From the sequence record QB031382.1: 64,000 nucleotides of DNA; one strand, given 5' to 3'. Both the position numbers and the translations under genes were made by a program. How positions within the stretch are numbered: the first letter of the stretch is position 1; every line of letters starts with the position of its first letter. The notes under the pieces are model-generated. The model worked only from the letters and a program-made list of their open reading frames with translations, searched no databases and had not been told where the DNA came from. Source of the DNA: a phage. Shown here piece after piece: positions 1-64,000 of this stretch.

Positions 1-890
1 AAAACCTCCCTAATTGCGGGGAAATCTTTATTATTGACACCACCAACCTGCCATGGTAACATGATAGAGGCTTCGAAGAGAGATCGAAGGTATGGTAACA
101 GTGTGTTAATTTAGATAATCCGCAGCGAAGCATCCGAAAGGATGAACGTTCAACGACTAGTCGAAAGACGTAGAATCAAGCGATTCGAAACGGGAGGGTG
201 AATGTGTAATACTAAAAAATGTATGGATTGCCAAAGAGTTCTACCTCTTGATGATTTCTTTTTATCATCTAAGAGCAAGGATGGATACTCAGGTACATGC
301 AAGGAATGCTATATGTACTACAGGAAGAATGGATCTCGTAGAAACAAAAATATGGTTAAGAGAGATGATGCAGCATCTTTTATTCAAGACTTGCTGAAGA
401 AAGGTGAGCTTTTTGAATGTAAATCTTGTCATGAAAGTATGCTTGCTGATAGTTTTTACACAAAACGTGACTATGGTAAAGTGTATCTGGTTACGAACAG
501 GTGTAAGATGTGTGAAAAGTTTTATCAGATTGAGAAGAAATTTCACATAACAAAAGATGAATACTATCGTTTACTCTCAGATCAAGATCATAAGTGTGCC
601 ATTTGTAGAATATCTCTTGATGAGTATAGGACGCAAGGGTACAGAGATTTCTTTTGTGTTGATCATGATCATAAAACTGGTGCTGTAAGAGGGTTGCTTT
701 GTGATAAATGCAACAGAGCTTTAGGTTTCTTCCAAGAGGATGAGGAAACCATTCTTAGAGCGGCAGAGTATTTGCACATTCATAAGATATAGTCTGGTCT
801 GCATGGAGACATGCAGCTGCCTGAAAATGGCGGGGCAAGACTAGCGACCTTGCCCGAACATAAACGACGCAGTTCGAATGGGAGCAGATA
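1..890 (+). mobile_element. Probable group I intron (5' end outside window) interrupting the large-terminase gene and carrying an HNH endonuclease ORF
   Basis: 1-201 and 793-~890 have stops in all frames. 12-24 reads AATTGCGGGGAAA, resembling a conserved group I intron core element. The downstream ORF encodes only the C-terminal part of a terminase. 3' boundary uncertain (864-899). Confidence 0.4.
202..792 (+). CDS. HNH homing endonuclease (intron-encoded or free-standing)
   Basis: ATG preceded by GGGAGGG. Cys-rich; C-terminal CVDHDHKTGAVRGLLCDKCNRALG is a classic HNH motif. AT-rich codon usage unlike neighbouring virion genes. Confidence 0.8.
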   Translation: MCNTKKCMDCQRVLPLDDFFLSSKSKDGYSGTCKECYMYYRKNGSRRNKNMVKRDDAASFIQDLLKKGELFECKSCHESMLADSFYTKRDYGKVYLVTNRCKMCEKFYQIEKKFHITKDEYYRLLSDQDHKCAICRISLDEYRTQGYRDFFCVDHDHKTGAVRGLLCDKCNRALGFFQEDEETILRAAEYLHIHKI

Positions 891-899
891 GACTATCTG

Positions 900-1988
900 A
901 TGTCTCGTCTGCGATCTCAGTCAAAGTATCCATCAAGAATGGTTATTAGCTGTAACCCCGATTCAGAACACATGCTTGCCAAACTGGTTAGATGGTGGTT
1001 GGACGATGAAGGGTATCCAGATCCGGAGAAATGCGGTAAGAAAAGATATTTTATCCGACGCGACGGTGAATTTATCTGGGGAGACTCTAAAGAAGAGTTG
1101 ATAGAGAAATACACCACGGTTAACGGACTGGGTGTGGAGATCAAGCCAAGACCGTTGTCATTCTCATTTATAGGCGCAACAATATTCGATAATCCTGTCT
1201 GCTTAAGAGACAACCCCGAATATCTTGCTTTCCTTGAAGGTCTGCCGGAACTGGAAAAAGCTCAGCTTCTTCATGGTAACTGGTTTGCAAAACCTGAGGG
1301 TGCAAACTATTTTCAAAGATCTTTCCTTCGTGATGCCGATAGAGTACCCCTTGGATCAGTATCTTGTAGGGCATGGGATAAGGCAGGAACCGAGAGAACT
1401 TCCGGTAATAAATTTCCTGACTTTACCGCCAGTGTTAAGGTAAGTAAAGATAGCGACGGCTTTTATTACCTGTCCGGTGATTATTGTCCTGAGAACGTGG
1501 ATGACGGGAGATATTCCACAGGTCTGGAAGGTAAGTTCTGTAAAAAGGCTGGTGAACGAGATGTGATCATCAGGAAACAGGCGCAGTTTGATGGTGATGA
1601 TTGTATAATCGTATTCTCTGTGGACCCAGGTCAGGCAGGTAAGAGTGAGTTCTTAACCTCCTCCAGATCCTTACTCGCCGAAGGGTTCAGGGTTGAAGAA
1701 GATCCAATGCCTTCCAACAAATCTAAACTGACAAGGTTCTCACCTTTTGCCAATCTTGCCCAACAAGGAATGGTGAGGATTGTAAAATCCAGTTTCCATC
1801 CTGACACTCTGGAAGCATTTCTGACTGAACTTGAAAAGTTCAACGGGGAAAGATCAACATTTAACAGAAAAGACGACTGGGCCGACTGTGTAGCTTCTGC
1901 GATTAATTTCCTGGAGAAAGAGGAGGTAGCTCTGCCTTGTGTGATTCCATCAATCTCATCACCTTCTATGTTCAAGCGTTTTATCTAA
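900..1988 (+). CDS. terL: Terminase large subunit, C-terminal portion (end of ATPase domain plus nuclease domain); true 5' boundary is an exon junction between 864 and 900
   Basis: Motifs FIGATIFDNP, VFSVDPGQAG and C-terminal DDWADCVASAINFL match terminase patterns. Frame is open from 864. No Walker A in this ORF. Confidence 0.6.
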   Translation: MSRLRSQSKYPSRMVISCNPDSEHMLAKLVRWWLDDEGYPDPEKCGKKRYFIRRDGEFIWGDSKEELIEKYTTVNGLGVEIKPRPLSFSFIGATIFDNPVCLRDNPEYLAFLEGLPELEKAQLLHGNWFAKPEGANYFQRSFLRDADRVPLGSVSCRAWDKAGTERTSGNKFPDFTASVKVSKDSDGFYYLSGDYCPENVDDGRYSTGLEGKFCKKAGERDVIIRKQAQFDGDDCIIVFSVDPGQAGKSEFLTSSRSLLAEGFRVEEDPMPSNKSKLTRFSPFANLAQQGMVRIVKSSFHPDTLEAFLTELEKFNGERSTFNRKDDWADCVASAINFLEKEEVALPCVIPSISSPSMFKRFI

Positions 1989-2037
1989 GTGTTGCCAATC
2001 TTAATTAGATGTGGTAGAATAGAGTAATCGGAGATAC

Positions 2038-2066
2038 TAGCCCTCTGACACGAGGGCTATTTTGTT
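2038..2066 (+). terminator. Intrinsic terminator after terminase
   Basis: Perfect 8-bp stem TAGCCCTC/GAGGGCTA, 6-nt loop, then TTTTGTT. Confidence 0.5.
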
Positions 2067-2090
2067 ATACTGTTTTGAGGGGTAAAGCTT

Positions 2091-3647
2091 GTGTCCAAAA
2101 AGAACCGCAGGAAACACAACGCCACAGCCAAAACTGTGAATAAATCTGGGAACGCAGGCGCACCAACTCATAATGTTCGTATGAGTGAGATCGGTTCTGG
2201 CGCACTTTCCCAAATTATGGCAGAGTCACAATCTATGATGGTTGAGGAATTGCGTTGGCCTCAGCTGATTGCAACAGTGGAGACTATGAAATGTGATTCC
2301 ACAGTTGCTACTGCCTTAGATACAAAATATGTTTTCATCACGAAAGCATTCAATGATTTTAAGATCCTTTATAATGTTAAAAGTGAAGACTCTAAGAAAG
2401 CTGCCGAGCTTATAGAGTATTCTTTGCGTAATTTGGCAAACCAACAAACTCTTCGAGATATTGCAAGAAGCGCAGCTACCTTTAACGAGTATGGTTTTTC
2501 ACTGTTTGAGAAAGTATACCGCAGAGAGAAAGAAGGTAAATACGCCGGGATGCTTCTTATTGATAAGATTGCGTTCCGACCACAGGCCAGTTTGTCCAGA
2601 TCAGAGCCGTTTGTCTTTGACAAGAATAGTAGAACACTGACAGGTATTTATCAATCACCTAATGCATTTCTAAACACGCAGAATGCACGCTGGGCTGGCC
2701 CTCTTGCTGCAATGCCTTCAAAAGGCTTTAATGAGCCTGAAATTTTCATCCCTGCTAAAAAGCTTATGCTCATGACCCTGTCAGGAACAGAATCTAACCC
2801 TGCAGGTGTGTCACCGATGATAGGTTGCTACAGATCTTTCCGTGAGAAAGTTCTGATTGAAAACCTTGAGGTTGTTGGCTGTTCCAAAGACCTTGGTGGT
2901 GTGCTTGAGCTGAAAATTCCTTCCAATATTCTGAACAAGGCCAGTATTGACCCGAATTCAATGGAAGGGAGAATGGTTGCAGATCTTATGCTTGACGCAG
3001 CAAATGCCCATAGCGGGGAGCAAAGTTTCTTTATACTTCCGTCTGATAGAGATAAGTCTGGTAAAGAGCTTTACTCCATGACCCTGAAGGGGGTTGACGG
3101 CATGGGTAAGCAGTATTCCACTAAAGATTTGATTGATGCCCGTAAGAAGGCGATTCTTGACCGTTTCGGTGCTGGCTTTATTAACCTCGGTAACGATAAC
3201 GTTGGGTCCTTCTCTCTGTCTGAGTCAAAACAATCTATCCATGGTCATTTTGTTCAGCGTGATATAGATATTATCACTGAGGCCTTCAATAAAGATCTTA
3301 TTCCACAGCTTCTGGCATTGAATGGTATCATCCTTGAAGATGATGATATGCCTAAACTGAAACCTGGTCTGATTGAAGAAGTGGACATGGAGAGCTTCTC
3401 CAAGTTTGTCCAGAGGATCGGTGCTGTAGGTTACTTGCCAAAAACTCCTGCAGTAATTAATAAGATTCTTGAAGTAGGCGGGTTTGATGAAAGATTTGAC
3501 GAAGACATGGATCAGGAAGAGCTGATGAAGCTCTTGGGCCAAGATATCAGCAGGGCTGGTGATGGTATGGCTGCAGGATCCACTGGCAACGGCACTTCTA
3601 AGATGTCATCAACCAGAGATAATTCCATATCTAACATGGAAAATTAA
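2091..3647 (+). CDS. Portal protein (putative)
   Basis: 518-aa ORF directly after terminase; GTG start with GAGGGG RBS. Called from position and size only. Confidence 0.5.
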   Translation: MSKKNRRKHNATAKTVNKSGNAGAPTHNVRMSEIGSGALSQIMAESQSMMVEELRWPQLIATVETMKCDSTVATALDTKYVFITKAFNDFKILYNVKSEDSKKAAELIEYSLRNLANQQTLRDIARSAATFNEYGFSLFEKVYRREKEGKYAGMLLIDKIAFRPQASLSRSEPFVFDKNSRTLTGIYQSPNAFLNTQNARWAGPLAAMPSKGFNEPEIFIPAKKLMLMTLSGTESNPAGVSPMIGCYRSFREKVLIENLEVVGCSKDLGGVLELKIPSNILNKASIDPNSMEGRMVADLMLDAANAHSGEQSFFILPSDRDKSGKELYSMTLKGVDGMGKQYSTKDLIDARKKAILDRFGAGFINLGNDNVGSFSLSESKQSIHGHFVQRDIDIITEAFNKDLIPQLLALNGIILEDDDMPKLKPGLIEEVDMESFSKFVQRIGAVGYLPKTPAVINKILEVGGFDERFDEDMDQEELMKLLGQDISRAGDGMAAGSTGNGTSKMSSTRDNSISNMEN

Positions 3648-3714
3648 AAATTATCAACACAGGGGGTTGCAAAACCTCCTTTGGCGTGATAAAATAATCC
3701 ACATGGGGAATAAA

Positions 3715-4134
3715 ATGCCACAGGAAGAAATGATTTCCTACGAAATCATCTACGAACCTGACACTAAAGATGCTCACGGTGAGTGGATGAGTAAAGACAC
3801 CATCAAAAAGGCTAAAGATAACTGGGACGCAGCATACGCCGCAGGCCTAGTTTCTGAAAACCTTTTTCACTTGACCTCTACAGATGCTTTCACCATTGAA
3901 AAGACGTGGATTCAAGAAGAGTTTGATGTTGTAGTGATTGGCACTGAGCAGGTCATCAAGGCTGGCTCTTGGGTTGCTAAAGTTAAATACAATAATCCTG
4001 AATTATGGGAAGCTAAGAAGGCTGGCATTGTTGGTGGCCTAAGCATTCAGGCAACAGGTAATGTTGATGAAGAAACTGGTGAAATTACCAACGTAAACTT
4101 CGGGATCAGTGTTGTAGAAGAGGGCAATGAATGA
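3715..4134 (+). CDS. Head morphogenesis protein, possibly XkdF-like prohead protease
   Basis: ATG 3715 after GGGGA; the longer ORF from 3559 would overlap the portal. YEPDTKDAHGEWMSKD resembles XkdF-type protease N-termini. Stop overlaps next start (ATGA). Confidence 0.35.
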   Translation: MPQEEMISYEIIYEPDTKDAHGEWMSKDTIKKAKDNWDAAYAAGLVSENLFHLTSTDAFTIEKTWIQEEFDVVVIGTEQVIKAGSWVAKVKYNNPELWEAKKAGIVGGLSIQATGNVDEETGEITNVNFGISVVEEGNE

Positions 4135-5111
4135 TGTCTGAAAAAACGATTACTATTAAAGAGAAGGGGATTGCCCTGTGCCATAAGGCGCAAGGCTATA
4201 GCGCTAACAACAGACCTGTATCTCTTTTGATGAAGAGTGATCTTCAGCCTGAGCAGTTGACAGACGATATTGTTAAGGCACTTCGCCAAGTTACTGTGGA
4301 GCTTAGTTTTGAAGAATACCTGCGTCGTTTCTTCGATATGTGGTATGACGATGCCAAGGCACTTGCACACATGCTTGGTTTTGAGATTGAAGAGGAAGCT
4401 TGGGCTAAAGAGCATCCTGATTGGGAATGGGCGCAAGCTGACGCAGAGTCTTGCATTGCATGGCTGGAAGAGCGTTGTGATAACGTGACCATTCATAAAG
4501 CTGCAAAAGAAGGCAAGCAGCTTAGTGTGGTAGATCAGTACAGCCTGTTAAAAACACAACAGATTTTTGAACAAGTAACCGCTGATCTCTTCGATAAAGA
4601 AGGGAACCTGATCAAGGCGGTACAGGAACCTGCTGAGGTGGATAAAACTACCGAGGTGGATGATGTTGCAAAATCCGCAAATACCGAGGAGAATCCGGTG
4701 GACGTAACCAAAACTAAAGAGTATCTGGATCTGCTGAAGCAAGTAGAAGAGCTGAAAGCAACCCAGAGTAAAGCTGAAGAAATCATCAAGGCCCAGGTTG
4801 AAGTTGAAAAAGCTAAAATGCTGGCTAAAGCTCAAGCTTTAAGCTTTGTTGGTGAAGAAGATCATGCAACCCTTGTTGACTTCATGCTGGAAAAAGCTAA
4901 CGAACCTATCGTAGCTATGCTGGAGAAAGCTCAAGCCAAAATTAAAGAGCTGGAAGCAGAGGTGCATAAAACCAAAGAAGAGTTTGCCACCACTGAACAT
5001 GGTAATGATGGCGAACCTGTTGTGGATGATATTGCAAAATCCGCAGAAGAAATTCTTGCTGAAAACGTTGCAAAAGCGCTTGCTCGTGCACGTGCAGAAT
5101 CTAACAAATAA
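4131..5111 (+). CDS. Scaffolding protein (putative)
   Basis: Acidic, Ala/Glu/Lys-rich, predicted coiled coil; lies between portal and capsid genes. Confidence 0.5.
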   Translation: MMSEKTITIKEKGIALCHKAQGYSANNRPVSLLMKSDLQPEQLTDDIVKALRQVTVELSFEEYLRRFFDMWYDDAKALAHMLGFEIEEEAWAKEHPDWEWAQADAESCIAWLEERCDNVTIHKAAKEGKQLSVVDQYSLLKTQQIFEQVTADLFDKEGNLIKAVQEPAEVDKTTEVDDVAKSANTEENPVDVTKTKEYLDLLKQVEELKATQSKAEEIIKAQVEVEKAKMLAKAQALSFVGEEDHATLVDFMLEKANEPIVAMLEKAQAKIKELEAEVHKTKEEFATTEHGNDGEPVVDDIAKSAEEILAENVAKALARARAESNK

Positions 5112-5131
5112 GACATTAACGGGGGAAATAA

Positions 5132-5524
5132 ATGATTACCGCTCAATATTCTGATATCGTGCTCGGCAAAGTTGATTCTAGCGATGCTGGCTACAATTTT
5201 AAAGAGATGCAAATTACACTGACAGAGCATCACCACGCTGGCACGGTTGTGACCAAAAATGGTAGCATTGCCAATCAGGACGGTTCAGACGCTTACGGCG
5301 TTCTGGTGGATCGTGCTTTAATTCCCGACTCTGCTGGTAAAGTTCATCTCGCTGAGCCTCTGCAAACAGGCCAGAAATATAAACTGGTTGTCGCCGTGCG
5401 TGGTGTTACTTTTGCCAAGGATAAATTGCTGGCAACTGATGGCGCTAAAGCAGCACAGGCTGTGTTAGACAAGCTTGAGGCTCTGGGTAACAAGGTTCAA
5501 GTCCAGACCCTTGGTGATGAGTAA
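5132..5524 (+). CDS. Head decoration or accessory protein (putative)
   Basis: 130-aa ORF immediately upstream of the capsid gene; host-optimised codons (ctg, cgt, ggt). Confidence 0.35.
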   Translation: MITAQYSDIVLGKVDSSDAGYNFKEMQITLTEHHHAGTVVTKNGSIANQDGSDAYGVLVDRALIPDSAGKVHLAEPLQTGQKYKLVVAVRGVTFAKDKLLATDGAKAAQAVLDKLEALGNKVQVQTLGDE

Positions 5525-5572
5525 GCCCTAAATTGTTCGGGAAAATATTTAAGTTTTACTTTGGAGAAATAA

Positions 5573-6580
5573 ATGATTACTCGTAAAGATGAATTTGGCA
5601 TTGTTGATTTAGGTGCTACTCTGGACCTTGTTCCGCGTCAATTCCGACTGATCACTGGTATGGATCTGTTCGAAACCCGTCTCGGCACCTCAACAATTGC
5701 CCAGATCGAGCGTGTTGATGAAGTTGTAACCGACATTCCGGCACGCCGTCGTGGTGGTGAGCGTAACTACGTTGGTAGTGAACGTGCTCAGGTTAAAAAC
5801 CTGAACATCCCGTTCTTCCCTCTGGACAAAGGCATCACTGCCGCAGATGTTCAGAACTTCCGTCGTTACTTCACCCCTGATGCTCCGAAAACTGTTCAGG
5901 ACGTAGTAACCCGCGTTGTTCGCCGTATCCGTGTTTCTCATGAAGCACTGCGTGAGAAAGCGCTGTTCCAGGCTATTCTGGGTAAATCCTATGCACCTGG
6001 TGACGCTACCTGTCAGTATGATTACTACACTCTGTGGGGTGTGTCTCAGAAGTCTGTTGAGATTGACCCTGCAAAAGCAGATCAGGATCCTATGGAGGTT
6101 CTGGAAGAAGCTCGTCTGCACATCGCACTGCAAGCTGGCGATAACGCAGCTGGCTATCGTATTGTAGCTCTGTGCTCACCAGAGTTCTTCAGCGCTATTA
6201 CCCATCACCCGCTGGTAGAACTGGCATACACCTATTACGGCTCTGCTCAGGAACCTCTGCGTCGCCGTCTGGGTGCTGGCGGTCAAGACAGCGTATATCG
6301 TGTGTTTGAACATAAAGGTATCACCTTTATCGAAGATATCTCTGGTAATATTCCTAAGAAAGAAGCTCGCATTCTGCCGATGGGTATTGATCAGATGTTC
6401 CAGCTGCACTTTGCTCCGGCAGACGATGTTAACGAAGCAAACACTCCAGCACAGGAACTGTACATGTGGTATAAACACTCTGCATACCTGCGTGAAGAGA
6501 AGATTGAATCTGAAACTTCCATGCTGGCAGTTAACACCCGTCCAGAGCTGGTTGTTAAAGCAACTCTGAAAAGTGAATAA
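5573..6580 (+). CDS. Major capsid protein, lambda gpE-like family
   Basis: 335 aa with strongly host-optimised codons. C-terminal region resembles gpE-type capsid proteins. Followed by a strong terminator. Confidence 0.65.
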   Translation: MITRKDEFGIVDLGATLDLVPRQFRLITGMDLFETRLGTSTIAQIERVDEVVTDIPARRRGGERNYVGSERAQVKNLNIPFFPLDKGITAADVQNFRRYFTPDAPKTVQDVVTRVVRRIRVSHEALREKALFQAILGKSYAPGDATCQYDYYTLWGVSQKSVEIDPAKADQDPMEVLEEARLHIALQAGDNAAGYRIVALCSPEFFSAITHHPLVELAYTYYGSAQEPLRRRLGAGGQDSVYRVFEHKGITFIEDISGNIPKKEARILPMGIDQMFQLHFAPADDVNEANTPAQELYMWYKHSAYLREEKIESETSMLAVNTRPELVVKATLKSE

Positions 6581-6604
6581 TCACTAAGGTGATTCATCCC
6601 ATAT

Positions 6605-6637
6605 GGGGAGGGGGTTCTCCCCCTCCCCTTTTTATTT
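6605..6637 (+). terminator. Intrinsic terminator after capsid gene
   Basis: Perfect 10-bp stem GGGGAGGGGG/CCCCCTCCCC, TTCT loop, then TTTTTATTT. Confidence 0.7.
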
Positions 6638-6661
6638 ATTAGGGTTTAACAGGAGTGTCCC

Positions 6662-7477
6662 GTGAAGAGAGCCGTATATCCAGTTGAGTATGATCCTCTA
6701 TTAAGAGTTTTCAACAATCAGCTAAGTTTCTATCAATTTTTAGCACAATATAACCCAGAAATCAATGTTGGTTTATCAGCCCTGCTGCCACCAACAGAGT
6801 TCGTTATTGGTAGTGTTCACTACCCATGCAGAACTATTGTAGACTTCTTCGAGAAGATTGCAAAACATACAGGCCTGCCAATTGATACTGGTATTTCAAC
6901 TATCCGTATGGGTGTTATTCTTCTGTTCTTCACAGAGAGCCTTGATGAAAGCACTTTAACACTGCAAAGCGGTGATGTCAATATCACACTCACTCCGTCA
7001 GTATTTAAAGAGGTAGATGCTGCTTTCAAAGTTTCCGTGGCAGAGGGACATCTGTGGGACCCTGTAGGGATGCCTAAAAAAGTGACCATAAACGATGAGC
7101 AATGCAACATTGTTTATGAAGAAGATACCCAAACTTTTACCATCGAATGGCCTAAGAAACGCTCTCAGGTTGTAAATCTTGGGCTGACCTCTACAGTGGC
7201 CCCAGAGCCTGAACCTGAAGTTCCGGAACCACCTCTTGAGGGTGACGGTGAAGACCCTGTAGCAGATCCACAAGATGTGGCTGTAGCCTCTTTCGCACCT
7301 GCAGCTGTTGAGAATAAGGATGAAATCCTTAAACAGGCCGCAGCTCTTAACAACGAAGATGACAAAAGTGGTTCAAAAGATGCACTCCAAACCTTTGCTA
7401 AAGAGTATGGTGTTACCTTAAGCAAGGCAAAAACTTTCCAAAATATGATGAAAGATTTTGAGGCTGCACTGGCATAA
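6662..7477 (+). CDS. Hypothetical virion protein with Pro/Glu-rich linker
   Basis: GTG start after AGGAG. Contains a PEPEPEVPEPP linker. Lies between capsid and tail genes. Confidence 0.5.
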   Translation: MKRAVYPVEYDPLLRVFNNQLSFYQFLAQYNPEINVGLSALLPPTEFVIGSVHYPCRTIVDFFEKIAKHTGLPIDTGISTIRMGVILLFFTESLDESTLTLQSGDVNITLTPSVFKEVDAAFKVSVAEGHLWDPVGMPKKVTINDEQCNIVYEEDTQTFTIEWPKKRSQVVNLGLTSTVAPEPEPEVPEPPLEGDGEDPVADPQDVAVASFAPAAVENKDEILKQAAALNNEDDKSGSKDALQTFAKEYGVTLSKAKTFQNMMKDFEAALA

Positions 7478-7486
7478 TTTTGTTAA

Positions 7487-7520
7487 GGCCCCTTCCAAGT
7501 CAGGAATGGGGCTTTATTTT
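7487..7520 (+). terminator. Intrinsic terminator
   Basis: GGCCCCTTCC ... GGAATGGGGC stem followed by TTTATTTTT. Confidence 0.45.
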
Positions 7521-7536
7521 TACGAGGTATTTTCAA

Positions 7537-8157
7537 ATGGCATGGTATGAAGATGAAGAGATTATCCCGTCCCCTCCTGACCATGATGGTGTAGTCGATA
7601 CCCCAGAAGAACCACCAAAAGAAGATCCTGCACCTTCTGAACCTGATCCAGACCAACCTCTTATTGATATTATGAGGTTATTGCTTGGCAATGTTGATGA
7701 GGAAACACTCCCTGACGGGGTAATTAAAACATTCCTTGACATGGAGAAGCTGAAACTAAATTATCCGGCAGACCCTGATAAGCTGCCCCTGCTTAAATAC
7801 AATGTGCTTGTGCAGCTTGTGCGGTGGCTGATGATGCAGGAAGTGTCTAGCGGTAATGCAAGTATAACTTCCCGTCTGGAAAAAATAGGTGATGAGACCA
7901 TAGAGATTCGTGGTGGATCTTCCTACGCCCAGTGGAAAGATTTCCTTGATTGGCTGCTGGCACACCCTGACTATGTAGACTCTGAGCTAGATGCTTATAG
8001 CAGAATGATTATCATTGGTGGTGTTCGTGTAGATGAAGGAATTCGGGTTAAATTTAATGAAAACAGTAACGGCCCGTTCGATGTTCAGGGAATTACACCT
8101 ATCAGTGGTCTAAATAATCAACCTCCTCGCCACCCAAGACGCAAACGCAGTTTTTAA
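7537..8157 (+). CDS. Hypothetical acidic protein (head-tail joining region)
   Basis: ATG 7537 downstream of GAGG. The TTG-initiated extension from 7480 would include the upstream terminator. Confidence 0.5.
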   Translation: MAWYEDEEIIPSPPDHDGVVDTPEEPPKEDPAPSEPDPDQPLIDIMRLLLGNVDEETLPDGVIKTFLDMEKLKLNYPADPDKLPLLKYNVLVQLVRWLMMQEVSSGNASITSRLEKIGDETIEIRGGSSYAQWKDFLDWLLAHPDYVDSELDAYSRMIIIGGVRVDEGIRVKFNENSNGPFDVQGITPISGLNNQPPRHPRRKRSF

Positions 8158-8163
8158 AAATTG

Positions 8164-8192
8164 TTGCTTTTGATGTATCTTTGTGGTAAAAT
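8164..8192 (+). promoter_or_regulatory. Sigma70-like promoter
   Basis: TTGCTT, 17-nt spacer, TGGTAAAAT. Confidence 0.5.
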
Positions 8193-8210
8193 ACATTAGT
8201 GAGGAATATA

Positions 8211-8675
8211 ATGCTAAAGGTTAAATGTCAAACAAGGTTCAACTTAAAGCGTTTAGATCGCTTTTATAAAGACCTTGTGAAACTTGAAAGCAAAACAATA
8301 ACCTACGGCTTTTATGATGAACCTCACCCGTCAGGCTTAAATATGGCAACATTGGCAGCTATTCACAACTTCGGTTGGAACGGGCTGCCTGTTCGCAATT
8401 TCATGGAGACGGCCTTTGCATTTCACAGCACGCAACTGCAGACCTTGACAGAAAAATTGTTGAGAGCTATGGCTAGAGGATCAAGCGCAGAGGCTGTTCT
8501 TAAGCAGATGGGGGACACAGGGGCCAAAGCTATCCAGTTTGTTATTGAGGCTGGGCAGTTTAGTAACCCTACTGTTAGTGAGCAGTGGGCACAAGAGAAG
8601 GGCTTCAACGAGGCTATGCGGCATTACGATGTGCTGCTGGAATCTGCAACCTTTAAAATTGGACAGCAAAAATAA
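8211..8675 (+). CDS. Hypothetical neck or head-completion protein
   Basis: ATG 8211 after GAGG; downstream of the 8164 promoter. Confidence 0.5.
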   Translation: MLKVKCQTRFNLKRLDRFYKDLVKLESKTITYGFYDEPHPSGLNMATLAAIHNFGWNGLPVRNFMETAFAFHSTQLQTLTEKLLRAMARGSSAEAVLKQMGDTGAKAIQFVIEAGQFSNPTVSEQWAQEKGFNEAMRHYDVLLESATFKIGQQK

Positions 8676-8684
8676 GGGGGTTGA

Positions 8685-9110
8685 GTGGCAGCAGGTTATA
8701 AGCTGATAGGAAAGAACAGGCTAATACCCCGTAAAACATTCAAAGGTCGCCACAGAGTGTATAACAAAACAGTTGGTGGTCCTTTTGCTAACGAGGGGTT
8801 AGAACTTGAGTATGAAGAGTTTGATGTCTTAGAGTGTGTTGTGCAGCCGTTGACGGGAAGGGCAGCTAAAGACTACTCCTCTCAAATAAATCCTGAAGGT
8901 GACAGACAGTACGAGGCTTTTACAGTTTACTCCTCAACCAAGTTGTATAGTCCAGATGAAGGAACATATGCAATGGCTGATCAAATTCAACTGCCTGGCA
9001 TCCGGGGTGACTTGAAATGGTTTACCGTTTTAAAATGCGATGCATATGTAACGTCTGGTGGTGGAAGATATAGATTTTTTGTGGTAGAAGAGCCTGAAGG
9101 AGAAGACTGA
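8685..9110 (+). CDS. Hypothetical neck or tail-completion protein
   Basis: GTG start after AAGGGGG; 141 aa. Confidence 0.45.
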   Translation: MAAGYKLIGKNRLIPRKTFKGRHRVYNKTVGGPFANEGLELEYEEFDVLECVVQPLTGRAAKDYSSQINPEGDRQYEAFTVYSSTKLYSPDEGTYAMADQIQLPGIRGDLKWFTVLKCDAYVTSGGGRYRFFVVEEPEGED

Positions 9111-9661
9111 TGGAAGCTTTCGAAAAAGTTTTTTCTGATCTTGAAACAACCATTGCTAAGCTTGTCAAGGTTGCCACAGGAAGAACTGTAGTTCTGGCAG
9201 AAAGCTCTACCATACCGAAGCCGGAAGGTGAGTTTGTACTTTTACAAACCTTGGCGATCAATCCCGCCACTTGGGAAGATAATGAGTTTCAAGATGCGGA
9301 GGGTAATGCTTACGTAACACACAGTTACACTGTTACCTATCTGTTAACAGCTTATCGTGGCAGGGCACATGCTGCACTTAGCAGAGTATTGCAAGCAATA
9401 AATCTTCCAATGTTTTATGACAAGTATTTCCCTCTGGGATCGTGCTTTGCTTACTCTAACAATTCAACAATCTCCCCTCAAAGGGTGCCGTTGAATAAGC
9501 AGACGTATGAAAATAGAGCCACGGTAATGCTGACATTTAACGTAAGGTTTGTTGAGACAGACATTGGGGCTTTTGAGGATCTTCAGGGAATTAAGGCTGA
9601 AATAACCACGCACTTCCCTTCACCCAATTCTGATAAATCGGTTACAGACAGTGGTCAGTAA
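9110..9661 (+). CDS. Hypothetical neck or tail-completion protein
   Basis: ATG overlaps upstream stop; 183 aa. Confidence 0.45.
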   Translation: MEAFEKVFSDLETTIAKLVKVATGRTVVLAESSTIPKPEGEFVLLQTLAINPATWEDNEFQDAEGNAYVTHSYTVTYLLTAYRGRAHAALSRVLQAINLPMFYDKYFPLGSCFAYSNNSTISPQRVPLNKQTYENRATVMLTFNVRFVETDIGAFEDLQGIKAEITTHFPSPNSDKSVTDSGQ

Positions 9662-9695
9662 TCGTTATAATTGTGTAGTGTAATGATTACACTGC
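9642..9695 (+). promoter_or_regulatory. Candidate promoter plus 5'-leader palindrome upstream of sheath gene
   Basis: TTACAG, 18-nt spacer, TATAAT (9666-9671), then near-perfect palindrome AGTGTAAT-G-ATTACACT (9677-9693). Confidence 0.4.
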
Positions 9696-9733
9696 GTGTT
9701 TGATATCCGTGCACAGATATTAAGAGGAAACAA

Positions 9734-11110
9734 ATGCCATATTTAGATAAAGTGGTAGATGTTACAGTTAACCTCGGAACCCAGCCTATTGACACTGTAG
9801 GTTTCGAAACCCCGCTGTTCATCGCTATCCACAACAACTTTACTGAGCGAGCTCGCGTATATGCTGAGCTGGATCAGATGGTGGAAGACGGTTTCGCACA
9901 AGGCTCTGCAGCGTATGAGTTTGCAGCAAAAGCTTTCGGCGGTGTATTCCCTCCACAGTATGTTATGATCGGCAGACAGGCAAAAGAAAAAACCACTGTA
10001 GATTTTAAAGGTATTGCTGCCGCAGCTGATACCGATGTCGTAATGACTATTGCAAAAGGTAGCTACAATACTTCTCTGATAGTGCCTATCTCTGGTGGAA
10101 CAGGTGCAACTCAGATTGCAGAGTCAATGAAGACTAAAATTGAAGCAGATGATAGCTTGAACGATATCACTGTAGCGGCTGAAGACGGTGTTCTCACCAT
10201 CACGGGTGACTGTACTGTTGGTTATCATACTGGTAACTATACAATCAAAAATATCGCAAATGCTGAAAAACCTTCTACAGTAGTTGATAAGATCAATGCT
10301 GAGCGTGACAATTGGTACTTCCTGTGCCATGAAGACCACACCGACATTGAAGCATGTGCGAAGTGGGCTCAGGCTAACTACAAGCTGCATGTCTACTCTA
10401 CTGCAGAAGATGTTACTGGTAAAGATAATAACATCGCCACCAAACTGAAAGCTGCACAATATGACAGTGTCGGCATGTACGATCCTCGTGCAGATAAGGA
10501 CTTCCCGGAGGGTGGTATCGTAGGCGCTATGGCATCCAACGATCCGTCTTACGGTGACAGCTTGCATTTAAAACAGATGCCAGGTGTGATTGCACCGTCT
10601 CTGACTTTAACTCAGCGTATGGCGATTTGGGAAAACCACGTTAACTTCTATAGAATGATTAACGGTGTCGGCGCTTTCTGGGAAGGTAAGTGTGCTTCAG
10701 GTCAGTATGCAGACGCTATTCGTTTTGCACACTGGATCAAGTTCAGATCTGAAGAATCCATGTTCGGGTACATGCATCGCCGCTCCAATATGGGTTTAAG
10801 CATGAAGATGTCTGATGATGATCTTCCGGTTATCAAGTCTGTTCTGATGAACAACCCGATCAATACTGGCATTAAGAATGGTGCGATCCTGACAGGTTTT
10901 GACGAAGACAACAATGTGTTCTACGACCCGATCATCACAGTTCCTAAACGTGCAGAAATCCCAACCAATCAGTTGGCTGCTCGTGTTCTGGAAGGTGTGA
11001 AAGTAGAACTGGTGTATAACAACGCCCTGCACTTCGTTCGTATCCGGATCAACGTCCTCCTGGACAAAGTTGGTTCTAAATCCACCAATGCTGTTGCAAT
11101 GACTGAATAA
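9734..11110 (+). CDS. Tail sheath protein (putative)
   Basis: 458-aa ORF with host-optimised codons, followed by a ~157-aa tube-sized ORF, chaperones and tape measure (canonical contractile-tail order). Confidence 0.5.
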   Translation: MPYLDKVVDVTVNLGTQPIDTVGFETPLFIAIHNNFTERARVYAELDQMVEDGFAQGSAAYEFAAKAFGGVFPPQYVMIGRQAKEKTTVDFKGIAAAADTDVVMTIAKGSYNTSLIVPISGGTGATQIAESMKTKIEADDSLNDITVAAEDGVLTITGDCTVGYHTGNYTIKNIANAEKPSTVVDKINAERDNWYFLCHEDHTDIEACAKWAQANYKLHVYSTAEDVTGKDNNIATKLKAAQYDSVGMYDPRADKDFPEGGIVGAMASNDPSYGDSLHLKQMPGVIAPSLTLTQRMAIWENHVNFYRMINGVGAFWEGKCASGQYADAIRFAHWIKFRSEESMFGYMHRRSNMGLSMKMSDDDLPVIKSVLMNNPINTGIKNGAILTGFDEDNNVFYDPIITVPKRAEIPTNQLAARVLEGVKVELVYNNALHFVRIRINVLLDKVGSKSTNAVAMTE

Positions 11111-11120
11111 GGAAGACTAG

Positions 11121-11594
11121 ATGGAAACTCAAATTTTAACTCCTTATGCGTATGACCCTAAAAAGGTCAAACTGTATCTGATGCAGCAGCGTGTCACTGG
11201 CTTCGCTGCTGACACCAAGATCGTTGTTTCAAGAAACGAAGACAACATCTACCCTCACGTTGGTGTGGATGGTGAAATGTCTGCGGCCCTGTCTCGTAAC
11301 CAATCTGGTGTTATGACTGTATCTTTGCAGAACACTTCTGTATGGAACGCTTACCTTTCTGACTGGCAGAAACAGGCATCGATTACTGGTCTGGTATTCT
11401 TCCCGGTTCTGCTGGAAGGTAGCCAAGGCCCTGGTATTTCTACAATCGGTTGGATCCAGAAACAGCCTGACCTGACTTACGGAACCGAAGTAGGTCAACT
11501 GGACTGGGATATCGGTATTCTGGATGCATGGCTCAACCGTGACAACATCACTGGTGCTCTCACTGGCCTCGCAGGTCTTGCAGGTATTATCTAA
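11121..11594 (+). CDS. Tail tube protein (putative)
   Basis: 157 aa directly after the sheath candidate; followed by a terminator. Confidence 0.5.
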   Translation: METQILTPYAYDPKKVKLYLMQQRVTGFAADTKIVVSRNEDNIYPHVGVDGEMSAALSRNQSGVMTVSLQNTSVWNAYLSDWQKQASITGLVFFPVLLEGSQGPGISTIGWIQKQPDLTYGTEVGQLDWDIGILDAWLNRDNITGALTGLAGLAGII

Positions 11595-11611
11595 GGGCAC
11601 ACTTTAGTATA

Positions 11612-11643
11612 AGCCTCACCTTCGGGTGGGGCTTTTTGCTTTT
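11612..11643 (+). terminator. Intrinsic terminator after tube gene
   Basis: AGCCTCACC / TTCG loop / GGTGGGGCT, then TTTTTGCTTTT. Confidence 0.6.
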
Positions 11644-11649
11644 AGGGTT

Positions 11650-11678
11650 TTGACATATTTGTTTGTTTTTAGTATCCT
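11650..11678 (+). promoter_or_regulatory. Sigma70-like promoter for the endonuclease-like gene
   Basis: TTGACA, 17-nt spacer, TATCCT (weak -10). Confidence 0.35.
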
Positions 11679-11699
11679 ACAATAAAGGAGGAGACAGTT

Positions 11700-13325
11700 A
11701 TGGCTAAATTGAGTGCAGAAAGGTTTATCGAAAAAGCTCGTAGGGTTCACGGAGATAAGTACGATTATTCTCTTATAGAATACAAAACATGCAAAGATAA
11801 GGTAGAAATAGTCTGCAATACCTGCGGTAACCACTTCAACCAGACACCTGATAACCATATAAATCTAAAAAGAGGATGCCCTGTTTGTGGAGCTGAGAGA
11901 TCTGCAAAATCAAGAAAGGGTAAGAAATTCCCACATGAGCGTGGTAACAGGTGCACTACCGAGGAGTGGATCAAAAAGGTACTAAAAAGATATCCTGAAA
12001 ATGCTGAAAAGTATGATTATAGCCATGTAGTGTACAAGACCTCTGGGGATAAGGTTGAGATTCATTGCAAAACGTGCGGAAGAATAATGTATCAGAAACC
12101 CAGCAAGCATTTATCTGGGCAAGGGTGCAAGACTTGCGCAGCAAGGTCTGTTTCTGTGAAAAAAGTTCCTAGCTTCCAAGAAATAGTTGAGAGATGTGTA
12201 GAAGTTCATGGTGGGGATTATGAGTATTTTGAAGACTCTTATGTGAACGCCTCAACGCCTATGATGATGCGCCACAAAGAGTGTGGGAATATCTTCATGC
12301 AGCGTCCTGAATTCCATTACGGGAAAGGACAAGGATGCCCTCGTTGCTGTCGCAATCAGTCTAATGGTGAAAAAGAGATCCTGACGTTCATTAAAAGTGT
12401 CTATAGCGGAGATATTGAAGAGAACGTGCGGATTCTGGACAACTTTAAAGATCCTTCCAAGAAAAAGATGGAGCTGGACATTTATATCCCGGAGCTTAAG
12501 CTTGCTGTGGAATATAATGGTGCCTATTGGCACTCCGTGGATAGTAAGGGGAAATGGTACCACATCCTGAAAAGGAAGGCCTGTGAAAAACAAGGTATTC
12601 GCATGTTGTCTATATGGGATTGTGATTGGCAGGATGCTCGGAAAAGACCTATCATTGAGAGATATCTTAAGAATGCTTTAGGAGTCAAAGACGAGAAGAC
12701 CGTCTATGCCAGAAAGTGCACAGTTAGGGATGTGGACAATAAAACTTACCGTGACTTTATGGAGAAAAACCACATTCAAGGGTATGCTCCCGCCAAGGAA
12801 GTGAAGAAGGGTCTGTTTACATCTGACGGTGAGCTGGTAGCTTGTATGAGTTTTAAGGTATTGAAAAACAGAGATCAAAAGGTAACCCCTTTCGTTATGT
12901 GGGACATGGTAAGGTATGCAACAAGCTGTAACGTTCCTGGTGGGCGTAGTAAGCTGTTTAAGCATATCCAAAAAGAGTTTAAGATGGATCATGTTCAATC
13001 CTTCCTTGACAGGGATTACTTCACAGGTGTGTCCTATAAGGAGGAGGATGGCTGGATTTTGGCAGAGGACGATCAGGTATCTACCAGCTTCTGGAGCTAC
13101 CGTGGTGGCAGAATGCCAAGACAGGCTTGGTGGAAGTCAAACATCCAAGAGACACTGAAGCATTTAGGGTTGGACGAGTCCTTATACGATCCTGAGAAAA
13201 CACAAGAGTGGAATGCTAAAAATGCAGGCTGCTATATCCTTGAAAACAGCGGCAACTCTCGCTTCGAATGGCACAGCGATGAAGGTAAAAATGATCCTGC
13301 GTACTTGGATTGGTTGAAAGGTTAA
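11700..13325 (+). CDS. Homing-endonuclease-like protein: three zinc-ribbon repeats plus a PD-(D/E)XK (DUF559/Vsr-like) nuclease motif
   Basis: Three ~55-aa repeats each with C-x2-C ... GCPxC. ELDIYIPELKLAVEYNGAYWHS matches the D...E-x-(D/N)-G..WH signature. AGA/AGG-rich codons; own promoter and RBS. Confidence 0.5.
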   Translation: MAKLSAERFIEKARRVHGDKYDYSLIEYKTCKDKVEIVCNTCGNHFNQTPDNHINLKRGCPVCGAERSAKSRKGKKFPHERGNRCTTEEWIKKVLKRYPENAEKYDYSHVVYKTSGDKVEIHCKTCGRIMYQKPSKHLSGQGCKTCAARSVSVKKVPSFQEIVERCVEVHGGDYEYFEDSYVNASTPMMMRHKECGNIFMQRPEFHYGKGQGCPRCCRNQSNGEKEILTFIKSVYSGDIEENVRILDNFKDPSKKKMELDIYIPELKLAVEYNGAYWHSVDSKGKWYHILKRKACEKQGIRMLSIWDCDWQDARKRPIIERYLKNALGVKDEKTVYARKCTVRDVDNKTYRDFMEKNHIQGYAPAKEVKKGLFTSDGELVACMSFKVLKNRDQKVTPFVMWDMVRYATSCNVPGGRSKLFKHIQKEFKMDHVQSFLDRDYFTGVSYKEEDGWILAEDDQVSTSFWSYRGGRMPRQAWWKSNIQETLKHLGLDESLYDPEKTQEWNAKNAGCYILENSGNSRFEWHSDEGKNDPAYLDWLKG

Positions 13326-13326
13326 A

Positions 13327-13355
13327 TTGACAATGCGCTATAATCATGGTAAAAT
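13327..13355 (+). promoter_or_regulatory. Sigma70-like promoter
   Basis: TTGACA, 17-nt spacer, TGGTAAAAT. Confidence 0.55.
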
Positions 13356-13398
13356 ACACAAATATGGTGCACAACATGACTAATAAGGATGCTATAAA

Positions 13399-13872
13399 AT
13401 GGCTATAAACTTTAGACCTACAACAGAGATTGATTTAGCAGGGCACAACTTTGTGATCACTCACTGGGGGCCGATGAAAGCAATGAAAAACATGCCTAAA
13501 ATCGGTAAGATTGTGGCTGTCCCGCTAGGTGCTATCGGTGGATCTATTCTCTCAGGCGGTCAAAATATGGCAGAGGTCCTTCCTACAGCCCTGGCTTACC
13601 TGTTCCAAGAACTTGATGATAACTCTATTGAAGAGTTATTTAAAATCTTGTTCGAAGATATTACCGTGGATGGTGTGGATAAGCTTAACCCTGATGTTGT
13701 GTTTGCAGGGCATCTGCTGGAGATGATTAAGCTGGCAGGTAAGGTTCTGGAGGTTAACTACGGCTGTTTTTTCACACAAGACGGTTTAGGAAGCCTTCTG
13801 GAGATGTTACAGCAGATGGGTATGATCCAGCAGGTGAACAATCTGGATCAGACTCCGGAAGAGCAGGAATAA
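13399..13872 (+). CDS. Tail assembly chaperone (putative)
   Basis: 157-aa acidic protein between tube and tape measure. Confidence 0.4.
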   Translation: MAINFRPTTEIDLAGHNFVITHWGPMKAMKNMPKIGKIVAVPLGAIGGSILSGGQNMAEVLPTALAYLFQELDDNSIEELFKILFEDITVDGVDKLNPDVVFAGHLLEMIKLAGKVLEVNYGCFFTQDGLGSLLEMLQQMGMIQQVNNLDQTPEEQE

Positions 13873-13883
13873 GCAAGGTTGTT

Positions 13884-14132
13884 GTGAGGGCCAGTGAGTG
13901 GGCAGCCAAGAACAGTTCACTTAACTGGTTCGACTTTCTTTGGTGCAGGGTGCTCAAGAATTTCAAAGGGGAAAATTTTGAATCGCTAAATCTTGCAGAT
14001 ATGGCGTATTTCCTGAAGCTCTGTGAGTATCTTGATATCGAAGAATTCCTAGATACCGTCCAAAACAGGGAAATGGAGCGGGAGCAGAAGGCTGCCGCAG
14101 CTGCTGCGAAAGCTAAGCGCAGGAGAGGATAA
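13884..14132 (+). CDS. Small protein upstream of tape measure (possible second chaperone)
   Basis: GTG-initiated 82-aa ORF in the -1 frame relative to the preceding gene; no slippery heptamer found. Confidence 0.35.
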   Translation: MRASEWAAKNSSLNWFDFLWCRVLKNFKGENFESLNLADMAYFLKLCEYLDIEEFLDTVQNREMEREQKAAAAAAKAKRRRG

Positions 14133-14137
14133 TCTAA

Positions 14138-14172
14138 GGGCCGGATTCCTTTTCTGGGATCTGGCCCTTTTT
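14138..14172 (+). terminator. Intrinsic terminator or attenuator
   Basis: GGGCCGGAT ... ATCTGGCCC stem followed by TTTTT. Confidence 0.45.
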
Positions 14173-14186
14173 ATTATGAGGAAAGC

Positions 14187-16523
14187 ATGGCTACAAACAA
14201 AATAGTTGCCACAACAGTCAACAAGATTGGCTTTGAGATAGAGAACTCCTCCTACAAAAAAGCTGTAGAGAAAATTCGCAGTATTGGGAGGGAGTTCAGG
14301 AAACTTGGCGAGGATTTTAACTCAGCCAACCCGATGAGTAGATGGCAGGCAGTGGCTGTTAAAACCCAGCAAACAATGCAGCGGGTTGCCAGACAGCAAT
14401 CTCAGGCAAATGCTAAACTGCACAGGGAGAGCGTAGCACAAGCCAAGAAAGAGGCTGCAGTAAGGGCCGCAATAGAACGTAGGGAGAACGCGAGACGTAA
14501 ACAAGCTGTAGGCAATCTTACCGCTAAAAATCCAGAAATGGCTAGGATGCGTAAGTTCTACCAGCAGCAAGCTAAAGAGGCCAAAAAGGCTGCCAAATCT
14601 ACACCAGTGTCTTACGGCGGTTATAAGGCACCTAAGGCAAGAGTTTTGGCTAATGCCAAATCTTTCAAGTATATCCCTGGTAACCATAATATGGGTGGTG
14701 TGGCTTCCGACCCTAACCTTGTGAAAGCTCAGACAGCCGCTATGAATCGTTATCATAGACAGCTAAGAAGGGACAGTAAAGCTGGCATGGATAATAGGCT
14801 TATGTCGGATCGTGAGGCAAGGAGAACCCACCTCTACAACTCTGCGATAAGACTTTCTGCCAAGTATGGAGCCGGATTCCGTGGAAGCTTGCCTGGATAC
14901 TCAGAGTTAGAGTCCAGGTTTGCTCGCGGGGAGATGAAAAAGTCAACCTTTAACGCCCACCTGTCAGCTCTGCAGTCTGGATTTAAAAGCGCCACCAGCC
15001 AAACGCTTACACTTGGTGATGCCATGAGAGACTTACGTAGGTCTGTTATTAATGCAACAGCTGCGTATACGGCTTTCTCTGGATTTACTGCTGTGAACAG
15101 ATCTGGTCACATGATGGAGGGGGCAAGTGCTGCTCTTACTGCTGTTACTGGAGATCCAAACAAAGCCAACAGTGAGGTTGCGTTTGTCCAGCAAGAGGCT
15201 ATGCGTCTTGGTTTTGATCTCAAATCTGGTCTTCAAGGTTACGCCCAGATGTCGGTAAACGCCAAAAACCAGATGACAAATCAGGAAGTGCATGAGCTGT
15301 TTTCTGCATACTCACAGTATGCTGCTGCTTATGGTGCCGATGAGGTAAAATACCAGCGTGGTATCATGGCAATCCAGCAAATGCTCGGGAAAGGACAGGT
15401 AATGTCCGAAGAACTGAAGCAACAACTTGCTGAAGCATTGCCTGGTGCATATGAACCTTTTATCAAGGCCACCAAAGAGGCTTTTGGTCTTTCTGAACTA
15501 TCCATGGATCAGTTCATGGACATGATGAAGAAAGGTGAGGTTAAGACAGCCAAGATCATGAAGTATGTGGCTAAGTACATGAACGAGGCATCTGCAGCTG
15601 GTTATGAAAGAATGCAGAAGTCTAACGTACTGGCAGAAAACAGACTGAAAACCTTCATCGAACTATCTCGTCAGAAGCTGTTCACCCGTTGGGCTGATGA
15701 ATTAACAGAGTTCTATTATACACTGATTCGCACAGGTGAGACTTTGCAATTTGTGTGGGATGCCTCTGGTGATTTTGTTAGCGGGTTTGTGAGAGGCCTC
15801 AACTGGGTAGTTGGTGAACTAAACAATACCATAGTCAAGATCCGCATGTTTTTCCTTGAGTGGGGGATTAAATGGGGATTCATAACAGCTAAGACGAAGG
15901 AATATTCTGAAGAGCTTCATGACACCTTTAGCTATGCTAAATGGGCAGGGTTTGCTGCTGCCATCATGCTGGTAGTGAACGCCCTGACAAAAGGTTTTGT
16001 CATGGCATCTATGCTTGTAAAAACCTTCAAATTCCTTAGCTCTATAAGAGGTGCAGCTGGAGCAGCAGCGGGTGCAGCTACCACAGAAGGATCTGGTGGG
16101 GGTGCAGCAGGAAAAGGGGGAGGTGGCCTCAAGACACCTGGTGGTAAAGTTGGCCTGCTTGGTAAGCTTGGTATTATCGGTACAATATTAAGTGCCGGGG
16201 AGTTATTTAATGACCGTTTCAACCCACTGAGTGAGAGAAATCAGCAACTGGATACTATCAGCGATATGATTCGCAAAGATATCATATCGGGAGGTAACGG
16301 GTTTGTTGATCCTTTGGATACCTTACCGGGAGGGACTCTTCCGTTGCCGGGTGGTCCTGGTTTTGCTTCTCAATTAAGAACTATGGAAATGCTACCTTTA
16401 GAGATCAGTGATGGCAAAATCACGATTTCAATAGATGAGGGTGAGTTTAGCAAAATACTTGATGCAAAACTTGAGTGGGAGAACAACAAAGATATTAACT
16501 TTATGTCAACAGATCTTTGGTAA
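14187..16523 (+). CDS. Tape measure protein
   Basis: 778 aa, largely helical. Contains a Gly/Ala-rich hydrophobic segment (GAAGAAAGAATTEGSGGGAAGKGGGG ... GIIGTILSAG). Confidence 0.7.
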   Translation: MATNKIVATTVNKIGFEIENSSYKKAVEKIRSIGREFRKLGEDFNSANPMSRWQAVAVKTQQTMQRVARQQSQANAKLHRESVAQAKKEAAVRAAIERRENARRKQAVGNLTAKNPEMARMRKFYQQQAKEAKKAAKSTPVSYGGYKAPKARVLANAKSFKYIPGNHNMGGVASDPNLVKAQTAAMNRYHRQLRRDSKAGMDNRLMSDREARRTHLYNSAIRLSAKYGAGFRGSLPGYSELESRFARGEMKKSTFNAHLSALQSGFKSATSQTLTLGDAMRDLRRSVINATAAYTAFSGFTAVNRSGHMMEGASAALTAVTGDPNKANSEVAFVQQEAMRLGFDLKSGLQGYAQMSVNAKNQMTNQEVHELFSAYSQYAAAYGADEVKYQRGIMAIQQMLGKGQVMSEELKQQLAEALPGAYEPFIKATKEAFGLSELSMDQFMDMMKKGEVKTAKIMKYVAKYMNEASAAGYERMQKSNVLAENRLKTFIELSRQKLFTRWADELTEFYYTLIRTGETLQFVWDASGDFVSGFVRGLNWVVGELNNTIVKIRMFFLEWGIKWGFITAKTKEYSEELHDTFSYAKWAGFAAAIMLVVNALTKGFVMASMLVKTFKFLSSIRGAAGAAAGAATTEGSGGGAAGKGGGGLKTPGGKVGLLGKLGIIGTILSAGELFNDRFNPLSERNQQLDTISDMIRKDIISGGNGFVDPLDTLPGGTLPLPGGPGFASQLRTMEMLPLEISDGKITISIDEGEFSKILDAKLEWENNKDINFMSTDLW

Positions 16524-16536
16524 TAAACAGCACACA

Positions 16537-16562
16537 GGGGGCTCCGGCCCCCTTTATTTTAT
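16537..16562 (+). terminator. Intrinsic terminator after tape measure
   Basis: GGGGGC / TCCG / GCCCCC followed by TTTATTTT. Confidence 0.6.
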
Positions 16563-16567
16563 CGGTG

Positions 16568-16596
16568 TTGTAAAAACGGCTATTTTATGATACAAT
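16568..16596 (+). promoter_or_regulatory. Sigma70-like promoter
   Basis: TTGTAA, 17-nt spacer, TACAAT. Confidence 0.5.
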
Positions 16597-16629
16597 ATTT
16601 AGATGGTATCGGAGTGTCCTGGAGAGGTT

Positions 16630-17514
16630 ATGCCAAGCAATATAGTTGATGAAAAAGACCTGTACAAGCCTCAAGAGGTTAAATCTCCAAAGGCTGAAAA
16701 GGCAGAGCAGCAAACTGAAAGCGATGTAAAATACACTATGTTTGTCAGCGGTCTTAACTATGGTGGTCGCAATACGGAGATGAAGGGTAAAAACTTTACT
16801 AACGATCTTGCCATCATCTTCGATCAGATTGAGAATTACTCTTTCAAACATTCTGTTGATAAGACTGATTTTGCGGTGGAAGATAAATCTACCCTGTCAG
16901 ACCACGCTGTAATTAAAGATGGTGTATTTTCTTTTACTGGTAGGGTAAATACATCACCACATATAATCTATGAGCAAAACTACATTGACAGGAATACTGA
17001 CTCTAAAAACCCTGCAGCGTCTATGCGACCCGGCGCTGCACTGGAGGCTTTGACTGAAATCATTAATAAGCGCCAGTTGGTTTCTTTGGTTACCGAGGAG
17101 AGACTCCTTGAGAACTACATCATAACCAGCCTTTCTGCCAACAAGTCTGTTGGTGAAGGTGCTGCGATGGTGTTTGATGTAGAACTTACAGAGTTCCGCA
17201 CATTCTACTTGAACAAGGTTGTTAATGCAACTGTATACAGCAACCCTAAGAAAGTAGGCAAGACCCAGCAAAAAGGTGCTGTCAACGACTGTAAGAATGG
17301 CAGTAACGTAGGTAACAAGAGGGACACAGGGGCATTTGCAGACACTGCATCCACAAATGCTGCAGAAGAGTGGCAGCCATACAAATCTATGATGTGGACG
17401 GATGAAAACGGTGTTACCCAATCTGCTGCGGATTGGTATTATCAGGAATATGGAAGACCTTCTACCATAGTCCCATCTGAGCAGGGAAACTACAACAAAG
17501 TTAACGGAAAATAA
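16630..17514 (+). CDS. Baseplate or distal tail protein (putative)
   Basis: First ORF after tape measure. ATG 16630 after GGAG; alternative leaderless ATG at 16603. Confidence 0.45.
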   Translation: MPSNIVDEKDLYKPQEVKSPKAEKAEQQTESDVKYTMFVSGLNYGGRNTEMKGKNFTNDLAIIFDQIENYSFKHSVDKTDFAVEDKSTLSDHAVIKDGVFSFTGRVNTSPHIIYEQNYIDRNTDSKNPAASMRPGAALEALTEIINKRQLVSLVTEERLLENYIITSLSANKSVGEGAAMVFDVELTEFRTFYLNKVVNATVYSNPKKVGKTQQKGAVNDCKNGSNVGNKRDTGAFADTASTNAAEEWQPYKSMMWTDENGVTQSAADWYYQEYGRPSTIVPSEQGNYNKVNGK

Positions 17515-17526
17515 GGGGAGCGTGTA

Positions 17527-17907
17527 ATGGAGCTTAAAGATTGGTGCATAATCACCTTTGTGTGGGACATTGACGGCTTTCCTGATCAAACCATGCGTGT
17601 TGTTTTAGACAATGAGACGTATGAAATGCGTATGCAATGGAATGAGAGGGATGAGTCCTGGTGGTTATCTCTTGGTCCGGTAGGTGACAGCCCTTTAGTA
17701 ACCAGAAAAGTAACAGCTTGTCAAGATATTCTAGACGGACTGCATTACAGAGACGACTTACCGAAAGGTAGATTGATGGTGCTGTCGTTTAAAGACGATC
17801 AATATTGGGGACGGGTTGGAAGATACAACCTTGGAGCAAGATCTGAGCTGCAACTTGTATACGGTACCCCAGTTGATCTTTACAAGGAACAGCAAGGGTT
17901 AGAATAA
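17527..17907 (+). CDS. Hypothetical tail or baseplate protein
   Basis: 126 aa, RBS AAGGGGAG, tightly packed in the operon. Confidence 0.45.
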   Translation: MELKDWCIITFVWDIDGFPDQTMRVVLDNETYEMRMQWNERDESWWLSLGPVGDSPLVTRKVTACQDILDGLHYRDDLPKGRLMVLSFKDDQYWGRVGRYNLGARSELQLVYGTPVDLYKEQQGLE

Positions 17908-18905
17908 TGGCAGAGTACAGACGTAGAACATGGCGACTGTTGTTTGGTCGCCCTGTAGAGCATGGCGGTAAATCAAAAACCAATATCCCAAAATCTGTTG
18001 AAAAGAAAGGAGAGAGTGATTCCGGAGTTTATGAGATTAGCTCGGACACTGGTGCTGCCAATATAGAGTTTGACATACAAAAGGACAATACTAAAGAGCC
18101 AAACAAAGGCTATGTGACAGTTTACAATCTGTCTGACGATACAGTCAACTATCTAGATATGCATCAAGCTGATGCTCTTGCAGTTATGTTTGAGGCTGGC
18201 TATGATAATGAGAACCAGTTGATATTTTCCGGAACTGTAGAGTTTGTTGAGGACAGATGGGAAGGCCCGACCAGAAAAACTAAGTTCATCTTTGGTGATG
18301 GCACTGAGAACATCATTAAGTGCCAAAGCACAAGATCTTATCAGAAAGGCACACCTCTAAACTCTGTGCTTAATGACCTGCTGAAGGATATGAACTTGCC
18401 AAAAGGTAGGGTTGTTGGTTTTGGAAACCAGACTTTGCAATACTCTATGGCTTTCTCTGGAAACACTGCAGAGAACCTCCGCAGGTTTGCAAGGCTGACA
18501 AACTCAACATTTAGCGTTCAGGACGGTGCTTTATATTGGACCAAGGTTGGAAAAAGGTTCAAGGACTCTGTATTTGAAATAAGTGCAGAATCTGGGATGC
18601 ACGGATCACCTACTCCTAAAAACCCAGAACCTGCTAAAAAACGAAAAGCTAAAGCTGCTGCGAAAGGTGGCACAAGTAAGAAAAAGAAAAACCCGAGAGA
18701 GGATGTTGGTCTTACTGTAACAACATGCCTTAACGGAGCTATCCTCCCAGAGTCCACCATTTATCTTAAAAGTAGGCAATACACAGGCTTCTATAAGGTG
18801 ATCACGGTGCACCATAAGGGCACCATAGAAGGCGGTGATTACACTACAGAGCTTGGCCTTGGGGAAACAATAGGTGGAGTTGTTGACAAAACTGAGGAGG
18901 TATAA
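17907..18905 (+). CDS. Baseplate or tail protein (putative)
   Basis: 332 aa with a basic Lys-rich patch (KKRKAKAAAKGGTSKKKKNP). Position suggests hub or baseplate. Confidence 0.4.
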   Translation: MAEYRRRTWRLLFGRPVEHGGKSKTNIPKSVEKKGESDSGVYEISSDTGAANIEFDIQKDNTKEPNKGYVTVYNLSDDTVNYLDMHQADALAVMFEAGYDNENQLIFSGTVEFVEDRWEGPTRKTKFIFGDGTENIIKCQSTRSYQKGTPLNSVLNDLLKDMNLPKGRVVGFGNQTLQYSMAFSGNTAENLRRFARLTNSTFSVQDGALYWTKVGKRFKDSVFEISAESGMHGSPTPKNPEPAKKRKAKAAAKGGTSKKKKNPREDVGLTVTTCLNGAILPESTIYLKSRQYTGFYKVITVHHKGTIEGGDYTTELGLGETIGGVVDKTEEV

Positions 18906-19582
18906 TGGCAATAAATAGGAAAGATGCTGCCGTAAGATCCTTTATAGAAAAAATAATGAGGGACTATCACACCAGTATCAGGGCTAGAGTTGTCAGTGTA
19001 GATTACAGTATCCCCTCCGCAGCAGTGCAGCCAATAGCTGAAACTACGTTTGATGACGGAGATGTTGAGAGATACCCTCTTATCTATGATGTGCCAATAC
19101 AGGTAATGTCTGCAAACAGTGGGAAGGCAAGGTTAACACTTCCTATTAAGGCTGGAGATGTTGTAGGATTGCAGTTTTCAGAGAGAAATGAAAACAATAA
19201 TGATGATCAACAAACTCACGGCCTGTTTCCGGGGTGGGCAATAACCTCTGTTCATTCAGACTCTAACGCCCTGCAGATCGATCCTGATAATGTAGAGTTA
19301 TGGAATGATAGGGTTTATTTTAAGCTGACACCTTCTGGTGATTTTGAGCTTCAAACCCCTGGTGGGACATTACGGTGCGACAGTAGCGGGGAGTTTTCTT
19401 TCACCAACGGAGCTGCCAATTTACGAGCTGCTGTGGATGGAAATATTAGAATGAATGGTGCCACAATAGACCCATCTGGTAGAATCATAACTGCTGCTGG
19501 TGTGGATTTGGACTCATTCTATGCAGAATATAAAGGTCATACCCACTCTTGCCCTGATGGTGAGACAAGTGGACCGCACTAA
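18905..19582 (+). CDS. Baseplate central spike protein (gp5/Gp138-like, putative)
   Basis: N-terminal region resembles spike OB-domain proteins from memory; lies in baseplate block. Confidence 0.4.
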   Translation: MAINRKDAAVRSFIEKIMRDYHTSIRARVVSVDYSIPSAAVQPIAETTFDDGDVERYPLIYDVPIQVMSANSGKARLTLPIKAGDVVGLQFSERNENNNDDQQTHGLFPGWAITSVHSDSNALQIDPDNVELWNDRVYFKLTPSGDFELQTPGGTLRCDSSGEFSFTNGAANLRAAVDGNIRMNGATIDPSGRIITAAGVDLDSFYAEYKGHTHSCPDGETSGPH

Positions 19583-19594
19583 TAGAGGGCTTGC

Positions 19595-20311
19595 ATGGCT
19601 ACGCTTTATAGTGATATATTGATGGACCCACAGACAGGCGATTTGGCGATAGACAAAGGTCTTGAGTTGATAGACTCAAACCAGGTAAGTCTGCGCCAGC
19701 GCCTGTGGATGAGGTTTAATACCTGGAAAGGGAGCTGGTACTTTGACGAGTTGTTTGGCTTCCCTTATATGGACTTTCTTAGTAAGAAGGTCATGAAGAC
19801 TGTTCTTGATAACAAGATTATGGAAGTGGCAAGACAAGAGCCGGATGTGCTAAACATCATAAACTTCCAGTCTACCATGGATCGAAGATCGAGAACATAC
19901 CAAGCGTTCTTTGAGGTTGTTACCAAAGAGAACGAGATTGTAAGGCTGGCCTTCGTAGGTCTTGATCAGTTCACCTACCCACAGCCTGATTCTGGGACAA
20001 CCTCTCTTTGTGATGATGAGGGTTGGATTAAGTGGGCTAATAAACTGTACTATCTGATCAACTTCAGATTGCCTAGAACCGGAGATGCCACATGGTGGAA
20101 CCAGTATGCTGGTCCTGAGATGGAAAACCCGATCCCTGTAGGCTCTCTGTTGACTCAGGATAAAGATCTGCTGATGACTGAGGCAGAACAAACCATTAAC
20201 CGCAATACCTGGACGCTTGCTCCAGATGAGCGCGAATACTCTGGTGTTATTGCTACCTCCAATGATGAGGCTATTGCCAACCAGTCTGGTCGTGCTATTG
20301 ATGTTAACTAA
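19595..20311 (+). CDS. Baseplate wedge protein (putative)
   Basis: 238-aa ORF in baseplate block. Confidence 0.35.
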   Translation: MATLYSDILMDPQTGDLAIDKGLELIDSNQVSLRQRLWMRFNTWKGSWYFDELFGFPYMDFLSKKVMKTVLDNKIMEVARQEPDVLNIINFQSTMDRRSRTYQAFFEVVTKENEIVRLAFVGLDQFTYPQPDSGTTSLCDDEGWIKWANKLYYLINFRLPRTGDATWWNQYAGPEMENPIPVGSLLTQDKDLLMTEAEQTINRNTWTLAPDEREYSGVIATSNDEAIANQSGRAIDVN

Positions 20312-20320
20312 GGAGAAATC

Positions 20321-20989
20321 ATGGCTGTAGCTTATCCTACAATACCAATTCCAGATCTTGAAGATGCAGAAACAGTCCTGAGTGATGACTTCTTGGTTGT
20401 CAACCAGACTGATGGGACAAGAAAGGCTAAGATTGACGATGTTGTCAACGATCTTAGCATTACTAAGATAGTCTATTTCACAGAGGGTGGTTATCTTAAG
20501 GGCAAGAAGGACTTTGCTTATGATCCAGAAACTAAGCGCTACTACACGTGGAACGGGGATTATCCTAAAATAATCCTCCCAGACTCCACTGTAGAGGGTG
20601 CTGGGGGTGTGTCTGCAAATGCCTGGTCTGTTTTTGGTGAGCTTGCTGCAACTTCTTCTGGCAGAATAGTTGATTACGGATCTATCGGTGGTCAGCTTGA
20701 TATGGATCTTGAAGTTGCGGATACCTTTAAGGTTCGACTAACTTCAAATACCACAATCTCTTTTGAAAATCAAACAGAAGGTCTTGAAGGGGTGGCGAGA
20801 ACCATAACCGTATGCATTACTCAGACCTCTGGCGGCAACAAAGTCTATTGGCCTGGTAATGTTAAATGGTCCTACGGAAGAGATCCTATCCTAACATTTA
20901 CAGCTGGTGCAACAGATATTTTCAAGTTAGAAACCTACGACAACGGGTTAACTTGGTACGGGGCACTGATTATAGCAGGAGCTATCTAA
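20321..20989 (+). CDS. Fibre/spike N-terminal anchor-domain protein
   Basis: N-terminal ~105 aa parallel the N-terminus of the 23624 product (D[D/Y]xLVVxQ.D.TR..KI.DVV ... EGG.L.G..DFAY ... AW.V). Confidence 0.5.
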   Translation: MAVAYPTIPIPDLEDAETVLSDDFLVVNQTDGTRKAKIDDVVNDLSITKIVYFTEGGYLKGKKDFAYDPETKRYYTWNGDYPKIILPDSTVEGAGGVSANAWSVFGELAATSSGRIVDYGSIGGQLDMDLEVADTFKVRLTSNTTISFENQTEGLEGVARTITVCITQTSGGNKVYWPGNVKWSYGRDPILTFTAGATDIFKLETYDNGLTWYGALIIAGAI

Positions 20990-20990
20990 G

Positions 20991-23588
20991 ATGCGTATTC
21001 AACACAACATTGATAACGTATTTCAGATGATTGAGGGGCACAGGAAGTGCCTCGATAACAACACAGGCATTACCAATCTCCCCACGCAGAACAAACTGGT
21101 AAACCAGGATGGACTTATAGCGTCAGGTTGGTCAGGGAGTAAGATAAATAATGATTGGGCAATGCATGAAGCTCAGGCTGTGTTGATTCTGGGGTACATT
21201 GAGGCATACAGGGCATCAAAAAGCGATTTTTACCTAGATAGGGCCAAAGAAGCTTGGGAAGCCTACAACAGTCATCTTCTAGGTGCATATGCAGTAGAAA
21301 GTAAAATGCAAAGATTGTCCCACTACCCATTATCCACAGACGGGGTTCCATCACATGGTGGGTTTAAAGATGTAGTGGTGTCTTTTACCAATGGTAGAGG
21401 AAAAATTCCAGCCGGATCTCCGACATGGGGTGAATACCTAGACAAGGCATTCCAAGCGTATAACGGTGTGCTAGGAAGAAACACTGTAGACTCTGATGTT
21501 TACGGCGGCACAGATGCTAACCCAAATTGGACAACATCTGGATTAAGTTGGTGGGTTGAGTGGTATATAGCATGGGATGGTAACCGCTATTGGGCCAACG
21601 GTAGCATAGCCGACAGTGGTCATACGTCTGCAGAGTTCGGCACAATCCAACTGCAGGATAAGGGTGTTACAGGCAGCCACAAGGTAACCTACTGTGTGAG
21701 ATTACCACAAGAGCAGGGTGGATCAGTGATACCTGCTGGATCCCCTGTAATTGTAAATCCTATAAATGTGGTTGCGGACAACCAAGCCCCAGAGTTGGAC
21801 GGGGAAGAAATGTGGTGTGACGCTTGTTATCAACTCTACACCTTGACAGGTGAGGAAAAGTATTATACAGCGTTTAAGCAGTCTTACAACAAGCTGCTTA
21901 ATTTCAGCGATATAAATGCCTACGACAAACTGTTTAGAAAGACCACGTTAATTAAGGCACCGTTCACAGATGGTACTTGTCTCGTCGCAGGAACAGTTCC
22001 TGTCATGAGCAGGGACAGTGACGGGTATATCAATTTTAGAATGAACGCACGTCAGCCTTGCGAAATAATTCAAAAAGGGACTACATACAAGATAGGCAGA
22101 GATGCTGAAATTGTTATGAATTTCGGAGGAGAAGGGGTTCTGTTCCAGCCACACTTCATTCTTAATGATGGTAACAATAACAAAAAACAGTATAGGATAG
22201 GTGTCCCTTTTGGAGGGGCAGAGGTAACAGAGACAGTTGCCAAGGTTACCGATTTCGTAGAGGTGGTTGGTAAAGATGGTAACCCGTATCTCTTACCAAA
22301 AGAGGAAAACATTGTCGTAAGCGGTGGCGCTAGTGTTAGTATGCAGTATGATACCGACATTTATAACCACTCCGACAACTTCACCCGTTGCAACATAGCA
22401 AGAGGCAAGGTAACTTTCAATTTTGGAAGAGAGATCTCTTTAAACTCAGTAACTTATCGATCAGATGATGAGATGGTAAGGGTCAAATTTCTTGACAAAG
22501 ACCGTTGGTTATGGTATGCTGATCTATATGCCACTAATGGACAATGGATAACAGAAACTCTTACCTTAGGTGATTTTAAACTAGACCCAACACAACCTCA
22601 TCACACAGAAGATGAGATTAAACCTTTCTTTGCTAACCCTAAAGGAATTACCTCTGTAGATTTCAGTCTGAGCGACAGGCAGATAGGCAATGGCTTGTTC
22701 GATCTGTATTGCGTCAACACGCTGCCGCAATTTTATGTTGCAGACAGAGATGCTTATATGATCTGGTTTAGTGTATGGATGGCAAGCAAGACAGAATCAA
22801 CAGCTAAGGTTGGTGATTGCTATGTCAGAAACTACAAGCAAGGCGCATACAGACACACTCCAGGTGTGTTCCCTGCCGGAAAGGTGATAGATAAGGAGAA
22901 TTATCTTCTAGAGGAAAGGCCAAATTGGCCCTATCCCGGCATGCAATATCCGGTAGTCTACTGTATGGGTGCGGAAAACATAGATCGTCAAAGATTGGCA
23001 AATACAATTGGATTTATGTACGACTCCCAAGTTTGGTATAATAACACATTTAGAACAGAAGGACCAGTTGCATCCCGCTACGTATGGCAGAGGGGTAATG
23101 AGGGGTTGACTGGTTGGTGGGAGATGGTAGATAACTCTAAACTCCAATCAAGAGCCTTTGTTGCTGCGTGCCGCACACTATATGAGCTTAAGAAACATAA
23201 AGAACCTGTTGATGAAAGACTGTTCCTGTTCTGCCAGAAATGGGCATGGTTCCTCAACAGATTCCAGTCATCTCATTCCGGAAATCTTCCTACAGACTTC
23301 AACACCTCAGGAGGATATTCTTATCAAGACAGAGGAGACAGGATGTGGGTGGTAGGTGAATGGCTTGCAGGTTGCTGCTGGCTAGGCCTTTGCGGGTATT
23401 CAGAAACAATACCCCAAATAGATATTGTTGTAGAAGCCTGTGTGAAGTTACTGCAAAAGCACCACTTCATTAACGGGGATAATGTTTTAAACGGCTGCTG
23501 GGCAGTTTCTGATCCGGTAGGCTATCACTCTGGCGAAATCCTTCGCGGTCTGGGACTTTATGCTCAATACCGTGGATTGTACCTTTAA
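20991..23588 (+). CDS. Large tail-associated protein, possibly an enzymatic spike body
   Basis: 865 aa, Trp/Tyr-rich. Starts 1 nt after the anchor-domain gene's stop. Confidence 0.4.
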   Translation: MRIQHNIDNVFQMIEGHRKCLDNNTGITNLPTQNKLVNQDGLIASGWSGSKINNDWAMHEAQAVLILGYIEAYRASKSDFYLDRAKEAWEAYNSHLLGAYAVESKMQRLSHYPLSTDGVPSHGGFKDVVVSFTNGRGKIPAGSPTWGEYLDKAFQAYNGVLGRNTVDSDVYGGTDANPNWTTSGLSWWVEWYIAWDGNRYWANGSIADSGHTSAEFGTIQLQDKGVTGSHKVTYCVRLPQEQGGSVIPAGSPVIVNPINVVADNQAPELDGEEMWCDACYQLYTLTGEEKYYTAFKQSYNKLLNFSDINAYDKLFRKTTLIKAPFTDGTCLVAGTVPVMSRDSDGYINFRMNARQPCEIIQKGTTYKIGRDAEIVMNFGGEGVLFQPHFILNDGNNNKKQYRIGVPFGGAEVTETVAKVTDFVEVVGKDGNPYLLPKEENIVVSGGASVSMQYDTDIYNHSDNFTRCNIARGKVTFNFGREISLNSVTYRSDDEMVRVKFLDKDRWLWYADLYATNGQWITETLTLGDFKLDPTQPHHTEDEIKPFFANPKGITSVDFSLSDRQIGNGLFDLYCVNTLPQFYVADRDAYMIWFSVWMASKTESTAKVGDCYVRNYKQGAYRHTPGVFPAGKVIDKENYLLEERPNWPYPGMQYPVVYCMGAENIDRQRLANTIGFMYDSQVWYNNTFRTEGPVASRYVWQRGNEGLTGWWEMVDNSKLQSRAFVAACRTLYELKKHKEPVDERLFLFCQKWAWFLNRFQSSHSGNLPTDFNTSGGYSYQDRGDRMWVVGEWLAGCCWLGLCGYSETIPQIDIVVEACVKLLQKHHFINGDNVLNGCWAVSDPVGYHSGEILRGLGLYAQYRGLYL

Positions 23589-23623
23589 CATAGGGGGCTG
23601 TTTGCCCCCTTTCAGGAGAAAGA

Positions 23624-26600
23624 ATGGCTGATATTAAAGTTGTCAGAATTGAATCTCTTCCTGCCACTACCGCAGTGACAGAGGATGATTACCTGGTTGT
23701 TCAACAACCAGACCTGACCCGTCGTGTAAAAATTGGCGATGTTGTCCATGTGGATGGGACTGTTTCTCATGTAATCTCCTTTAAGGAAGGTGGTAAGTTA
23801 AACGGCCCAATGGATTTTGCCTACTTCGAAGAGGAAGACCTCTACCTGCGTTGGAAAGGCGAATTTCCACACACTGTGCCTGCACTGTCTTCACCGTACT
23901 CTGATGGTGGGATTACCGATGCTGCATGGATGGTATATACAGATCCGTCCTTAAGGGAGGAGCTGGAGTCTACCATTGGCGCATCTATGATCATGACAGC
24001 CGAAGGGCAGTCTGTCCAGGATGTAATGGATGTTACGGTTCAGACAGCCAACGATGCTAAAGCACTTGCACAGCGGGTAGATTTTGGTACAGTGCATACT
24101 GTAGGCGATGTTATTCACCTTGTCAACTTTGTTGGTCCTGCAGTTATTGAAGAGGGAAGAACTACTAACTACCCTTCTGTAGCAGCTGGTGAAAAATTTC
24201 TGAACGGTGTGGTATCTCGTCGTGATACTACGACTGTTGATGGTATTTTCCGTGGCGCTACCTCTGGAGCCATGTATACCATTGCAGTAACCAATGGTGT
24301 AGCAACAACAAAAAGAATAGCACTTCGTGATGAATTTAAACGCCTGGAGGCAAACAACCCAACAAGAACAGTTATCCGTGCTGGAGATGATTTAAACACG
24401 GCAGGGTACTTGCAGCTTGATGCAGCAGGCCGTTGGGGTATGTGGAACCAGCAAACAGCCTCGTGGCAACCTCTTGCTATAGAGCAAGGTGGTACAGGTG
24501 CCAGAGATGCCGCTGGAGTCCGTATCAATATCGGTGCTTTCTATAAGCAACGTGCAGCCCTTGAGCCAAATTTCAATATCAATAACTTGACTGGTAATCA
24601 GGATGGTGTATACTACCAGCCAATGACTGCTTATGCAACTGAGGCAAATGGTTACCCTGCAGGTTCTGGTGCTGGTCACTTGATTGTTTGGCAGAACAAT
24701 GCTAACGGCGGTACAGGTTGTCGTCAGGAATACTATCCATTCTCTAACGTAGATGTTTGGTATTTAAGAACCTATCAGGCCAACACAAACCAGTGGACTG
24801 CATGGCAGCCAATGGTCAGACCTCGTAACGATGATACCTTTAGATCGCACATCGGTCTCGGGTCTAGAAACTCCCCTACCTTCGGGCACCTTTACCTGTC
24901 TCAAAGTTCTGCTGATGTTAAGTCAGCATCCGGTATTGTTAACGGGGACAAATACAGCGCTGACGGTGTCCTTGAGCATGGATATAGGATCTACTCAGAG
25001 GTAAGAAACGACAATAAGGCTTGGTTAACAATCCACCTGCACAAAGGTGCAAAAGGATCTGAAACTCATCGGTATTTAGGATTCCGTGAAGATGGTGTGT
25101 TAGATTGTCCTAAGTACATGCAGGTTGGGGATCTTACTGGTCAGCTGACAAACTGGGGACTGGGAGAATGGATTCGTAGTTCAGGGGCAGAAAGAGGGTT
25201 CTGGGGTTCCAAGAAAGCCGCTAAGATGGTCGTCTGGGATGGCGGTATGGATGAATCCGGTAATGGTTCTCTAGAATGGGGTGTTTATAACAACCGGAAG
25301 GCCAAGTGGGAGCCTTTACCTCAAGCTGCAGGTGGTACAGGGGCTACAACCCTGGCAGATGCTCAGAGTCTGTTCAAAGTTCCTATAGCTGCGGGTGTCA
25401 AAGATTTCTTAACACTGCCAAGAACTGCAGGTATGGAAGATGGGAAATATTACCCAATCATCGTTAGAACAGATCCGTATTATGCTCCAGCAACTGGCAC
25501 CGATATTACCCTAGTCACCAGATTGTCATCTGGCGGTGACCCTATGAACTGCGCCACCTTACAGTGTCACTATAGAACTGGCGGTTGGACAGATAGAGGG
25601 GACTCTTTCTACGGGGTAGTGAATTTCTATCAAAATGAAAAAGCACTTCTTGGGATGGTTGCTCCAACAAGGGGTAAACAAGAGTATGTTGCTTTCTATG
25701 CAGAGGCTCGTGCTTTCCCTGTCAGCATATACGCAAGTAGAAATGTTGTCGAAGTGTTTACCAGAGAGCAAGATTATCAAGTCGGCTCTGTAACAAACAA
25801 TCAGGACGGTGTTAAGTTCGTTGCACCTCTCCAGTCAGCAGATTTAAATCTGGCTGTTCTCGGAGATAACAATACCAACACCAGACCTATTGTTGACTTC
25901 AAAGGTACCTCTGGGTTCTACACTGGCGGCGGCACACAGTGGCACTATATAGGCACTGCTGAACGCTATGCGGTGATGAGCAAAATGAACATGCCTAAAG
26001 TCGAACTATGGGCTGACGGTATTGACTATTTGTGCTACGGCAGTCCTAGAAAGGCGTTATTCTCTAATGCAGGATTTCAGTGTGCATCAGATGGGACAGA
26101 TGATCTGACTAACGGTACGTTTACCTCTAAATGCGGTAATGGTGCTGGACTTCAAGGTCAGGCAGAGTTCAGATCTACCCCAGAAGCTGGTCAAGTTATT
26201 GTTCGTGATGTTGTAGGTTCCGCTCACAGATTCTACAATTTCAACAAAGACGGTACTTTCTCGGCCCCTGGTGGTTTTGTATGCCACACAGGTGCAGACT
26301 GGAACAACCAGTTCGGAAATAATAATCCGTCCAAAATACTGGCTGGCAACGTCAACGGGCCTGAAGGTTCAATGGTTGTTGGCGGGTTGTCTGTGGTGTT
26401 TTCTGGAAACTTTGCTTTCCAGATGGCTGGTCGCCTTGATAGGTTGTATACCAGATCTATCGAGGGTGGTGCTCACAGACCGTGGAACAAGATCTTCTCA
26501 CACAGAGGTGCAGGTCTTGAGTCTACAGACCTAAACACTTACGATGGTACTTGTGAGGGCATCTATCACCAACATCTTGATGCCAACTCGACATCTGAAA

Positions 26601-27436
26601 GACATTACCCAGCACCGTACGCTGGTACTCTGATTGTTTACCAGAACAATGCAAACAATCCGAAAGGATGCGTACAGGAGTACATCACACGTTTTGGTGA
26701 CAGATATACTCGTGTTGGTAACATGGATAGAACTGGGACCACTTATATGTGGGAAGTTTGGCGGCACGATTCTGGTAAAGCTATTCAGTTACGCCCGAAT
26801 CGTAATGTTGATGAAACAGATAAAGAGCTGTGTATTCATGTTGGTGGTTCTGATAACCCCAGAAACAACACCAGCCTACCTGCTGATAATGCCAGATTAT
26901 TCTATTGGGGTAATGGCGCGGATAGGAAGAATGTGCTGGAGCTTCAGATAAGTGATAACTCAACAGCCGCCAGCTGGGTATTCCACTGTGGAGCTAAGGC
27001 AGATGAGGCTAAATCAAGATATTTTGCTGTCAACGGCACGGTAGAATGCACCACTGTTAGTCAAAGTTCTGACCGTGACCTGAAGGATAATATAGAGGTA
27101 ATACCTAACGCTCTGGAAGCAATTAGAAAGATGAAAGGCTATACCTACACCTTGAAAGAGAATGGTATGCCTTATGCAGGCGTGATTGCTCAAGAGGTTA
27201 TGGAAGCATTGCCAGAGGCAGTAGGGTCTTTCGTGAAAAGGAAGGAAATAGAAGGTCCTACTCAAGACGGTATTCCTCTGATGACCGAGGAAAGGTTCTA
27301 TAACGTTGACTACGCAGCTGTTACAGGCTTGCTTGTCCAGGTTTGCAGGGAACAGGATGATAAAATAACCGCCCTTGAGGAGCAGGTTAAAAAATTGACA
27401 GAGGTTGTTACTGGGTTGCAAGAGAAACTGAAGTAA
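23624..27436 (+). CDS. Tail fibre/spike with C-terminal intramolecular chaperone (peptidase S74-like) domain
   Basis: 1270 aa; N-terminal anchor shared with 20321. C-terminal DRDLKDNIEV ... YNVDYAAVTGLLVQVCREQDDKITALEEQVKKL matches the auto-cleaving chaperone domain pattern. Confidence 0.65.
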   Translation: MADIKVVRIESLPATTAVTEDDYLVVQQPDLTRRVKIGDVVHVDGTVSHVISFKEGGKLNGPMDFAYFEEEDLYLRWKGEFPHTVPALSSPYSDGGITDAAWMVYTDPSLREELESTIGASMIMTAEGQSVQDVMDVTVQTANDAKALAQRVDFGTVHTVGDVIHLVNFVGPAVIEEGRTTNYPSVAAGEKFLNGVVSRRDTTTVDGIFRGATSGAMYTIAVTNGVATTKRIALRDEFKRLEANNPTRTVIRAGDDLNTAGYLQLDAAGRWGMWNQQTASWQPLAIEQGGTGARDAAGVRINIGAFYKQRAALEPNFNINNLTGNQDGVYYQPMTAYATEANGYPAGSGAGHLIVWQNNANGGTGCRQEYYPFSNVDVWYLRTYQANTNQWTAWQPMVRPRNDDTFRSHIGLGSRNSPTFGHLYLSQSSADVKSASGIVNGDKYSADGVLEHGYRIYSEVRNDNKAWLTIHLHKGAKGSETHRYLGFREDGVLDCPKYMQVGDLTGQLTNWGLGEWIRSSGAERGFWGSKKAAKMVVWDGGMDESGNGSLEWGVYNNRKAKWEPLPQAAGGTGATTLADAQSLFKVPIAAGVKDFLTLPRTAGMEDGKYYPIIVRTDPYYAPATGTDITLVTRLSSGGDPMNCATLQCHYRTGGWTDRGDSFYGVVNFYQNEKALLGMVAPTRGKQEYVAFYAEARAFPVSIYASRNVVEVFTREQDYQVGSVTNNQDGVKFVAPLQSADLNLAVLGDNNTNTRPIVDFKGTSGFYTGGGTQWHYIGTAERYAVMSKMNMPKVELWADGIDYLCYGSPRKALFSNAGFQCASDGTDDLTNGTFTSKCGNGAGLQGQAEFRSTPEAGQVIVRDVVGSAHRFYNFNKDGTFSAPGGFVCHTGADWNNQFGNNNPSKILAGNVNGPEGSMVVGGLSVVFSGNFAFQMAGRLDRLYTRSIEGGAHRPWNKIFSHRGAGLESTDLNTYDGTCEGIYHQHLDANSTSERHYPAPYAGTLIVYQNNANNPKGCVQEYITRFGDRYTRVGNMDRTGTTYMWEVWRHDSGKAIQLRPNRNVDETDKELCIHVGGSDNPRNNTSLPADNARLFYWGNGADRKNVLELQISDNSTAASWVFHCGAKADEAKSRYFAVNGTVECTTVSQSSDRDLKDNIEVIPNALEAIRKMKGYTYTLKENGMPYAGVIAQEVMEALPEAVGSFVKRKEIEGPTQDGIPLMTEERFYNVDYAAVTGLLVQVCREQDDKITALEEQVKKLTEVVTGLQEKLK

Positions 27437-27443
27437 CTGTTTT

Positions 27444-27472
27444 GCCCTCGCTTCAGCGGGGGCTTTTTGTTT
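27444..27472 (+). terminator. Intrinsic terminator
   Basis: GCCCTCGC / TTCA / GCGGGGGC followed by TTTTTGTTTG. Confidence 0.6.
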
Positions 27473-27475
27473 GTA

Positions 27476-27504
27476 TTGCGTATTAACTCAAAATCTGGTA
27501 AAAT
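27476..27504 (+). promoter_or_regulatory. Sigma70-like promoter
   Basis: TTGCGT, 17-nt spacer, TGGTAAAAT. Confidence 0.45.
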
Positions 27505-27535
27505 AACTATCATGATTGTTTAACCTGGAGGCACA

Positions 27536-28126
27536 ATGTTTTTATGGGAAAGGCCTAGATACCTTCCAGATATTAGATTGGAGCTGCTGGCAGATATTGT
27601 TACGTTTAAAAGTCCGTTTACAGGTAAAACGCAAAAAGTAACCTATGCCACACCTAACTGGAAAGGCACTTTGACGGTTTCCAATATCAGCGAGTCACAG
27701 TTGCTAGAGCTTAAGAGCTTTGTTGATCAGGTGTATAAAGATGGAAACATCTTTCTTATTAAAACTTACGGTCACTCAGTTACAGCTAATGAGCCAATCG
27801 CCCTTGGGCCTACTGGTAACGACGATTTTTTGAAGACGGTTGGGTGGGAGCCAAACAGAGACATAGCCAGAGCTGGGGATAAAATATCTGTCAATGATGA
27901 ATTGAAAGTGGTAACAGCTCCAGTGCGTAGCGATGGTGTTGGGTCTGCTGTTATAGGCATATCTCCAAGACTTAGAAAACCTATTGCCGCAGGGGACACC
28001 ATGAAGATAATAACTCAATCTCCGAAGGGTAGGTTTCATATCAGAGATATTTATAAAATTAAGCAAAAAGTCGATGCTATGCAAAAAGGTGATAATATAG
28101 TTATCAACTTCTTTGAGGATTTCTAA
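27536..28126 (+). CDS. Tail tip assembly protein (lambda gpL/gpM-like or GTA-like module, putative)
   Basis: 196 aa; first gene of a four-gene block ending in the J-like protein. Confidence 0.35.
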   Translation: MFLWERPRYLPDIRLELLADIVTFKSPFTGKTQKVTYATPNWKGTLTVSNISESQLLELKSFVDQVYKDGNIFLIKTYGHSVTANEPIALGPTGNDDFLKTVGWEPNRDIARAGDKISVNDELKVVTAPVRSDGVGSAVIGISPRLRKPIAAGDTMKIITQSPKGRFHIRDIYKIKQKVDAMQKGDNIVINFFEDF

Positions 28127-28127
28127 G

Positions 28128-28679
28128 ATGATCAGAGCGCCATTAGATAATTTATTTCTTGAAAAGCTGGAGCTTGATGGTGTTGAGATCTTAATTGCTG
28201 CAAAGCTGGAGCTACCGACAGGAACTGTCAGGGTGTGCTCAGGCACTGGTGTTGTAGTAATTGAGGGGCAACATTTTATAGGGATAGGTGGATCAGCAAC
28301 ATTGACTGCTGTGTCTGAGAAAGATGCCACCAACTTCGGATCTGTGGTAGCAACATTGAACGGGTTTGATCCTAAATATGTTGGCGATCTGCTGAAGACG
28401 GAGTATTCTGGTTGCCGTGCCACACTGTATATCACCGCTATGGAGAGTGGTTTACCTGTTACAACTAATGGCTTGTTTGACGGCCTTATAACAGACATGG
28501 CTATTCAGACAGGGGAGAATAGTGCTTTGTCCATATCCATCTCTTCCATCTTCAACAGCTGGTTAAGAGGTTTTCCTTATCGATACACAGAGGAAAGCCA
28601 TAGCTCAAGAAACGATAATGACAGATTTTTTAAATATGTGGATCAGGTGGCAAGCCGCCCGATCATTTGGGAGGTTTAA
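28128..28679 (+). CDS. Tail tip assembly protein (putative)
   Basis: ATG 28128 after GAGGA; a TTG-initiated extension to 28113 is less likely. Confidence 0.35.
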   Translation: MIRAPLDNLFLEKLELDGVEILIAAKLELPTGTVRVCSGTGVVVIEGQHFIGIGGSATLTAVSEKDATNFGSVVATLNGFDPKYVGDLLKTEYSGCRATLYITAMESGLPVTTNGLFDGLITDMAIQTGENSALSISISSIFNSWLRGFPYRYTEESHSSRNDNDRFFKYVDQVASRPIIWEV

Positions 28680-29104
28680 TGAGCACACACCCTCGTTTAG
28701 TAGACTGGCAAGAAAGATTGTGGAAAGTGTTTGACGAAGAAGCCACCGTCCCGTTTGAATGGGGATTCCACGATTGCTGCACTTTTGCGGCTAAGTGTGT
28801 TGATGCCCAATACGGAACAGATTTTCTTTCTAACTTTGAAGGAACTTATAAAACAGAGTTGGAAAGCAAGAGATGGTGTATGCTTCGTTTCAAAACCACA
28901 CACCTGCCTACTGTTTTTGATCTCTTTTTGACTCGACTGGATACTCCTAAACAGGTTCAGCGTGGTGATATTGTTATTTTCGAAGGTCTGAACGGCCTCA
29001 CCGCTGGTGTGTTCTGGAACAACCAGATTTGGGCGAAAGGTGATAAAGGGATCTTTACGTTCGATATGAAAGATTCTATCGTTGTTGATGTCTGGAGGTA
29101 TTAA
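28679..29104 (+). CDS. NlpC/P60-family peptidase-like tail protein (lambda gpK C-domain-like)
   Basis: ATG 28679 after GGGAGG. FHDCCTF matches the catalytic-Cys region of NlpC/P60 tail-tip proteins. Immediately upstream of the J-like gene. Confidence 0.5.
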   Translation: MSTHPRLVDWQERLWKVFDEEATVPFEWGFHDCCTFAAKCVDAQYGTDFLSNFEGTYKTELESKRWCMLRFKTTHLPTVFDLFLTRLDTPKQVQRGDIVIFEGLNGLTAGVFWNNQIWAKGDKGIFTFDMKDSIVVDVWRY

Positions 29105-32100
29105 TGCCAATTGCAATGATTGATAACATCGTTGCTTCTGCAAGATCTTCAAGTTATGACTGGAACGCATCCAAGGCAGCTCTGGCTGACAGCCTGAACA
29201 CTGTTACCACCAGAACTCTGGATAAGATTTTCGAGGGCAACAAATCTTACAGAAGTCAGCAAGATAGACAAAAGCTTCTCAGATCTTCTGCTGCACCTTG
29301 CTCTGTAGTATATGGAAAGACACGCACATCTGGATTGCTTGCGTTTTTGGAGCAGGACAGGGACAGAACCCTTCATTGTGCTATTGTTCTTGCTAATCAT
29401 CCCTTGGAAGGCATAGAAGATATACTTATCGACGGTAATCCTATTTCTTCGTATGGTGATTTGGTATCATGGGAGTTACATAACGACAGGAAAACCTCTG
29501 ATCCTTTCATGGGCACACACTGCCCTTCATGGTCACCAGACATGATAGGTAGAGGGATCAGTTGGCTACGTGCCAGCTTCAAGTTCGACCCTAACAAGTT
29601 TCCTTTTGGGTTGCCAAACGTTACACTCGTTAAGGTTGGTAAAAAATGCTATGATCCTCGTATCAGTAAAGAGGTGTACACCAATAACGCATCCTTGGTG
29701 ATCCTGGACTATTTAAGAACGTACCTTAAATGTCCTGACGAAACCATCAACTGGGAGTCCTTTAAGGAGGCTGCCAACATATGCGACGAGGCGGTAAAAA
29801 ACGCTGACGGAACCAGTGAGCGACGTTACACCATTAACGGTGAGTTTGACATGGATGAGGCCCCAGCAAGTATTATGGCAGAAATGCTGAAAGCTTGCGG
29901 TGCAGACCTTAGTTATGTTGCTGGTAAGTATGGTTTGCTGGTTGGTGCATACTATGGTCCGGCAACAATGACATTGAGTGAGGACTGTGTCTGTGGTGAG
30001 GTTAAGATCTATCCGGAAGCCTCATTTGACAAAAGATCTAACACAATAACTGGCAGATTCACTAGTCCGACCAAAGGGTATTCTGAAACAGATTTCCCAT
30101 CAGTGTTTGTCCCAGAGTGGATAGAGAAGGATGGAGAAAGAAAGATAATCGATATAGACTATCGCTTTGTTACCAGTCCTTATCAAGCTCAACGTGTTTC
30201 TGCAATCTTCTTAAGACGTGCTAGAGCTGGCAGGATTATTGAAGTCACCTGCAATATGCGAGGTTTTAAATTTAAGCCTGGCCGTTACGTTACAATGAAT
30301 CTCCCAAGTATTGGTATAGTAGGCCAAGAAATGAGGGTTCTTGAATGGGAGTTCACCAAAAAGGGTGGTGTCAAGGTAAAACTTCGTCAAGATGCTAAAG
30401 AGTGGAATGATGCCACAGGGCAACTTCCGGATTCTGGTGATGTAGATATTCCGATATCTCCATCTGGTGTAGCTCAACCGCAAAACTTCAGATACTCCGT
30501 CCTCCAAGCTGGGGAAATAACTCACGGTGTTCTGGCTTGGGACAACGTTGGGACTTACGCTCAAAATATTGTGCAGGTAAGAAAGAACGGAGAGATTGTT
30601 TGGACAGCACAGACAGTTGAGCAGTTTGTCCGAGTAGAAGGCTTGACCAAAGGGTCATACACAGCAACCGTGGTTGCAACATCTTATAAAGGTGGTGTAT
30701 CTCCAGAAGCGTACTGCGAGTTTAACATTCAGGCACCTGAAGCTCCTGTTTCTGTAGAGGTTAAGCAGGGATACTTTGCTATCACCTTGATTCCACACAG
30801 CAGGGATTTAGCAAGTGTAAGCACCCAGTATGACTTTTGGACATCTGGTATGACAAGGTTGCCCGACACCAGCGATGCAACCGTTACTTCAAACGCCACC
30901 CGTATGGGTGTTGGTTCAACTTGGACATCCGAAGGTCTGCAGAACGATAAGGTTTATTATTGGTATATTCGAACCACAAACGCTTTTGGTAGCTCTCAGT
31001 TTGTAGAGTGTGCTGCACGCTGCTATACCTCCATTGAGGATTTGATGCCTCAGATAGATGCTGAATTCAAAAAGACAGAAACTTATAAAGAGTTGATGAG
31101 CACTTTGGATTCCTCTATTGAAGAGGTTGAAAATCGTGTCACAGAACTTAACAGGTACATGGATGGTAGAGTTGACGAGGCTTTTGACCACATGGAAGGT
31201 GAGTTCTCTAGAGTAGACAAGCTGTATGCTCAGTTGGGAGATAGGGTTGGAATATTCATCCAAGAAACCCACGACAACTTCCAGGACGTTAATGGAACGC
31301 TTACCACTCTAGATCAGAAACTGGTAGCCACTCAGAACAAGTTTGCAGATGATCTTTCTAAAGAAAGTGGCAAGCTTGCTTCTCTAATCCAGACCACTAA
31401 CAAAGCTACAACCGATCTGTTAAATCAGAAAACTGAAGCTTTGGACGAGAAGATTGTTTCAACCAGGGGTGAGTTGGAAGATGCTTTAGCGCAGGAAAGC
31501 TCTGAGCTGAACTCCCTGATTGTATCAACCAATAAAACGACTACAGATCTCCTTAATCGGAAAACCGAGGCTTTAGACAATAAGCTGACGGCAACGAAAG
31601 GTGAGTTGACCAACAATCTGCAGAATGAGAGTGCTAAACTATCGTCCTTGATTGAGTCAACCAACAAATCCACCACTGATCTTCTTAATAAGAAAACAGA
31701 GGCGTTGGATGAAAAACTGGTTGCTGCACAGGGCGAGTTGACTGAGCAGATCGGAGATGTTGAAAAAGGCTATCTGGCTGGTGATAAGAGCCTAGAGGGC
31801 AAGTTGAATACTCAAAGATCTGAGTTGGATGCGAGCATTCTGAGCACTAACCAGGCCACTGTGGACTTGCTGAACAGAACTTCTGAGACTCTTGACCAGA
31901 AGATTAGCCAGACCAACGCCACAGTGTCCAAAAACTACACCACGCTTGATGGTAAGATAAACACCGCCAAGTCTGATCTTAATACGTTGATTTCTACCAC
32001 CAACAAGGCCACAACTGACCTGTTGAATCAGAAAACGGCAGCTTTGACTGAGCAGTTAACCACTGCTAAAGGGCAGATTACAACCAACACCAATAATATT

Positions 32101-33249
32101 ACTGGGTTGGACAATAAGCTGACTCAGACGAAGAAAGACTTGTCTGCGAATATTTCTGAAACTAATAACGCCACTGTTGATCTGATTAACGGCACAGCGT
32201 CAGCTATTCGTCAAGAACTTGCTGTTGCTAAGCAGGAGATCATTGATGGTGTTGGCGATGTGTCCGAGATCAGGGCTGCAGTAGCTACAACAGCTAAGGC
32301 TGTGACCGACTTAGAGGGTAAAGTAAATGCTCAGTGGGGTACAAAAATACAGGTAGACTCCGCAGGGAATAAATATGTTGCAGGTATCCAGTTGGGGATG
32401 GAAGGGTCTGGGGGCCAAGTTCAATCCTACTTCATGGTTAGTGCAAACAATTTTGCGGTATACAATCCTGGCAATGGAACAGCAACCCTTGCTTTCGCAA
32501 TCAAGAACAACCAAGCGTTCTTGAAAGACGCTTTTATAGAGAATGGCACGATCTCCTCTGCCAAGATCGCACAAGAAATTTCGTCAAACAACTACGATGG
32601 CAACGGGTACCATAAATACGGTTGGTATATTAACAAGAACGGGCACGCCCAATTTATGGATGTGTGGGTGAAAGGCAACATCAACGCCAGTTCTGGTAAC
32701 TTCACAGGGGCAGTTAACGCCACTAGTGGTACCTTCCGTGGGGATGTTTATGCCAATAATGGTAGCTTTAGAGGCACCATAGATGCAACCGGAGGTACCT
32801 TCCGTGGTCGTGTAGAAGCTTCTGTTATCCGTGCCAACCAGTTCGAAGGTGCAATTGTTGCACACAGGACTTACGGGGATTGTGCTCCAGTATATAACTC
32901 TCAGCAAAGGGTTTGCCGTTGGAGGTGGAGATACGTAGATAACGTTTCAGGTCAGGGTAAGAACGTAACATTCTTCTTTAAACTGAACGGTACTCTTGCC
33001 AGCTCCCAACTGAATGCATGGATAGCTGGTCATCAGATCCTTGCTGGCAAGAAGTATTTTAACGACAACAACGGCATGTGTGCGGTAGGGATAACAGGTC
33101 TGGGTGAACAAACTATAGACATTGTTATCGAGATTTACACACCGTGGTCAACGTCGAGCGTGACAGGTGTCACAATCTCCTGTCCCACTGTGATAGTAAG
33201 TCGTTCAAACTCTAGCTTCCAGGGACCTTGGAACGAGTCTCACAACTAA
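29104..33249 (+). CDS. Host specificity / central tail fibre protein, lambda gpJ-like, with expanded coiled-coil repeats
   Basis: Segments parallel lambda J as recalled: APEAPVSVEVKQGYFAITLIPH, YYWYIRTTNAFGSSQFVE, KYVAGIQLGMEGSGGQVQSYFMVSANNFAVYNP, NINASSGNFTGAVNATSGTFRG. Confidence 0.7.
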   Translation: MPIAMIDNIVASARSSSYDWNASKAALADSLNTVTTRTLDKIFEGNKSYRSQQDRQKLLRSSAAPCSVVYGKTRTSGLLAFLEQDRDRTLHCAIVLANHPLEGIEDILIDGNPISSYGDLVSWELHNDRKTSDPFMGTHCPSWSPDMIGRGISWLRASFKFDPNKFPFGLPNVTLVKVGKKCYDPRISKEVYTNNASLVILDYLRTYLKCPDETINWESFKEAANICDEAVKNADGTSERRYTINGEFDMDEAPASIMAEMLKACGADLSYVAGKYGLLVGAYYGPATMTLSEDCVCGEVKIYPEASFDKRSNTITGRFTSPTKGYSETDFPSVFVPEWIEKDGERKIIDIDYRFVTSPYQAQRVSAIFLRRARAGRIIEVTCNMRGFKFKPGRYVTMNLPSIGIVGQEMRVLEWEFTKKGGVKVKLRQDAKEWNDATGQLPDSGDVDIPISPSGVAQPQNFRYSVLQAGEITHGVLAWDNVGTYAQNIVQVRKNGEIVWTAQTVEQFVRVEGLTKGSYTATVVATSYKGGVSPEAYCEFNIQAPEAPVSVEVKQGYFAITLIPHSRDLASVSTQYDFWTSGMTRLPDTSDATVTSNATRMGVGSTWTSEGLQNDKVYYWYIRTTNAFGSSQFVECAARCYTSIEDLMPQIDAEFKKTETYKELMSTLDSSIEEVENRVTELNRYMDGRVDEAFDHMEGEFSRVDKLYAQLGDRVGIFIQETHDNFQDVNGTLTTLDQKLVATQNKFADDLSKESGKLASLIQTTNKATTDLLNQKTEALDEKIVSTRGELEDALAQESSELNSLIVSTNKTTTDLLNRKTEALDNKLTATKGELTNNLQNESAKLSSLIESTNKSTTDLLNKKTEALDEKLVAAQGELTEQIGDVEKGYLAGDKSLEGKLNTQRSELDASILSTNQATVDLLNRTSETLDQKISQTNATVSKNYTTLDGKINTAKSDLNTLISTTNKATTDLLNQKTAALTEQLTTAKGQITTNTNNITGLDNKLTQTKKDLSANISETNNATVDLINGTASAIRQELAVAKQEIIDGVGDVSEIRAAVATTAKAVTDLEGKVNAQWGTKIQVDSAGNKYVAGIQLGMEGSGGQVQSYFMVSANNFAVYNPGNGTATLAFAIKNNQAFLKDAFIENGTISSAKIAQEISSNNYDGNGYHKYGWYINKNGHAQFMDVWVKGNINASSGNFTGAVNATSGTFRGDVYANNGSFRGTIDATGGTFRGRVEASVIRANQFEGAIVAHRTYGDCAPVYNSQQRVCRWRWRYVDNVSGQGKNVTFFFKLNGTLASSQLNAWIAGHQILAGKKYFNDNNGMCAVGITGLGEQTIDIVIEIYTPWSTSSVTGVTISCPTVIVSRSNSSFQGPWNESHN
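31351..32240 (+). repeat. In-frame tandem repeats (period ~123 nt) encoding coiled-coil modules in the J-like protein
   Basis: At least three clear copies (from 31351, 31474, 31597) of L..SLI.STNK.TTDLLN.KTEALD.KL..T.GEL, then degenerate copies. Confidence 0.7.
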
Positions 33250-33257
33250 CCTTTAAA

Positions 33258-33284
33258 GCCCCGCTTCGGCGGGGTTTATTTTTA
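33258..33284 (+). terminator. Intrinsic terminator
   Basis: CCCCGC / TTCG / GCGGGG followed by TTTATTTTTA. The 16-mer is identical to that at 59420-59435. Confidence 0.65.
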
Positions 33285-33292
33285 TGCTCAGA

Positions 33293-33321
33293 TTGACTAT
33301 TGTTACAAAATTTGGTAAAAT
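33293..33321 (+). promoter_or_regulatory. Sigma70-like promoter
   Basis: TTGACT, 17-nt spacer, TGGTAAAAT. Confidence 0.55.
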
Positions 33322-33354
33322 ACCTTGTAGAGATTTTCATACCGGAGGAGTGAC

Positions 33355-34845
33355 GTGGCTAAGTATGGATTGACAGAGGCTGGTTTCGTTATACCAACCC
33401 TAAATGACCTAATCGTTGAAACTAAGCAAAGCCTGATCCGTGCTTTTGGCGAAAACTTCAACGTACAGAGTAACTCCGTTGCAGATAAGCTGACCACTAT
33501 CTTCAACGAGCGAGAGTATCAACTTATTCTTATGGCAGCATCTGTATACGCATCACAGACGCTGTATGGGGCAGAAGGTATTTACCTAGATGAGCTTCTT
33601 GGAAGACAGGGTATTTACCGAAGAGGCCGTTCTAAATCATCAGGTACCTGCCAGTTGACAATCAACACAACTGTGCCGTACAATATGATTTATGATTCCA
33701 AAACTTATACGCTGGACAGTGGCAACTTTGTTCTTAGCAACGATGTGCAAGTAGCAGGGAATCTTATTGCTCACAGAATAAATGCTCCAGACCTAAGGAT
33801 TGGGAAATACAACTTCCAAATTACCAACCAGACAGATGGAAGTATCAAAACAAAAAGCCTGGTTTTAACAGATAAGTCTCTGGACTCTTCTGATTTGCCA
33901 AGCTTTTACGGAGAGATTAAGCAATTCATTGTCGATAATACAACCCTGTTGAACGACGATTTGATTCAGATCGATATGTTGACAGGGACGTTGTGGATAG
34001 GGTACAATTCAAATCTTGATCAAGTTGGACTTAATAGCAGAGTAGATTTCAGAGTATCCCCGATTGTAGGGGAAAGAACTATCACACTGGATGTTATCGC
34101 TAACGAGGCTGGTGAGCTGTCAAGAGAAGCAGAAACCGTGACAACAATGTCGCCTACTCCTAGTGGATTTATCAAGCTTACCAACCGAGAAAGATTCAAT
34201 GAGGGCAGGGATGTTGAGAAGGACTCAGAGTATCGCTTAAGAGCTTCCAGCACTAAACAGTTAACATCTAAAGCTACCCGTCCTGCAATCCTTAGCGCTG
34301 TAAGCGAGGTGAAAGGTGTTGAGAAAGTAAGAGTGTTCTCTAACAACACCGATAAAACGGATGCGAAAGGTATACCACCTTATAAGTTTCAAGTGGTGGT
34401 GTTCGGTGGTGCAACAGAGGATATCTGTCAGGCGCTGTATCAAACCATAGCTTGCACAAACAGAACTTATGGGAATATCTTCTACGATATTACCACATCA
34501 GACGGTCAGACTGAAAGGATTTATTATTCTAAGGCAAACACTTACCGCCTGGATATGAGAATTACCTACTCAGGTGCTGCGCTTTCTACTACCGAAAAAG
34601 ATGCCATTACAGAGGCTCTTTTGCAGGTTGTTAACGGCTTGGATGTTGCCGATACGTTGTACAATATCCAATTGGTCGGTGCTGCATCTGCTGCTGTGTC
34701 GATAGGCAGATTTAATAGACTGGTAATTCAAGTTAAACCTGTGGGAGCTTCTGATGAAGCTTACACTACAAACGACATTGTTGCGAACATGACCGAGGTG
34801 TTTGACCTCGATGAAAGTAATATAACTTTCCAACAAACTATTTAA
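33355..34845 (+). CDS. Baseplate J-like protein (P2 gpJ / T4 gp6 family, putative)
   Basis: GTG start after GGAGGAG. AEGIYLDELLGRQGIYRRGRSKSSGTCQL resembles the Baseplate_J N-terminal signature. Confidence 0.45.
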   Translation: MAKYGLTEAGFVIPTLNDLIVETKQSLIRAFGENFNVQSNSVADKLTTIFNEREYQLILMAASVYASQTLYGAEGIYLDELLGRQGIYRRGRSKSSGTCQLTINTTVPYNMIYDSKTYTLDSGNFVLSNDVQVAGNLIAHRINAPDLRIGKYNFQITNQTDGSIKTKSLVLTDKSLDSSDLPSFYGEIKQFIVDNTTLLNDDLIQIDMLTGTLWIGYNSNLDQVGLNSRVDFRVSPIVGERTITLDVIANEAGELSREAETVTTMSPTPSGFIKLTNRERFNEGRDVEKDSEYRLRASSTKQLTSKATRPAILSAVSEVKGVEKVRVFSNNTDKTDAKGIPPYKFQVVVFGGATEDICQALYQTIACTNRTYGNIFYDITTSDGQTERIYYSKANTYRLDMRITYSGAALSTTEKDAITEALLQVVNGLDVADTLYNIQLVGAASAAVSIGRFNRLVIQVKPVGASDEAYTTNDIVANMTEVFDLDESNITFQQTI

Positions 34846-34856
34846 GGTGGCGGGAT

Positions 34857-35543
34857 ATGGCAGAGATTAAGTCGGATGTTAACCACATCCACACTCTGCC
34901 AGATTTTGTTCAGGGGGGTCTTGACTACCTGCCTGGAGATTTTCTGGCTGAGAAGGTTAATTTAGTCACATTCTTAACCGTGTACCTTAAAAGGTTGGAG
35001 GATGTTGATAAGATGCTGGTAGGTTTGGCTGAAGGAAGATTGCTTAACAATGCCAGCGGAAGATACCTTGACGAAGTTGGTAATCAACTTGGTATTCTTA
35101 GGAATGGACTTTCAGATGCTGATTTTCGTGCCACACTAATTATTCAGCAGGCCGCAGCATCAAGGGGCGGGACTCGCGAAGATGTCATCTCCACCTTGCG
35201 ACAATTGTTCGGAAGAGACAATTTCGATACGTGGAAAGGAGACAACTTCAGGCTTGACATAAATATTAGAAAAACTTGCTTTGACATATTGCAGTCTATT
35301 GATCAGATCTTAGACATGCTACCATTGCCTTGTCATTTGCGTCTTACAGAATCGCAAGGGCAAGCTTTTGGTTTTGAAGGGGACTCTACAGCTCTTGGCT
35401 TCGGATCGGTGTGGGAAGAAAACCAATTCGGAGTTGGTGGGCTGGCTACTTTGTTGTATGTTCCTGACGTAAGACCTGACTGGGACACCACAACCATTTA
35501 TTGTGAAAGTATTACAGTAAACGCAACTAGACAGGAGGGTTAA
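34857..35543 (+). CDS. Baseplate or tail protein (P2 gpI-like, putative)
   Basis: 228-aa ORF directly after the baseplate-J-like gene. Confidence 0.35.
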   Translation: MAEIKSDVNHIHTLPDFVQGGLDYLPGDFLAEKVNLVTFLTVYLKRLEDVDKMLVGLAEGRLLNNASGRYLDEVGNQLGILRNGLSDADFRATLIIQQAAASRGGTREDVISTLRQLFGRDNFDTWKGDNFRLDINIRKTCFDILQSIDQILDMLPLPCHLRLTESQGQAFGFEGDSTALGFGSVWEENQFGVGGLATLLYVPDVRPDWDTTTIYCESITVNATRQEG

Positions 35544-37615
35544 TGGCAACAGCTGTTTTTAAACCTTACCGTGATTACTCTACAATGGCTGCACAGTTTC
35601 ATTACCGAACAGTTCAGGATACTGCTGTTCCTGGGAGGGATTATAATCATGTTGAGGGCGATGTAACTATCCCGGTTGGGGCAACCAGTATCGAGATCCC
35701 TGTAGAAATTGTTGACAAATTGCCAAACAGGTTGCCAAGAAGCTTCTTTATGGAGTTTTCATCAAACTCACAAGGGGTTATGATTGGAACACAAAGAGCG
35801 AAATGTACAATAGTTTCAGATGAGAATCTTGACAGAATATCTTGGGATACCGTTGAGGAGAGAATGTTTCACCCAAGATATTGGGTTACAACCACACAGC
35901 AGACTGAAAGCACCTGTATTGTTGCGGATAATAACTGCTGTATTAACCGTTTAGTGTCAAGAACATATGGAGGCATGGCTGGGTGCATTTGGGAAACAGT
36001 TGACAAGTATGACCATTTCGGCATTGGATTTGATGATCACTACGAGATGAGAAACACCAAGCTTTGGTTCAGAATGTCAATAACCAATGCCAGCAACTTC
36101 TCCACCCCTGAAAAGATGATTATGACTGTAGACCTTGTTGATGGCACAATCATCTATGTTCCTTTAGCTCAATATGCTGTCAGCATCTCAGAGGATAAGA
36201 ATGTTGCAGAAATTCATATTGATTTCGAGGACTGCGTCGGGATGGACCAGAACAACAACATGATGGGTGTTGATCCTCGGCAGGTGAGAAGGATTTTAAT
36301 ACCACTTATGCCTAAAGATTGGGTAAGTAATAGCACAGACCCAAGAACGGAAAATGTAGAGTGCGAGTTGCGTCTAGATCTGCTTCAGCCGGACACAGGC
36401 TGGAAAATGATGCAACTTAACAATATCCAGGTGAAAGAGCACGACGTCGGGATCTGCACAGCATATGACGATATGTGGAACGTATCTCCTTTAAGGGTGT
36501 TGAGCAATATCAAGCGTCTAGGCTATACCGGAACCATAAACCATTATGTTGGTATGAGCCATTATTATGATTACACATGGTCCGGAACTCAATGGTCTAT
36601 AAACAGAACAGGAGCTCTAAACGCTGCAGCTTACAAATGGCACGATGATTTTATGTACAATGCCAAACGACATGACTTTGATGTTATGCAGTCTGTAAGC
36701 TTTGAGCTTTACAGTGATGCCTGTCCGTTGGAATGGACCCAAAGGGATTGGAACGATAACTATGCTAAAACAGGCTATACACCTTGTAGTTACCTCCTGT
36801 CTCCAACCATTGAAGAGGGTATGAATTTCCTTACTGCAGTATTTAAGAATTTTGCATCAGCCGCTATGAGGAACAGCCTGCCAGTGATCATGCAGATTGG
36901 TGAACCGTGGTGGTGGTTCAATACCGATACTCGTAAGCCTTGTATTTATGACTACCCTACAAAACAGGCGTTTTATGATGAAACTGGTGAATATGCCCTA
37001 GACATTGGGACTATTGACGATCCTAAAACTGGTGGTGTTTATGACAAGTATGTAGCATTTTGTCGTGGTAAGCTTGGCGCTCGTATTGCAGCTATTTCAA
37101 AGGCAATAAAAGCACACGCTGCATCGGCTCAGATGACAGCCTTGCTGTTTTTCCCAACCATTATGGAAACCGAGCTTACGCAAAAACTGAACCTTGCCGA
37201 CCAATATAAAAAGGAAGCAGGCGCTCTTGATTTCTTCTGCACTGAGTGCTACGATTGGGTGATGCAGGGTGGTATTGAAAAGGCAAAAGAGTCTGTAAAC
37301 ATACCTATCGTTAAGTTAGGTTGGCAACCGTCTGAAATACAATACCTTGCAGGGTTCGTTCCTAGTAAAGAGCTTGCTCCAGTATATGGCTACGACCCAA
37401 CCAGGAATTACCAAGAATTTTTATGGAGATGTATTTGCGGAAACATGGCAACCATAGAGTATAGATACCCTGAGGTAAAACAGTATGTGTGGGCATACCC
37501 GCAAGTAATGTCTGACAGCATCACTGTTACCGCCAGAGATTCTACCGTGCTTCATATGGGGCAGGTTGCTCTGAAAGGGTATGTAGAAGATGTTGTCCCG
37601 CCAGACTTCTCATAA
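35543..37615 (+). CDS. Tail fibre/spike protein with N-terminal Calx-beta-like module
   Basis: 690 aa. N-terminus (VPGRDYNHVEGDVTIPVGATSIEIPVEIVD) resembles a Calx-beta/Ig-like module; remainder Trp/Cys-rich. Confidence 0.4.
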   Translation: MATAVFKPYRDYSTMAAQFHYRTVQDTAVPGRDYNHVEGDVTIPVGATSIEIPVEIVDKLPNRLPRSFFMEFSSNSQGVMIGTQRAKCTIVSDENLDRISWDTVEERMFHPRYWVTTTQQTESTCIVADNNCCINRLVSRTYGGMAGCIWETVDKYDHFGIGFDDHYEMRNTKLWFRMSITNASNFSTPEKMIMTVDLVDGTIIYVPLAQYAVSISEDKNVAEIHIDFEDCVGMDQNNNMMGVDPRQVRRILIPLMPKDWVSNSTDPRTENVECELRLDLLQPDTGWKMMQLNNIQVKEHDVGICTAYDDMWNVSPLRVLSNIKRLGYTGTINHYVGMSHYYDYTWSGTQWSINRTGALNAAAYKWHDDFMYNAKRHDFDVMQSVSFELYSDACPLEWTQRDWNDNYAKTGYTPCSYLLSPTIEEGMNFLTAVFKNFASAAMRNSLPVIMQIGEPWWWFNTDTRKPCIYDYPTKQAFYDETGEYALDIGTIDDPKTGGVYDKYVAFCRGKLGARIAAISKAIKAHAASAQMTALLFFPTIMETELTQKLNLADQYKKEAGALDFFCTECYDWVMQGGIEKAKESVNIPIVKLGWQPSEIQYLAGFVPSKELAPVYGYDPTRNYQEFLWRCICGNMATIEYRYPEVKQYVWAYPQVMSDSITVTARDSTVLHMGQVALKGYVEDVVPPDFS

Positions 37616-37627
37616 TCAGGAGATAAA

Positions 37628-38668
37628 ATGTCAAAACCTAGTTTTCCATTAGAGATTTGGGCAGAGGAGGATCAGGTTCTGCCTAACACCCACAGACAGA
37701 ACAGGCTACGCCCGATTGATGATTTGTGGAGAAAAGGTTGGGATCTTGGTCAAAAGCCATCCTGTGAAGAACTTAACTATATTTTCAATATGCTCGGGAC
37801 TTGGGCAAAATACATTGCTGACGAGCAGATCCCCGCTCAAGAAGGCCGCTATCTGGTACGTGATAATAACTTGAGTGATCTTTTGAACATCCCTGTTGCC
37901 CGTAGAAACCTTGGAATTATTACTAAGGAAGAGGCAGACGCCAGGTATGTAAAAGTTACAGGTGATACAATGACAGGCCCATTGGGTTTGCAACGTATCA
38001 ACTTTAAAGCTGCCGAGACAGATAAGGCTTGGATAGAGACAACTATTGGCCCAGATAAGACAACTCTTGACTTTGGGTTAAGTGATAATATTGGAGCGTT
38101 CGATGATGGTGGCACATCTACAGTGGATGCGTTCCGTTGGAGATTCCAGCCAACTCAGCCGGACATTAACCCAGAGTTCACTTTAATGTACCTGAACGCA
38201 ATCACGGCTAATCGTGCGTTGTTGAAAGTGGTGGGCAATGTTGAAGTTGTTGATAACATGCGGTGTAATAACCTCACCATTAGTAGCACAGCAACATTCA
38301 CCAACTGCAATGTAGCCAGTCAGTTGACAGCTGGGTCAGTATATGTCAATGGCGGTGCAAGTTGTGATAGTATGGTTGTAAGAAGCCAGCATTGTGTTGT
38401 CGGTAACAGAAATGTGGTGCGCTCTGTGAATGGAGTGACGGCTAACGGCAACGGCGATGTAACGATCACCATCCTACAGACAGGTGTACAGGATATCAGA
38501 ATCGGTGCAAGACTTGTTGATGGTGTTTCTGAATCTCCAGTTCGCAACGGCTACGTTGTCACAGGTTGGCATTTTGGTGATAAAAAAGAGATGCGTGGTT
38601 CAACCTACTGGGCAGGGCCTTTACAAAAACTTGTAAATGGTCAATGGATCACTGTTAATTATGCGTAG
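37628..38668 (+). CDS. Tail fibre protein (paralog A)
   Basis: Shares PLEIWA..D, LKGWD, GDTMTG, LQRI, FRWRFQP, LNAITANRA, RNVVR.VNG and VNGQWIT with the 39684 product. Confidence 0.65.
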   Translation: MSKPSFPLEIWAEEDQVLPNTHRQNRLRPIDDLWRKGWDLGQKPSCEELNYIFNMLGTWAKYIADEQIPAQEGRYLVRDNNLSDLLNIPVARRNLGIITKEEADARYVKVTGDTMTGPLGLQRINFKAAETDKAWIETTIGPDKTTLDFGLSDNIGAFDDGGTSTVDAFRWRFQPTQPDINPEFTLMYLNAITANRALLKVVGNVEVVDNMRCNNLTISSTATFTNCNVASQLTAGSVYVNGGASCDSMVVRSQHCVVGNRNVVRSVNGVTANGNGDVTITILQTGVQDIRIGARLVDGVSESPVRNGYVVTGWHFGDKKEMRGSTYWAGPLQKLVNGQWITVNYA

Positions 38669-38682
38669 ATCGGAGGACTAGC

Positions 38683-39267
38683 ATGAAAATACTTCAAGAG
38701 TTTAAGCTTTACCAGCCGGGATCTGGCGAATACCACACCAACAAAGGTACCAAGGAGCTGACTCCTCAGGAGGTTGAGGATTACACGGCATACACTGGAT
38801 ATTTTTTACGTAATGATGATGGTGATTGGTATGTGCAATCACGAACACTACGACAAGAAAATCCAGGCTGTATCTTCCTACTTGTTGACGAGAAGGGTAT
38901 TCTTAAGACATCTACAGAAGAACCTGATGCCTTGTGGCCTGCTCCAGGTCTTCGTGTGGTTATCGCCAAAAAAGAAGAGGTACCAGAAAACATTATGCTC
39001 CACCACGACGCTTTGCGTTTAGTTGGTGATGAATTTGTCACAGACAATGAATTCTTTGTTCAACAGGCAGAGGGTGTCATAGAGACAGAACTTGCTTGGG
39101 CTACTGCTAGAATTGGTGCCTATCAAGACATGATTGACCTTGAATACGATCTCACTGATGACCAAAAACGCAACATCAGAGATTTGAAAATGTACAGGGT
39201 AAAACTTCTTGAAATAGATACATCTAAAGCCCCTGACATTTTCTTCCCGGAACGACCTACCCTCTAA
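38683..39267 (+). CDS. Tail fibre assembly chaperone (Tfa-like)
   Basis: C-terminus DQKRNIRDLKMYRVKLLEIDTSKAPDIFFPERP matches the conserved Tfa C-terminal motif. Directly downstream of a fibre gene. Confidence 0.55.
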   Translation: MKILQEFKLYQPGSGEYHTNKGTKELTPQEVEDYTAYTGYFLRNDDGDWYVQSRTLRQENPGCIFLLVDEKGILKTSTEEPDALWPAPGLRVVIAKKEEVPENIMLHHDALRLVGDEFVTDNEFFVQQAEGVIETELAWATARIGAYQDMIDLEYDLTDDQKRNIRDLKMYRVKLLEIDTSKAPDIFFPERPTL

Positions 39268-39278
39268 GAGGAGGTGTT

Positions 39279-39593
39279 GTGGAGTTGGATTTGGCGGCAT
39301 TGTACGGTATCTGCATGGGTACCGTTGTCCCGATCTGTGTATGGGCTTTCAACCAGTGGCACACCAAATGGAAAGGCATTTCCAAGAGGCTGGATGAGCT
39401 GGAGAAAGACCTCATTTTAGTGAAAAATAGCATGGTTACAAAAGATAGACTTGATTCCATTATTGAGACCCGGTTAAGTAAGCTAGAGGCCGATATTAAC
39501 GACCTTAAGCAAGATGTCAGGACAGATGTCTCCGGTATCAGAGCCGATGTGCAAAAGATTTTACACATGCTTGTAGAGCACAGTAAAAGGTAA
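39279..39593 (+). CDS. Small membrane protein with N-terminal TM helix and coiled coil (holin, spanin-like or other)
   Basis: GTG start after AAGAGGAGG. LAALYGICMGTVVPICVWAF hydrophobic helix, then heptad-like coiled coil. Followed by a terminator. Confidence 0.45.
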   Translation: MELDLAALYGICMGTVVPICVWAFNQWHTKWKGISKRLDELEKDLILVKNSMVTKDRLDSIIETRLSKLEADINDLKQDVRTDVSGIRADVQKILHMLVEHSKR

Positions 39594-39603
39594 ACAAAGG
39601 TCA

Positions 39604-39623
39604 GAACGGCAAGGATGCCGTTC
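39604..39623 (+). terminator. Intrinsic terminator overlapping next promoter
   Basis: GAACGGCA / AGGA / TGCCGTTC followed by TTGCATTTTGTT. Confidence 0.5.
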
Positions 39624-39652
39624 TTGCATTTTGTTCTCTAAAGTGTTAAAAT
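39624..39652 (+). promoter_or_regulatory. Sigma70-like promoter
   Basis: TTGCAT, 17-nt spacer, TGTTAAAAT. Confidence 0.45.
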
Positions 39653-39683
39653 AGTCCTTAAGGAATTTTCTCAGGAGAACGTG

Positions 39684-40727
39684 ATGACTAAACCAGTTAT
39701 CCCTCTTGATATTTGGGCCAATCAGGATGTTGTGCTTGAAAATACAGGAGAGTTGAACAAATCTCAACCGAACAAAGAAGAGAGATTGAAAGGTTGGGAT
39801 ATGACACAAAGGATAGCATGTGAAGTTGTTAACTTTGAACTCCACATGCTCTCTGCGTGGCTAAAGCATTTAACAGAAGATGTTGTCCCAGGATGGGATA
39901 ATAGATTCTTAAGGGTCACTAATAATCTGGCAGACGTTCCAGACAAAGCTGCTGCACGTCAAGTTCTCAATGTATACTCGCCTGAAGAAATGGATGACCT
40001 TTATGTTGACAAGGCTGGAGACACAATGATCCAGACTCAAACTTTAGGTCTTCAAAGAATCGAGTTTGCATCCGCGTCAACAGATAGTGCGGCGATATAC
40101 ACCACTATAACTCCAGACAAGACGATGATGGATTTCTGGATTATGGACAACATCGGTGGTGCTGACGGCACAGACCTTGATGATCCCTCTCACCAAATAG
40201 ACGGTTTCCGTTGGAGATTTCAACCTTCTGGTGGGCAGCCTGTGTTTTCGGCTATGAAGCTCAATGCTATAACTGCCAACCGTGCAAGACTGGCTATCCA
40301 AGGAAATCTTGAATGCAATGATGCAAAAAGCTCCTCTGCAAATGCTAATGCGGTAACGATACCTAGAGCCACTGTTAATGGACAACAATCCTGCGGCAGC
40401 GCTCAAATAGATGGAAGAGTAGATTGTAACGATAAAACCGCCAGGGGTCAATATGCAACAGTTGGTGGAAGAAACGTGGTCCGCAGGGTAAATGGTAGTA
40501 GCGCAGACAGTAGTGGTAACCTTACTATTCCTATGCCTAGTAGGGGTGTTGAAGATGTAAGGATAGCAAACCGTTTCAGAACCACCTACAGAGAATCAAG
40601 AGTATACCCTGGGCATGTAATGTGCTCCGGCAATTACGCCTATAAACACCCGTATCAGGGCGACTATTGGACTGGAGCTATTCAAAAATTTGTAAACGGT
40701 CAATGGATCACCATATCTTATGCTTAA
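39684..40727 (+). CDS. Tail fibre protein (paralog B)
   Basis: ATG 39684 after AGGAG (GTG 39681 alternative). Shares the motif set with paralog A but diverges in the central and C-terminal regions. Confidence 0.65.
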   Translation: MTKPVIPLDIWANQDVVLENTGELNKSQPNKEERLKGWDMTQRIACEVVNFELHMLSAWLKHLTEDVVPGWDNRFLRVTNNLADVPDKAAARQVLNVYSPEEMDDLYVDKAGDTMIQTQTLGLQRIEFASASTDSAAIYTTITPDKTMMDFWIMDNIGGADGTDLDDPSHQIDGFRWRFQPSGGQPVFSAMKLNAITANRARLAIQGNLECNDAKSSSANANAVTIPRATVNGQQSCGSAQIDGRVDCNDKTARGQYATVGGRNVVRRVNGSSADSSGNLTIPMPSRGVEDVRIANRFRTTYRESRVYPGHVMCSGNYAYKHPYQGDYWTGAIQKFVNGQWITISYA

Positions 40728-40736
40728 AGAGGGTAA

Positions 40737-41003
40737 ATGAAATTAACTCAGTTTTTATGGGGACTGGTTGCAGCATCTGATGACCCTACAAAAGTGTCCC
40801 AATCTAAGCTATGGTCAAACATAGGCATGGCAGTGATGACTGGGGTGTTTATTCATATGGGGTACAATGATACGCTTCCTGAATGGTATGCGTGGATATA
40901 CGCACCTTCAGTAGCCTGCCCCCAGCTTATTAGCAAATTCATCTCGCTCCGGTGGGGTTGCCAGCACCCTGACCACGTTAAAAACGAAGAGCAAAAAGCT
41001 TAA
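40737..41003 (+). CDS. Small membrane protein (holin-like candidate)
   Basis: 88 aa with two or three hydrophobic segments and a charged C-terminus (HPDHVKNEEQKA). Confidence 0.4.
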   Translation: MKLTQFLWGLVAASDDPTKVSQSKLWSNIGMAVMTGVFIHMGYNDTLPEWYAWIYAPSVACPQLISKFISLRWGCQHPDHVKNEEQKA

Positions 41004-41012
41004 GGAGAAATC

Positions 41013-42758
41013 ATGGCGCAAGACATGACAAGCTTCGAGCAGGCGGTAGATCAAGTAATTGTTGATTCTGAACGTTTGCACTTGATTGTCAACGGTAACG
41101 CTGTGGATGAAGTTGTCGTAGAGGATGGGACCACCATCCCTACGGTACGAAAAGCCATGCTTGACACCCTTTATTTTAAAACGCCACCAATCCCTTGGGC
41201 GTATGGTGCATCCACAACAGTTTTTAACCAGTTATATGAGTTTAAAGGGGACACAGGCCCTCAGTGGTGGTACGCTCCCGCAGCATCAAAATCTAACCCG
41301 GTTAGAATGCCAGCAGATCCTTCACAATCTCCGAACTGGAGATTATATACCGATTCTGCAGTAATGGCAAAATACTACGCAAAACTTAACAGCCCAAGAT
41401 TCGAAGGTGACCCGCGAGTACCTACACCTCCAATGGACGATAAGTCCGAGTCTATAGCAAACACAGAGTTTGTTGTGGACTATGTGGATAGCATATTTAA
41501 AGCCATGGAGGGGATGAAAGTTACTGTAGGGTCTTTGGTGGTAAAAGGTCTTACAGAACTTGCTAACACCATAGTTGGTGGCACCCTTACCTTACATGGG
41601 CCTGTTAATGGAGCGGATTCTACTGCACGCTTCAGGAACCTAATCCTTACTGCAAATACTTCTACACTGACTTTTGCGTGGAGCGATCCTAAGCATGCAG
41701 ACTGGAGAAGCACAGAGCTGCAACCTCATGAAGTAGCCACCCACAGAGTTATAGCTGACACTATAACTTCTGGGAAACCAGTGGCTAATAACAACGATGT
41801 GCATTTTGATGGTCTAGGTAATAACTTTTTTGACTACGTGTACATTCGTGGTAATGCCATGAAGGCAGCAACCGAACCGACATTGCAGGTCGATGGGACC
41901 ACCAGGGTTAAGAACCTTGAGGTGACAGGCACCGTTACAGGAATAACCTACTCTGTAGATGGCACCATGATCTACCCTAGCTATATTGAAAGCACAGGAG
42001 ATGCACTGATCAATGGAGATTTAGAGGTTGGCGGATCTATAGTCATTCGTGGCACAGCATCTGTCCAGAACATATCTTTAAATACTCTGAGGGTGAATGA
42101 GCGTGCCACTTTTGAAGGAGAAGGGCTTACAGCCAACAAAGGTGCAATTACCGAGCTGACAACCACTACTCTAACTGCAACAACTGCAAACTCTGAAAAC
42201 TGCAACGTTACCCGCAACTTGCAGGTAAATGGAGATGTTAGTTTAAACGCAGCAGGTACGGGAACCACTTATCTTCACAACCTTGGAATATCCGGCACGG
42301 TGACTGGGTGGCTGCCAGACTTCTCTAATGTTAACTTTGTCTGCAACGGCATTAACTCCAGTGGTAAGATAACCACCTCTCAAGAAATTGAGGCTGGTAA
42401 AACCATTACTGCCCCTACTTTCCACGCAGGAAAGGTAGATTTTGATTTAGAGGAGGTTGACGCATCTAGTGGGACATGGACACCTAACGGGCAGGCCAGC
42501 ATGTATGTTGTCCACGCGAAAGGGGATTTTACAATAGGCCAATGGCCTGGAACATCGGCTGAAGATAAACCTTACCCGTTTACTGCAATCATCTATGTCA
42601 TTCAAGATGCTGTAGGTCACAACGTGACTTTGCACGATAAGTATGCTATCCTGTCGGCAACACCTGTTATTAACAACAAGGCTAACAGTGTTACCTTGCT
42701 GCAATTAACGTATTGTGGTGTTGGTGATATCGTAGACGTAGTAATTGCACAACGTTAA
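41013..42758 (+). CDS. Tail fibre protein (putative)
   Basis: 581 aa, Thr/Gly/Asn/Val-rich beta-type composition; lies in the fibre cluster. Confidence 0.45.
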   Translation: MAQDMTSFEQAVDQVIVDSERLHLIVNGNAVDEVVVEDGTTIPTVRKAMLDTLYFKTPPIPWAYGASTTVFNQLYEFKGDTGPQWWYAPAASKSNPVRMPADPSQSPNWRLYTDSAVMAKYYAKLNSPRFEGDPRVPTPPMDDKSESIANTEFVVDYVDSIFKAMEGMKVTVGSLVVKGLTELANTIVGGTLTLHGPVNGADSTARFRNLILTANTSTLTFAWSDPKHADWRSTELQPHEVATHRVIADTITSGKPVANNNDVHFDGLGNNFFDYVYIRGNAMKAATEPTLQVDGTTRVKNLEVTGTVTGITYSVDGTMIYPSYIESTGDALINGDLEVGGSIVIRGTASVQNISLNTLRVNERATFEGEGLTANKGAITELTTTTLTATTANSENCNVTRNLQVNGDVSLNAAGTGTTYLHNLGISGTVTGWLPDFSNVNFVCNGINSSGKITTSQEIEAGKTITAPTFHAGKVDFDLEEVDASSGTWTPNGQASMYVVHAKGDFTIGQWPGTSAEDKPYPFTAIIYVIQDAVGHNVTLHDKYAILSATPVINNKANSVTLLQLTYCGVGDIVDVVIAQR

Positions 42759-42766
42759 TATATCTA

Positions 42767-42793
42767 ACCGCTCCTGACGGGGCGGTTTTCTTA
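42767..42793 (+). terminator. Intrinsic terminator
   Basis: ACCGCTCC / TGAC / GGGGCGGT followed by TTTCTT. Confidence 0.45.
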
Positions 42794-42806
42794 TCTGGAG
42801 AACACA

Positions 42807-45800
42807 ATGCTTCCAATCCCTTTGCTAAAACTTGGTCGTCATTTCCTCGATAAGAGGGGTGGAATTAAGGAACTTGCTGTTCTGTCATACCCAATAGACA
42901 ACAGTGATGGCACAAGCACTACAGTACCCTATGTAAATAGCTTAGCTATACTTTTTGATGATGGTCAACTTAATATCACGGGCTATAACAGGTTCGGAGA
43001 GTGCCGTACTGGGGATCTTGACACGATAAACTATCCCAACGAGGCTGCCTGGAACGTTGATCATGTGTGGAGAGCAGACCGTGCGTTTGTAATCCGAACT
43101 TTTGATAATCAGTTTTTCTACATCGGCTGCACTGCAGGGCTTATTGGGTCTGATGCCGCAGGCGGTAATGATGTTTGTGTAAGAGAGTGGACACCTCTTC
43201 CTGAACAGATCGTTAAAGGGTTGCACCTTGACACCCACCCAGAGCGCCTTATTGAGGTGATGGGTGGTATTAACAACACTGTCTGGGTTATTGCAGAGGC
43301 AGAAGGCACTGGTATACTGAACCTGTACGGGTCTGGTAACAACACCTACGGATCTTTGCATGTAGATAAAAATCAGCATGCAACCCCTGTAAAGATCGGT
43401 GAGACATCGGAAAATCCTGAAACAGGCCCTTGGAAAAACCCAAGCATTAACTGCGAGGTGCATGACAACTCTGTTATTTTCGGCGGTCCTAGAGGTTTCT
43501 GGATTGCTGGATACGATTTTCTGAGAAACAACAGTAGAAACGACCTTGTTTGGCCTCCTGTGCAGATTACTCGTAACGATTTGAGGGGCATTCCTGCAGA
43601 TGAGGAGTGGAAAGGGTTTATGTGCGGTCCTAACGGGGCAATAATTGCCACGCAGAGGATGCACACACCCAATGACCAGCAGCTTGTTAACGTATTCTAC
43701 GGGCAAAACGTCTGGGGAGATGACACATGGCGTTCCTTAAATATCACCTACACCCATGAGGTGATAATGGCTCGTGGATACGGCACAAGTGGCATTTTCT
43801 TCAATAATGGCACTAAGCAGTATCGTGGATTCTCTCGCAACTTGTGTAATGATATTGGCGCACAATCTGCAAACAATAGCCCTAGGGCCAATTTTATCCA
43901 CTATCAAGCTCTTGCCACAGCCAAATACGTTGAGCAACGCCTCCCAGTTAGCTGGACAGAGAGTGTTTATTTCCAAGGCATCCACAGGGAAGGTTTCTTA
44001 GGAACCTTTACTGTTGTTAATGGTAAACTTTGGTGGTCAGGCATCCCAAGGGGAAATTTTGCAGGATCTAATAACCTGTTTGGCGGCAGACTTAATAGCC
44101 AAGGGTTCACAGAGGTCCCCGAGAATTGGTATAAAAATGTCCCAGTAGACAGTTGGGGTGTTGAGGATATTTTCGACGTTAACGGTGTTAGCAGCGTTAG
44201 CAATATTTACATTGGTGATACGGTCAAGATGAAATTGAAGCCTCAGCCAGAAGGGGCCACGTTCATTATTGACAAGATTGAACTGGTAAATGCTGCAGGT
44301 ACGGTTGTTACAGATGCAAATTACCAATTCTCTACCAACTGGAACCACGGCGGGGCCAACGAAGTTATTGTTACCCAGTATAACAGGAATGTTAACAGGC
44401 GTGGCCTGTACTCTGTAAAAATAACCTATCATGACAAACATGGCACAGGAAGAACCCACACAACAAGGAATTTGAACTGGAACACTATCGTCCCAGCGTA
44501 TCCGTCTGATGGTAAATGGCATACTGTAGGTAGAAACAAACAGTTCCATGTTAACGACACTGTATACTTTGGACTAAATGCGGCCCAGCCTGCAGTAGAA
44601 GGGGATACATCGTATATGGTCAGACTCCATAGAATGGATGCTGGATCAGTAACTTATGATGTTACCCAAGAGATTTATAATCAGCGACGAAATACCTATG
44701 ATAACTTGGTGCAGACACAGGCCCTATGGGAGTTCAACCCAAACGGAAGGGGTGGTAAAATGTTGCAGGTCAACGAACAAAACGGGACATCGTTGACTGT
44801 TCACGAACACCCAAACCCTTGGCCTGATCCTGGGAAACCGAATTCAGGTGCTCGTACACTAAAAATTGTCAGCCATGACGTAGGATATTTCGGAATACGT
44901 TGGGAAGCCACAGTAAGATATGCCGACGGGACAACAAACAATATTGGGATTACCCTTGGCGGCACCAGTGAGGATAACTCACTGAAAATTGCCTACACTC
45001 CTAGAGGTATTTCTATTGATAATATGGATGTTGTTCGCAATGGTTACGGCGATGTGAATGTCAAAGTTACTCTTGGCGAGCACCTTGGTGGGGAAAGGAT
45101 TATCATGTATGCTTTTGATCATGATCCGCGCACCAATGGAACTTATGCAAATCAGGCATGGAGTTACCTAATAAATGCACCTGAGCCGAATACTAAAGAG
45201 TTCTACTATGGTATGAAGCGAGATGTGTGCAAGAAAACAGGAACACATGACTGGATTGCTATCTGCGTTAAAGATGAGCGCACAGCTTGGGATGAGCCTG
45301 TTAACAGATGGTTCATAGGTATTCCTACCAGAAGTGATAAGTATGTCGCAGAGTATATTGTATGCATGGGCGGTACCAACCTGAACATGTGTTGGAACGA
45401 AGATGTAAACAAATACTCTACTTATGACTATATGAGGGATTATGCTTGTAATCTGTGGTTTAGCCAAACTACAGGTTACCCTCCGCGTCAGGCGAGAGTA
45501 AATCCTGCAATCTTCACAGATACGCAGGTTTTCTTGACAAAACAGGCTAACGAGGTTCAGACCTTTAAGAACAAATACGACCCTAACAAGTGGTTCTACA
45601 ACTGTTCCGGAGCAATATTCTGGGGACCTGCTGAACTGCCTGATACAGGTTCTTGCTTAGGGGCTGCAACCTATGGCAGTGACTATATTATGGGTCAGGT
45701 CAAGAAGTACAAGATAATTCCTGGACCTGCAATTCTAGGTAATGCTGTTGACCCGTACATAAATTTCGCAGCTATACATGCTAATATGGATGGAGGGAGA

Positions 45801-48434
45801 TATCCGTTTGTTGTTCCGTTAAACTGGGGGTACAAACGTGTCGTGATGATTATTAAATGCGATCTGATCGGGAAGCAAGTTCTTGCAGAAAACGGAACCT
45901 CAACACATTTATTCGAGACTGCTCTGCACTACCAGTTTGCAGACTCACCATATGCAGGGGATAAAAGAATATCCGACACAGACTCTAAGCGCTGTAAGAA
46001 AGTTTTACTTGGAGCTGGGTGGTGGTGGTACGAGTTTGATTTGACAGATAAGTTCACAGATGATACCAAAACTCTCACAGGTATCCGTCTGAACCTTGGT
46101 GAGAACATGCATAAAAGTGTTTGTGATGGTACCTACGGTGACCCTACGGTATATCTAAAGTATGTTTCTCTTGAGCATCGCGAAGAGGATGTTTATGGTC
46201 CAAAACTGAGATTGTTTGGCTCATGGATTGCTAAAGACAGAGTAGGTATGGGTAAGAAGGTGAGAGGCTTCTTGATAGATGCAGGGACAGAAGACATGCT
46301 GGTTAATGCAGTATGGCCTGAATTACCAGGAACTCAGTGGGACAACTCTGCCAAATCTATAAACTGGTACAACATTCACAGAGCCATGTGGACCACCAAC
46401 TGCTACTTGTGGAGAGAGCTTAACGATCAGGCTTTCGGCTTCAGTAACGGTAGAAGGATGGCAATCATCTGCTGGACAACGCTGCAAAGATGTTATGACC
46501 ATGACTACGAGATTGGCGGTAGGGCATGGAAAGATATTAGGGATAGAATCATATACAATTTTGCAGATGATAATGGTGGCGGGGCGTATAACTTCGGCAC
46601 AAGCAGGCTCATCCATTTGAACGGATCCTTGGCCTACAAGAAAGAAGGCTACTCTGGGTCCATGATTGAGTGGGGTCTGGTGAAAGATGCTCGCGTATTG
46701 ATGGGTCAACAACTTGCTGCTGCAATAGGACCTAACGCAGTGCAGTCTGTCAAACCAGCGTGGTTCGATATCCCAATATGGTCACCGGGAACTGCGGCAA
46801 TCAACCCTACCACTGGGGATCTGGAAATCTCTTGGGAGGACTTAAAGCAGGTCGGTGGCTGGGATAAGACAGGCTACCAGGTGCAATGGTGGAGATCTGA
46901 CGGATCGTTAGCGGCTGATGAGTTTGTTAAGGACAATTTCTACACCATGTCCTCTGCAAAAGCACAGCAATTGTTTGGTCAGGCCACTCCGTCAACGATC
47001 ACCATGTCCATGTGCTGTAAAGACACCAGGACTGGAGCTCTGGGGCCAAGGGTTGCTAAAGTTTTCTCAGGTATTAAATGGAATCTCCCTGTTCAAGGTG
47101 TTTCATGGAAGCAAATAGGCGATAACAAGCTACTGGTTACTCCTGCCTGCCAGTTCGATGCAACTCTTGACGTTGATCCAGCTGTTGCAGCAAACTCAGC
47201 CAGAGCTTCTGACTTCTCTGTGTCTAACACTGCTATGGCAGATGTGAGAAAGATTGACACACTGAATGCCAGAATTACCTGTAAAAACACTTATGGCACA
47301 TTCCAAATCATCAACAACTTCACAGATACTGATTCTAAGGTGGTGAGGACAGCAAGCCAGACTATGCAGTTGGGTACTCTGGCATACTCTGCCCTGATCA
47401 CTGAACAGTCCTCCACTCTCCAGGGTGGTGGTGTTGGTAAGTTGATCACAACCCCTGTGTGGAAGCCAAACGAGTGGGTTGTGTTTGATTTGACTGTGGA
47501 CTTCTCCAGCGATAATAACTGGACATGGGTGAGGAATTGCTTGTCACAGCTGATGGGTGGCCCAAACTCCATTAGTGATAGCCATGACTCTACTGACCCG
47601 AGTGTGTTCCAGGTTGGTAAAACTCACCCAGAGACTGGGGCACTGTTGCCTGACAGGAAGTATGCTTTGGTTTGCATCTCCAACGGCAAGGCAGATGTAA
47701 CCTTCTCAGGGACACACACATATAACGGCACTTACAACTTCTCTAAAAAGTACAGCCTCAAGGCAGGTAACATTGTAGACGAGGTTGGTGCGTTGTATAA
47801 TCCAGGGAACGGGATAGGGATTGTGGGTGGTAAGCTGCAGATGCAGGAACCTTCTATTACCCCTTCCAATGTGCCAGGAATTAGGAAGACTTGGGAAAGT
47901 AGTGATACCAACATTGCAACAGTGGATGCTACCACAGGGCTGGTAACATTTAAAGCTACTGGGAATGTTACTATAAGGTTTGTAGTTACAGATGATGCAG
48001 GACGCAAAACGTCTTCAACATCGTTTACTGTCAAACAGATGGCACCACAGTGGAGAATGTGGATAGGTACAGCAACAAACGGGGCATATCCTAATCCGGC
48101 AGGGACTTCTGGTATGAAGACTTTCTCTACAAGCAAGCCGATGGAGTACGGCAGCGGTCCTAAGGTAGGGCAGATGGTGTACTTTGGTGCATATATTCCT
48201 GAAATTATAGGGCTTCCGAGAAGTCAGCTTCAGTTGCTGTTTGGGGCTGGTGTTGACGATCTTGCCACTTTCGGGTATAGCGACAACATCGAGGCTGCAA
48301 GGAGTTCAGGATGGGTAGGGTTCAGAATGGAGTCTGGAAAGGAAGGCAGGATTCTAGGGACAGCCTCTATAGGTGTTATGTTCCCTGGTGACCAGCAGTA
48401 TCGTCTGGGAGCCTACGCAACCTTTTCTCGTTAA
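42807..48434 (+). CDS. Giant tail fibre or host-recognition protein with C-terminal Ig-like (Big_2-like) domain
   Basis: 1875 aa, aromatic-rich. Residues encoded ~47855-48035 (TWESSDTNIATVDATTGLVTFKATGNVTIRFVVTDDAGRKTSSTSFTV) fit a Big_2-type Ig-like domain. Confidence 0.5.
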   Translation: MLPIPLLKLGRHFLDKRGGIKELAVLSYPIDNSDGTSTTVPYVNSLAILFDDGQLNITGYNRFGECRTGDLDTINYPNEAAWNVDHVWRADRAFVIRTFDNQFFYIGCTAGLIGSDAAGGNDVCVREWTPLPEQIVKGLHLDTHPERLIEVMGGINNTVWVIAEAEGTGILNLYGSGNNTYGSLHVDKNQHATPVKIGETSENPETGPWKNPSINCEVHDNSVIFGGPRGFWIAGYDFLRNNSRNDLVWPPVQITRNDLRGIPADEEWKGFMCGPNGAIIATQRMHTPNDQQLVNVFYGQNVWGDDTWRSLNITYTHEVIMARGYGTSGIFFNNGTKQYRGFSRNLCNDIGAQSANNSPRANFIHYQALATAKYVEQRLPVSWTESVYFQGIHREGFLGTFTVVNGKLWWSGIPRGNFAGSNNLFGGRLNSQGFTEVPENWYKNVPVDSWGVEDIFDVNGVSSVSNIYIGDTVKMKLKPQPEGATFIIDKIELVNAAGTVVTDANYQFSTNWNHGGANEVIVTQYNRNVNRRGLYSVKITYHDKHGTGRTHTTRNLNWNTIVPAYPSDGKWHTVGRNKQFHVNDTVYFGLNAAQPAVEGDTSYMVRLHRMDAGSVTYDVTQEIYNQRRNTYDNLVQTQALWEFNPNGRGGKMLQVNEQNGTSLTVHEHPNPWPDPGKPNSGARTLKIVSHDVGYFGIRWEATVRYADGTTNNIGITLGGTSEDNSLKIAYTPRGISIDNMDVVRNGYGDVNVKVTLGEHLGGERIIMYAFDHDPRTNGTYANQAWSYLINAPEPNTKEFYYGMKRDVCKKTGTHDWIAICVKDERTAWDEPVNRWFIGIPTRSDKYVAEYIVCMGGTNLNMCWNEDVNKYSTYDYMRDYACNLWFSQTTGYPPRQARVNPAIFTDTQVFLTKQANEVQTFKNKYDPNKWFYNCSGAIFWGPAELPDTGSCLGAATYGSDYIMGQVKKYKIIPGPAILGNAVDPYINFAAIHANMDGGRYPFVVPLNWGYKRVVMIIKCDLIGKQVLAENGTSTHLFETALHYQFADSPYAGDKRISDTDSKRCKKVLLGAGWWWYEFDLTDKFTDDTKTLTGIRLNLGENMHKSVCDGTYGDPTVYLKYVSLEHREEDVYGPKLRLFGSWIAKDRVGMGKKVRGFLIDAGTEDMLVNAVWPELPGTQWDNSAKSINWYNIHRAMWTTNCYLWRELNDQAFGFSNGRRMAIICWTTLQRCYDHDYEIGGRAWKDIRDRIIYNFADDNGGGAYNFGTSRLIHLNGSLAYKKEGYSGSMIEWGLVKDARVLMGQQLAAAIGPNAVQSVKPAWFDIPIWSPGTAAINPTTGDLEISWEDLKQVGGWDKTGYQVQWWRSDGSLAADEFVKDNFYTMSSAKAQQLFGQATPSTITMSMCCKDTRTGALGPRVAKVFSGIKWNLPVQGVSWKQIGDNKLLVTPACQFDATLDVDPAVAANSARASDFSVSNTAMADVRKIDTLNARITCKNTYGTFQIINNFTDTDSKVVRTASQTMQLGTLAYSALITEQSSTLQGGGVGKLITTPVWKPNEWVVFDLTVDFSSDNNWTWVRNCLSQLMGGPNSISDSHDSTDPSVFQVGKTHPETGALLPDRKYALVCISNGKADVTFSGTHTYNGTYNFSKKYSLKAGNIVDEVGALYNPGNGIGIVGGKLQMQEPSITPSNVPGIRKTWESSDTNIATVDATTGLVTFKATGNVTIRFVVTDDAGRKTSSTSFTVKQMAPQWRMWIGTATNGAYPNPAGTSGMKTFSTSKPMEYGSGPKVGQMVYFGAYIPEIIGLPRSQLQLLFGAGVDDLATFGYSDNIEAARSSGWVGFRMESGKEGRILGTASIGVMFPGDQQYRLGAYATFSR

Positions 48435-48443
48435 CAAGGGGTA

Positions 48444-48476
48444 AATAAAAAGGGGCCAAACGGCCCCTTTCTTTTT
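48444..48476. terminator. Bidirectional intrinsic terminator at convergent junction
   Basis: AGGGGCC / AAAC / GGCCCCT flanked by an A-run upstream and T-run downstream. Confidence 0.65.
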
Positions 48477-48480
48477 ATAG

Positions 48481-48681
48481 TTAGTAATACTCCCAACATG
48501 CCCCATCTTCAGACGGCTTGACGCGCTTACCTTTATGGTCAACATAGGTATAGCCACAACCTTCACAAATAACAGGTGCTGCATAGCCTTCCTTCCACTG
48601 ATCCTCAGTGATCAGACCTTCCAAATCTTTGCAGTCAAAGCCAAACAACTCTTCAGAGCAATCTTTACAAAAATCAGCCAT
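48481..48681 (-). CDS. Small zinc-ribbon-like protein
   Basis: 66 aa with CKDC and CEGCG pairs; RBS GAGG; start overlaps upstream stop. Confidence 0.45.
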   Translation of the reverse strand: MADFCKDCSEELFGFDCKDLEGLITEDQWKEGYAAPVICEGCGYTYVDHKGKRVKPSEDGACWEYY

Positions 48682-48684
48682 TTC

Positions 48685-49092
48685 TCAGTCCTCGCATTTA
48701 ACAAATTTTTCTACAGATCCGCCAAGCACAGCTTGTTGCTTGATGGCACTTCCTTCATCATAGTGGATAGATTTATGCTCCGTTCCACCAAACTTCCCTG
48801 TGTGGAAAGTATGCACCCAAATCTCTTTGGGAAGGGATTTATTCTCTTCCTCCACCAACTCCCACATACCCCACAAGTGATCTGTGATATCTCTGATGAA
48901 ATATCCCTCACCAAGATTTGTATTCACACTGTAGGTGGATTTGTGATCTCCGCAAATATAACGGAAGGCAGTGTACTCTTTTCCCGGTGTGAAGTGGGTA
49001 TCCATCAGTATGGCTGTTAGAGAATAAGGGTCTCGAAAGCCCAAGAATTTTAGTTTAACAATTTCGACGTTCACACTTGCAAGATTATCCAT
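48685..49092 (-). CDS. Hypothetical early protein
   Basis: ATG 49092 preceded by AGAGGAGA; the longer ORF to 49167 would start at TTG. Candidate promoter TTGACA-15-TATGAT at 49125-49151. Confidence 0.45.
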   Translation of the reverse strand: MDNLASVNVEIVKLKFLGFRDPYSLTAILMDTHFTPGKEYTAFRYICGDHKSTYSVNTNLGEGYFIRDITDHLWGMWELVEEENKSLPKEIWVHTFHTGKFGGTEHKSIHYDEGSAIKQQAVLGGSVEKFVKCED

Positions 49093-49255
49093 GACAATCT
49101 CCTCTGTTTGGTTGGTGAGATAATCATATATAAGTCTGGTGTTAGTGTCAAGCTTAATTTTAAGCAATTTGAGAAGGTATTTTATTCAGAAGGGTAATCA
49201 CACAGAGGTAGGCAGTTTATGAAGGCACAGGCCTCTTTTGAGGCCTTAAAATCGA

Positions 49256-49636
49256 TTATGACACTTTGACGTAGCGCTCTGACAAAGCTGGAAAGCCAAC
49301 AGAAGTACCTATGCTGCCGTATGCTATCCACCATTGAAGTTCATCGTGACACCATTTTCCGATCAGAAAGGTGCTGGGGTAGCGAGTCAGTATTTTGGCA
49401 TAAGCTTTAGGATCTGCATCCTCTGGGATAATGATGCTTGGAGCATCTTTGTTATGACCACAGCAGCAGTTTAGAGTTTTCAATCCTGCCGCCCATAGAC
49501 TCATGATAGGCTTAACCATGCACTTATCAAGGCACACACGTTTTTTGCCGTCACGGAGCTTTTTAGGCACATCAACGATAACATTTTGATGCTTGGCACC
49601 TTTCACTTTCCAATTATAGGATTTACACTTGCACAT
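49256..49636 (-). CDS. Hypothetical Cys-rich protein
   Basis: 126 aa; RBS GGAG. Confidence 0.45.
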   Translation of the reverse strand: MCKCKSYNWKVKGAKHQNVIVDVPKKLRDGKKRVCLDKCMVKPIMSLWAAGLKTLNCCCGHNKDAPSIIIPEDADPKAYAKILTRYPSTFLIGKWCHDELQWWIAYGSIGTSVGFPALSERYVKVS

Positions 49637-49687
49637 TTAATCAGTCTCCATTTAGAAGTACACACTATTACGTTTTTGAGGCATACC

Positions 49688-49858
49688 TTACTTAAAGTCT
49701 TTATCACCTGTTACGATTGCACGAATCCACTCATTGTGATGCTTAATGGCGGTAAGGTGTAACATAATGTAGTGATTGTCATTACCAAACACGGCGCGAC
49801 AAGCTTTAGCAGCACCATGGTGTAACTTCCACATCAAGTAATGGTATCTTCGTTTCAT
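49688..49858 (-). CDS. Small basic His-rich ORF (56 aa), not in the supplied ORF track
   Basis: MKRRYHYLMWKLHHGAAKACRAVFGNDNHYIMLHLTAIKHHNEWIRAIVTGDKDFK. Start overlaps the upstream stop (ATGA); fills an otherwise empty 218-nt gap. Confidence 0.3.
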   Translation of the reverse strand: MKRRYHYLMWKLHHGAAKACRAVFGNDNHYIMLHLTAIKHHNEWIRAIVTGDKDFK

Positions 49859-50328
49859 GGCTCTTTCTCCGGTTCAGGATCTGGGTAATCTTCAATAATA
49901 AAGGGCCATCCGTTACGCTTAGCGTCAGACTTATACTCAATTTCCTTCATTGCAAACTCTAGCTGATTCTTGGCTGGAATGCAAGCTGGAGAATCATCAA
50001 CCCAGATGTCCGGGTAGATATCAAACTGCGCCAGATAAGCGGCCTTTTGAACACCTCCAGTATAAAACACTCCAACATCAAGTTCCTTGCGCCAGTATTC
50101 AATGTCCACATTATCTTGAGTGATGAATCGAAAAGTCACAAGGTAGACTGTCCACCCTTCCTTCTTCAGGTCCTTAATCAAGCGGGAGAAGATGAAAGGG
50201 CTCGCATTAAACGTTCCATCAAAGTCAATGGCTATGATATGTGTGCCGTGGCGAGTCTCATATGGATTGCTCGTGGTAAGATTGCTGTAGTTAAAAGGCA
50301 CTTCTTCCCCGCAGTAGCTGTAGTCCAT
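49855..50328 (-). CDS. HAD-superfamily phosphatase-like protein (possible nucleotidase)
   Basis: IIAIDFDGTF (DxDGT motif I) and VWVDDSP (motif IV-like). ATG 50328 with GAAGGTG RBS; GTG 50334 alternative. Confidence 0.45.
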   Translation of the reverse strand: MDYSYCGEEVPFNYSNLTTSNPYETRHGTHIIAIDFDGTFNASPFIFSRLIKDLKKEGWTVYLVTFRFITQDNVDIEYWRKELDVGVFYTGGVQKAAYLAQFDIYPDIWVDDSPACIPAKNQLEFAMKEIEYKSDAKRNGWPFIIEDYPDPEPEKEP

Positions 50329-50330
50329 AT

Positions 50331-50606
50331 TCACACCTTCTCGTTAATAAATTTACGGGCGGTTTGGTGAGTTGTTTCTGCTGTCTTCAGAATGATATTA
50401 ATTTTATTGTCAAGATCATTCATCTCAGCAGTTAATTCAGGAATCTCTCCAGCATGCATGGTGAAATCATACATAGACATGCCTAGAATCTCGTTAATGC
50501 GGCGGTTGCATTCTGCAGCACGCTGGTTCATTTTCCACGCTAACACCAAAGCCTCCTGTGTGGCTTCTAATGCAAAGTCTAATACGTCGGCCTCTTCTTT
50601 CGTCAT
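50331..50606 (-). CDS. Hypothetical helical protein
   Basis: 91 aa; RBS AGGAGAG. Confidence 0.45.
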   Translation of the reverse strand: MTKEEADVLDFALEATQEALVLAWKMNQRAAECNRRINEILGMSMYDFTMHAGEIPELTAEMNDLDNKINIILKTAETTHQTARKFINEKV

Positions 50607-50661
50607 CTCAGTCTCTCCTGTTTATTGTTGATAGGTGCATGAATGCCTTATAACTAACTCT

Positions 50662-51228
50662 TTATTCAAATTGCAATAGCAAGTCCACCACCGCGCTAGG
50701 TCTGTCAACAAACTCCCCAGGCCCACATGCCCATAGAGGGTATCCGTCCACATACCTCCATATCCAACCTGAAGTGTGGAGCTCAAGAAGGGCAGTACCG
50801 TCCTCACTGTCAACCACTCTTTCCCACAGTGTTGGGCAGCGAAGCTTGAGGATCGGATCCCCGCCCTTATACCCATCCATGTAGATACCCATTGCAAAGT
50901 TCAGCATCATCTTTTTGTGCACTGACCTCTTACTGAGGGTGCTCATCACTTCCTCCTTGTGGATGTTTGTAAGCTTCTCCTTGGCTACCTGCAGATCGTT
51001 GCAGCCATTGTTCAGGAGATCTTCCAGACACTTTACCCTAAGGTCGTGGATATCTTTGTCGTGCACCGTTGGTACAGGGTCGTAGCGATATAGCACTGTT
51101 GATACAAGGTTGCTAGGGTGTGGGTCTGACAGCAGCCCATAACCCCAATACTCTTCTGTATCTGAAAGGACAAGACACCCAATATCTCTGTCAAGCTTTC
51201 CTGTGTTGTACGCCACATTGACCGCCAT
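50662..51228 (-). CDS. Hypothetical protein
   Basis: 188 aa; RBS GGAG 8 nt upstream. Confidence 0.45.
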   Translation of the reverse strand: MAVNVAYNTGKLDRDIGCLVLSDTEEYWGYGLLSDPHPSNLVSTVLYRYDPVPTVHDKDIHDLRVKCLEDLLNNGCNDLQVAKEKLTNIHKEEVMSTLSKRSVHKKMMLNFAMGIYMDGYKGGDPILKLRCPTLWERVVDSEDGTALLELHTSGWIWRYVDGYPLWACGPGEFVDRPSAVVDLLLQFE

Positions 51229-51230
51229 GA

Positions 51231-51476
51231 TTATAGCTCCACTAACAAAGTGCTTTCAAAATGCCTCTCATGCAGACCGCTATAAGGAACCACTTCCACA
51301 ACACCGTCTCGGATATATGGAGTCATCATGGCAACATAATCACCGAATGGGTTGGCATTATCACTAACCACAACCACATGCTGCCCCTCCTTGGCAGAGT
51401 GCCAGATAGATCTGCATTTCATCATGTGTTCGAGAGCTCCAGGTAAAATCTTGTTACGTTCTTTACGGGTCTTCAT
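51231..51476 (-). CDS. Hypothetical protein
   Basis: 81 aa; start overlaps upstream stop (ATGA). Confidence 0.45.
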   Translation of the reverse strand: MKTRKERNKILPGALEHMMKCRSIWHSAKEGQHVVVVSDNANPFGDYVAMMTPYIRDGVVEVVPYSGLHERHFESTLLVEL

Positions 51477-51922
51477 AACAGGTATAGCTCCTTATGAAAG
51501 TGGGCTTTCAATTTCTCACCGAGAAACTTCTTGATACCTTCCTCTAAGGTGTTTTCGATGTAGTCCAGCTTAACTGCTTCTATGGACATATCATAGATCG
51601 CCAGCTCTAAGCTGTCAAGTCCCATCATAGCATGAACCATAAGATTTTCATCTTCAGATACATTCAGGGGGCTGCCTATAACATCCGGGGGCAGAATAGT
51701 TTCCCAATTATTCTGGGTGGTAGATCTCTCGCCATCCACCTTACGTCGCAGCTCGAAGGTGTTTTTAGTGTAAAACACTTCATAAGAAACGATACGACTG
51801 TCGCTCTCGTAATAAACGAAGTTCAGGTAGGAGCCGAGCCGTAGTCGGCAAACTTCTACTCCAAACCATTGTTTCTTATAAGAATTCAGGCTAATGCTTT
51901 CGCATTCGCGTTTGCTCAACAC
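51473..51922 (-). CDS. Hypothetical protein
   Basis: 149 aa; GTG start after AAGGAG. Confidence 0.45.
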   Translation of the reverse strand: MLSKRECESISLNSYKKQWFGVEVCRLRLGSYLNFVYYESDSRIVSYEVFYTKNTFELRRKVDGERSTTQNNWETILPPDVIGSPLNVSEDENLMVHAMMGLDSLELAIYDMSIEAVKLDYIENTLEEGIKKFLGEKLKAHFHKELYLL

Positions 51923-51937
51923 GGCTCTCTCCTTTTG

Positions 51938-52171
51938 TTAATCTTCGTAAATCAGGATCTCTGCTTTAGGTTTTCGTGCTTTCAGGTCCAGCTCTATCCA
52001 GTGCACCACAGATGTTTCAAGAAAAACAGCCTGTATGCATCCGTCTTCAGCGTGTCCTACTAGCATAACAAGATCTTCACCTTCGTCATCTGCATCACGA
52101 ACATACAGAATCTCTCCAGATTCAAAGTCTTTCACAACCTGGTTGCTGGATAATTTACGAATTTTTGCCAT
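51938..52171 (-). CDS. Hypothetical acidic protein
   Basis: 77 aa; tightly packed in operon. Confidence 0.4.
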   Translation of the reverse strand: MAKIRKLSSNQVVKDFESGEILYVRDADDEGEDLVMLVGHAEDGCIQAVFLETSVVHWIELDLKARKPKAEILIYED

Positions 52172-52172
52172 A

Positions 52173-52436
52173 TCAGAAACCCTCTAAAAAGCTCTTGTAG
52201 AAAATAATCTCAGTATCCACACCAGTCACGATCTTATCGTTCCTGATTTCATCTGTAAGATAGGTGTCAAAACGCAGAACCTGTGTGGTGTTGTCACACA
52301 TCCACTCGGCTGTGACCATGGCGAAAATCTTAGCATCTTCATTGTCAGGTGTGAATGTTACCACCTCACCGCATTTAAACTTTTCGATAGGCTGCGTGTT
52401 AGCTTTCGGTTCTGCAATGGTTATTTTTGTGGTCAT
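52173..52436 (-). CDS. Hypothetical protein
   Basis: 87 aa; start overlaps upstream stop. Confidence 0.4.
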   Translation of the reverse strand: MTTKITIAEPKANTQPIEKFKCGEVVTFTPDNEDAKIFAMVTAEWMCDNTTQVLRFDTYLTDEIRNDKIVTGVDTEIIFYKSFLEGF

Positions 52437-52693
52437 TGTTCTTCCTCCATAGTTTCACCAAATACTTCGATACGAGCGTCAAGCTCTGTTGCTTTCAGCT
52501 CTCCAACAAAATCTTTCAGTTCTTTCTCGTCAAGATCATATGCCCACACACAAGATGAGCACGCAGATTTCACGATTAGCAGTGTAGATACACGACCTGA
52601 CTCTGTAATCATGCTCACAATAGTTCCTACAGGAAACGTGTTGATAGCTTTTTTAACTGGGCGTTCAGCTTTAATTACTACTTCTGTTGCCAT
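52433..52693 (-). CDS. Hypothetical protein
   Basis: ATG 52693 lies 9 nt after AGAGAGG; ATG 52702 abuts the RBS. Confidence 0.4.
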   Translation of the reverse strand: MATEVVIKAERPVKKAINTFPVGTIVSMITESGRVSTLLIVKSACSSCVWAYDLDEKELKDFVGELKATELDARIEVFGETMEEEQ

Positions 52694-52708
52694 AAATAAC
52701 ATCCTCTC

Positions 52709-54169
52709 TTATTTAGCGTACTCGATCAATTCTACAGTTTTCCCAAAGCTTGGGATATAATTTTTATTATACCCTTCGGTGAGAACCCATAAAGTATCGT
52801 ACTTTTTCCACTTGTTGTCAACAGCCTTTTGTTCAAAGTTATGCTCAAAGTATAGGTCGGTCAGGACGATGACATCTTTTGCATTTGGTATGTTAGCGTC
52901 CAGATACTCGAACACGCAAGCGGCTGTTGTTCCCCATGTTGAGTGGACCTCATAGTTGATCATCTCGTCGATGTTCCCACGAGTGTATACTTTAACCTCT
53001 CCAACCTCGGTTGACCAGCAGAACATCGTAACCTTGAACTCTTTATACAGATTGCACAACCCAGTGATCTCATTGAACATTTTCTTTAAAGTTCTTTGGG
53101 AGATCGATCCAGAAACGTCTAGAGCCACCACAATATCTATAGTGTTTTCCGGATTACGACCTGGAACAACAACGTGCTGATTCTTGTTTATAGCCCCAAC
53201 TTTTCGCATTGTGCTGGTCAAAGACCCAGATCGGCGACCGGGTTTTCTATAGGTTAGTTCAGCCTTTCGTTTAGACAGCATACGTTGCTTAATGATGTCT
53301 ATATAATTGATTACAGGCTTACCTCTGTTCTTGACAAACTCACGCACAGCCTCAGGGCAACGACCTCCGGAAGCCTGCATTGCTGCTTCCAACATGTCAC
53401 CAGAGTCCTGCATGGCTTGATCTTTATCAGATTGACTGATCACTGGTTGTGGCTGATCATACCCCATCGCCTTTCCAAGATCATCACTAGTGCCACCGTT
53501 ACCACTCATGTGATCATCGGTTTGTCGTTTATCTCCTTGAGAGTTCTCTCCTTTACCGTTCTTACTTTTACCGCTATTCTGATCTCTTTGCTTATCAAGA
53601 ACCGCATAGACGTTCTCAGCAATCCATCCATGGAACCTCATGTCACAGTAGCAACTAGCTAAGAAGCCAAAAGGCTTACCTTTTACAAACGTAGTGCTTT
53701 TCCCCTTCGGGAAGAAAACACAAGGTGGCTTGCTAAAGTCAACCACAAGACCTGTGTTGATAACATGATCACAGGCAATATTGAACAGCTCCGGCTCAAA
53801 GCTTTTACCACGGACCAGATGATCACAGATAATATGTCCCACCTCATGCGATAGAAGAAATGCCACCTCTTTCACAGATTTGGGGGAATAGAAAACCTCA
53901 GCCATCTCAAACTGCTTGTCAGTCAAAGATGCCTTAAGAATGGTTTTGCGCTCATCGGCCAATCCCATAACGAACTCAGGACTGTAATAAATGCGTTTAT
54001 GATCTGTTGCCATGGTGGAGCACCATGTGTGGTTTTCTACGAACTGCAACCCTGATAACAGTGTGCCATAAAACGGCAGTTTTTCAAGAAGATACATACG
54101 TGCTGCCTGCAGCATTCGCAAGGCGTCATCTTTTTGTGCGGCAATGATTTCTGAACTTCTGCTATCCAT
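52709..54169 (-). CDS. VWA-domain protein with N-terminal HExxH metallopeptidase-like region
   Basis: HEVGHIICDH (HExxH) in the N-terminal third. C-terminal DVSGSIS fits a MIDAS DxSxS motif. Gln/Asp/Ser-rich linker between. Confidence 0.55.
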   Translation of the reverse strand: MDSRSSEIIAAQKDDALRMLQAARMYLLEKLPFYGTLLSGLQFVENHTWCSTMATDHKRIYYSPEFVMGLADERKTILKASLTDKQFEMAEVFYSPKSVKEVAFLLSHEVGHIICDHLVRGKSFEPELFNIACDHVINTGLVVDFSKPPCVFFPKGKSTTFVKGKPFGFLASCYCDMRFHGWIAENVYAVLDKQRDQNSGKSKNGKGENSQGDKRQTDDHMSGNGGTSDDLGKAMGYDQPQPVISQSDKDQAMQDSGDMLEAAMQASGGRCPEAVREFVKNRGKPVINYIDIIKQRMLSKRKAELTYRKPGRRSGSLTSTMRKVGAINKNQHVVVPGRNPENTIDIVVALDVSGSISQRTLKKMFNEITGLCNLYKEFKVTMFCWSTEVGEVKVYTRGNIDEMINYEVHSTWGTTAACVFEYLDANIPNAKDVIVLTDLYFEHNFEQKAVDNKWKKYDTLWVLTEGYNKNYIPSFGKTVELIEYAK

Positions 54170-54181
54170 TAAAACTCCAGA

Positions 54182-54198
54182 AGGGGCCTTTGGCCCCT
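54182..54198 (-). other. Intercistronic hairpin between two leftward genes
   Basis: GGGGCC / loop / GGCCCC between stop at 54203 and start at 54169. Confidence 0.35.
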
Positions 54199-54202
54199 GT
54201 CA

Positions 54203-55192
54203 TTATTTAACGTGCTTGAAAATACCAGCCAACTCGGTCATTGTCATGCGGGTGGTCTTCATGAGGTCTGTCATAGCCTTCTCCATAATTGGAGATACTA
54301 CCATAAAGTTACCTTTGGTGAAACCTTTATTCCAGTCGGTAACTAATAGTGGTTTAAGTCCGGACCCGAGACGCTCACCAGTTAAAGCACAACATTTTCG
54401 AATGTATGTGCTCTTAAACTGGCTGAATGACAGATCAACTTTCATACCTGCATCGTAGAACGTCTGGCAATAGAAAGTGTAAGCTTTGGCAATCTCAACA
54501 TCGTCAGGCAGTGCAGGAACCTCTTCTGTAAGCTCTTCTTCGCCCCCTTGAGGCTCTTTTTCCTCTTCGTGGTCTTGTTGTATCATTTCTTCAATCTCTT
54601 CTGTTACAGGCTCGTTTACAATGTCAGAAATGTGCTTGTTGGCTCCACGATTAGCCATGAAGTTTTTAAAATCCTGCATTGGTGACATATCTTCCTCCCA
54701 TTCTTCGTCAAAGAGTGCTAGTTTATCCTCTTCCGTTCCATATTGCAAGATGAAATCTTCAAAAGTGTAATCACCTTTCAATTTCTCCATACGCTCTTCG
54801 CTCAGGTGGAGCATCATCTGCTGGACAATTTTTCGATCAGTTTTGTCTTTAATCAAGATTGCGGTCTTTTTATCTACCAGGCAGTCTTTCAGAGAGTTAC
54901 ACCTCAATCCTACCACACAACAGTTATCAATTGCGTAAGGACCTTCATCATCTATCCGCTCCAGAGATGGGTAGAAAGGATTCCCCAGCCCGTTTTCATC
55001 TGTGTGCATGTCGAAAGGTATAAGGGTATAGTCGCATACCCCCTCTCCTAAAAGTTTTTTACCAAATAGGAGGTATTCTTCCCATGACAGGTTGAACTCT
55101 ATATCTCGTTTCCGTGCATTATTTTGTTTGCGTCTGTATTTTTTGAGCAGGCGCTCTAACTCTTCTGGTGTATAATATTTTTCAAGATTCAT
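54203..55192 (-). CDS. Early protein with degenerate HNH_3-like segment and acidic linker
   Basis: ATG 55192 chosen because a promoter (TTGACA-17-TAAGAT) sits inside the TTG-initiated extension to 55258. LERIDDEGPYAIDNCCVVGLRCNSLK resembles an HNH_3 core lacking the catalytic His. Confidence 0.4.
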   Translation of the reverse strand: MNLEKYYTPEELERLLKKYRRKQNNARKRDIEFNLSWEEYLLFGKKLLGEGVCDYTLIPFDMHTDENGLGNPFYPSLERIDDEGPYAIDNCCVVGLRCNSLKDCLVDKKTAILIKDKTDRKIVQQMMLHLSEERMEKLKGDYTFEDFILQYGTEEDKLALFDEEWEEDMSPMQDFKNFMANRGANKHISDIVNEPVTEEIEEMIQQDHEEEKEPQGGEEELTEEVPALPDDVEIAKAYTFYCQTFYDAGMKVDLSFSQFKSTYIRKCCALTGERLGSGLKPLLVTDWNKGFTKGNFMVVSPIMEKAMTDLMKTTRMTMTELAGIFKHVK

Positions 55193-55223
55193 GAGTTGTC
55201 TCTTGTGCTCTGTAGGTGGAGAA

Positions 55224-55252
55224 ATCTTATCAAGTGCCTGGGAATATGTCAA
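55224..55252 (-). promoter_or_regulatory. Leftward sigma70-like promoter
   Basis: On the minus strand: TTGACA, 17-nt spacer, TAAGAT. Confidence 0.5.
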
Positions 55253-55265
55253 CCTCAAAAACGTG

Positions 55266-55294
55266 TTGACTTTACTCTAAATCCACGATATAGT
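55266..55294 (+). promoter_or_regulatory. Rightward sigma70-like promoter
   Basis: TTGACT, 17-nt spacer, TATAGT; divergent from the leftward promoter. Confidence 0.5.
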
Positions 55295-55334
55295 TCACCC
55301 ATTCGAAAGAAAACGAACACAGGAGTACTTAATC

Positions 55335-56234
55335 ATGGCAAATCTTAACAGCTTTAGCACTCGATGGAAACAAGATATCACAACTAATCTCTCTGCAGGC
55401 GATATCCTTTCTGCAATTTACGAGGCTTTGGATGATAAAGCTACTTCAAAATCGGTTTGTACCAACCCGTTAATTCCTATGGTAATGAAGGTGATTGAGC
55501 GTAGGTTGGTATCCGGATCTGATAAGTGGACATATCTGGATAATGGAGGCCACACTTACTCCAACGGCTATGTAGATATAAAAGTAGAATATGCGGTATC
55601 ATATCGCCGGAGCGGCTCTGTAACTTTCAACTTCTCTGGTGGTTTCCGATCTCTGGCAACTTCACCTTTTGTTTCCTCAGAGCAGAAGTTTGAACTTCCG
55701 TTCCTTTGGATGATGGCTAACGCGACAGGCAAAACCCCTGTAAGCATTCGCGTAAAATACAACTACAACGGATCTAGTAAGATCTATGCCGAGAGTGTCT
55801 CAGCAAGTTTTTATTTTGTGATGGGGGATGGAATCCTCAAACATATAAAGATGTGCGATATGCATGATGTTATAAATGAAGTGACTGATAAGAATGTTCT
55901 GGTGAAGGATCTCAACAATTTTTATACACCGGGAGACTATTACGTCAACCGTCCACTGTGCATCTTTAATGCTGCACACCCTTTAGGTGAGTATTTGATT
56001 GCCAATAGTGATATTGCCAATAACCGCTTCGAGGTAGCAAGAGTACAGAATGAGGTGTTGACATCTTGCAAGAGCGGTGATAAGTTTACCGAAGAAGAGA
56101 TGGGTGTTTTAGAAATGATGGGATATAAGTGTAGCCTTTGGGTAGATGAGGTGTTTAATGACGGCATCTATGGACAGGATATTTACCCGTTAAAGAAGTA
56201 TACTGATTCCAGTTTAATTTACGCGGAGATTTGA
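55335..56234 (+). CDS. Hypothetical protein
   Basis: 299 aa; RBS AGGAG; first gene of the rightward operon. Confidence 0.5.
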   Translation: MANLNSFSTRWKQDITTNLSAGDILSAIYEALDDKATSKSVCTNPLIPMVMKVIERRLVSGSDKWTYLDNGGHTYSNGYVDIKVEYAVSYRRSGSVTFNFSGGFRSLATSPFVSSEQKFELPFLWMMANATGKTPVSIRVKYNYNGSSKIYAESVSASFYFVMGDGILKHIKMCDMHDVINEVTDKNVLVKDLNNFYTPGDYYVNRPLCIFNAAHPLGEYLIANSDIANNRFEVARVQNEVLTSCKSGDKFTEEEMGVLEMMGYKCSLWVDEVFNDGIYGQDIYPLKKYTDSSLIYAEI

Positions 56235-56236
56235 CT

Positions 56237-56509
56237 ATGATGAAGGCATGTGGTAGTGTATACTATGTGGGTGAAAATGTTCAGGCAGACAGTGTGTGGA
56301 AATCCATTAAGTCCACCACCGATGATGCCTTCTTGAGCGGGCTATGTTTCCCCAATCCTGGAGACATTCTCCCTCACCCTGGGGATTTTGTTGTTAACAA
56401 GACAGATGGTTATACTGTGTGCCTGATGGTTGAAAAAATCTTTTTAGACACTAGACACAATCACCGTCTTGTGTTAAAATTTCAAGAATGTAAAATGACA
56501 GTTGCCTAA
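56237..56509 (+). CDS. Hypothetical protein
   Basis: ATG 56237 after GGAG; TTG 56231 alternative. Confidence 0.4.
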   Translation: MMKACGSVYYVGENVQADSVWKSIKSTTDDAFLSGLCFPNPGDILPHPGDFVVNKTDGYTVCLMVEKIFLDTRHNHRLVLKFQECKMTVA

Positions 56510-56521
56510 GGAGGCCTACCA

Positions 56522-56881
56522 ATGTCTAAAGTTACTTATCGTGCAGCTATTTACTGCAATGAGCAACCAATCAATAGTGATGGTCACTGCTTTTTTAAAG
56601 AAAATCAGTTGGGCTGTATTGCCCTCCTTGATGAAGGGGAAGGTTATATGATTGCATTGACAGGGTTTGAGCCTGAAGCCTTGGAAGCCAATCTGGACTA
56701 CCTGGTAGAGAAGGGTGCTGCAGACTTGGTTGCCAATGGCCTCTCCATAAGCCTTGAAGAAGTGGAGCGCTTCATGGGCAATTACCGTGTAGTGCGTGAG
56801 TTTACTGTCGAGGTGGAAACTCCAGAGTGGGGTAGCACTGAAACTAATGCTGAAGAAAAAGAAGAGGGGGTAGAAGAATGA
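56522..56881 (+). CDS. Hypothetical acidic protein
   Basis: RBS AGGAGG; 119 aa. Confidence 0.45.
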   Translation: MSKVTYRAAIYCNEQPINSDGHCFFKENQLGCIALLDEGEGYMIALTGFEPEALEANLDYLVEKGAADLVANGLSISLEEVERFMGNYRVVREFTVEVETPEWGSTETNAEEKEEGVEE

Positions 56882-57135
56882 AAGTGCAGATCTTGACTAA
56901 TGCCGAGAAGATGTTTATCGAAGATACGCCTTTTGAAACTGGTGAGCTACAGTTTGTATATTTTGTTGACTTAGATAAGGTTTTTCCTGCGCTGAATCTG
57001 GGTTTGGAGAAAGTACCTTATAAAACTCTATGCCAGGTTGTCCGTGCCTTAGCTGCAGATGGGGAGTTCCACACCCTTGAAGATATCCAGACCTATGGGT
57101 ATCTTGAACTGCAACGAGAAGAAGAGGTAGACTGA
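56878..57135 (+). CDS. Hypothetical protein
   Basis: 85 aa; start overlaps upstream stop. Confidence 0.45.
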   Translation: MKVQILTNAEKMFIEDTPFETGELQFVYFVDLDKVFPALNLGLEKVPYKTLCQVVRALAADGEFHTLEDIQTYGYLELQREEEVD

Positions 57136-57137
57136 TA

Positions 57138-57518
57138 ATGGCCCAGTGGAAGACAACAGTTGACCTTCATGATCAGTGGTTAGGACGCATAACTGAAGAC
57201 GGGAAACTGGTAGAGTGGGACAACAAGCATGTTAGCGAGTTGGCAAGTATTGTGGCTGGCAAGTTACGCTCCAAGTTCCCTGAACAACTGGATCCTGATA
57301 GTTCAAAGTTCGATCCTGAGTTGGAGGATGTTGTATACTACTTCGACACCGTGGATGACTACGATGCGTGGTTTGCAGCACTGGAGTTATACCCACAAGG
57401 ATCCGCTATGCGCCGGATGGAAGAAGATTACCCTCCGTGTGAGCAATTCAATAGTGCAATGACTTGCCTTTATGATTGGGCAGATAAGAACCTTGTCTGG
57501 ATTCGGACTGCATTTTAG
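57138..57518 (+). CDS. Hypothetical acidic protein
   Basis: 126 aa. Confidence 0.45.
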   Translation: MAQWKTTVDLHDQWLGRITEDGKLVEWDNKHVSELASIVAGKLRSKFPEQLDPDSSKFDPELEDVVYYFDTVDDYDAWFAALELYPQGSAMRRMEEDYPPCEQFNSAMTCLYDWADKNLVWIRTAF

Positions 57519-57562
57519 TGGGTAGGGATGGCGGCAAGGATGCTGCTTAAGGAGCAGTAGAG

Positions 57563-57832
57563 ATGTTATACCAGCAGTACGAACTTCGTGCAGAAAAAGA
57601 ATTAAATTTTGACAAAGATATTCACAGATATTATTATGGGAAAGTTAGAGGACAAGCAAGAAAGTGTACTCCAACACTCTTTCATGCCAGCAGACGACTA
57701 GCTCCAGAAGAGGCAACAGCAGAAAGGGTTGCATATGGCTGGAGAGTTGCGTATGATATTGACAGATCCGATGTGATGTCTGTTTTGGAAAACTTTGAAA
57801 ACACTTACACACAAGTAGAGGACTTTTACTAA
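57563..57832 (+). CDS. Hypothetical protein
   Basis: 89 aa; RBS GGAG. Confidence 0.45.
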   Translation: MLYQQYELRAEKELNFDKDIHRYYYGKVRGQARKCTPTLFHASRRLAPEEATAERVAYGWRVAYDIDRSDVMSVLENFENTYTQVEDFY

Positions 57833-59016
57833 TGTCAAGAAACGTATTCGAAAGTGGTCAAATCACTGTCCGCGAGTTGCCAGCTATTATTCAATTTGCC
57901 CAGCGTCATAACCGATCTGTCCTGATTTTAGGACCGATGGGTGTGGGGAAGAGCCAGGTGATGAAGCAGATTGCTGATAATATGTTCGGTGAGCGAGATG
58001 ACAACCTGGTTGACGTGCGGCTGTCAGATAAAGATCCTGCTGACTTATCTGGACTACCTATCCCTGTAGAGGCAGATGGAACTACACGCACAGTGTTTGC
58101 AATTCCAGAATTTTGGCCTGCAGACTCGGACTGGAGCGGAATTATCTTTCTGGATGAGCTTACTCATGCAGATAACTACCTGCAGAAGGTTGCAATGCAA
58201 ATTATGCTCGACCACAAGTGCGGCACCTATGCATTTCCTAAGGGCTCTGTTTTTGTAGCTGCAGGTAACCGTGCTACAGATGGTGCTGTTCTTTCGGCGC
58301 TCGAAGCTCCTCTGGCTAACCGCTTTATCATTGTAGAAGTTACAAGCAATGCAGAGGTATTTATTGAGGACTACGCATTCCTTAATGGTGTACATTCCTC
58401 TGTAATTGGATATCTGAAAAGAGTTCCATCAGCTATCGATAATTATGAGGCTATGGCTGAGATTAATTGTCCGTCTTTTGCCACACCGCGATCTTGGGTT
58501 GCTGCATCTGACATCCTGCACGATTTTGACAGCGGTATTATTTCTGACGCTATGGCTCGTGTTCTTCTGCAAGGTGCTATTGGTCACACTGCAGCGGTAG
58601 AAATCTGGACCTACCACACCAAGAAACGAAACTTGCCAGAAATCGGTCGGATTATGGCAGGGGGTTGCAAAGAGTATGTAGGTCCTAAGCAGCCAGACAT
58701 CTTGTGGATTCTGGGGTCTGAAGGTTGTATCGCTATTCGTAACATGATGGAAAATGCAAGTATCTCCGACGAAGATCTTGTCAGCTGTGTGGCAAACTTC
58801 CTTGATTTCCTTTGGGAAAATTTCAAAGATGAAAACCGAGACTTTGTATTCTCAGTCTTTATGGCGATGATGAAACCCAACGCCCTAGGGAATGCCTTAC
58901 TTATTGGTAAAGGCCGGGACAAGATCGTTGCTCAGCTGATCAAAGCATACCCAAACCTGATGAAGATTGTAAAAGAGTTTGGTGAAGAGTTTAGCGCCAT
59001 TTTAGCTAAAGCTTGA
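57832..59016 (+). CDS. AAA+ ATPase, MoxR/CobS-like (AAA_5-type)
   Basis: Walker A GPMGVGKS, Walker B IIFLDELTHA, then VFVAAGNRATDG. Single-module length typical of MoxR-type ATPases. Confidence 0.6.
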   Translation: MSRNVFESGQITVRELPAIIQFAQRHNRSVLILGPMGVGKSQVMKQIADNMFGERDDNLVDVRLSDKDPADLSGLPIPVEADGTTRTVFAIPEFWPADSDWSGIIFLDELTHADNYLQKVAMQIMLDHKCGTYAFPKGSVFVAAGNRATDGAVLSALEAPLANRFIIVEVTSNAEVFIEDYAFLNGVHSSVIGYLKRVPSAIDNYEAMAEINCPSFATPRSWVAASDILHDFDSGIISDAMARVLLQGAIGHTAAVEIWTYHTKKRNLPEIGRIMAGGCKEYVGPKQPDILWILGSEGCIAIRNMMENASISDEDLVSCVANFLDFLWENFKDENRDFVFSVFMAMMKPNALGNALLIGKGRDKIVAQLIKAYPNLMKIVKEFGEEFSAILAKA

Positions 59017-59025
59017 GGAGGTTGT

Positions 59026-59406
59026 ATGGCTAAAGTAGGTAAGCGGGGAAACTACCTGGTGGTATTGACAGAGGAGCCGGAGAAGGAGTACGAATGCAGC
59101 TCCACCTGCGTGATCGATATCCGAGAAAAAGATGTAGATGAAATCTGGTTTAAAATACTGGACGCTTGCGACAGTAGTGATTATTTCTTCATCTATGTCA
59201 ACGATAAAGCTGGGTTCTTCCATGACGATGGAGAGTTACCGTATGAAATCTATGAACTTGTAGAGGCTTGCCATCGTGGAGATGCGGAGTTGTTTGGTCT
59301 ACGGCTGAAAAGCGGTAAATTTTTCTACCAAGATGAGTGCATGAATCTTCACAACTTCGTAGAGGGGACTTGCAATGATGGAGAGATTTTGGCACACTAC
59401 GACTAA
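59026..59406 (+). CDS. Hypothetical acidic protein
   Basis: 126 aa; RBS GAGGAGG. Confidence 0.45.
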   Translation: MAKVGKRGNYLVVLTEEPEKEYECSSTCVIDIREKDVDEIWFKILDACDSSDYFFIYVNDKAGFFHDDGELPYEIYELVEACHRGDAELFGLRLKSGKFFYQDECMNLHNFVEGTCNDGEILAHYD

Positions 59407-59418
59407 TTTCTAAGACCA

Positions 59419-59446
59419 CCCCCGCTTCGGCGGGGATTTTCTATTT
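59419..59446 (+). terminator. Intrinsic terminator
   Basis: CCCCGC / TTCG / GCGGGG followed by ATTTTCTATTT. Confidence 0.55.
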
Positions 59447-59455
59447 GGAGTTATT

Positions 59456-59956
59456 GTGAAAATTAAGATCTTTGCTATTATTTTGAGCGCATTTTTATCG
59501 CTGCCTGTTGTTGCAGCACCAAAACAAAAAGTATATCACACCTGCAAGCCATCGGATACTAAGGAAAACATTCTAGCATGTAATATCTACAGGGAGGCTA
59601 GAGGGGATGGCACGATGGGTATGCTGGCATCAGGGTTTGCCACACTAAACAGGAAATCTCACCCCAAATACCCGGACACCATAAGAAAGATTGTCTACCA
59701 ACCTAACCAGTTTTCGTGGACAAACCACGGCAAAACTTTTAAGGTGACAGAAAAAGATTCATGGGATCACGCTAAAAGTCTTGCAAAGATGCTTCTAAAG
59801 GTCTATAATAACAACCATGTTGCATACATGGCTATGGATATAACAGGTGGAGCAACACACTATCATACAACAAAAGTACGACCGAAATGGGCAAAAAAGA
59901 TGCAGAGGACAGCTCAATTCGGGAGTCATATCTACTACAAGGAGCGCAATAAATGA
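59456..59956 (+). CDS. Secreted cell-wall hydrolase (SleB/CwlJ Hydrolase_2-like), candidate endolysin
   Basis: GTG start after GGAG. N-terminal signal-peptide-like MKIKIFAIILSAFLSLPVVAAP. Domain motifs NIYREARGDG ... GGATHYHT ... RPKWA. Confidence 0.6.
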   Translation: MKIKIFAIILSAFLSLPVVAAPKQKVYHTCKPSDTKENILACNIYREARGDGTMGMLASGFATLNRKSHPKYPDTIRKIVYQPNQFSWTNHGKTFKVTEKDSWDHAKSLAKMLLKVYNNNHVAYMAMDITGGATHYHTTKVRPKWAKKMQRTAQFGSHIYYKERNK

Positions 59957-61935
59957 TTGTAAACAGTAATGAAACTAAAGCAGTGCTAACTGGGAATTTG
60001 GAGGTAACAAGGGGATCAATTTCTCTGAACAAAGAAACTTTTGGGTTAATCATTAAAGGGATTTATGAAGATAAGGTGCTGGCAAGCTGCCGTGAACCAA
60101 TCTTCAATGCTGTGGACTCTCATGTTGAGTCTGGACGTGGTGATGTTCCGATCATCATTCACTCCCCTACAGATCTTGAACCATACTTCTTTGTGCAGGA
60201 CGTTGGCCTCGGTATGTCAGAAGAGATGGTCCGCAACACTTTCATGAACCTCGGCGAGTCAACCAAGCGCGACAGCAACGATCTGGTAGGCAATAAAGGT
60301 GTTGGTTCAAAGGCCCCGTTCAGCATGGTGGACACTTTCGATGTAATCAGTGTGCACAATGGTGTGGAAAGCACATACCTATTGTTCTTGGACCAGGGTA
60401 TCCCAAATGTCACCAAGATCCGTGAGCGGAAGACTGAAGAGCACAATGGAGTAAAAGTTCAGTTTCATGTTAAGAAAGAGCATGTTCTGAAATATCGCAC
60501 CGCTATTGCATCATGTCTGCGCTATGCAAAATTTCCGTTCACTGTCACCGATCCGATGACGAGCAAGATGCTGGAGGGAGACAAAGTAGAGGCGCAGTAT
60601 TATTATGAAAAAGATGGTTGGAAGATGACCATCCTGAAGGGCTATACCAGCTCTGACGAGAGTCGTGTGGTAATGGGTCACCAACCTTACCGTTCTAAGT
60701 TCCTGGAAACACTAACAGATTATCCTGCAATTTGTGTAGAGATCCCTATCGGAGATTGCAATATTAACCCAGGGCGTGAATGGACCATAGAAGGTCACGA
60801 CGATGGTGGATTCCAAGAGCGTTTGGAAGCTTTTGTCAAAGAAGGCATTCGCCTTCGTGGAGCAGAAGTTGTTGCAGAACTGGAGACAGCAAAAACATCC
60901 TCAGAAGCACGCGAGATGATGAAGAACAGTGGAGTGTTCGGGCACATCTTCGGTAAGAATTTTATGTATAACCGTTGGGAAGAAACAGGACTAGGGAATT
61001 TGGGGGACTGCGAGATCTTCGCGGGTGGCTTAAATAAAGGCCGCATAGGCTACGCTTGTTACGGAAAGGTAGAATTCTTACGAGGAGTCTATTTAGTATT
61101 TAACGACGGAGACGGTAAATATAACCGAAATAAGTGTAACTACTTAAGCGAGATCACCGGACGCAACGTTTTCTATTGCCGGAACACGGATCTGGTAAAA
61201 GAGTTTAAAGAGGCGGCACACCATCCGTTTTTTGCAGATACGGTCAAATTGTTATCAGAGCTTCCTCGCCGACCTGTGAAGAAAGGTGAAACCAAAACTC
61301 GTTACGAGCCAGGCTATTGGGTTAAAAAACTTGAGAAGGATGGTTACTTCCGTCGTGAGCGTATTACTAAGGCAGAGTTCAGGAAGATTAAGCACTGCAT
61401 TCCTTATGAGGGTGATATCCAACGTGGAAGTTGTTGGCTGGGACAGCTGAGTAACATCTACCAGCAAAATTATGACCGTGTGCGTGCGGCACTCCAGATT
61501 CCTGAAGGGGAAGATCTGTACCTAGTATCAGAATCTCGTCTGCTTTGGACTGATCCTGATTGCCAGTATGTTACAGAGAAGAATGTGGAACATTTGTTGA
61601 AAGAGGACGCCTGGAAATTCTTACTGACTCGCGCAGCAAATGAAACTTCATATGACAGCCTGTATAGACAATTAGGGAAAATTATTCCCATGCAAGATTT
61701 TGGAAATTATCGGCCACATTTCCACAAGTGGGAAGGTAACACCGCGTGGAAGCACAGTGAGCTAAATCATCGTGCCAAAATCTTAATCGCCAACCGAGTT
61801 AAATGCGGGAAGGCCTATATTGCAAGATTGGAAAAGAAATACCCACTTTTGAAGCATGTAGGCTTGAAATATTGGGACACTCCTGCTATGATTGAATACC
61901 GTGAACTGATCGATACAAAGAATAACATCAAATAA
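59953..61935 (+). CDS. rIIA: rIIA-like protein with N-terminal GHKL ATPase fold
   Basis: GHKL motifs in order: EPIFNAVDSH, VQDVGLGMSEEMV, GNKGVGSKAPF. Closely parallels the T4 rIIA N-terminus as recalled. Confidence 0.6.
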   Translation: MIVNSNETKAVLTGNLEVTRGSISLNKETFGLIIKGIYEDKVLASCREPIFNAVDSHVESGRGDVPIIIHSPTDLEPYFFVQDVGLGMSEEMVRNTFMNLGESTKRDSNDLVGNKGVGSKAPFSMVDTFDVISVHNGVESTYLLFLDQGIPNVTKIRERKTEEHNGVKVQFHVKKEHVLKYRTAIASCLRYAKFPFTVTDPMTSKMLEGDKVEAQYYYEKDGWKMTILKGYTSSDESRVVMGHQPYRSKFLETLTDYPAICVEIPIGDCNINPGREWTIEGHDDGGFQERLEAFVKEGIRLRGAEVVAELETAKTSSEAREMMKNSGVFGHIFGKNFMYNRWEETGLGNLGDCEIFAGGLNKGRIGYACYGKVEFLRGVYLVFNDGDGKYNRNKCNYLSEITGRNVFYCRNTDLVKEFKEAAHHPFFADTVKLLSELPRRPVKKGETKTRYEPGYWVKKLEKDGYFRRERITKAEFRKIKHCIPYEGDIQRGSCWLGQLSNIYQQNYDRVRAALQIPEGEDLYLVSESRLLWTDPDCQYVTEKNVEHLLKEDAWKFLLTRAANETSYDSLYRQLGKIIPMQDFGNYRPHFHKWEGNTAWKHSELNHRAKILIANRVKCGKAYIARLEKKYPLLKHVGLKYWDTPAMIEYRELIDTKNNIK

Positions 61936-61945
61936 GGAGACCAAG

Positions 61946-63151
61946 ATGATTTTCATCTACGAACATTTCAAAACCCGTAAAGAAGCAAGAGACCGCCGTG
62001 CAGAACTTGAGAAGAAGGGTTTCATATGTGCCATTGAGAAAGGCGACACAACCTGGACACTGGCAGTTGGTGCCCCAGAGTTGTTCGATCCTGACCGTGA
62101 CAGCGTCTGCTACACCCGTGAAGATTTTGAAACCCGCGAAGAGGCCCGTTTATTTCGATACGGTCTGGAAGATAACGGTAAGTACGCCATGATCTTAGAT
62201 TTAGGCGAAGGGTCCGTTAAACGTTGGGGCGTGGTATACCCACTGTGTGTTGTTCATGGTGTGGGGTTCACTGGGGTAGCAATCAAGTCAGAAGAACCTT
62301 TAGTAGAAGTCAAAGATCCGGTGCTGGAGGTGGTGAGCAGTGTATCTCAGCAACAGACTCGAAGTATTGAGCCTTTGGTAGTTATTTGTGGGGAACTCCT
62401 CCAGATCACCTGCAACGAAGGCATTTTTGAAATTCGCCGCAGTGAAAGTGAGGAAGTTTACCAGAAAGTCTTCGACCATATCTCTGCCCAGAAATATGAC
62501 GAGGCAATTGGTGAAATCCTTGTCTGGTTGGAACGCAAGAATGAGTTCACTACACTTGCAGACAACCTGATCATGAAAGATGGTAAGCTCTACTACTACG
62601 GTGTAGAGATGCGATCCACCATTGCAAAGAAAATTGAGAAAGATTATGCAGACGGAACACTAGATGACCGCTATGTGAAATTCCTAGTTCGCCTGCTACG
62701 CAATCCTTCTGCAAAATCTGTAAACATGCTCTACGATTTTATGCAGGCCAACGATATCCAGGTTGCAGAAGATGGTCGAATCATTTGCTACAAAGGGGTT
62801 CAGTTTAACGGCAGCAAGTGGGTGGATTGGCACAGTGGTAAAGTTCCACAATACCAGGGTGCTTTTGTATCCATGCCTCGTAACTTTGTAGAGGATGATC
62901 CTGAAGCTGCTTGCTCCTATGGCTTACACTGCGCCAGCAAAGAGTATGCAAAGAGCTACGGCACTGTAATGACTGTTATGGTTGATCCTGCAGATGTGGT
63001 CAGTGTGCCATACCAACACAATAGCGCTAAGTGCCGTGCATGCCGCTATGAGATTGTGGTAGCTCCGGAAGCACGCAAAGACGGAGACCCTATTGAATAT
63101 GTAGTTGATCGTGACGGTAACACTATCGACATTCTTTACGAGGAGGCGTAA
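61946..63151 (+). CDS. rIIB: rIIB-like protein
   Basis: C-terminal NPSAKSVNMLYDFMQANDIQVAEDGRIICYKGV ... GLHCASKEYAKSYG ... VDPADVVSVPYQHNSAKCRACRYEIV parallels T4 rIIB as recalled; adjacent to rIIA-like gene. Confidence 0.6.
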   Translation: MIFIYEHFKTRKEARDRRAELEKKGFICAIEKGDTTWTLAVGAPELFDPDRDSVCYTREDFETREEARLFRYGLEDNGKYAMILDLGEGSVKRWGVVYPLCVVHGVGFTGVAIKSEEPLVEVKDPVLEVVSSVSQQQTRSIEPLVVICGELLQITCNEGIFEIRRSESEEVYQKVFDHISAQKYDEAIGEILVWLERKNEFTTLADNLIMKDGKLYYYGVEMRSTIAKKIEKDYADGTLDDRYVKFLVRLLRNPSAKSVNMLYDFMQANDIQVAEDGRIICYKGVQFNGSKWVDWHSGKVPQYQGAFVSMPRNFVEDDPEAACSYGLHCASKEYAKSYGTVMTVMVDPADVVSVPYQHNSAKCRACRYEIVVAPEARKDGDPIEYVVDRDGNTIDILYEEA

Positions 63152-64000
63152 TGGAAAAAGGGCAGTATGATGTAGGCACAGATGCTGCCCTCGTTGCAAT
63201 CATGAGCGGTGAGAATGTCTTCGTTTCAGGACCTGCAGGTTGTGGGAAGACGTATCTCATCAACATGATCCAGTCAATGTATGGAGACTCTTGCATAACG
63301 GTTGCCCCGACAGGGGTAGCCGCTTTAAACGTTAATGGAGCAACAGCACACCGAACCTTCGATCTTGCAGCAGGTGTGAGCATGGAGTCAGACTGGACCG
63401 CAATAAGGGCAAAAACAGCAAAGCCTTTGAAAAGCAAGGCATTTACCATCCTAATTATCGATGAAATCTCTATGATCCGTGCTGATAAGTTTATAGAGAT
63501 GGATAGGAAACTCCGCTTCCTTCGAAAAAATGACAAACCTTTCGGAGACATACAGGTCATATTGTTTGGCGATTTTTACCAGGCACCTCCTGTTGTCTCT
63601 TCTATGGAGAAGGAAGCCTACTTCAACTTCTACCATACGGACCTGTGTTGCTATACCGAATCTTGGAAAGAGCTTGACCTCCACAACATAGCCCTAGTAG
63701 ATCAGTTCCGACAGGAGTCTATTCGATTTGCCACAATGCTCAACTGTGTTCGTGAGGGTCGTCGCATAAAAGAGGTTGTAGCAGAACTTAATGCTCGCTG
63801 TTACAAAGGCGGTGTACCAACAGACGCTCTCACAATTTGCGCCACCAACAAACAAGCGGAGGAAGTGAACAGAAGGTTCTATGATGCCATCAACGCCCCA
63901 GAGAAGGTATACACTGGTGAAATGAAGGGTAAGTTTCCCTCCACCCTGCCAGTTGAGCAGGAGATGAAGTTGAAAATTGGCATGAAAGTTATGATAACCG
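63151..64000 (+). CDS. Pif1/RecD/Dda-like SF1 helicase (3' end outside window)
   Basis: ATG overlaps upstream stop (TAATG). Walker A GPAGCGKT, APTGVAA, IIDEISM, ILFGDFYQAPPV. ORF runs to window end. Confidence 0.65.
   Translation, partial: MEKGQYDVGTDAALVAIMSGENVFVSGPAGCGKTYLINMIQSMYGDSCITVAPTGVAALNVNGATAHRTFDLAAGVSMESDWTAIRAKTAKPLKSKAFTILIIDEISMIRADKFIEMDRKLRFLRKNDKPFGDIQVILFGDFYQAPPVVSSMEKEAYFNFYHTDLCCYTESWKELDLHNIALVDQFRQESIRFATMLNCVREGRRIKEVVAELNARCYKGGVPTDALTICATNKQAEEVNRRFYDAINAPEKVYTGEMKGKFPSTLPVEQEMKLKIGMKVMIT

Follow-up and report, generated by a model that had tools for sequence, protein, structure and literature searches.

The 12 small genes at positions 48481–52702 of the window (the whole 64,000-nucleotide stretch of phage DNA analyzed here) make up the last 12 of the 14 genes in a leftward unit of a Vequintavirus, an rV5-like myophage of E. 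coli, and form a co-oriented, translationally coupled set of uncharacterized proteins. The interpretation that we favor, with a probability of about 0.65, is that this block is the distal part of a sigma70-driven accessory unit (rV5 genes 11–26) that, in certain hosts, likely tunes the infected cell. The block proteins are under strong purifying selection and are dispensable in the laboratory; it is therefore most likely that they adjust the infected cell in such hosts. A host-takeover or anti-defense role, which a sequence-only reading had drawn from the layout of the block, is plausible but unproven. The sigma70-type promoter, the Srd-like gene in the same unit, the lack of a late motif, and laboratory dispensability fit accessory or host-interaction genes, whereas 10 of the 12 genes show no conditional requirement in the one clinical-isolate Tn-seq condition covered here (CFE311, below).

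Anatomy of the leftward unit

The unit consists, in order, of a sigma70-type promoter, a gene for an Srd-like protein (g14), a gene containing DUF2201 (g13), the 12 small genes (g12 to g1), and a bidirectional terminator. The promoter, found by promoter scan on the minus strand at 55224..55252 (TTGACA, 17 nt, TG-extended TAAGAT), keeps both hexamers in five genomes, corresponds to a site annotated in rV5 as P11 (PMC3606486), and lies back-to-back with a rightward promoter at 55266–55294. The first gene, g14 (54203..55192, minus strand; 329 aa), is equivalent to rV5 gp11 and encodes an Srd-like anti-sigma/decoy protein with matches to PHROGs 3118, 4592, and 1400, of which 4592 denotes a decoy of host sigma70 and 1400 the Srd anti-sigma factor. 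It is followed by g13 (52709..54169, minus strand; 486 aa), which joins a DUF2201_N metallopeptidase domain (PF13203, 5e-28) to a vWA-like domain (PF09967, 3e-11). MoxR ATPases usually have a protein of this kind as their partner, and a MoxR-like ATPase gene is found on the plus strand at 57832–59016, 3.7 kb away. Both g14 and g13 fall outside the 12-gene block.

At its distal end, the unit shares a conserved, bidirectional rho-independent terminator (48449..48470) with a converging 1875-aa tail-fiber gene; rV5 annotates terminators on both strands at this site. Co-orientation, an upstream promoter, and an end terminator, all conserved, are what a single operon would present, yet there are hairpins after g14 and after g3, and a promoter-like site precedes g2. 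The first hairpin (54182..54198, minus strand), between g14 and g13, is GC-rich and conserved, with an invariant stem and a variable loop, and may serve in attenuation or in stabilizing the mRNA. The second, also conserved, lies at approximately 49224–49244, just upstream of a candidate sigma70 promoter for g2 and g1 (49123..49151, minus strand; TTGACA, 17 nt, TATGAT), itself conserved and situated inside a 163-nt gap. The block had been proposed from sequence to be a leftward operon; a leftward coupled block is indeed present, although the unit extends further than supposed, as it begins at 55.25 kb, about 2.5 kb upstream, and an internal promoter probably precedes g2. Rfam and repeat scans across the unit recovered nothing.

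The late-type motif TGGTAAAATA occurs 18 times against 5.75 expected, and 15 of the matches lie in the structural module, on its plus strand; the minus strand of the block has none. In addition, the rV5 virion MS table contains none of six tryptic peptides selected from g13, g9, g7, g5, and g2. Because of these two observations, we regard the block as probably neither late nor structural.

Transcription would most likely begin with host RNA polymerase at the 55.25-kb promoter, at an early or at least non-late stage (early timing being suggested by promoter type alone). It would then pass the Srd-like gene and the vWA-metallopeptidase gene before reaching the small genes, which would be translated by coupling; the second promoter may boost g2 and g1, and the bidirectional terminator would close the unit. 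The proteins so produced are not needed for phage production in the laboratory strain.

Gene content, selection, and mosaicism

The block comprises 12 minus-strand ORFs of 56–188 aa, one more than the approximately eleven of the sequence-only reading, which had the size range right and the boundaries exact: the stop codon of g1, the most distal gene, has its last base at position 48481, and for g12, the most proximal, the longest reading begins at 52702. The tight packing, ATGA overlaps, and ribosome-binding sites reported for it are likewise borne out. Overlaps of 4 nt occur at four junctions (ATGA at g12/g11, g9/g8, and g5/g4; GTGA at g6/g5), gaps are 1–15 nt at five junctions and 51, 55, and 163 nt at three others, and a Shine–Dalgarno core of at least 4 nt lies 6–11 nt 5′ of the start in all 12 genes, an arrangement found at 16.7% of random window positions.

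These ORFs are real genes, given that dN/dS (against two relatives) is 0.00–0.18 for every one of them at dS of 0.3–1.5, and that block DNA is 92–97% identical across 121 phage records, with 100% coverage in 107. No transmembrane segment is present in any block protein; all are small, cytoplasmic, and soluble, and most are acidic. Searches of Pfam, NCBIfam, and PADLOC returned no match for any of the 12, including no match to known defense or anti-defense families; PHROGs, searched with all proteins, added no functional assignment, and a literature search found no named function for the block genes.

The block corresponds gene by gene to rV5 genes 14–26 and to Bas54. The leftward unit was proposed in 2013 as the rV5 transcription unit of genes 11–26 (Kropinski et al., Virol J 10:76; PMC3606486), and Bas54 has been mutagenized genome-wide; the block is thus not unstudied. 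Both rV5 and Bas54/MaxBurger (bas54_0042–0056) share its genes, their order, the divergent promoters, and the bidirectional terminator. Eleven of the 12 proteins are 86–100% identical in Bas54, which differs at the g2 locus in carrying two other small genes, one a homolog of the N-terminal half of g2 and one unrelated. Some relatives, unlike the block, have an extra insert of about 1 kb between g7 and g6, and the rV5 RefSeq record splits the DUF2201 gene, here one 486-aa ORF, into gp012 and gp013. Overall, the block has a mosaic makeup: a core found across genera consists of g12 and g9–g4; g11, g10, and g2 are confined to particular lineages; g1 is common to unrelated virulent phages; and g3 is placed elsewhere in relatives.

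Features of the individual genes

The three genes nearest g13 are acidic. The first, g12 (52433–52693/52702, minus strand; 86/89 aa), also occurs in a clade whose g13 is 61% identical (hereafter the 61% clade), and aligns with the L005 83-aa ORF at an hhalign probability of 100%. The next two, g11 (52173..52436, minus strand; 87 aa) and g10 (51938..52171, minus strand; 77 aa), are specific to Vequintavirus; profile comparison suggests that each is possibly a distant paralog of g12 (E 1.4e-4, probability 52%, and E 2.6e-4, probability 43%, respectively). Beyond g9, discussed below, the conserved core continues with g8 (51231..51476, minus strand; 81 aa), g7 (50662..51228, minus strand; 188 aa), and g6 (50331..50606, minus strand; 91 aa). 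Of these, g7 is an orphan for which an exhaustive HMMER search gave three true relatives only, and it has a tandem 197-aa paralog in the 61% clade; g6 has sub-threshold matches only, to helical or coiled-coil families.

The two motif carriers recognized by the sequence-only reading, g5 and g1, are both upheld, and g3, with its conserved cysteines and histidine, is a third. The g5 product (49855–50328/50334, minus strand; 157/159 aa) is probably a cap-less HAD-type phosphatase, judging by its motifs. In 47 of 47 diverse homologs (24–97% identity), the four HAD motifs are kept in order (DxDxT, T, K, DD); residues D35, D37, T65, R67, K95, D107, D111, and D112 never vary, and T39 is conserved in at least 90%. 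In the order and identity of motifs I–IV (DxDxT, T-x-R, K, DD) and in its predicted beta–alpha–beta core, g5 matches cap-less HAD phosphatases such as the class B acid phosphatase AphA; however, the g5 domain is far shorter, at about 100 residues, and has no significant profile or fold match to them. The best HAD matches in a profile search against the PDB were AphA (E 0.1) and 2obb (E 0.8), neither significant, and single-sequence searches with g5 against PDB sequences likewise yielded no significant match. Translationally coupled to g5 through ATGA is g4 (49688..49858, minus strand; basic, 56 aa), and the two genes remain adjacent in distant relatives.

A basic, Cys-rich 126-aa protein, g3 (49256..49636, minus strand), has conserved C2, C4, C39, CCC57–59, and H61 and is probably metal-binding, as these residues suggest; single-sequence and profile searches against PDB sequences gave nothing significant, and its public label as a TYW3 methyltransferase gains no support from any sequence-family search. 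The g3 gene occupies other genome positions in related phages. The two-module g2 protein (48685..49092, minus strand) has 135 aa, or 160 aa from an unlikely TTG start, and is encoded at a variable locus. Last, g1 (48481..48681, minus strand; 66 aa; PHROG 2210) has four conserved Cys in two CxxC knuckles (C5-x2-C8 and C39-x2-C42), the pattern of a zinc ribbon, which it probably forms. It is common to Felix-O1-like and T5-like phages; its public label as an alpha-aminoadipate carrier protein is supported by no sequence-family search.

Structure prediction and Foldseek, which had been suggested as a check on the block, were applied to g9 and g5 and yielded models, with no significant fold match for either. 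The homolog search returned nearly all near-identical relatives; the AF2 alignments are consequently shallow and the models weak (pLDDT 65 for g9, 54 for g5). From the poor g5 model, no match reached E<=1e-3, and HAD entries were scattered through the list.

Probable association of g9 with the MoxR system

The 149-aa g9 protein (51473..51922, minus strand) offers a new functional lead. In all of the lineages examined, namely Vequintavirus, the 61% clade, the L009 clade, PVP-SE1, FENT2, and 18-India, its gene adjoins the DUF2201 gene, the L009-clade relative being recognized at an hhalign probability of 97% (E 4e-11). Sequence and profile searches against PDB sequences gave nothing significant. 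The AF2 model, weak as noted, shows a soluble protein with a six-stranded sheet and three helices. Two records (MW883061 and JLBYU08) label this gene a holin; we reject that label, as the protein has no transmembrane segment, with a maximum 19-residue Kyte–Doolittle mean of 0.99 against a cut-off of 1.6, and a soluble model.

Transposon data from Bas54 bear on the whole unit. On E. coli K-12, bas54_0042–0056 are "Non-essential" throughout, save bas54_0043 ("Reduced fitness"); with orthology checked, all Bas54 orthologs of block genes (11 of the 12) are called non-essential. Such dispensability on a laboratory host is as expected for accessory or host-interaction genes. On CFE311, the MoxR gene bas54_0063 is required (log2FC -7.23), and only g9 and the DUF2201 gene are depleted within the 14-gene unit. 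The g13 ortholog bas54_0055 has a log2FC of -2.2 (q 0.009); the g9 ortholog bas54_0051 has a log2FC of -2.28 (p 0.028) that is not significant after correction for multiple tests (q 0.195), and similar shifts (-2.1 to -2.9) are seen in about a dozen unrelated Bas54 genes. The gene directly upstream, bas54_0052, stands at -1.32, not significant. The Bas54 authors report that MoxR is required against the cloned DS-28 defense system, and name MoxR and bas54_0140, not block genes, as the DS-28 counter-defense factors.

Synteny and co-depletion together suggest that g9 probably works together with the adjoining vWA-metallopeptidase and the phage MoxR ATPase, the pair that the Bas54 study ties to overcoming DS-28. 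A more specific proposal, which we offer tentatively and consider unlikely, is that g9 could be a third component (for example, an adaptor or substrate-selecting subunit) of a MoxR/vWA-metallopeptidase machine that dismantles or proteolyzes a host defense complex such as DS-28, with g10–g12 as arms-race specificity or decoy add-ons. Under that proposal, g10–g12 are lineage-specific small acidic genes, possibly tandem paralogs, wedged between g13 and g9.

Alternative interpretations

It is also conceivable, though unlikely, that the MoxR–vWA-metallopeptidase pair, g9, and perhaps other products are morphogenesis helpers, acting as tail-fiber assembly chaperones or processing factors needed only on some hosts. 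The block adjoins the tail-fiber module; the archaeal virus ATV requires a MoxR–vWA system to develop its tails, and vWA proteins with an N-terminal metallopeptidase have been proposed to serve virion assembly in jumbo phages (PMC7824862). In the CFE311 experiment, moreover, several tail-fiber genes turn conditionally essential alongside the drop in MoxR, g13, and g9. However, the block is encoded on the opposite strand, past a bidirectional terminator, and the late motif is missing from it; the six peptides noted above do not appear in the virion MS table of rV5; all its genes are dispensable for infective virions on K-12; and MoxR is reported as required against cloned DS-28. The "tail protein" label of PHROG 6790, to which g9 belongs, goes back to one automatic "tail I protein" annotation in KR091942, and we reject g9 as a tail or virion protein, since two of the six peptides are its own and no structural match was found.

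Less probable again is that the block serves nucleotide or nucleic-acid metabolism, with g5 a nucleotidase or end phosphatase and its neighbors cofactors that reshape nucleotide pools or repair RNA or DNA. The invariant HAD motifs, the coupling and persistent adjacency of g5 and g4, and weak matches to the nucleotidase AphA and, below threshold, to Pfam families including 5-nucleotidase are compatible with such a role, as is the "polynucleotide kinase" label that one record (PQ014731) gives g5. That label itself we reject: the g5 family profile is unrelated to the phosphatase of T4 PseT (hhalign probability 0.4%), and 157 aa hold no P-loop or kinase domain. Further, no g5 match is significant, g5 is dispensable on both K-12 and CFE311, and the proposal accounts for one or two genes, not the block. 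Finally, neutral cargo, in which selfish or decaying functionless ORFs persist by hitch-hiking, is very improbable and already disfavored: non-essentiality of all block genes, variable block ends, and intergenic gaps that accept insertions would fit it, but every gene has low dN/dS, the ORFs are intact in more than 100 genomes, and core genes are retained at 29–61% identity in another clade.

Comparison with known systems and significance

The favored reading, an accessory unit that likely tunes the infected cell, has precedents in layout. Early accessory clusters such as the small non-essential early genes of T4 and the T5 pre-early region likewise have small overlapping genes, host-type promoters, an adjoining host-directed factor (here the Srd-like protein), and content that varies between relatives; the characterized T4 and T5 takeover proteins, however, have no sequence relationship to the block, the upstream Srd-like gene excepted. 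A PNAS 2026 paper on toxic pre-early genes deals with T5-like phages, not the rV5-like group. Among MoxR AAA+/vWA cochaperone pairs (Iyer et al. 2021; Kaur et al. 2020), g13 has the exact phage metallopeptidase-plus-vWA architecture, but the two genes here lie in divergent transcription units, not side by side, and a small conserved neighbor such as g9 has no prior description as part of these systems.

Phages of the rV5-like group are often considered for therapy and biocontrol, although roughly two thirds of their genes lack a known function, a "dark matter" that the block exemplifies. Selection keeps the block well conserved even though laboratory growth does not require it, and it must therefore be of value in natural hosts. 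The block itself was previously described; the new lead is the link of g9 to the DUF2201 gene, and the gain is an experimental short list in place of twelve equal unknowns. First on this list are g9, the vWA-metallopeptidase, and MoxR, as a candidate counter-defense machine; second is g5, a candidate minimal phosphatase domain, which in other phages occurs fused to portal and prohead-protease proteins.

Identity and coding content of the block

The leftward block of small genes at 48481–52702 (minus strand) is best understood as that part of an accessory unit, driven by host-type promoters, which carries the small genes; the block is real, under selection, of mosaic origin, and not needed in the laboratory. 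It was also known before: its genes are annotated as hypothetical and lie in a transcription unit already proposed (rV5 genes 11–26; Kropinski et al.), and a near-identical phage, Bas54 (MaxBurger), has been mutagenized genome-wide. In a nucleotide search of phage records, 121 matched the full length of the 4.2-kb block at 92–97% identity, nearly all of them Escherichia Vequintavirus (rV5-like myophages), with vB_EcoM_SYGMH1 the closest (96.9%). The counterparts in rV5 are ORFs 14–26, with ORFs 11–13 on one side and ORF 27, which encodes an Ig-like fibre of 1878 aa, on the other. Sixteen MG0656xx records named "Campylobacter phage" (host Campylobacter jejuni) share ~92% identity with E. coli rV5-like phages over the block; these host labels look doubtful.

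The sequence-only reading had described about eleven packed minus-strand genes, with overlapping stop and start codons and a ribosome-binding site for each. The packed run is confirmed, with one gene more than counted: 12 ORFs of 56–188 aa, from g12 (promoter-proximal) to g1 (distal). Overlaps of 4 nt occur at four junctions (three ATGA and one GTGA), and the remaining junctions have gaps of 1–15 nt (five) or larger gaps of 51, 55, and 163 nt (three). A Shine–Dalgarno core of at least 4 nt lies 6–11 nt upstream of all 12 starts, against 16.7% of random window positions. Compared pairwise with an IMG/VR relative and with rV5, every gene has a dN/dS of 0.00–0.18, with dS of ~0.3–1.5 except for g1, which is nearly identical to the rV5 copy. 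On this evidence, the ORFs are real protein-coding genes maintained by purifying selection.

None of the 12 proteins matched Pfam, NCBIfam, or PADLOC, and the PHROG families matched are of unknown function throughout, save for a "tail protein" label on the g9 family. All are predicted to be soluble, with no transmembrane segments; most are acidic, the basic ones being g3 and g4.

Extent and expression of the unit

The unit extends past the block to two further co-oriented upstream genes: g13 (52709–54169, minus), with DUF2201_N metallopeptidase and DUF2201 vWA-like domains, and g14 (54203–55192, minus), with PHROG matches to Srd anti-sigma factor and sigma70 decoy. The DUF2201 gene is a single 486-aa ORF in the window and in other relatives, and its annotation in rV5 as two overlapping ORFs (NC_011041 7756–9217; gp012, 441 aa, and gp013, 81 aa) therefore probably reflects a frameshift or sequencing error.

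A predicted sigma70-type promoter with an extended −10 (55252–55224, minus) stands back-to-back with a rightward promoter. At 48449–48470, a perfect GC hairpin with T-runs on both strands is a predicted terminator that would end both the unit and the converging gene, which encodes a 1875-aa Ig-like "intimin-domain" lateral tail fibre (42807–48434, plus). Another hairpin is predicted between g14 and g13 (54182–54198), its stem invariant and its loop variable among genomes; the GGGGCC/GGCCCC stem is the same as in the terminator, but without an adjoining T-run. Across five genomes, the promoter hexamers and the stems of the terminator and of two internal hairpins are conserved, while spacers and loops differ. 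The 163-nt gap ahead of g2 holds a candidate internal promoter, a conserved TTGACA-17-TATGAT site located 25 nt before a strong ribosome-binding site.

The window has more copies of the late-promoter-like motif of Kropinski et al. (PMC3606486), TGGTAAAATA, than expected (18 matches vs. 5.75); 15 of them lie on the plus strand in the structural module, and the minus strand of the block has none. This T4-late-like motif lies directly upstream of several structural genes within 2000–45000 (plus), for example at 8184, 13347, 27496, and 33313. Because the unit has host-type promoters and its block lacks TGGTAAAATA on the minus strand, we infer, as the best reading of these signals, non-late expression from host-type promoters. 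A literature search found no transcriptome of rV5-like phages.

Conserved and variable genes

Eight genes (g13, g12, g9, g8, g7, g6, g5, and g4) form a core kept at 29–61% identity in IMG/VR relatives, whereas g11, g10, g3, g2, and g1 are either missing there or placed elsewhere. Only g9-like, g5, and g3 homologs remain in the most distant relative. Content changes at the larger intergenic gaps. A close relative, L004 (IMGVR_UViG_3300010279_000001), carries a ~1 kb insert (11504–12542) in the 55-nt g7–g6 gap, containing a 152-aa ORF without a Pfam match, and its g4–g3 spacer also differs.

The distribution of individual genes varies widely. The 4-Cys protein g1 occurs in 836 phage records, including Felix-O1-like (~70% identical) and T5-like (~60%) phages; g2, a two-module protein, sits at a variable locus; and g3, basic with conserved Cys/His, is found only in this subfamily, at another genome position in relatives. 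In the clade with a g13 of 61% identity (the 61% clade), the g12 ortholog is an 83-aa gene next after g13. Weak similarity of g10 and g11 to g12 (E ~1e-4 vs. 0.04–0.5 for control pairs) suggests that the three may be tandem paralogs. For g7, a search of 1.84 billion representative proteins yielded just three true relatives, one of them a 197-aa tandem paralog in the 61% clade. The C-terminal ~35 residues of g7 (TSGWIWRYVDGYPLWACGPGEF..., residues ~141–178, window 50662–50800) match a motif present in 5–8 copies in large proteins (650–2365 aa) of the representative library, and may be one unit of a propeller-type repeat.

The g9 gene and its vWA-metallopeptidase neighbor

Only one specific lead to a mechanism emerged: a link of g9 to the vWA-metallopeptidase and, by way of that protein, to a MoxR ATPase. 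Homologs of g9 are restricted to Vequintavirinae-like phages; structural relatives from BFVD also include PVP-SE1 gp215 and a protein of Erwinia phage Hena1. The gene always neighbors the DUF2201 gene, with three intervening genes in the window, one in the 61% clade, and direct abutment or overlap in PVP-SE1, FENT2, and 18-India; in the most divergent clade (L009), the DUF2201 gene is likewise adjoined by a remote g9 homolog (hhalign probability 97%, E 4e-11). The AF2 model (pLDDT 65) has a six-stranded sheet and three helices, and a fold search with it gave no informative match. The "tail protein" label stems from automatic annotation in KR091942, and "holin" is excluded because g9 has no hydrophobic segment.

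A MoxR-like AAA+ ATPase is encoded at 57832–59016 (plus), 3.7 kb from g13 in a divergent transcription unit; the g13 vWA-metallopeptidase is its expected partner. MoxR–vWA pairs are chaperone-like remodeling machines and also parts of conflict systems (PMC7159879). The main rival reading of the pair is a role in virion assembly, already proposed for the phage vWA variant with an N-terminal metallopeptidase (PMC7824862).

Transposon-insertion sequencing of Bas54 (2025 preprint, bioRxiv 10.1101/2025.11.20.689424) bears on the unit as a whole. Orthologs of g1 and g3–g12 are bas54_0042 and bas54_0045–0054 (86–100% identical), and bas54_0043 covers only the N-terminal half of g2 (52%). On E. coli K-12, bas54_0042 to bas54_0056 are all "Non-essential" save bas54_0043, "Reduced fitness" (10.1101/2025.11.20.689424). 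The clinical-isolate figures come from one comparison with K-12, the strain label of which is ambiguous: Extended Data Table 8 is headed "resampling_K-12_vs_CFE303", but the command line recorded there uses sample "311". Further on in the file, the rows for bas54_0060–0079 recur with identical values, which adds to the ambiguity.

In this comparison, the MoxR ATPase bas54_0063 was lost (log2FC −7.23), the g13 ortholog was depleted (−2.20, q 0.009), and the g9 ortholog was nominally depleted (−2.28, p 0.028, q 0.195); g10, which lies immediately upstream of g9, stood at −1.32 (not significant), and the other ten small genes at −0.09 to +0.47 (10.1101/2025.11.20.689424). The g13 and g9 depletions are not one polar effect, since the intervening g11 and g12 are unaffected. 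With similar shifts (−2.1 to −2.9) in about a dozen unrelated Bas54 genes, the g9 depletion is no more than a hint. The Bas54 lateral tail fibre is also non-essential on K-12 and depleted in the clinical strain (−2.23, q 0). The authors ascribe counter-defence against DS-28, a defence system of strain CFE311, to MoxR and bas54_0140 (10.1101/2025.11.20.689424); of the MoxR and vWA-metallopeptidase genes, the text names MoxR only, though both are depleted.

The proposal that the block is a host-takeover or anti-defence cassette is partly, and only indirectly, supported: a first gene that is Srd-like, the dispensability of the genes, and a gene content that varies are consistent with it, but in the single natural host compared most of the genes have no phenotype. 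The interest of the block is modest and lies mainly in the g9–vWA–MoxR lead and in a minimal HAD domain.

The HAD-like domain of g5

Across 47 non-redundant g5 domains (24–97% identity, from 80 IMG/VR loci with relatives), D35, D37, T65, R67, K95, P106, D107, W109, D111, and D112 are invariant and T39 nearly so, which is the motif I–IV pattern of HAD proteins. Profile searches against PDB placed AphA (E ~0.1) and 2obb (E 0.8) as top HAD matches, without statistical support, and family members match Pfam entries only below threshold. The AF2 model, with a beta-alpha-beta-alpha-beta-alpha core, is of poor quality (pLDDT 54); no Foldseek hit reached E ≤ 1e-3, and HAD entries were spread over the hit list. 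One record's "polynucleotide kinase" label is unsupported, since profile comparison gave no relationship between g5 and T4 PseT phosphatase.

In unrelated phages, the same type of minimal HAD domain is fused C-terminally to a lambda-family portal protein and to Peptidase_S78 prohead proteases (IMG/VR contigs L057:1216–3306, L070:1657–2634, and L083:2446–3402). These fusions suggest that the domain may be packaged in the capsid of the phages that carry them.

Follow-up and report, generated by a model that had tools for sequence, protein, structure and literature searches.

The gene at positions 52709-54169 of the phage DNA analysed here (QB031382.1; the whole 64,000-nucleotide stretch is called the window below) encodes a protein that combines an N-terminal HExxH metallopeptidase-like domain with a C-terminal VWA domain, and its family is paired almost obligatorily with the family of the AAA+ ATPase encoded at 57832-59016. 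We consider it probable that this zincin-like/VWA protein is a target-binding, proteolytic cofactor of an AAA+ remodeller acting early to middle in infection, with an accessory and host-specific role.

The window belongs to a Vequintavirus (rV5/FV3-like coliphage). Escherichia phage vB_EcoM_SYGMH1 shares 97.9% identity with the 8 kb around the gene, and at least 80% of this 8-kb stretch is covered in each of 114 GenBank phage records. Databases and the literature already contain the gene, with its domains, partner and likely functional class, and the window itself brings nothing new to them. The features discussed below are listed in Table 1.

Table 1. Coordinates of the zincin-like/VWA gene, its partner and the associated features in the window.
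Feature	Position	Strand	Remarks
Zincin-like/VWA protein gene	52709..54169	-	ATG start, 486 aa; orthologue of Bas54 bas54_0055 and of the N4 gp25 family
VWA domain, aa 344-486	52712..53140	-	Complete MIDAS: D351-x-S353-x-S355, T414, D438
DVSGS, residues 351-355	53105-53119	-	
DUF2201_N domain, aa 1-335	53165..54169	-	Order: helical bundle, three-stranded sheet, active-site helix, ligand helix
Low-complexity Gly/Lys/Asp-rich linker, aa 200-228	53486..53572	-	pLDDT <50 in both models; predicted disordered
NIACDHVIN motif (N130, A132, D134, N138)	53756..53782	-	All four invariant in alignments
HEVGHIICDH motif (H108, E109, H112, H117), residues 108-117	53819..53848	-	Invariant or near-invariant in alignments
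Shine-Dalgarno GGAG	54175-54178	-	Six bases (5'-TTTTAA-3') ahead of the ATG of the 52709-54169 gene
GC-rich hairpin AGGGGCC-AAA-GGCCCCT	54182..54198	-	Between the stop codon of the upstream gene and the RBS of the zincin/VWA gene
Divergent intergenic region with back-to-back sigma-70-like promoter matches	55193..55334	.	Consensus matches only
Sigma-70-like match TTGACA-17-TAAGAT with TG extension	55252-55224	-	
Sigma-70-like match TTGACT-17-TATAGT	55266-55294	+	
AAA+ ATPase gene, 394 aa	57832..59016	+	N4 gp24 family; orthologue of Bas54 bas54_0063

The protein belongs to a large family with a metallopeptidase-like and a VWA domain

The product of the gene matches PHROG 1314 (E = 5e-122), and a CDS with 100% identity to it is annotated in Escherichia phage vB_EcoM_SYGMH1. 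Two Pfam families were found in the 486-amino-acid protein, both above their gathering scores: DUF2201_N (PF13203, "putative metallopeptidase domain"; E = 5.4e-28, 98.8 bits against a cut-off of 23.2 bits) and, C-terminal to it, DUF2201 (PF09967, "VWA-like domain"; E = 3.4e-11, 43.8 bits against 26.4 bits, residues 346-481). With such scores, the presence of both an HExxH and a MIDAS motif is far beyond chance. The initial annotation, made from the sequence alone, had pointed to the motifs HEVGHIICDH and DVSGS and read them as an HExxH metallopeptidase-like N-terminus and a C-terminal VWA MIDAS; both motifs are present (residues 108-117 and 351-355), and this reading is borne out by the two Pfam domains and by the conserved residues described below. 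An exhaustive profile search with the VWA protein gave 26,789 clusters (50% identity) at E <= 0.001, indicating that the zincin/VWA family is very large. Searched against the PDB, the sequence gave no matches, and the profile gave only marginal matches to integrin I-domains and to one M48 peptidase (E = 0.58).

Conservation and predicted structure of the two domains

Conservation was analysed in an alignment of 28 sequences reaching down to 25% identity. The N-terminal domain contains seven invariant residues (H108, H112, R120, N130, A132, D134 and N138), while E109 and H117 are conserved in at least 90% of the sequences. The MIDAS residues D351, S353, S355, T414 and D438 are all invariant. 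Adding gp25 of the N4-like phage G7C, g029 of Bacillus phage AR9 and gp481 of the Klebsiella jumbo phage RaK2 changed none of the invariant residues of either domain, and HExxH was found in 69 of the 69 VWA ORFs from loci collected with the ATPase as a seed. The linker at residues 200-228 varies in length among the 28 sequences.

The AlphaFold2 model of the whole protein has a mean pLDDT of 80.7, and a separate model of the N-terminal 335 residues reached a pLDDT of 82.7 and a pTM of 0.74. H108, E109 and H112 sit on one modelled helix (residues 99-118) and D134 on the following one. The modelled order of a sheet, a long HExxH helix and a helix carrying N130, D134 and N138 is compatible with a zincin core, in which D134 would be the candidate third metal ligand. 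A Foldseek comparison of the N-terminal domain with the PDB returned nothing meaningful, and its putative assignment as a metallopeptidase relies on family membership and motif conservation. As for the C-terminal domain, its Rossmann-like VWA fold was confirmed by structural matches including NorD, BchD and the midasin MIDAS domain, as the initial annotation, which had proposed structure prediction as a check, would expect. Metal-dependent ligand binding by the MIDAS is predicted.

Insertions were also observed in the N-terminal domain of two homologues. A Hint + LAGLIDADG intein interrupts the HExxH motif of one of them (P0051), after HEVLHC, and an intein-like insert interrupts the equivalent of the NIACDHVIN motif in the other (P0104), after NMAC. 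Inteins are typically located within functionally critical motifs, so that these insertions, which affect both conserved motifs of the domain, argue that the motifs are functionally critical.

The AAA+ ATPase is the partner of the zincin-like/VWA protein

The 57832-59016 ATPase matches PHROG 1297 ("ATPase"; E = 2e-110), and no second member of its family is encoded within the window. The residues of the Walker A (G34-x2-G37-x-G39-K40-S41) and Walker B (D108-E109) motifs are invariant in an alignment of 15 members of the family, and so are the sensor-1/arginine residues N146-R147, R164 and R220. The window ATPase itself reaches no Pfam family threshold (AAA_5, 17 bits against 22; bpMoxR, 15.8 against 27), and "MoxR-like" is thus a family-level label. 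As such it appears to be a fair description: Pfam AAA_3, AAA_5 or bpMoxR are matched by 6-8 of the 15 family members (best E = 7e-8, 5e-8 and 6e-6), and the family profile matches the AAA modules of midasin (E = 1.6e-16). RavA, CbbQ and NorQ are absent among the best 60 matches of this profile. We also considered CobS and CobT as possible identities, and rejected them since neither protein of the pair matches the CobS or CobT models of Pfam or NCBIfam. The VWA protein was assigned to no family by NCBIfam or PADLOC, and for the ATPase these searches yielded nothing beyond P-loop noise; there is thus no sign that the pair stems from a known defence system.

The association of the two genes was then counted in both directions. 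Starting from the VWA gene, the ATPase lies within 10 kb in 53 of 58 viral loci; the five exceptions comprise two loci truncated by the contig end and three, including L009, with no ATPase within 10 kb. The reciprocal set was independent and consisted of 80 contigs seeded with the ATPase, of which the 70 with enough downstream sequence were judged: the VWA gene is present in 69 of them, at a median gap of 75 bp. The VWA protein occurs in 672 GenBank phage records and the ATPase in 813, with near-identical counts by genus (VWA protein/ATPase: Escherichia 214/214, Pectobacterium 26/26, Cronobacter 17/17). Furthermore, pairwise identities of the ATPase and of the VWA protein are correlated (r = 0.985 over 54 loci), a value to which the shared phylogeny of the genomes contributes. 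The pairing holds in G7C, AR9 and RaK2, and the pair was also found in a 578-kb megaphage contig, among HSP20, ClpS and ClpP genes, and in one bacterial genome, the bacterial context being a sample of three encoding contigs.

Co-occurrence and co-divergence therefore support the 57832 ATPase as the partner of the 52709-54169 protein. These results agree with what had been proposed from the sequence, namely that proteins of this kind partner MoxR-type AAA+ ATPases, that 57832-59016 is the only such ATPase here, and that the two genes should co-occur across related phages.

The split layout of the pair is specific to one lineage

The two genes of the window are 3.66 kb apart on opposite strands, with a strand switch at 55258/55335. 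This divergent layout, with distances of 3.4-5.1 kb, is shared by phage YP-6 (L001) and by the rV5-like clade, in which it holds for all 20 viral loci (L002-L008, L010-L020 and L022) that contain the ATPase and have a VWA protein with 41% or more identity to that of the window. When this identity is 38% or lower, the ATPase gene lies immediately upstream on the same strand in every case. The ATPase gene likewise precedes the VWA gene on one strand in N4-like phages, RaK2, AR9, marine phages and the bacterial genome. The split therefore arose as a derived rearrangement within the rV5/GAP31/4MG clade. Of the 21 viral loci of this clade, 20 have kept both genes, no ATPase being detectable within 10 kb in the remaining one (L009).

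The initial annotation had described the pair as split across two transcription units. The opposite strands agree with this description, but it has to be qualified in two respects: the split is lineage-specific, and both genes flank one promoter-like region (55193-55334), so that the two transcripts may still be regulated together. The ATPase gene is preceded, at a distance of about 200 bp, by a further promoter match (11/12). Early expression of the 52709-54169 gene in the window phage, as the initial annotation had it, is plausible: sigma-70-like matches are present, and the AR9 pair follows an annotated early promoter, although the N4 genes are of the middle class.

Phenotypes of the Bas54 orthologues

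Escherichia phage MaxBurger (Bas54) carries close orthologues of both proteins: bas54_0055 is identical to the VWA protein at 477 of 486 positions (98%) and bas54_0063 to the ATPase at 391 of 394 (99%). The gene order at the pair is identical to that of the window, and nothing of substance differs between the two pairs. Bas54 was mutagenised in a transposon-sequencing study (HIDEN-SEQ preprint, 2025; 10.1101/2025.11.20.689424), in which both genes were classed as non-essential on K-12, with insertions at 81 of 86 TA sites in bas54_0055 and 60 of 64 in bas54_0063; the capsid, tail and protease genes had zero insertions (10.1101/2025.11.20.689424).

The same study reports that Bas54 without the ATPase is sensitive to DS-28, a predicted defence system of UPEC strain CFE311 (10.1101/2025.11.20.689424). 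The table of resampling between K-12 and CFE311 gives a log2FC of -7.23 for the ATPase and, for the "putative metallopeptidase" bas54_0055, a log2FC of -2.20, i.e. a depletion of about 4.6-fold (p = 0.0009, q = 0.009; 10.1101/2025.11.20.689424, supplementary table). The operon neighbours of bas54_0055 are unaffected on CFE311, with values of -0.08 for the upstream gene bas54_0056 and of -0.09 to +0.47 for the downstream genes save two that are non-significant (10.1101/2025.11.20.689424), making a polar effect unlikely. The phenotype of the VWA gene is far weaker than the complete loss observed for the ATPase gene, and hence the ATPase is not strictly dependent on the VWA protein in this host. 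The preprint credits no genes other than those of the ATPase and bas54_0140 with an anti-DS-28 role (10.1101/2025.11.20.689424). DS-28 itself is mentioned and never described in the literature that we searched. Taken with these data, the earlier statement that the function of such pairs in phage infection is not established needs updating, as the ATPase has an anti-defence phenotype and the VWA gene a weaker one.

Relatives of the pair in other phages and in cells

The closest described relatives are N4 gp24 (AAA ATPase) and gp25 (vWFA), which are two of the 14 N4-like core genes and are middle genes (PMC4193335, PMC2784036). Using tblastn, the window VWA protein matched the "N4 gp25-like protein" of LIT1 (E = 5e-18) and G7C gp25 (E = 2e-10), and the window ATPase matched that of G7C (E = 3e-15), so the partner in N4-like phages (Schitoviridae) is of the same ATPase family; the invariant HExxH...D and MIDAS residues are identical. 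The N4-like pairs differ from that of the window in being adjacent and co-directional, with one homing endonuclease gene in between in G7C, and their VWA proteins have about 390 residues, lacking both the insert of about 30 residues that precedes the HExxH helix in the window protein and its long acidic/glycine linker. A literature search returned no essentiality data for N4 gp24 or gp25.

Iyer et al. 2021 described a MoxR AAA+/metallopeptidase-vWA pair, considered as chaperone and cochaperone, in jumbo phages of group 2.2; the metallopeptidase forms the N-terminal part of the vWA protein (PMC7824862). RaK2 and G17-type phages gave direct tblastn matches for both window proteins and contain the same two-gene module, whose genes are adjacent there and split in the window. 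The same pair with the same motifs is found in AR9, a phage of a Gram-positive host, as g028/g029. The AR9 genes lie directly behind an annotated early promoter, and g029 is annotated as a "zincin-like protease fused to vWA domain"; compared with the window pair, identity is 23% and the genes are adjacent and co-directional. The pair is among the very few genes common to N4-like podoviruses, rV5-like myoviruses, RaK2-type jumbo phages, AR9 and many marine phages.

The cellular systems RavA-ViaA, CbbQ-CbbO, NorQ-NorD, CoxD-CoxE and midasin share with the window pair an ATPase of the same broad AAA+ clade and a VWA partner that contains a MIDAS and is responsible for target selection. The likeness extends to the VWA domain, structurally similar to those of NorD and of the midasin MIDAS, and to the ATPase profile, which matches midasin. 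However, the cellular VWA partners are devoid of a zincin-like domain, these systems serve to mature or remodel particular enzyme complexes, and they show no detectable orthology to the window pair.

Proposed function and alternatives

In the function that we favour, the ATPase, presumably ring-forming, would supply the mechanical work, the VWA domain would recognise the target, with the MIDAS metal binding an acidic residue either of the target or of the ATPase, and the N-terminal HExxH domain would supply the chemistry, most likely cleavage of the bound protein. The module would be expressed early to middle in infection. On E. coli K-12 neither growth nor virion production requires it, and it aids the infection of hosts with particular barriers such as DS-28. 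The composition of the protein, the conservation of its catalytic and MIDAS residues, the near-obligate pairing, the non-essentiality and the host-specific fitness effect are established by the data above or by the published work. We infer from them a physical complex of the two proteins, a peptidase activity, the nature of the substrate and a direct anti-defence effect. Three observations bear on the timing and count in favour of this model: the early promoter of AR9, the middle genes of N4 (PMC4193335) and the sigma-70-like matches of the window.

A stronger version of this function is possible, although we give it only modest credence. The pair could be a broadly conserved counter-defence protease machine, in which the MIDAS captures host immune or stress proteins (e.g. 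components of DS-28), the ATPase unfolds or extracts them and the HExxH domain cuts them. If true, pairs of the N4 gp24/gp25 type would be the first anti-immunity system of phages that is both proteolytic and driven by ATP, and it would occur in hundreds of genera of virulent phages. Being a core gene in N4-like phages is atypical for counter-defence, which suggests a more general role for the pair, with the DS-28 phenotype as a possible by-product. The weak phenotype of the VWA gene and the core status of the pair across very different phages fit awkwardly with a simple anti-defence model. The sensitivity of Bas54 to DS-28 nevertheless offers a tractable phenotype for asking whether the zincin-VWA protein is the substrate adaptor of the ATPase and whether proteolysis is involved.

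The two proteins may instead have become functionally uncoupled in the split lineage, the ATPase alone countering DS-28 and the zincin-VWA protein acting on another target. Such uncoupling would be in keeping with the location of the genes on opposite strands, 3.4-5.1 kb apart throughout the split clade, and with their very unequal effects on CFE311 (-7.23 and -2.20). It appears unlikely, however, in view of the joint retention of the genes in all but one of the 21 viral loci that make up this clade, the parallel divergence of the two proteins, the single promoter region that both genes flank, and the depletion of both on CFE311, where the flanking genes are not depleted.

Another role for a chaperone-protease would be in virion assembly, where structural proteins would depend on the pair for folding or assembly and for proteolytic trimming. 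Iyer et al. 2021 proposed virion assembly and proteolytic processing by analogy with the MoxR/VWA pair required in tail development of the Acidianus two-tailed virus (PMC7824862), and the neighbourhoods of two of the pairs would suit this role, as the RaK2 pair comes after two virion structural protein genes and the megaphage pair is located in a proteostasis neighbourhood (HSP20, ClpS, ClpP). We nonetheless regard virion assembly as very unlikely due to the non-essentiality of the genes and their early/middle neighbourhoods: both Bas54 genes tolerate insertions at about 94% of the TA sites, compared with zero for the capsid, tail and protease genes, and the pair is found in early or middle gene blocks, not in late ones, in AR9, in N4-like phages and in the window.

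Equally improbable is a chaperone for metal-cofactor insertion or enzyme activation similar to CobS/CobT, BchI/BchD, NorQ/NorD, CoxD/CoxE or CbbQ/CbbO. Such a pair would mature or reactivate a metalloenzyme, for instance one of nucleotide metabolism, and HExxH would hold a metal with no cutting of proteins. All those systems lack the HExxH domain, and Pfam and NCBIfam gave no CobS, CobT or chelatase match. The genes near the pair in the window, which encode anti-sigma-like, rIIA/B and cell-wall hydrolase proteins, are unrelated to such a role, and a growth defect on K-12 is absent. Finally, the existence of alpha-ketoglutarate-dependent oxygenases among HExxH domains leaves a slight chance, the smallest that we assign, that the N-terminal domain is not the peptidase of the function that we favour but an enzyme with some other metal-dependent activity, or that its metal site has a structural role only.

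Further observations on the locus

PHROG 1314 and several RefSeq records label the VWA-protein family "HNH endonuclease". Neither Pfam nor NCBIfam detected an HNH family in the protein, and we consider the label a mislabel; the name traces to an old similarity note. The GC-rich hairpin ahead of the gene may be an attenuator, a processing site or a stabiliser.

Intein and intein-like insertions in the two conserved motifs of the N-terminal domain

Two homologues of the VWA protein carry large insertions, which fall exactly within the two conserved motifs of the zincin-like N-domain. In P0051 (794 aa), an intein composed of Hint and LAGLIDADG_3 domains follows the sequence HEVLHC, at about residue 113 of the window protein in the alignment. 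In P0104 (733 aa), an intein-like insert follows NMAC, at about aligned residue 133, and ends with THN. Two independent intein sites within one small domain are unusual, and this arrangement indicates that both N-domain motifs are functionally critical.

Genomic surroundings of the ATPase-VWA pair

In the N4-like phage G7C, an HNH homing endonuclease gene (gp24.1, 2459-2935 of locus L064) lies between the ATPase gene gp24 and the VWA gene gp25. The two genes of the pair are separated by 0.9-1.5 kb in some marine loci, and these gaps may hold similar insertions. In a megaphage-sized JGI contig of 578 kb (L060, 1592-8591), the pair is found among genes for HSP20, ClpS, and ClpP, which is a proteostasis neighbourhood. 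In the bacterial assembly GCA_045600625.1, it is bordered on one side by a SNF2-type helicase with DUF8437 and on the other by genes encoding an LRR protein, a metallophosphatase, a Ser/Thr kinase, and a PP2C phosphatase, a setting that resembles an island of conflict or signalling genes more than a prophage. Four loci (L009, L024, L044, and L138) showed a single partner: the ATPase was undetected within 10 kb at the three found with the VWA protein, and the VWA gene was absent within 10 kb downstream at the one found with the ATPase. These loci are candidates for natural uncoupled cases, and L009 had no relative in GenBank.

A helicase gene downstream of the ATPase in Bas54 and its host-dependent depletion

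Downstream of the ATPase gene, both the window and the Bas54 genome contain rIIA and rIIB, followed by a P-loop ORF in the window and by the 'DNA helicase' gene bas54_0068 in Bas54; the two were matched via this conserved gene order. In the published transposon mutagenesis of Bas54, bas54_0068 is non-essential in K-12 and strongly depleted in the UPEC host CFE311 (log2FC -6.32, q = 0), a depletion comparable to that of the ATPase gene (10.1101/2025.11.20.689424). In Extended Data Table 8 of this preprint, the sheet 'Data S6 resampling_K-12_vs_CFE303' gives the command line and data files of strain 311, and its header is repeated in the next sheet (10.1101/2025.11.20.689424). The CFE303 table may have been swapped for a duplicate, and we took the resampling numbers of this table as K-12 versus CFE311.

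Promoters, hairpins, and strand switch

Between 47500 and 60000 of the window, 32 sigma-70-like promoter matches were counted versus 21.9 +/- 4.4 in shuffled sequences, indicating an excess; three 11/12 matches inside the leftward cluster are listed below with the other features. The GC skew changes sign across 48-56 kb, matching the strand switch. On the minus strand, the hairpin preceding the VWA gene is followed by a short T run alone; an attenuator and an element for RNA stability are possible roles.

Features of the window and of phage RaK2 (positions in nucleotides)
Feature	Position	Strand	Remark
Stem-loop, strong	48449-48470		T tracts on both sides; junction of leftward cluster and rightward structural genes
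Promoter match, 11/12	49151-49123	minus	inside leftward cluster
Promoter match, 11/12	51259-51230	minus	inside leftward cluster
Promoter match, 11/12	51618-51590	minus	inside leftward cluster
Place linked to HNH label	52709-54169	minus	VWA gene
Hairpin, perfect, 7 bp, GC-rich	54182-54198		AGGGGCC-AAA-GGCCCCT; 3' of stop codon of anti-sigma-like gene, 5' of VWA gene RBS
Place linked to HNH label	54203-55258		
P-loop ORF	63121-64000	plus	cut by window end; counterpart of bas54_0068 by gene order alone
Place linked to HNH label	2971-4356		RaK2 (L066)

Errors in family name and host label

The zincin-VWA family is named 'HNH endonuclease' in PHROG 1314 and in several RefSeq records, and Pfam and NCBIfam scans detected no HNH domain in the protein. 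The name, which appears to originate in the RaK2 record, where an old note on similarity carries it, is a propagated mislabel still spread by Pharokka-type annotation. Finally, 16 unannotated GenBank records (MG0656xx) named 'Campylobacter phage', with Campylobacter jejuni as host, share about 94% identity with positions 52000-60000 of the window, an E. coli Vequintavirus, along the entire 8 kb; their host label appears to be wrong, and they are apparently coliphages.

Follow-up and report, generated by a model that had tools for sequence, protein, structure and literature searches.

The plus-strand open reading frame at 57832-59016 of the window (the whole 64,000-nucleotide stretch of phage DNA analyzed here) carries Walker A and Walker B motifs, raising the question of which class of AAA+ ATPase it encodes and with which partner that ATPase might act. 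An initial annotation had proposed a MoxR/CobS-like ATPase that works with a VWA protein. The frame specifies 394 amino acids; its ATG overlaps the stop codon of the preceding ORF (TAATG), and a Shine-Dalgarno sequence, GAGGA, lies 10 nt before it. Because homologues reach E-values of 5e-261 and more than 100 phage genomes encode near-identical proteins, we regard it as a gene rather than a chance ORF.

The protein falls into phrog_1297 (2e-110) and is up to 100% identical to Vequintavirus proteins annotated as MoxR ATPase or ATPase, with 99.2% identity to that of rV5_ev146 (an rV5-derived record) and 100% to that of SYGMH1. The source phage is a Vequintavirus, an rV5/FV3-like, non-jumbo phage of E. 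coli with a genome of about 137 kb. The ATPase is the orthologue of rV5 gene 4, which was already named 'MoxR - ATPase' (Kropinski et al. 2013, Virol J 10:76); the two are the same gene, 394 codons long and identically placed relative to a SleB-like hydrolase gene, rIIA and an Srd-like gene, and no difference was found for the ATPase. GenBank orthologues in the Vequintavirinae carry the same call, and the identification is therefore already known. Among cultured phages the ATPase is present in 790 of about 50,700 records. A scan of bacterial genomes with a narrow search pattern returned 10 loci, all on MAG contigs, from which no cellular operon context was obtained.

Class and architecture of the ATPase

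The ATPase's own Pfam scores lie below the gathering cut-offs (AAA_5, 17.0 bits against 22; bpMoxR, 15.8 against 27), its NCBIfam matches are at the level of the P-loop only, and a PDB search with the single sequence returned only P-loop matches to ClpB and ClpC. We therefore turned to family-level profiles and to structure. The Pfam models tested were AAA_3 (PF07726), AAA_5 (PF07728) and bpMoxR (PF20030). Among 36 family members, AAA_5 was matched by 18 (best 2.4e-9), AAA_3 by 15 (best 3.1e-8) and bpMoxR by 18, and the ATPase is tied to these Pfam-positive relatives by transitive homology (E ~1e-43). The best solved-structure match of the family profile was midasin (2e-11), across residues 18-173. 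In a Foldseek search with the predicted model, the closest structural relatives were MoxR proteins; the top 12 matches were all CbbQ2 and NorQ, including NorQ-NorD VWA complexes. Profiles and predicted fold together support, at family level only, the MoxR-class assignment that the initial annotation had proposed. Best matches to AAA+ proteins of another clade, for instance clamp loaders or DnaA-like proteins, would have told against it; the best family matches are instead to AAA_5, AAA_3, bpMoxR and midasin.

The Walker motifs on which the first call was based are invariant in the alignment of 36 sequences. Walker A (GPMGVGKS) occupies residues 34-41 (57931-57954), with G37, G39, K40 and S41 invariant, and Walker B (GIIFLDE) occupies residues 103-109 (58138-58158), of which IIFLDE spans 104-109 and includes the invariant D108 and E109. 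Strand beta2 and the helix-2 insert region lie between them at residues 59-90 (58006-58101), consisting of the motif DVRLSDKDPADLSG and a beta-hairpin. This is the most conserved stretch of the protein (D61, R63, L64, D71 and G74 are invariant in the same alignment) and served as the search pattern. The MoxR clade of AAA+ proteins that carry a helix-2 insert includes CbbQ/NorQ and the modules of midasin and dynein. The sensor-1 region AAGNR, residues 143-147 (58258-58272; A144, G145, N146 and R147 invariant, N146 being the sensor-1 residue), sits at the end of strand E138-145 in the AlphaFold model. A candidate arginine finger, R164, lies in LANRF (58321-58323; N163 and R164 invariant), and a candidate sensor-2 arginine, R220, lies in ATPRSW (58489-58491; P219 and R220 invariant), at the start of the lid helix (219-233 in the model); both roles are assigned from position in the AAA+ fold.

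Overall, the single-chain AF2 model (pLDDT 84.3) contains a complete AAA+ module of alpha/beta and lid architecture. Two hairpins are predicted with local pLDDT of 74-86. One, that of the helix-2 insert (E75-81/E84-90), sits between strand beta2 and that of Walker B; the other, a short pre-sensor-1 hairpin (129-134), precedes strand 138-145. Beyond the module, an extra, all-helical C-terminal domain is predicted at residues ~270-394 (58639-59013), with helices from 288 to 393 in the model, and the Foldseek alignments to CbbQ and NorQ span only about 280 columns. The subfamily of about 400 amino acids carries a 26-residue insertion in this domain relative to relatives of about 360 amino acids.

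The CobS/CobT-like part of the initial label does not stand. CobS_N (PF12556) and CbbQ_C (PF08406) were absent from the ATPase and its 35 relatives in Pfam searches, the ATPase did not match the CobS PHROG, and the predicted partner is a zincin-VWA fusion (DUF2201_N plus DUF2201) rather than CobT; a CobS/CobT identity was rejected on these grounds. CobN was not found within the 64-kb window. Identity as a defense system was likewise rejected, because PADLOC models gave only P-loop-level matches to the ATPase (E >= 5.6e-4, 14-16 bits) and no match to the VWA protein.

Transcription units and linkage to a VWA-zincin gene

The VWA gene does not adjoin the ATPase gene: it occupies 52709-54169 of the minus strand, in a divergent transcription unit at a distance of 3.66 kb. 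Its 486-residue product, the orthologue of rV5 gp12, combines a zincin metallopeptidase domain (DUF2201_N, 5.4e-28) with a VWA domain (DUF2201, 3.4e-11), both above the Pfam cut-off. The zinc-binding and catalytic motif HEVGH occupies residues 108-112 (53834-53848); across 28 sequences both histidines (H108 and H112) are invariant, and the glutamate E109 is kept in at least 90%. The glutamate of an HExxH motif is the catalytic residue and not a metal ligand, and its conservation therefore favors real peptidase activity. The MIDAS motif DVSGS is found at residues 351-355 (53105-53119), with D351, S353 and S355 invariant; the downstream residues T414 and D438 are also invariant in the 28 sequences, and the MIDAS set is complete. 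A VWA fold is seen in the C-terminal domain, whose structural matches include the VWA domain of NorD, and some homologues also match VWA_CoxE. Sequence searches found no solved-structure relative of the peptidase domain, and all Foldseek matches were to the VWA domain.

The rightward unit includes six plus-strand ORFs upstream of the ATPase (55335-57832), encoding 299, 92, 119, 85, 126 and 89 amino acids. The run of six upstream ORFs that the initial annotation had described is therefore present, but not all of its members are small. The fifth (57138-57518), whose product is acidic and rV5 gp6-like, is conserved beside the ATPase in other Vequintavirinae, in three genera; it was the only conserved candidate for a small third partner among the flanking ORFs, and only within the Vequintavirinae. 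Downstream, a 9-nt spacer containing a GGAGG Shine-Dalgarno sequence separates the ATPase stop codon from a further plus-strand ORF (59026-59406; 126 amino acids, rV5 gp3-like), which belongs to the function-unknown family phrog_12370 and is missing at this position in L087 and L090. The sole terminator-like structure, a GC hairpin CCCCGCTTCGGCGGGG with a T-rich tail (59420-59435, plus strand), follows this ORF and ends the rightward run that includes the ATPase. The ATPase is accordingly not the last gene before the terminator, and a terminator directly 3' of it was rejected, given that the spacer is only 9 nt and the hairpin comes one gene later.

The two divergent units appear to be fed by back-to-back sigma-70-like promoters found by pattern scan at 55224-55294, with TTGACA-17-TAAGAT on the minus strand (55252-55224) and TTGACT-17-TATAGT on the plus strand (55266-55294). 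Since shuffled sequence yields at least as many promoter-like matches in total as the region does, the scan alone is weak evidence; the chief grounds for the assignment are the position of the sites and the rV5 paper (Kropinski et al. 2013, Virol J 10:76). A further candidate promoter lies at 57609-57637. On the minus strand, a GC hairpin (AGGGGCC-AAA-GGCCCCT, 54182-54198) stands 13 nt before the start codon of the VWA gene and is preceded by a promoter-like site at 54247-54219; L087 and L090 have the same layout ahead of their VWA genes. No Rfam family reached its gathering score within 48000-64000.

Evidence for partnership comes from other phages. Among 80 IMG/VR loci, 70 carry a DUF2201_N plus DUF2201 gene 27-566 nt downstream of the ATPase gene on the same strand. 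Of the ten that remain, eight are contigs that end just after the ATPase; in the last two (L011 and L057), other genes are inserted and the contig then ends, and these were rejected as counter-examples to adjacency. Because the 70 loci largely represent one syntenic aquatic metagenomic lineage, the independent observations of linkage number about five lineages, not 70. The two genes are directly adjacent in L005, in L002-L004 and in the jumbo phage PBECO4. They are separated on the same strand by one small gene in the N4-like phage LUZ7 and by four in L086, a closer relative. In L087 and PVP-SE1 they are divergent, as in the source phage, and among the lineages examined this split is confined to the Vequintavirinae. 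The two genes share the same genus distribution among cultured phages, where the VWA-zincin protein occurs in 672 of about 50,700 records. Both are kept, with motifs intact, in all Vequintavirinae examined, and the VWA gene is kept in every other ATPase-bearing lineage where it could be searched for. Besides being common in aquatic viral metagenomes, the pair is carried by N4-like phages, by jumbo phages and by coliphages that are candidates for therapy, among others.

Partnership of the ATPase with the VWA protein, as first proposed, is thus well supported by gene order and co-occurrence, from which a physical interaction would follow by extension. For the source phage itself this operon-based argument is indirect, because its two genes lie apart on opposite strands. 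What was achieved for this phage is the correct recognition of an already annotated ATPase and a correct guess at its partner.

Likeness to known MoxR-VWA systems

The closest described counterpart is a MoxR AAA+ ATPase paired with a vWA protein bearing an N-terminal metallopeptidase, reported computationally from group 2.2 jumbo phages (Iyer, Anantharaman, Krishnan, Burroughs, Aravind 2021, Viruses 13:63; PMC7824862). Like the pair described here, it consists of a stand-alone MoxR ATPase and a zincin-VWA fusion. Homologues are present in PBECO4, Atu_ph07 and fHe-Yen9-04, where the genes are adjacent; the published exemplars ASV44729.1 and ASV44728.2 were likened to the present pair by description. 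The source phage differs in being a non-jumbo Vequintavirus whose two genes are split between divergent units.

Among cellular systems, NorQ-NorD and CbbQ-CbbO likewise combine a single-module ATPase with a separate, MIDAS-bearing VWA partner, and they provide the best AAA+ structural matches. However, NorQ and CbbQ are only 16-21% identical to the phage ATPase, which has the extra C-terminal helical domain of about 125 residues and lacks CbbQ_C. The phage partner has a zincin peptidase in place of the N-terminal domains of NorD and CbbO, and the phage pair is without a nitric oxide reductase or Rubisco client. CobS-CobT, and the phage genes annotated cobS and cobT, share with the pair only a broad-clade AAA+ motor and a VWA-containing subunit, whereas the domain content of both phage proteins is different, as described above. 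The profile alignment to midasin/Rea1 takes in everything from the P-loop to sensor-1, with the helix-2 insert and Walker B between them, and there too an AAA_5-type module is coupled to a MIDAS/VWA domain. Midasin, however, is a single chain of about 4,900 residues with six fused AAA modules and its MIDAS domain in cis, whereas the phage ATPase has one module per chain and its VWA domain is proposed to act in trans.

A viral MoxR ATPase with a VWA partner is also found in Acidianus two-tailed virus, to which the present pair was likened by description. Of viral MoxR-VWA systems, that pair alone is cited as having been studied by experiment; a literature search found no experimental work on phage MoxR/DUF2201 pairs. 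The Acidianus virus differs in being archaeal and in that its VWA partner lacks a peptidase domain, and its pair is tied to extracellular tail development.

Predicted action and possible targets of the pair

Together, these observations make it probable that the ATPase is a MoxR-class ring motor that acts with the DUF2201_N-DUF2201 VWA-zincin protein to remodel and cut a target. The proposed mechanism is borrowed from the NorQD papers, in which the VWA domain, equipped in NorD with a pore-inserting 'finger', plugs the ring, the MIDAS site binds the client and a linker is remodelled. The phage ATPase would most likely assemble as a hexameric ring and dock the VWA domain of the 52709-54169 product. 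A conserved basic linker, YRKPGRRSGS (at about residues 305-320), is a candidate for a segment that would enter the pore. By analogy with NorQ-NorD and CbbQ-CbbO, the MIDAS site may bind an acidic residue on the target protein, and ATP hydrolysis would then pull or twist the VWA adaptor, remodelling the target. An apparently active HExxH zinc peptidase is part of the same adaptor, so that the bound target would be expected to undergo cleavage or processing that is site-specific and dependent on ATP. Ancestrally, the two genes probably formed a same-strand operon, with the ATPase followed by the VWA-peptidase; in the Vequintavirinae the pair appears to have been separated onto two divergent units served by a single bidirectional promoter region. 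Host-type promoters would drive the expression of both genes, in a non-structural part of the genome.

The target of such a machine can be envisaged in several ways. It is possible, although on balance unlikely, that the pair is instead a virion-assembly chaperone, aiding head or tail folding or assembly and processing structural proteins. This was proposed in print for the homologous jumbo-phage pair, by analogy with a MoxR-VWA pair cited as required for tail assembly in Acidianus two-tailed virus (Iyer et al. 2021, PMC7824862). Jumbo phages such as PBECO4 and fHe-Yen9-04 do encode homologues of the family, with the two genes side by side, and MoxR-VWA systems are typically maturation chaperones. 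However, the proposal is a poor fit to the early/replication context of the pair in the source phage. In every lineage examined, the two genes lie in early, replication or nucleotide-metabolism modules and never among structural genes. The neighbors include genes for a 5'-3' exonuclease and thymidylate synthase; in LUZ7 they include a helicase and DNA polymerase, and in the Vequintavirinae PIF1, rIIA/rIIB, an Srd-like gene and RNA ligase. The units that contain the pair have bidirectional promoters of the sigma-70 type, whereas rV5 late genes 27-66 bear a T4-late-like motif (Kropinski et al. 2013, Virol J 10:76). Neither gp4 nor gp12 is among the rV5 virion proteins in the mass-spectrometry listing consulted, which may be incomplete; this is a weak point, because a chaperone can assist assembly without itself being part of the particle. 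This alternative concerns the target of the machine and not the machine itself.

The same placement in early and replication modules, along with absence from the reported rV5 virion proteome, mildly favors a host-takeover or anti-defense protease that would be expressed early or in mid-infection, a reading that we advance only tentatively and do not consider likely on its own. Under such a takeover role, the MIDAS site would pick a host or phage replication-phase protein, the ring would remodel it and the zincin domain would cut it.

A role in metal-cofactor insertion, as for NorQD, CoxDE or CobST, with the 'peptidase' domain serving as a metal-binding module, appears improbable. The client might then be, for example, a phage or host metalloenzyme of nucleotide metabolism, and the CobS/CobT idea belongs here. 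The nearest solved structures are indeed NorQ and CbbQ, the VWA_CoxE matches point the same way, and the pair recurs close to nucleotide-metabolism genes. Nevertheless, the ATPase lacks the CobS and CbbQ features searched for, the partner is unlike CobT, NorD and CbbO outside the VWA fold, the catalytic glutamate is retained, and no gene for a conserved client metalloenzyme is linked to the pair across lineages.

We give similarly little weight to the idea that the ATPase became independent of the VWA-peptidase after the operon split in the Vequintavirinae and now serves another client or adaptor, such as the acidic protein of 126 residues encoded upstream. The distance and opposite orientation of the two genes, the retention of this gp6-like ORF beside the ATPase in three genera and the additional C-terminal insertion of Vequintavirinae-type ATPases are consistent with such independence. 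Against it stand the persistence of both genes, with intact motifs, in all the Vequintavirinae examined, that of the VWA gene in the other searchable lineages, and a shared bidirectional promoter region that is compatible with co-expression. Another type of AAA+ protein, namely a ClpB/Hsp100-like unfoldase, a clamp or helicase loader or a sigma-54-type activator, is very improbable, as matches of that kind cover only residues ~13-70 around the P-loop, whereas the full module leads to MoxR/AAA_5 by family Pfam matches, midasin alignment over 18-173, CbbQ/NorQ folds, the helix-2 insert and VWA linkage.

Returning to the predicted ring motor and its VWA-zincin partner, the client of the pair, once known, would give a function to a conserved two-gene module. 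If the takeover role were true, Vequintavirinae, N4-like phages, jumbo phages and abundant aquatic phages would share in the pair a widespread phage counterpart to regulatory proteolysis of the AAA+-coupled kind. The rV5 study left gp12 as 'hypothetical' and does not pair it with the ATPase (Kropinski et al. 2013, Virol J 10:76). Partners of the gp12 type are now frequently mislabelled 'HNH endonuclease', a widely propagated mis-annotation that knowledge of the client would also correct.

Identity and class of the ATPase

More than 100 genomes of Vequintavirus (rV5/FV3-like E. coli myoviruses) match the 8-kb stretch around the ATPase gene (52000-60000) at 94-98% identity. The ORF at 57832-59016 (+) is genuine and encodes a 394-aa product; its ATG overlaps the stop codon of the upstream ORF (TAATG), and a GAGGA Shine-Dalgarno sequence lies 5' of the start. 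Because the matching Vequintavirus records label this gene 'MoxR ATPase' or 'ATPase', and the rV5 paper already lists gene 4 as 'MoxR - ATPase' (394 aa; Table S3, PMC3606486), the MoxR call of the initial annotation was already public: the protein is the previously annotated rV5 gp4 orthologue, and the gene is real, rightly interpreted, ordinary and known by annotation. Sixteen records titled 'Campylobacter phage' (MG0656xx), with Campylobacter jejuni given as host, share ~94% identity across 8 kb with E. coli Vequintavirus genomes; their host assignment looks doubtful, or contaminating coliphages lie behind them.

The Walker A (GPMGVGKS, residues 34-41) and Walker B (IIFLDE, 104-109) motifs are both found as initially described and, together with N146, R164 and R220, are invariant in an alignment of 36 sequences of 29-86% identity. 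Direct searches for the MoxR class were weak, with all Pfam matches under their gathering scores (AAA_14, AAA_5 and bpMoxR at 16-21 bits) and NCBIfam and single-sequence PDB searches matching the P-loop region only, whereas family-level evidence is consistent with MoxR. Relatives at ~34% identity (E ~1e-43) bear AAA_3, AAA_5 and bpMoxR; among the alignment members, AAA_5 was found in 18 of 36 (best 2.4e-9), AAA_3 in 15 of 36 (best 3.1e-8) and bpMoxR in 18 of 36. The top solved-structure sequence for the family profile was midasin (2e-11), aligned across the P-loop, helix-2 insert, Walker B and sensor-1. An AlphaFold model (pLDDT 84.3) places a beta-hairpin between beta2 and the Walker B strand and a short hairpin ahead of the sensor-1 strand; it also predicts an extra helical domain at residues ~270-394, to which no match was found.

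The best matches did not fall in a clamp-loader or DnaA clade. The CobS part of the label had to be dropped, as CobS_N, CbbQ_C and the CobS PHROG were absent and the partner is not CobT. The pair matched no PADLOC model.

The VWA-zincin protein and the history of the pair

The candidate partner, encoded at 52709-54169 (-), 3.66 kb from the ATPase gene on the opposite strand, is a 486-aa protein with Pfam matches to DUF2201_N (putative zincin, 5e-28) and DUF2201 (VWA-like, 3e-11); some homologues also match VWA_CoxE. Across 28 homologues, the two HExxH histidines (H108 and H112) never vary, nor does the full MIDAS set (D351, S353, S355, T414 and D438), and at least 90% keep E109. C-terminally, the model (pLDDT 80.7) folds as a VWA domain, matching integrin I domains, CMG2, BatB and the NorD VWA domain; a conserved basic linker (YRKPGRRSGS...), where model confidence is low, precedes this domain. 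The protein is called 'HNH endonuclease' in PHROGs (phrog_1314) and many GenBank/RefSeq phage records; some others give it as 'anti-sigma factor'. Pfam gives no HNH signal, and the former label looks like a propagated mis-annotation.

The proposal that the VWA protein partners the ATPase is supported chiefly by gene order in relatives, and also by matching genus distribution. In 70 of 80 IMG/VR loci with an ATPase relative, that gene is followed on the same strand, after 27-566 nt, by a DUF2201 gene; of the other ten, eight end within ~150 nt of the ATPase and two have inserted genes before the contig end. Since most of these loci belong to a single syntenic aquatic lineage, we gave them the weight of one observation. 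Locus L005 and jumbo phage PBECO4, in which the genes are adjacent, add independent support. In fHe-Yen9-04 and YH30 the two matches lie ~0.2-0.7 kb apart on the same strand, and in N4-like LUZ7 a single small gene separates them. Within the ~400-aa subfamily the arrangements form a graded series: adjacent in L005 (35% identity), separated by four small ORFs in locus L086 (42%), and divergent, 3.7-4.4 kb apart, in the ~50-54% relatives PVP-SE1 and locus L087 and in the window. In cultured phages the ATPase occurs in 790 records and the VWA-zincin in 672, with nearly identical genus counts. From such comparisons we conclude that the pair was an ancestral same-strand operon, split in Vequintavirinae with both genes kept intact.

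When one genome per bacterial species was scanned, just 10 loci came up, each of them on a MAG contig; the ATPase subfamily thus seems to be carried by phages, as far as a narrow search pattern can show. In the aquatic lineage, conserved upstream neighbours of the adjacent pair (L006-L085) are a QueE-like radical SAM gene, a 5'-3' exonuclease and thymidylate synthase; a radical-SAM-like protein (CxxxCxxC; L011 2982-3983) is sometimes inserted right behind the ATPase.

Genomic context and possible roles

In the window the pair neighbours an Srd-like anti-sigma (sigma-70 decoy) homologue at 54203-55258 (-; phrog_1400, phrog_4592) and, downstream of a terminator-like hairpin, genes (59456-63151) for a cell-wall hydrolase of the SleB/Hydrolase_2 type, whose N-terminus has a hydrophobic, signal-like segment (59456-59956, +), an rIIA homologue with a GHKL ATPase domain (59953-61935, +) and an rIIB homologue (61946-63151, +). 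In other lineages it lies beside 5'-3' exonuclease, thymidylate synthase, helicases and DNA polymerase. For the homologous jumbo-phage pair, a role in virion assembly with proteolytic processing has been proposed (Iyer et al. 2021, PMC7824862); an early or middle role is at least as likely, because the context is consistently non-structural. As a weak negative, gp4 and gp12 are missing from the rV5 virion proteins listed, and none of their peptides appear in the mass-spectrometry text covered. Early or middle roles may include host takeover, anti-defence or maturation of replication-phase complexes.

In NorQ-NorD, the VWA domain plugs the ATPase ring, the client docks at the MIDAS site, and an adaptor linker is remodelled through ATP hydrolysis. 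By analogy, an ATPase hexamer would drive the VWA-zincin adaptor, which would remodel and cleave a MIDAS-selected client; speculatively, the basic linker may be the segment that engages the pore or is remodelled.

The MoxR and zincin-vWA pair in phages was previously described computationally (PMC7824862), with no experiments on any member in the searched literature. The present analysis adds modestly to this: it backs the MoxR call at family level and by structure, and recognises rV5 gp12-type proteins, often mislabelled, as the likely cognate partner. It further adds the split-operon history and the pair's location within early and replication modules across lineages.

Transcription units

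The rV5 units are 10-1-238-164, with the ATPase, and 11-26, with the VWA gene (PMC3606486). Back-to-back sigma-70-like promoters at 55252-55224 (-) and 55266-55294 (+) lie between the two divergent units; promoter-like matches overall were not enriched over shuffles, so this assignment rests on position and literature. Six plus-strand ORFs precede the ATPase, as initially counted, but not all are small, one being 299 aa. Nor is the ATPase the last gene before a terminator: a 126-aa ORF (59026-59406) intervenes after a 9-nt spacer containing GGAGG, and the sole terminator-like hairpin there (59420-59435) lies 3' of that ORF. The ATPase is directly followed by a hairpin in the related genera that L087 and PVP-SE1 represent. 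No Rfam family was found in the region (48000-64000).

Another 126-aa ORF, at 57138-57518 (+), resembles rV5 gp6 (pI 4.2 in the rV5 table) and is kept near the ATPase in other Vequintavirinae, with counterparts at L087 9566-9937 (38% identical, directly upstream of the ATPase) and at 6395-6775 of locus L090 (34%). Conservation of the remaining small ORFs of the rightward run was not detectable in other Vequintavirinae. The 299-aa ORF (55335-56234, +), first in this unit, carries the label 'putative alpha 1-3 fucosyltransferase' in several records. No Pfam model matches it, and its PHROG (phrog_12338) is one of unknown function.

Just 5' of the VWA-zincin start codon, a promoter-like site directly followed by a GC-rich hairpin occurs in three Vequintavirinae genera (window 54182-54247 (-); L087 5617-5669; L090 2669-2721). 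This element could be a terminator-plus-restart or a 5' stabilising stem, and is presumably similar to the promoter-stem-loop cassettes of T4-type phages. The Srd-like homologue is also filed in 'HNH endonuclease' PHROG 3118; its longest ORF begins at a TTG overlapping the predicted promoter, and the annotated ATG at 55192 (330 aa) is likely the better start. GC and AT skew are negative at 48000-56000 and positive elsewhere, coinciding with the single leftward unit (rV5 genes 11-26), which converges on a 1875-aa ORF (42807-48434) where the YP-6 record has a bacterial Ig-like domain protein.
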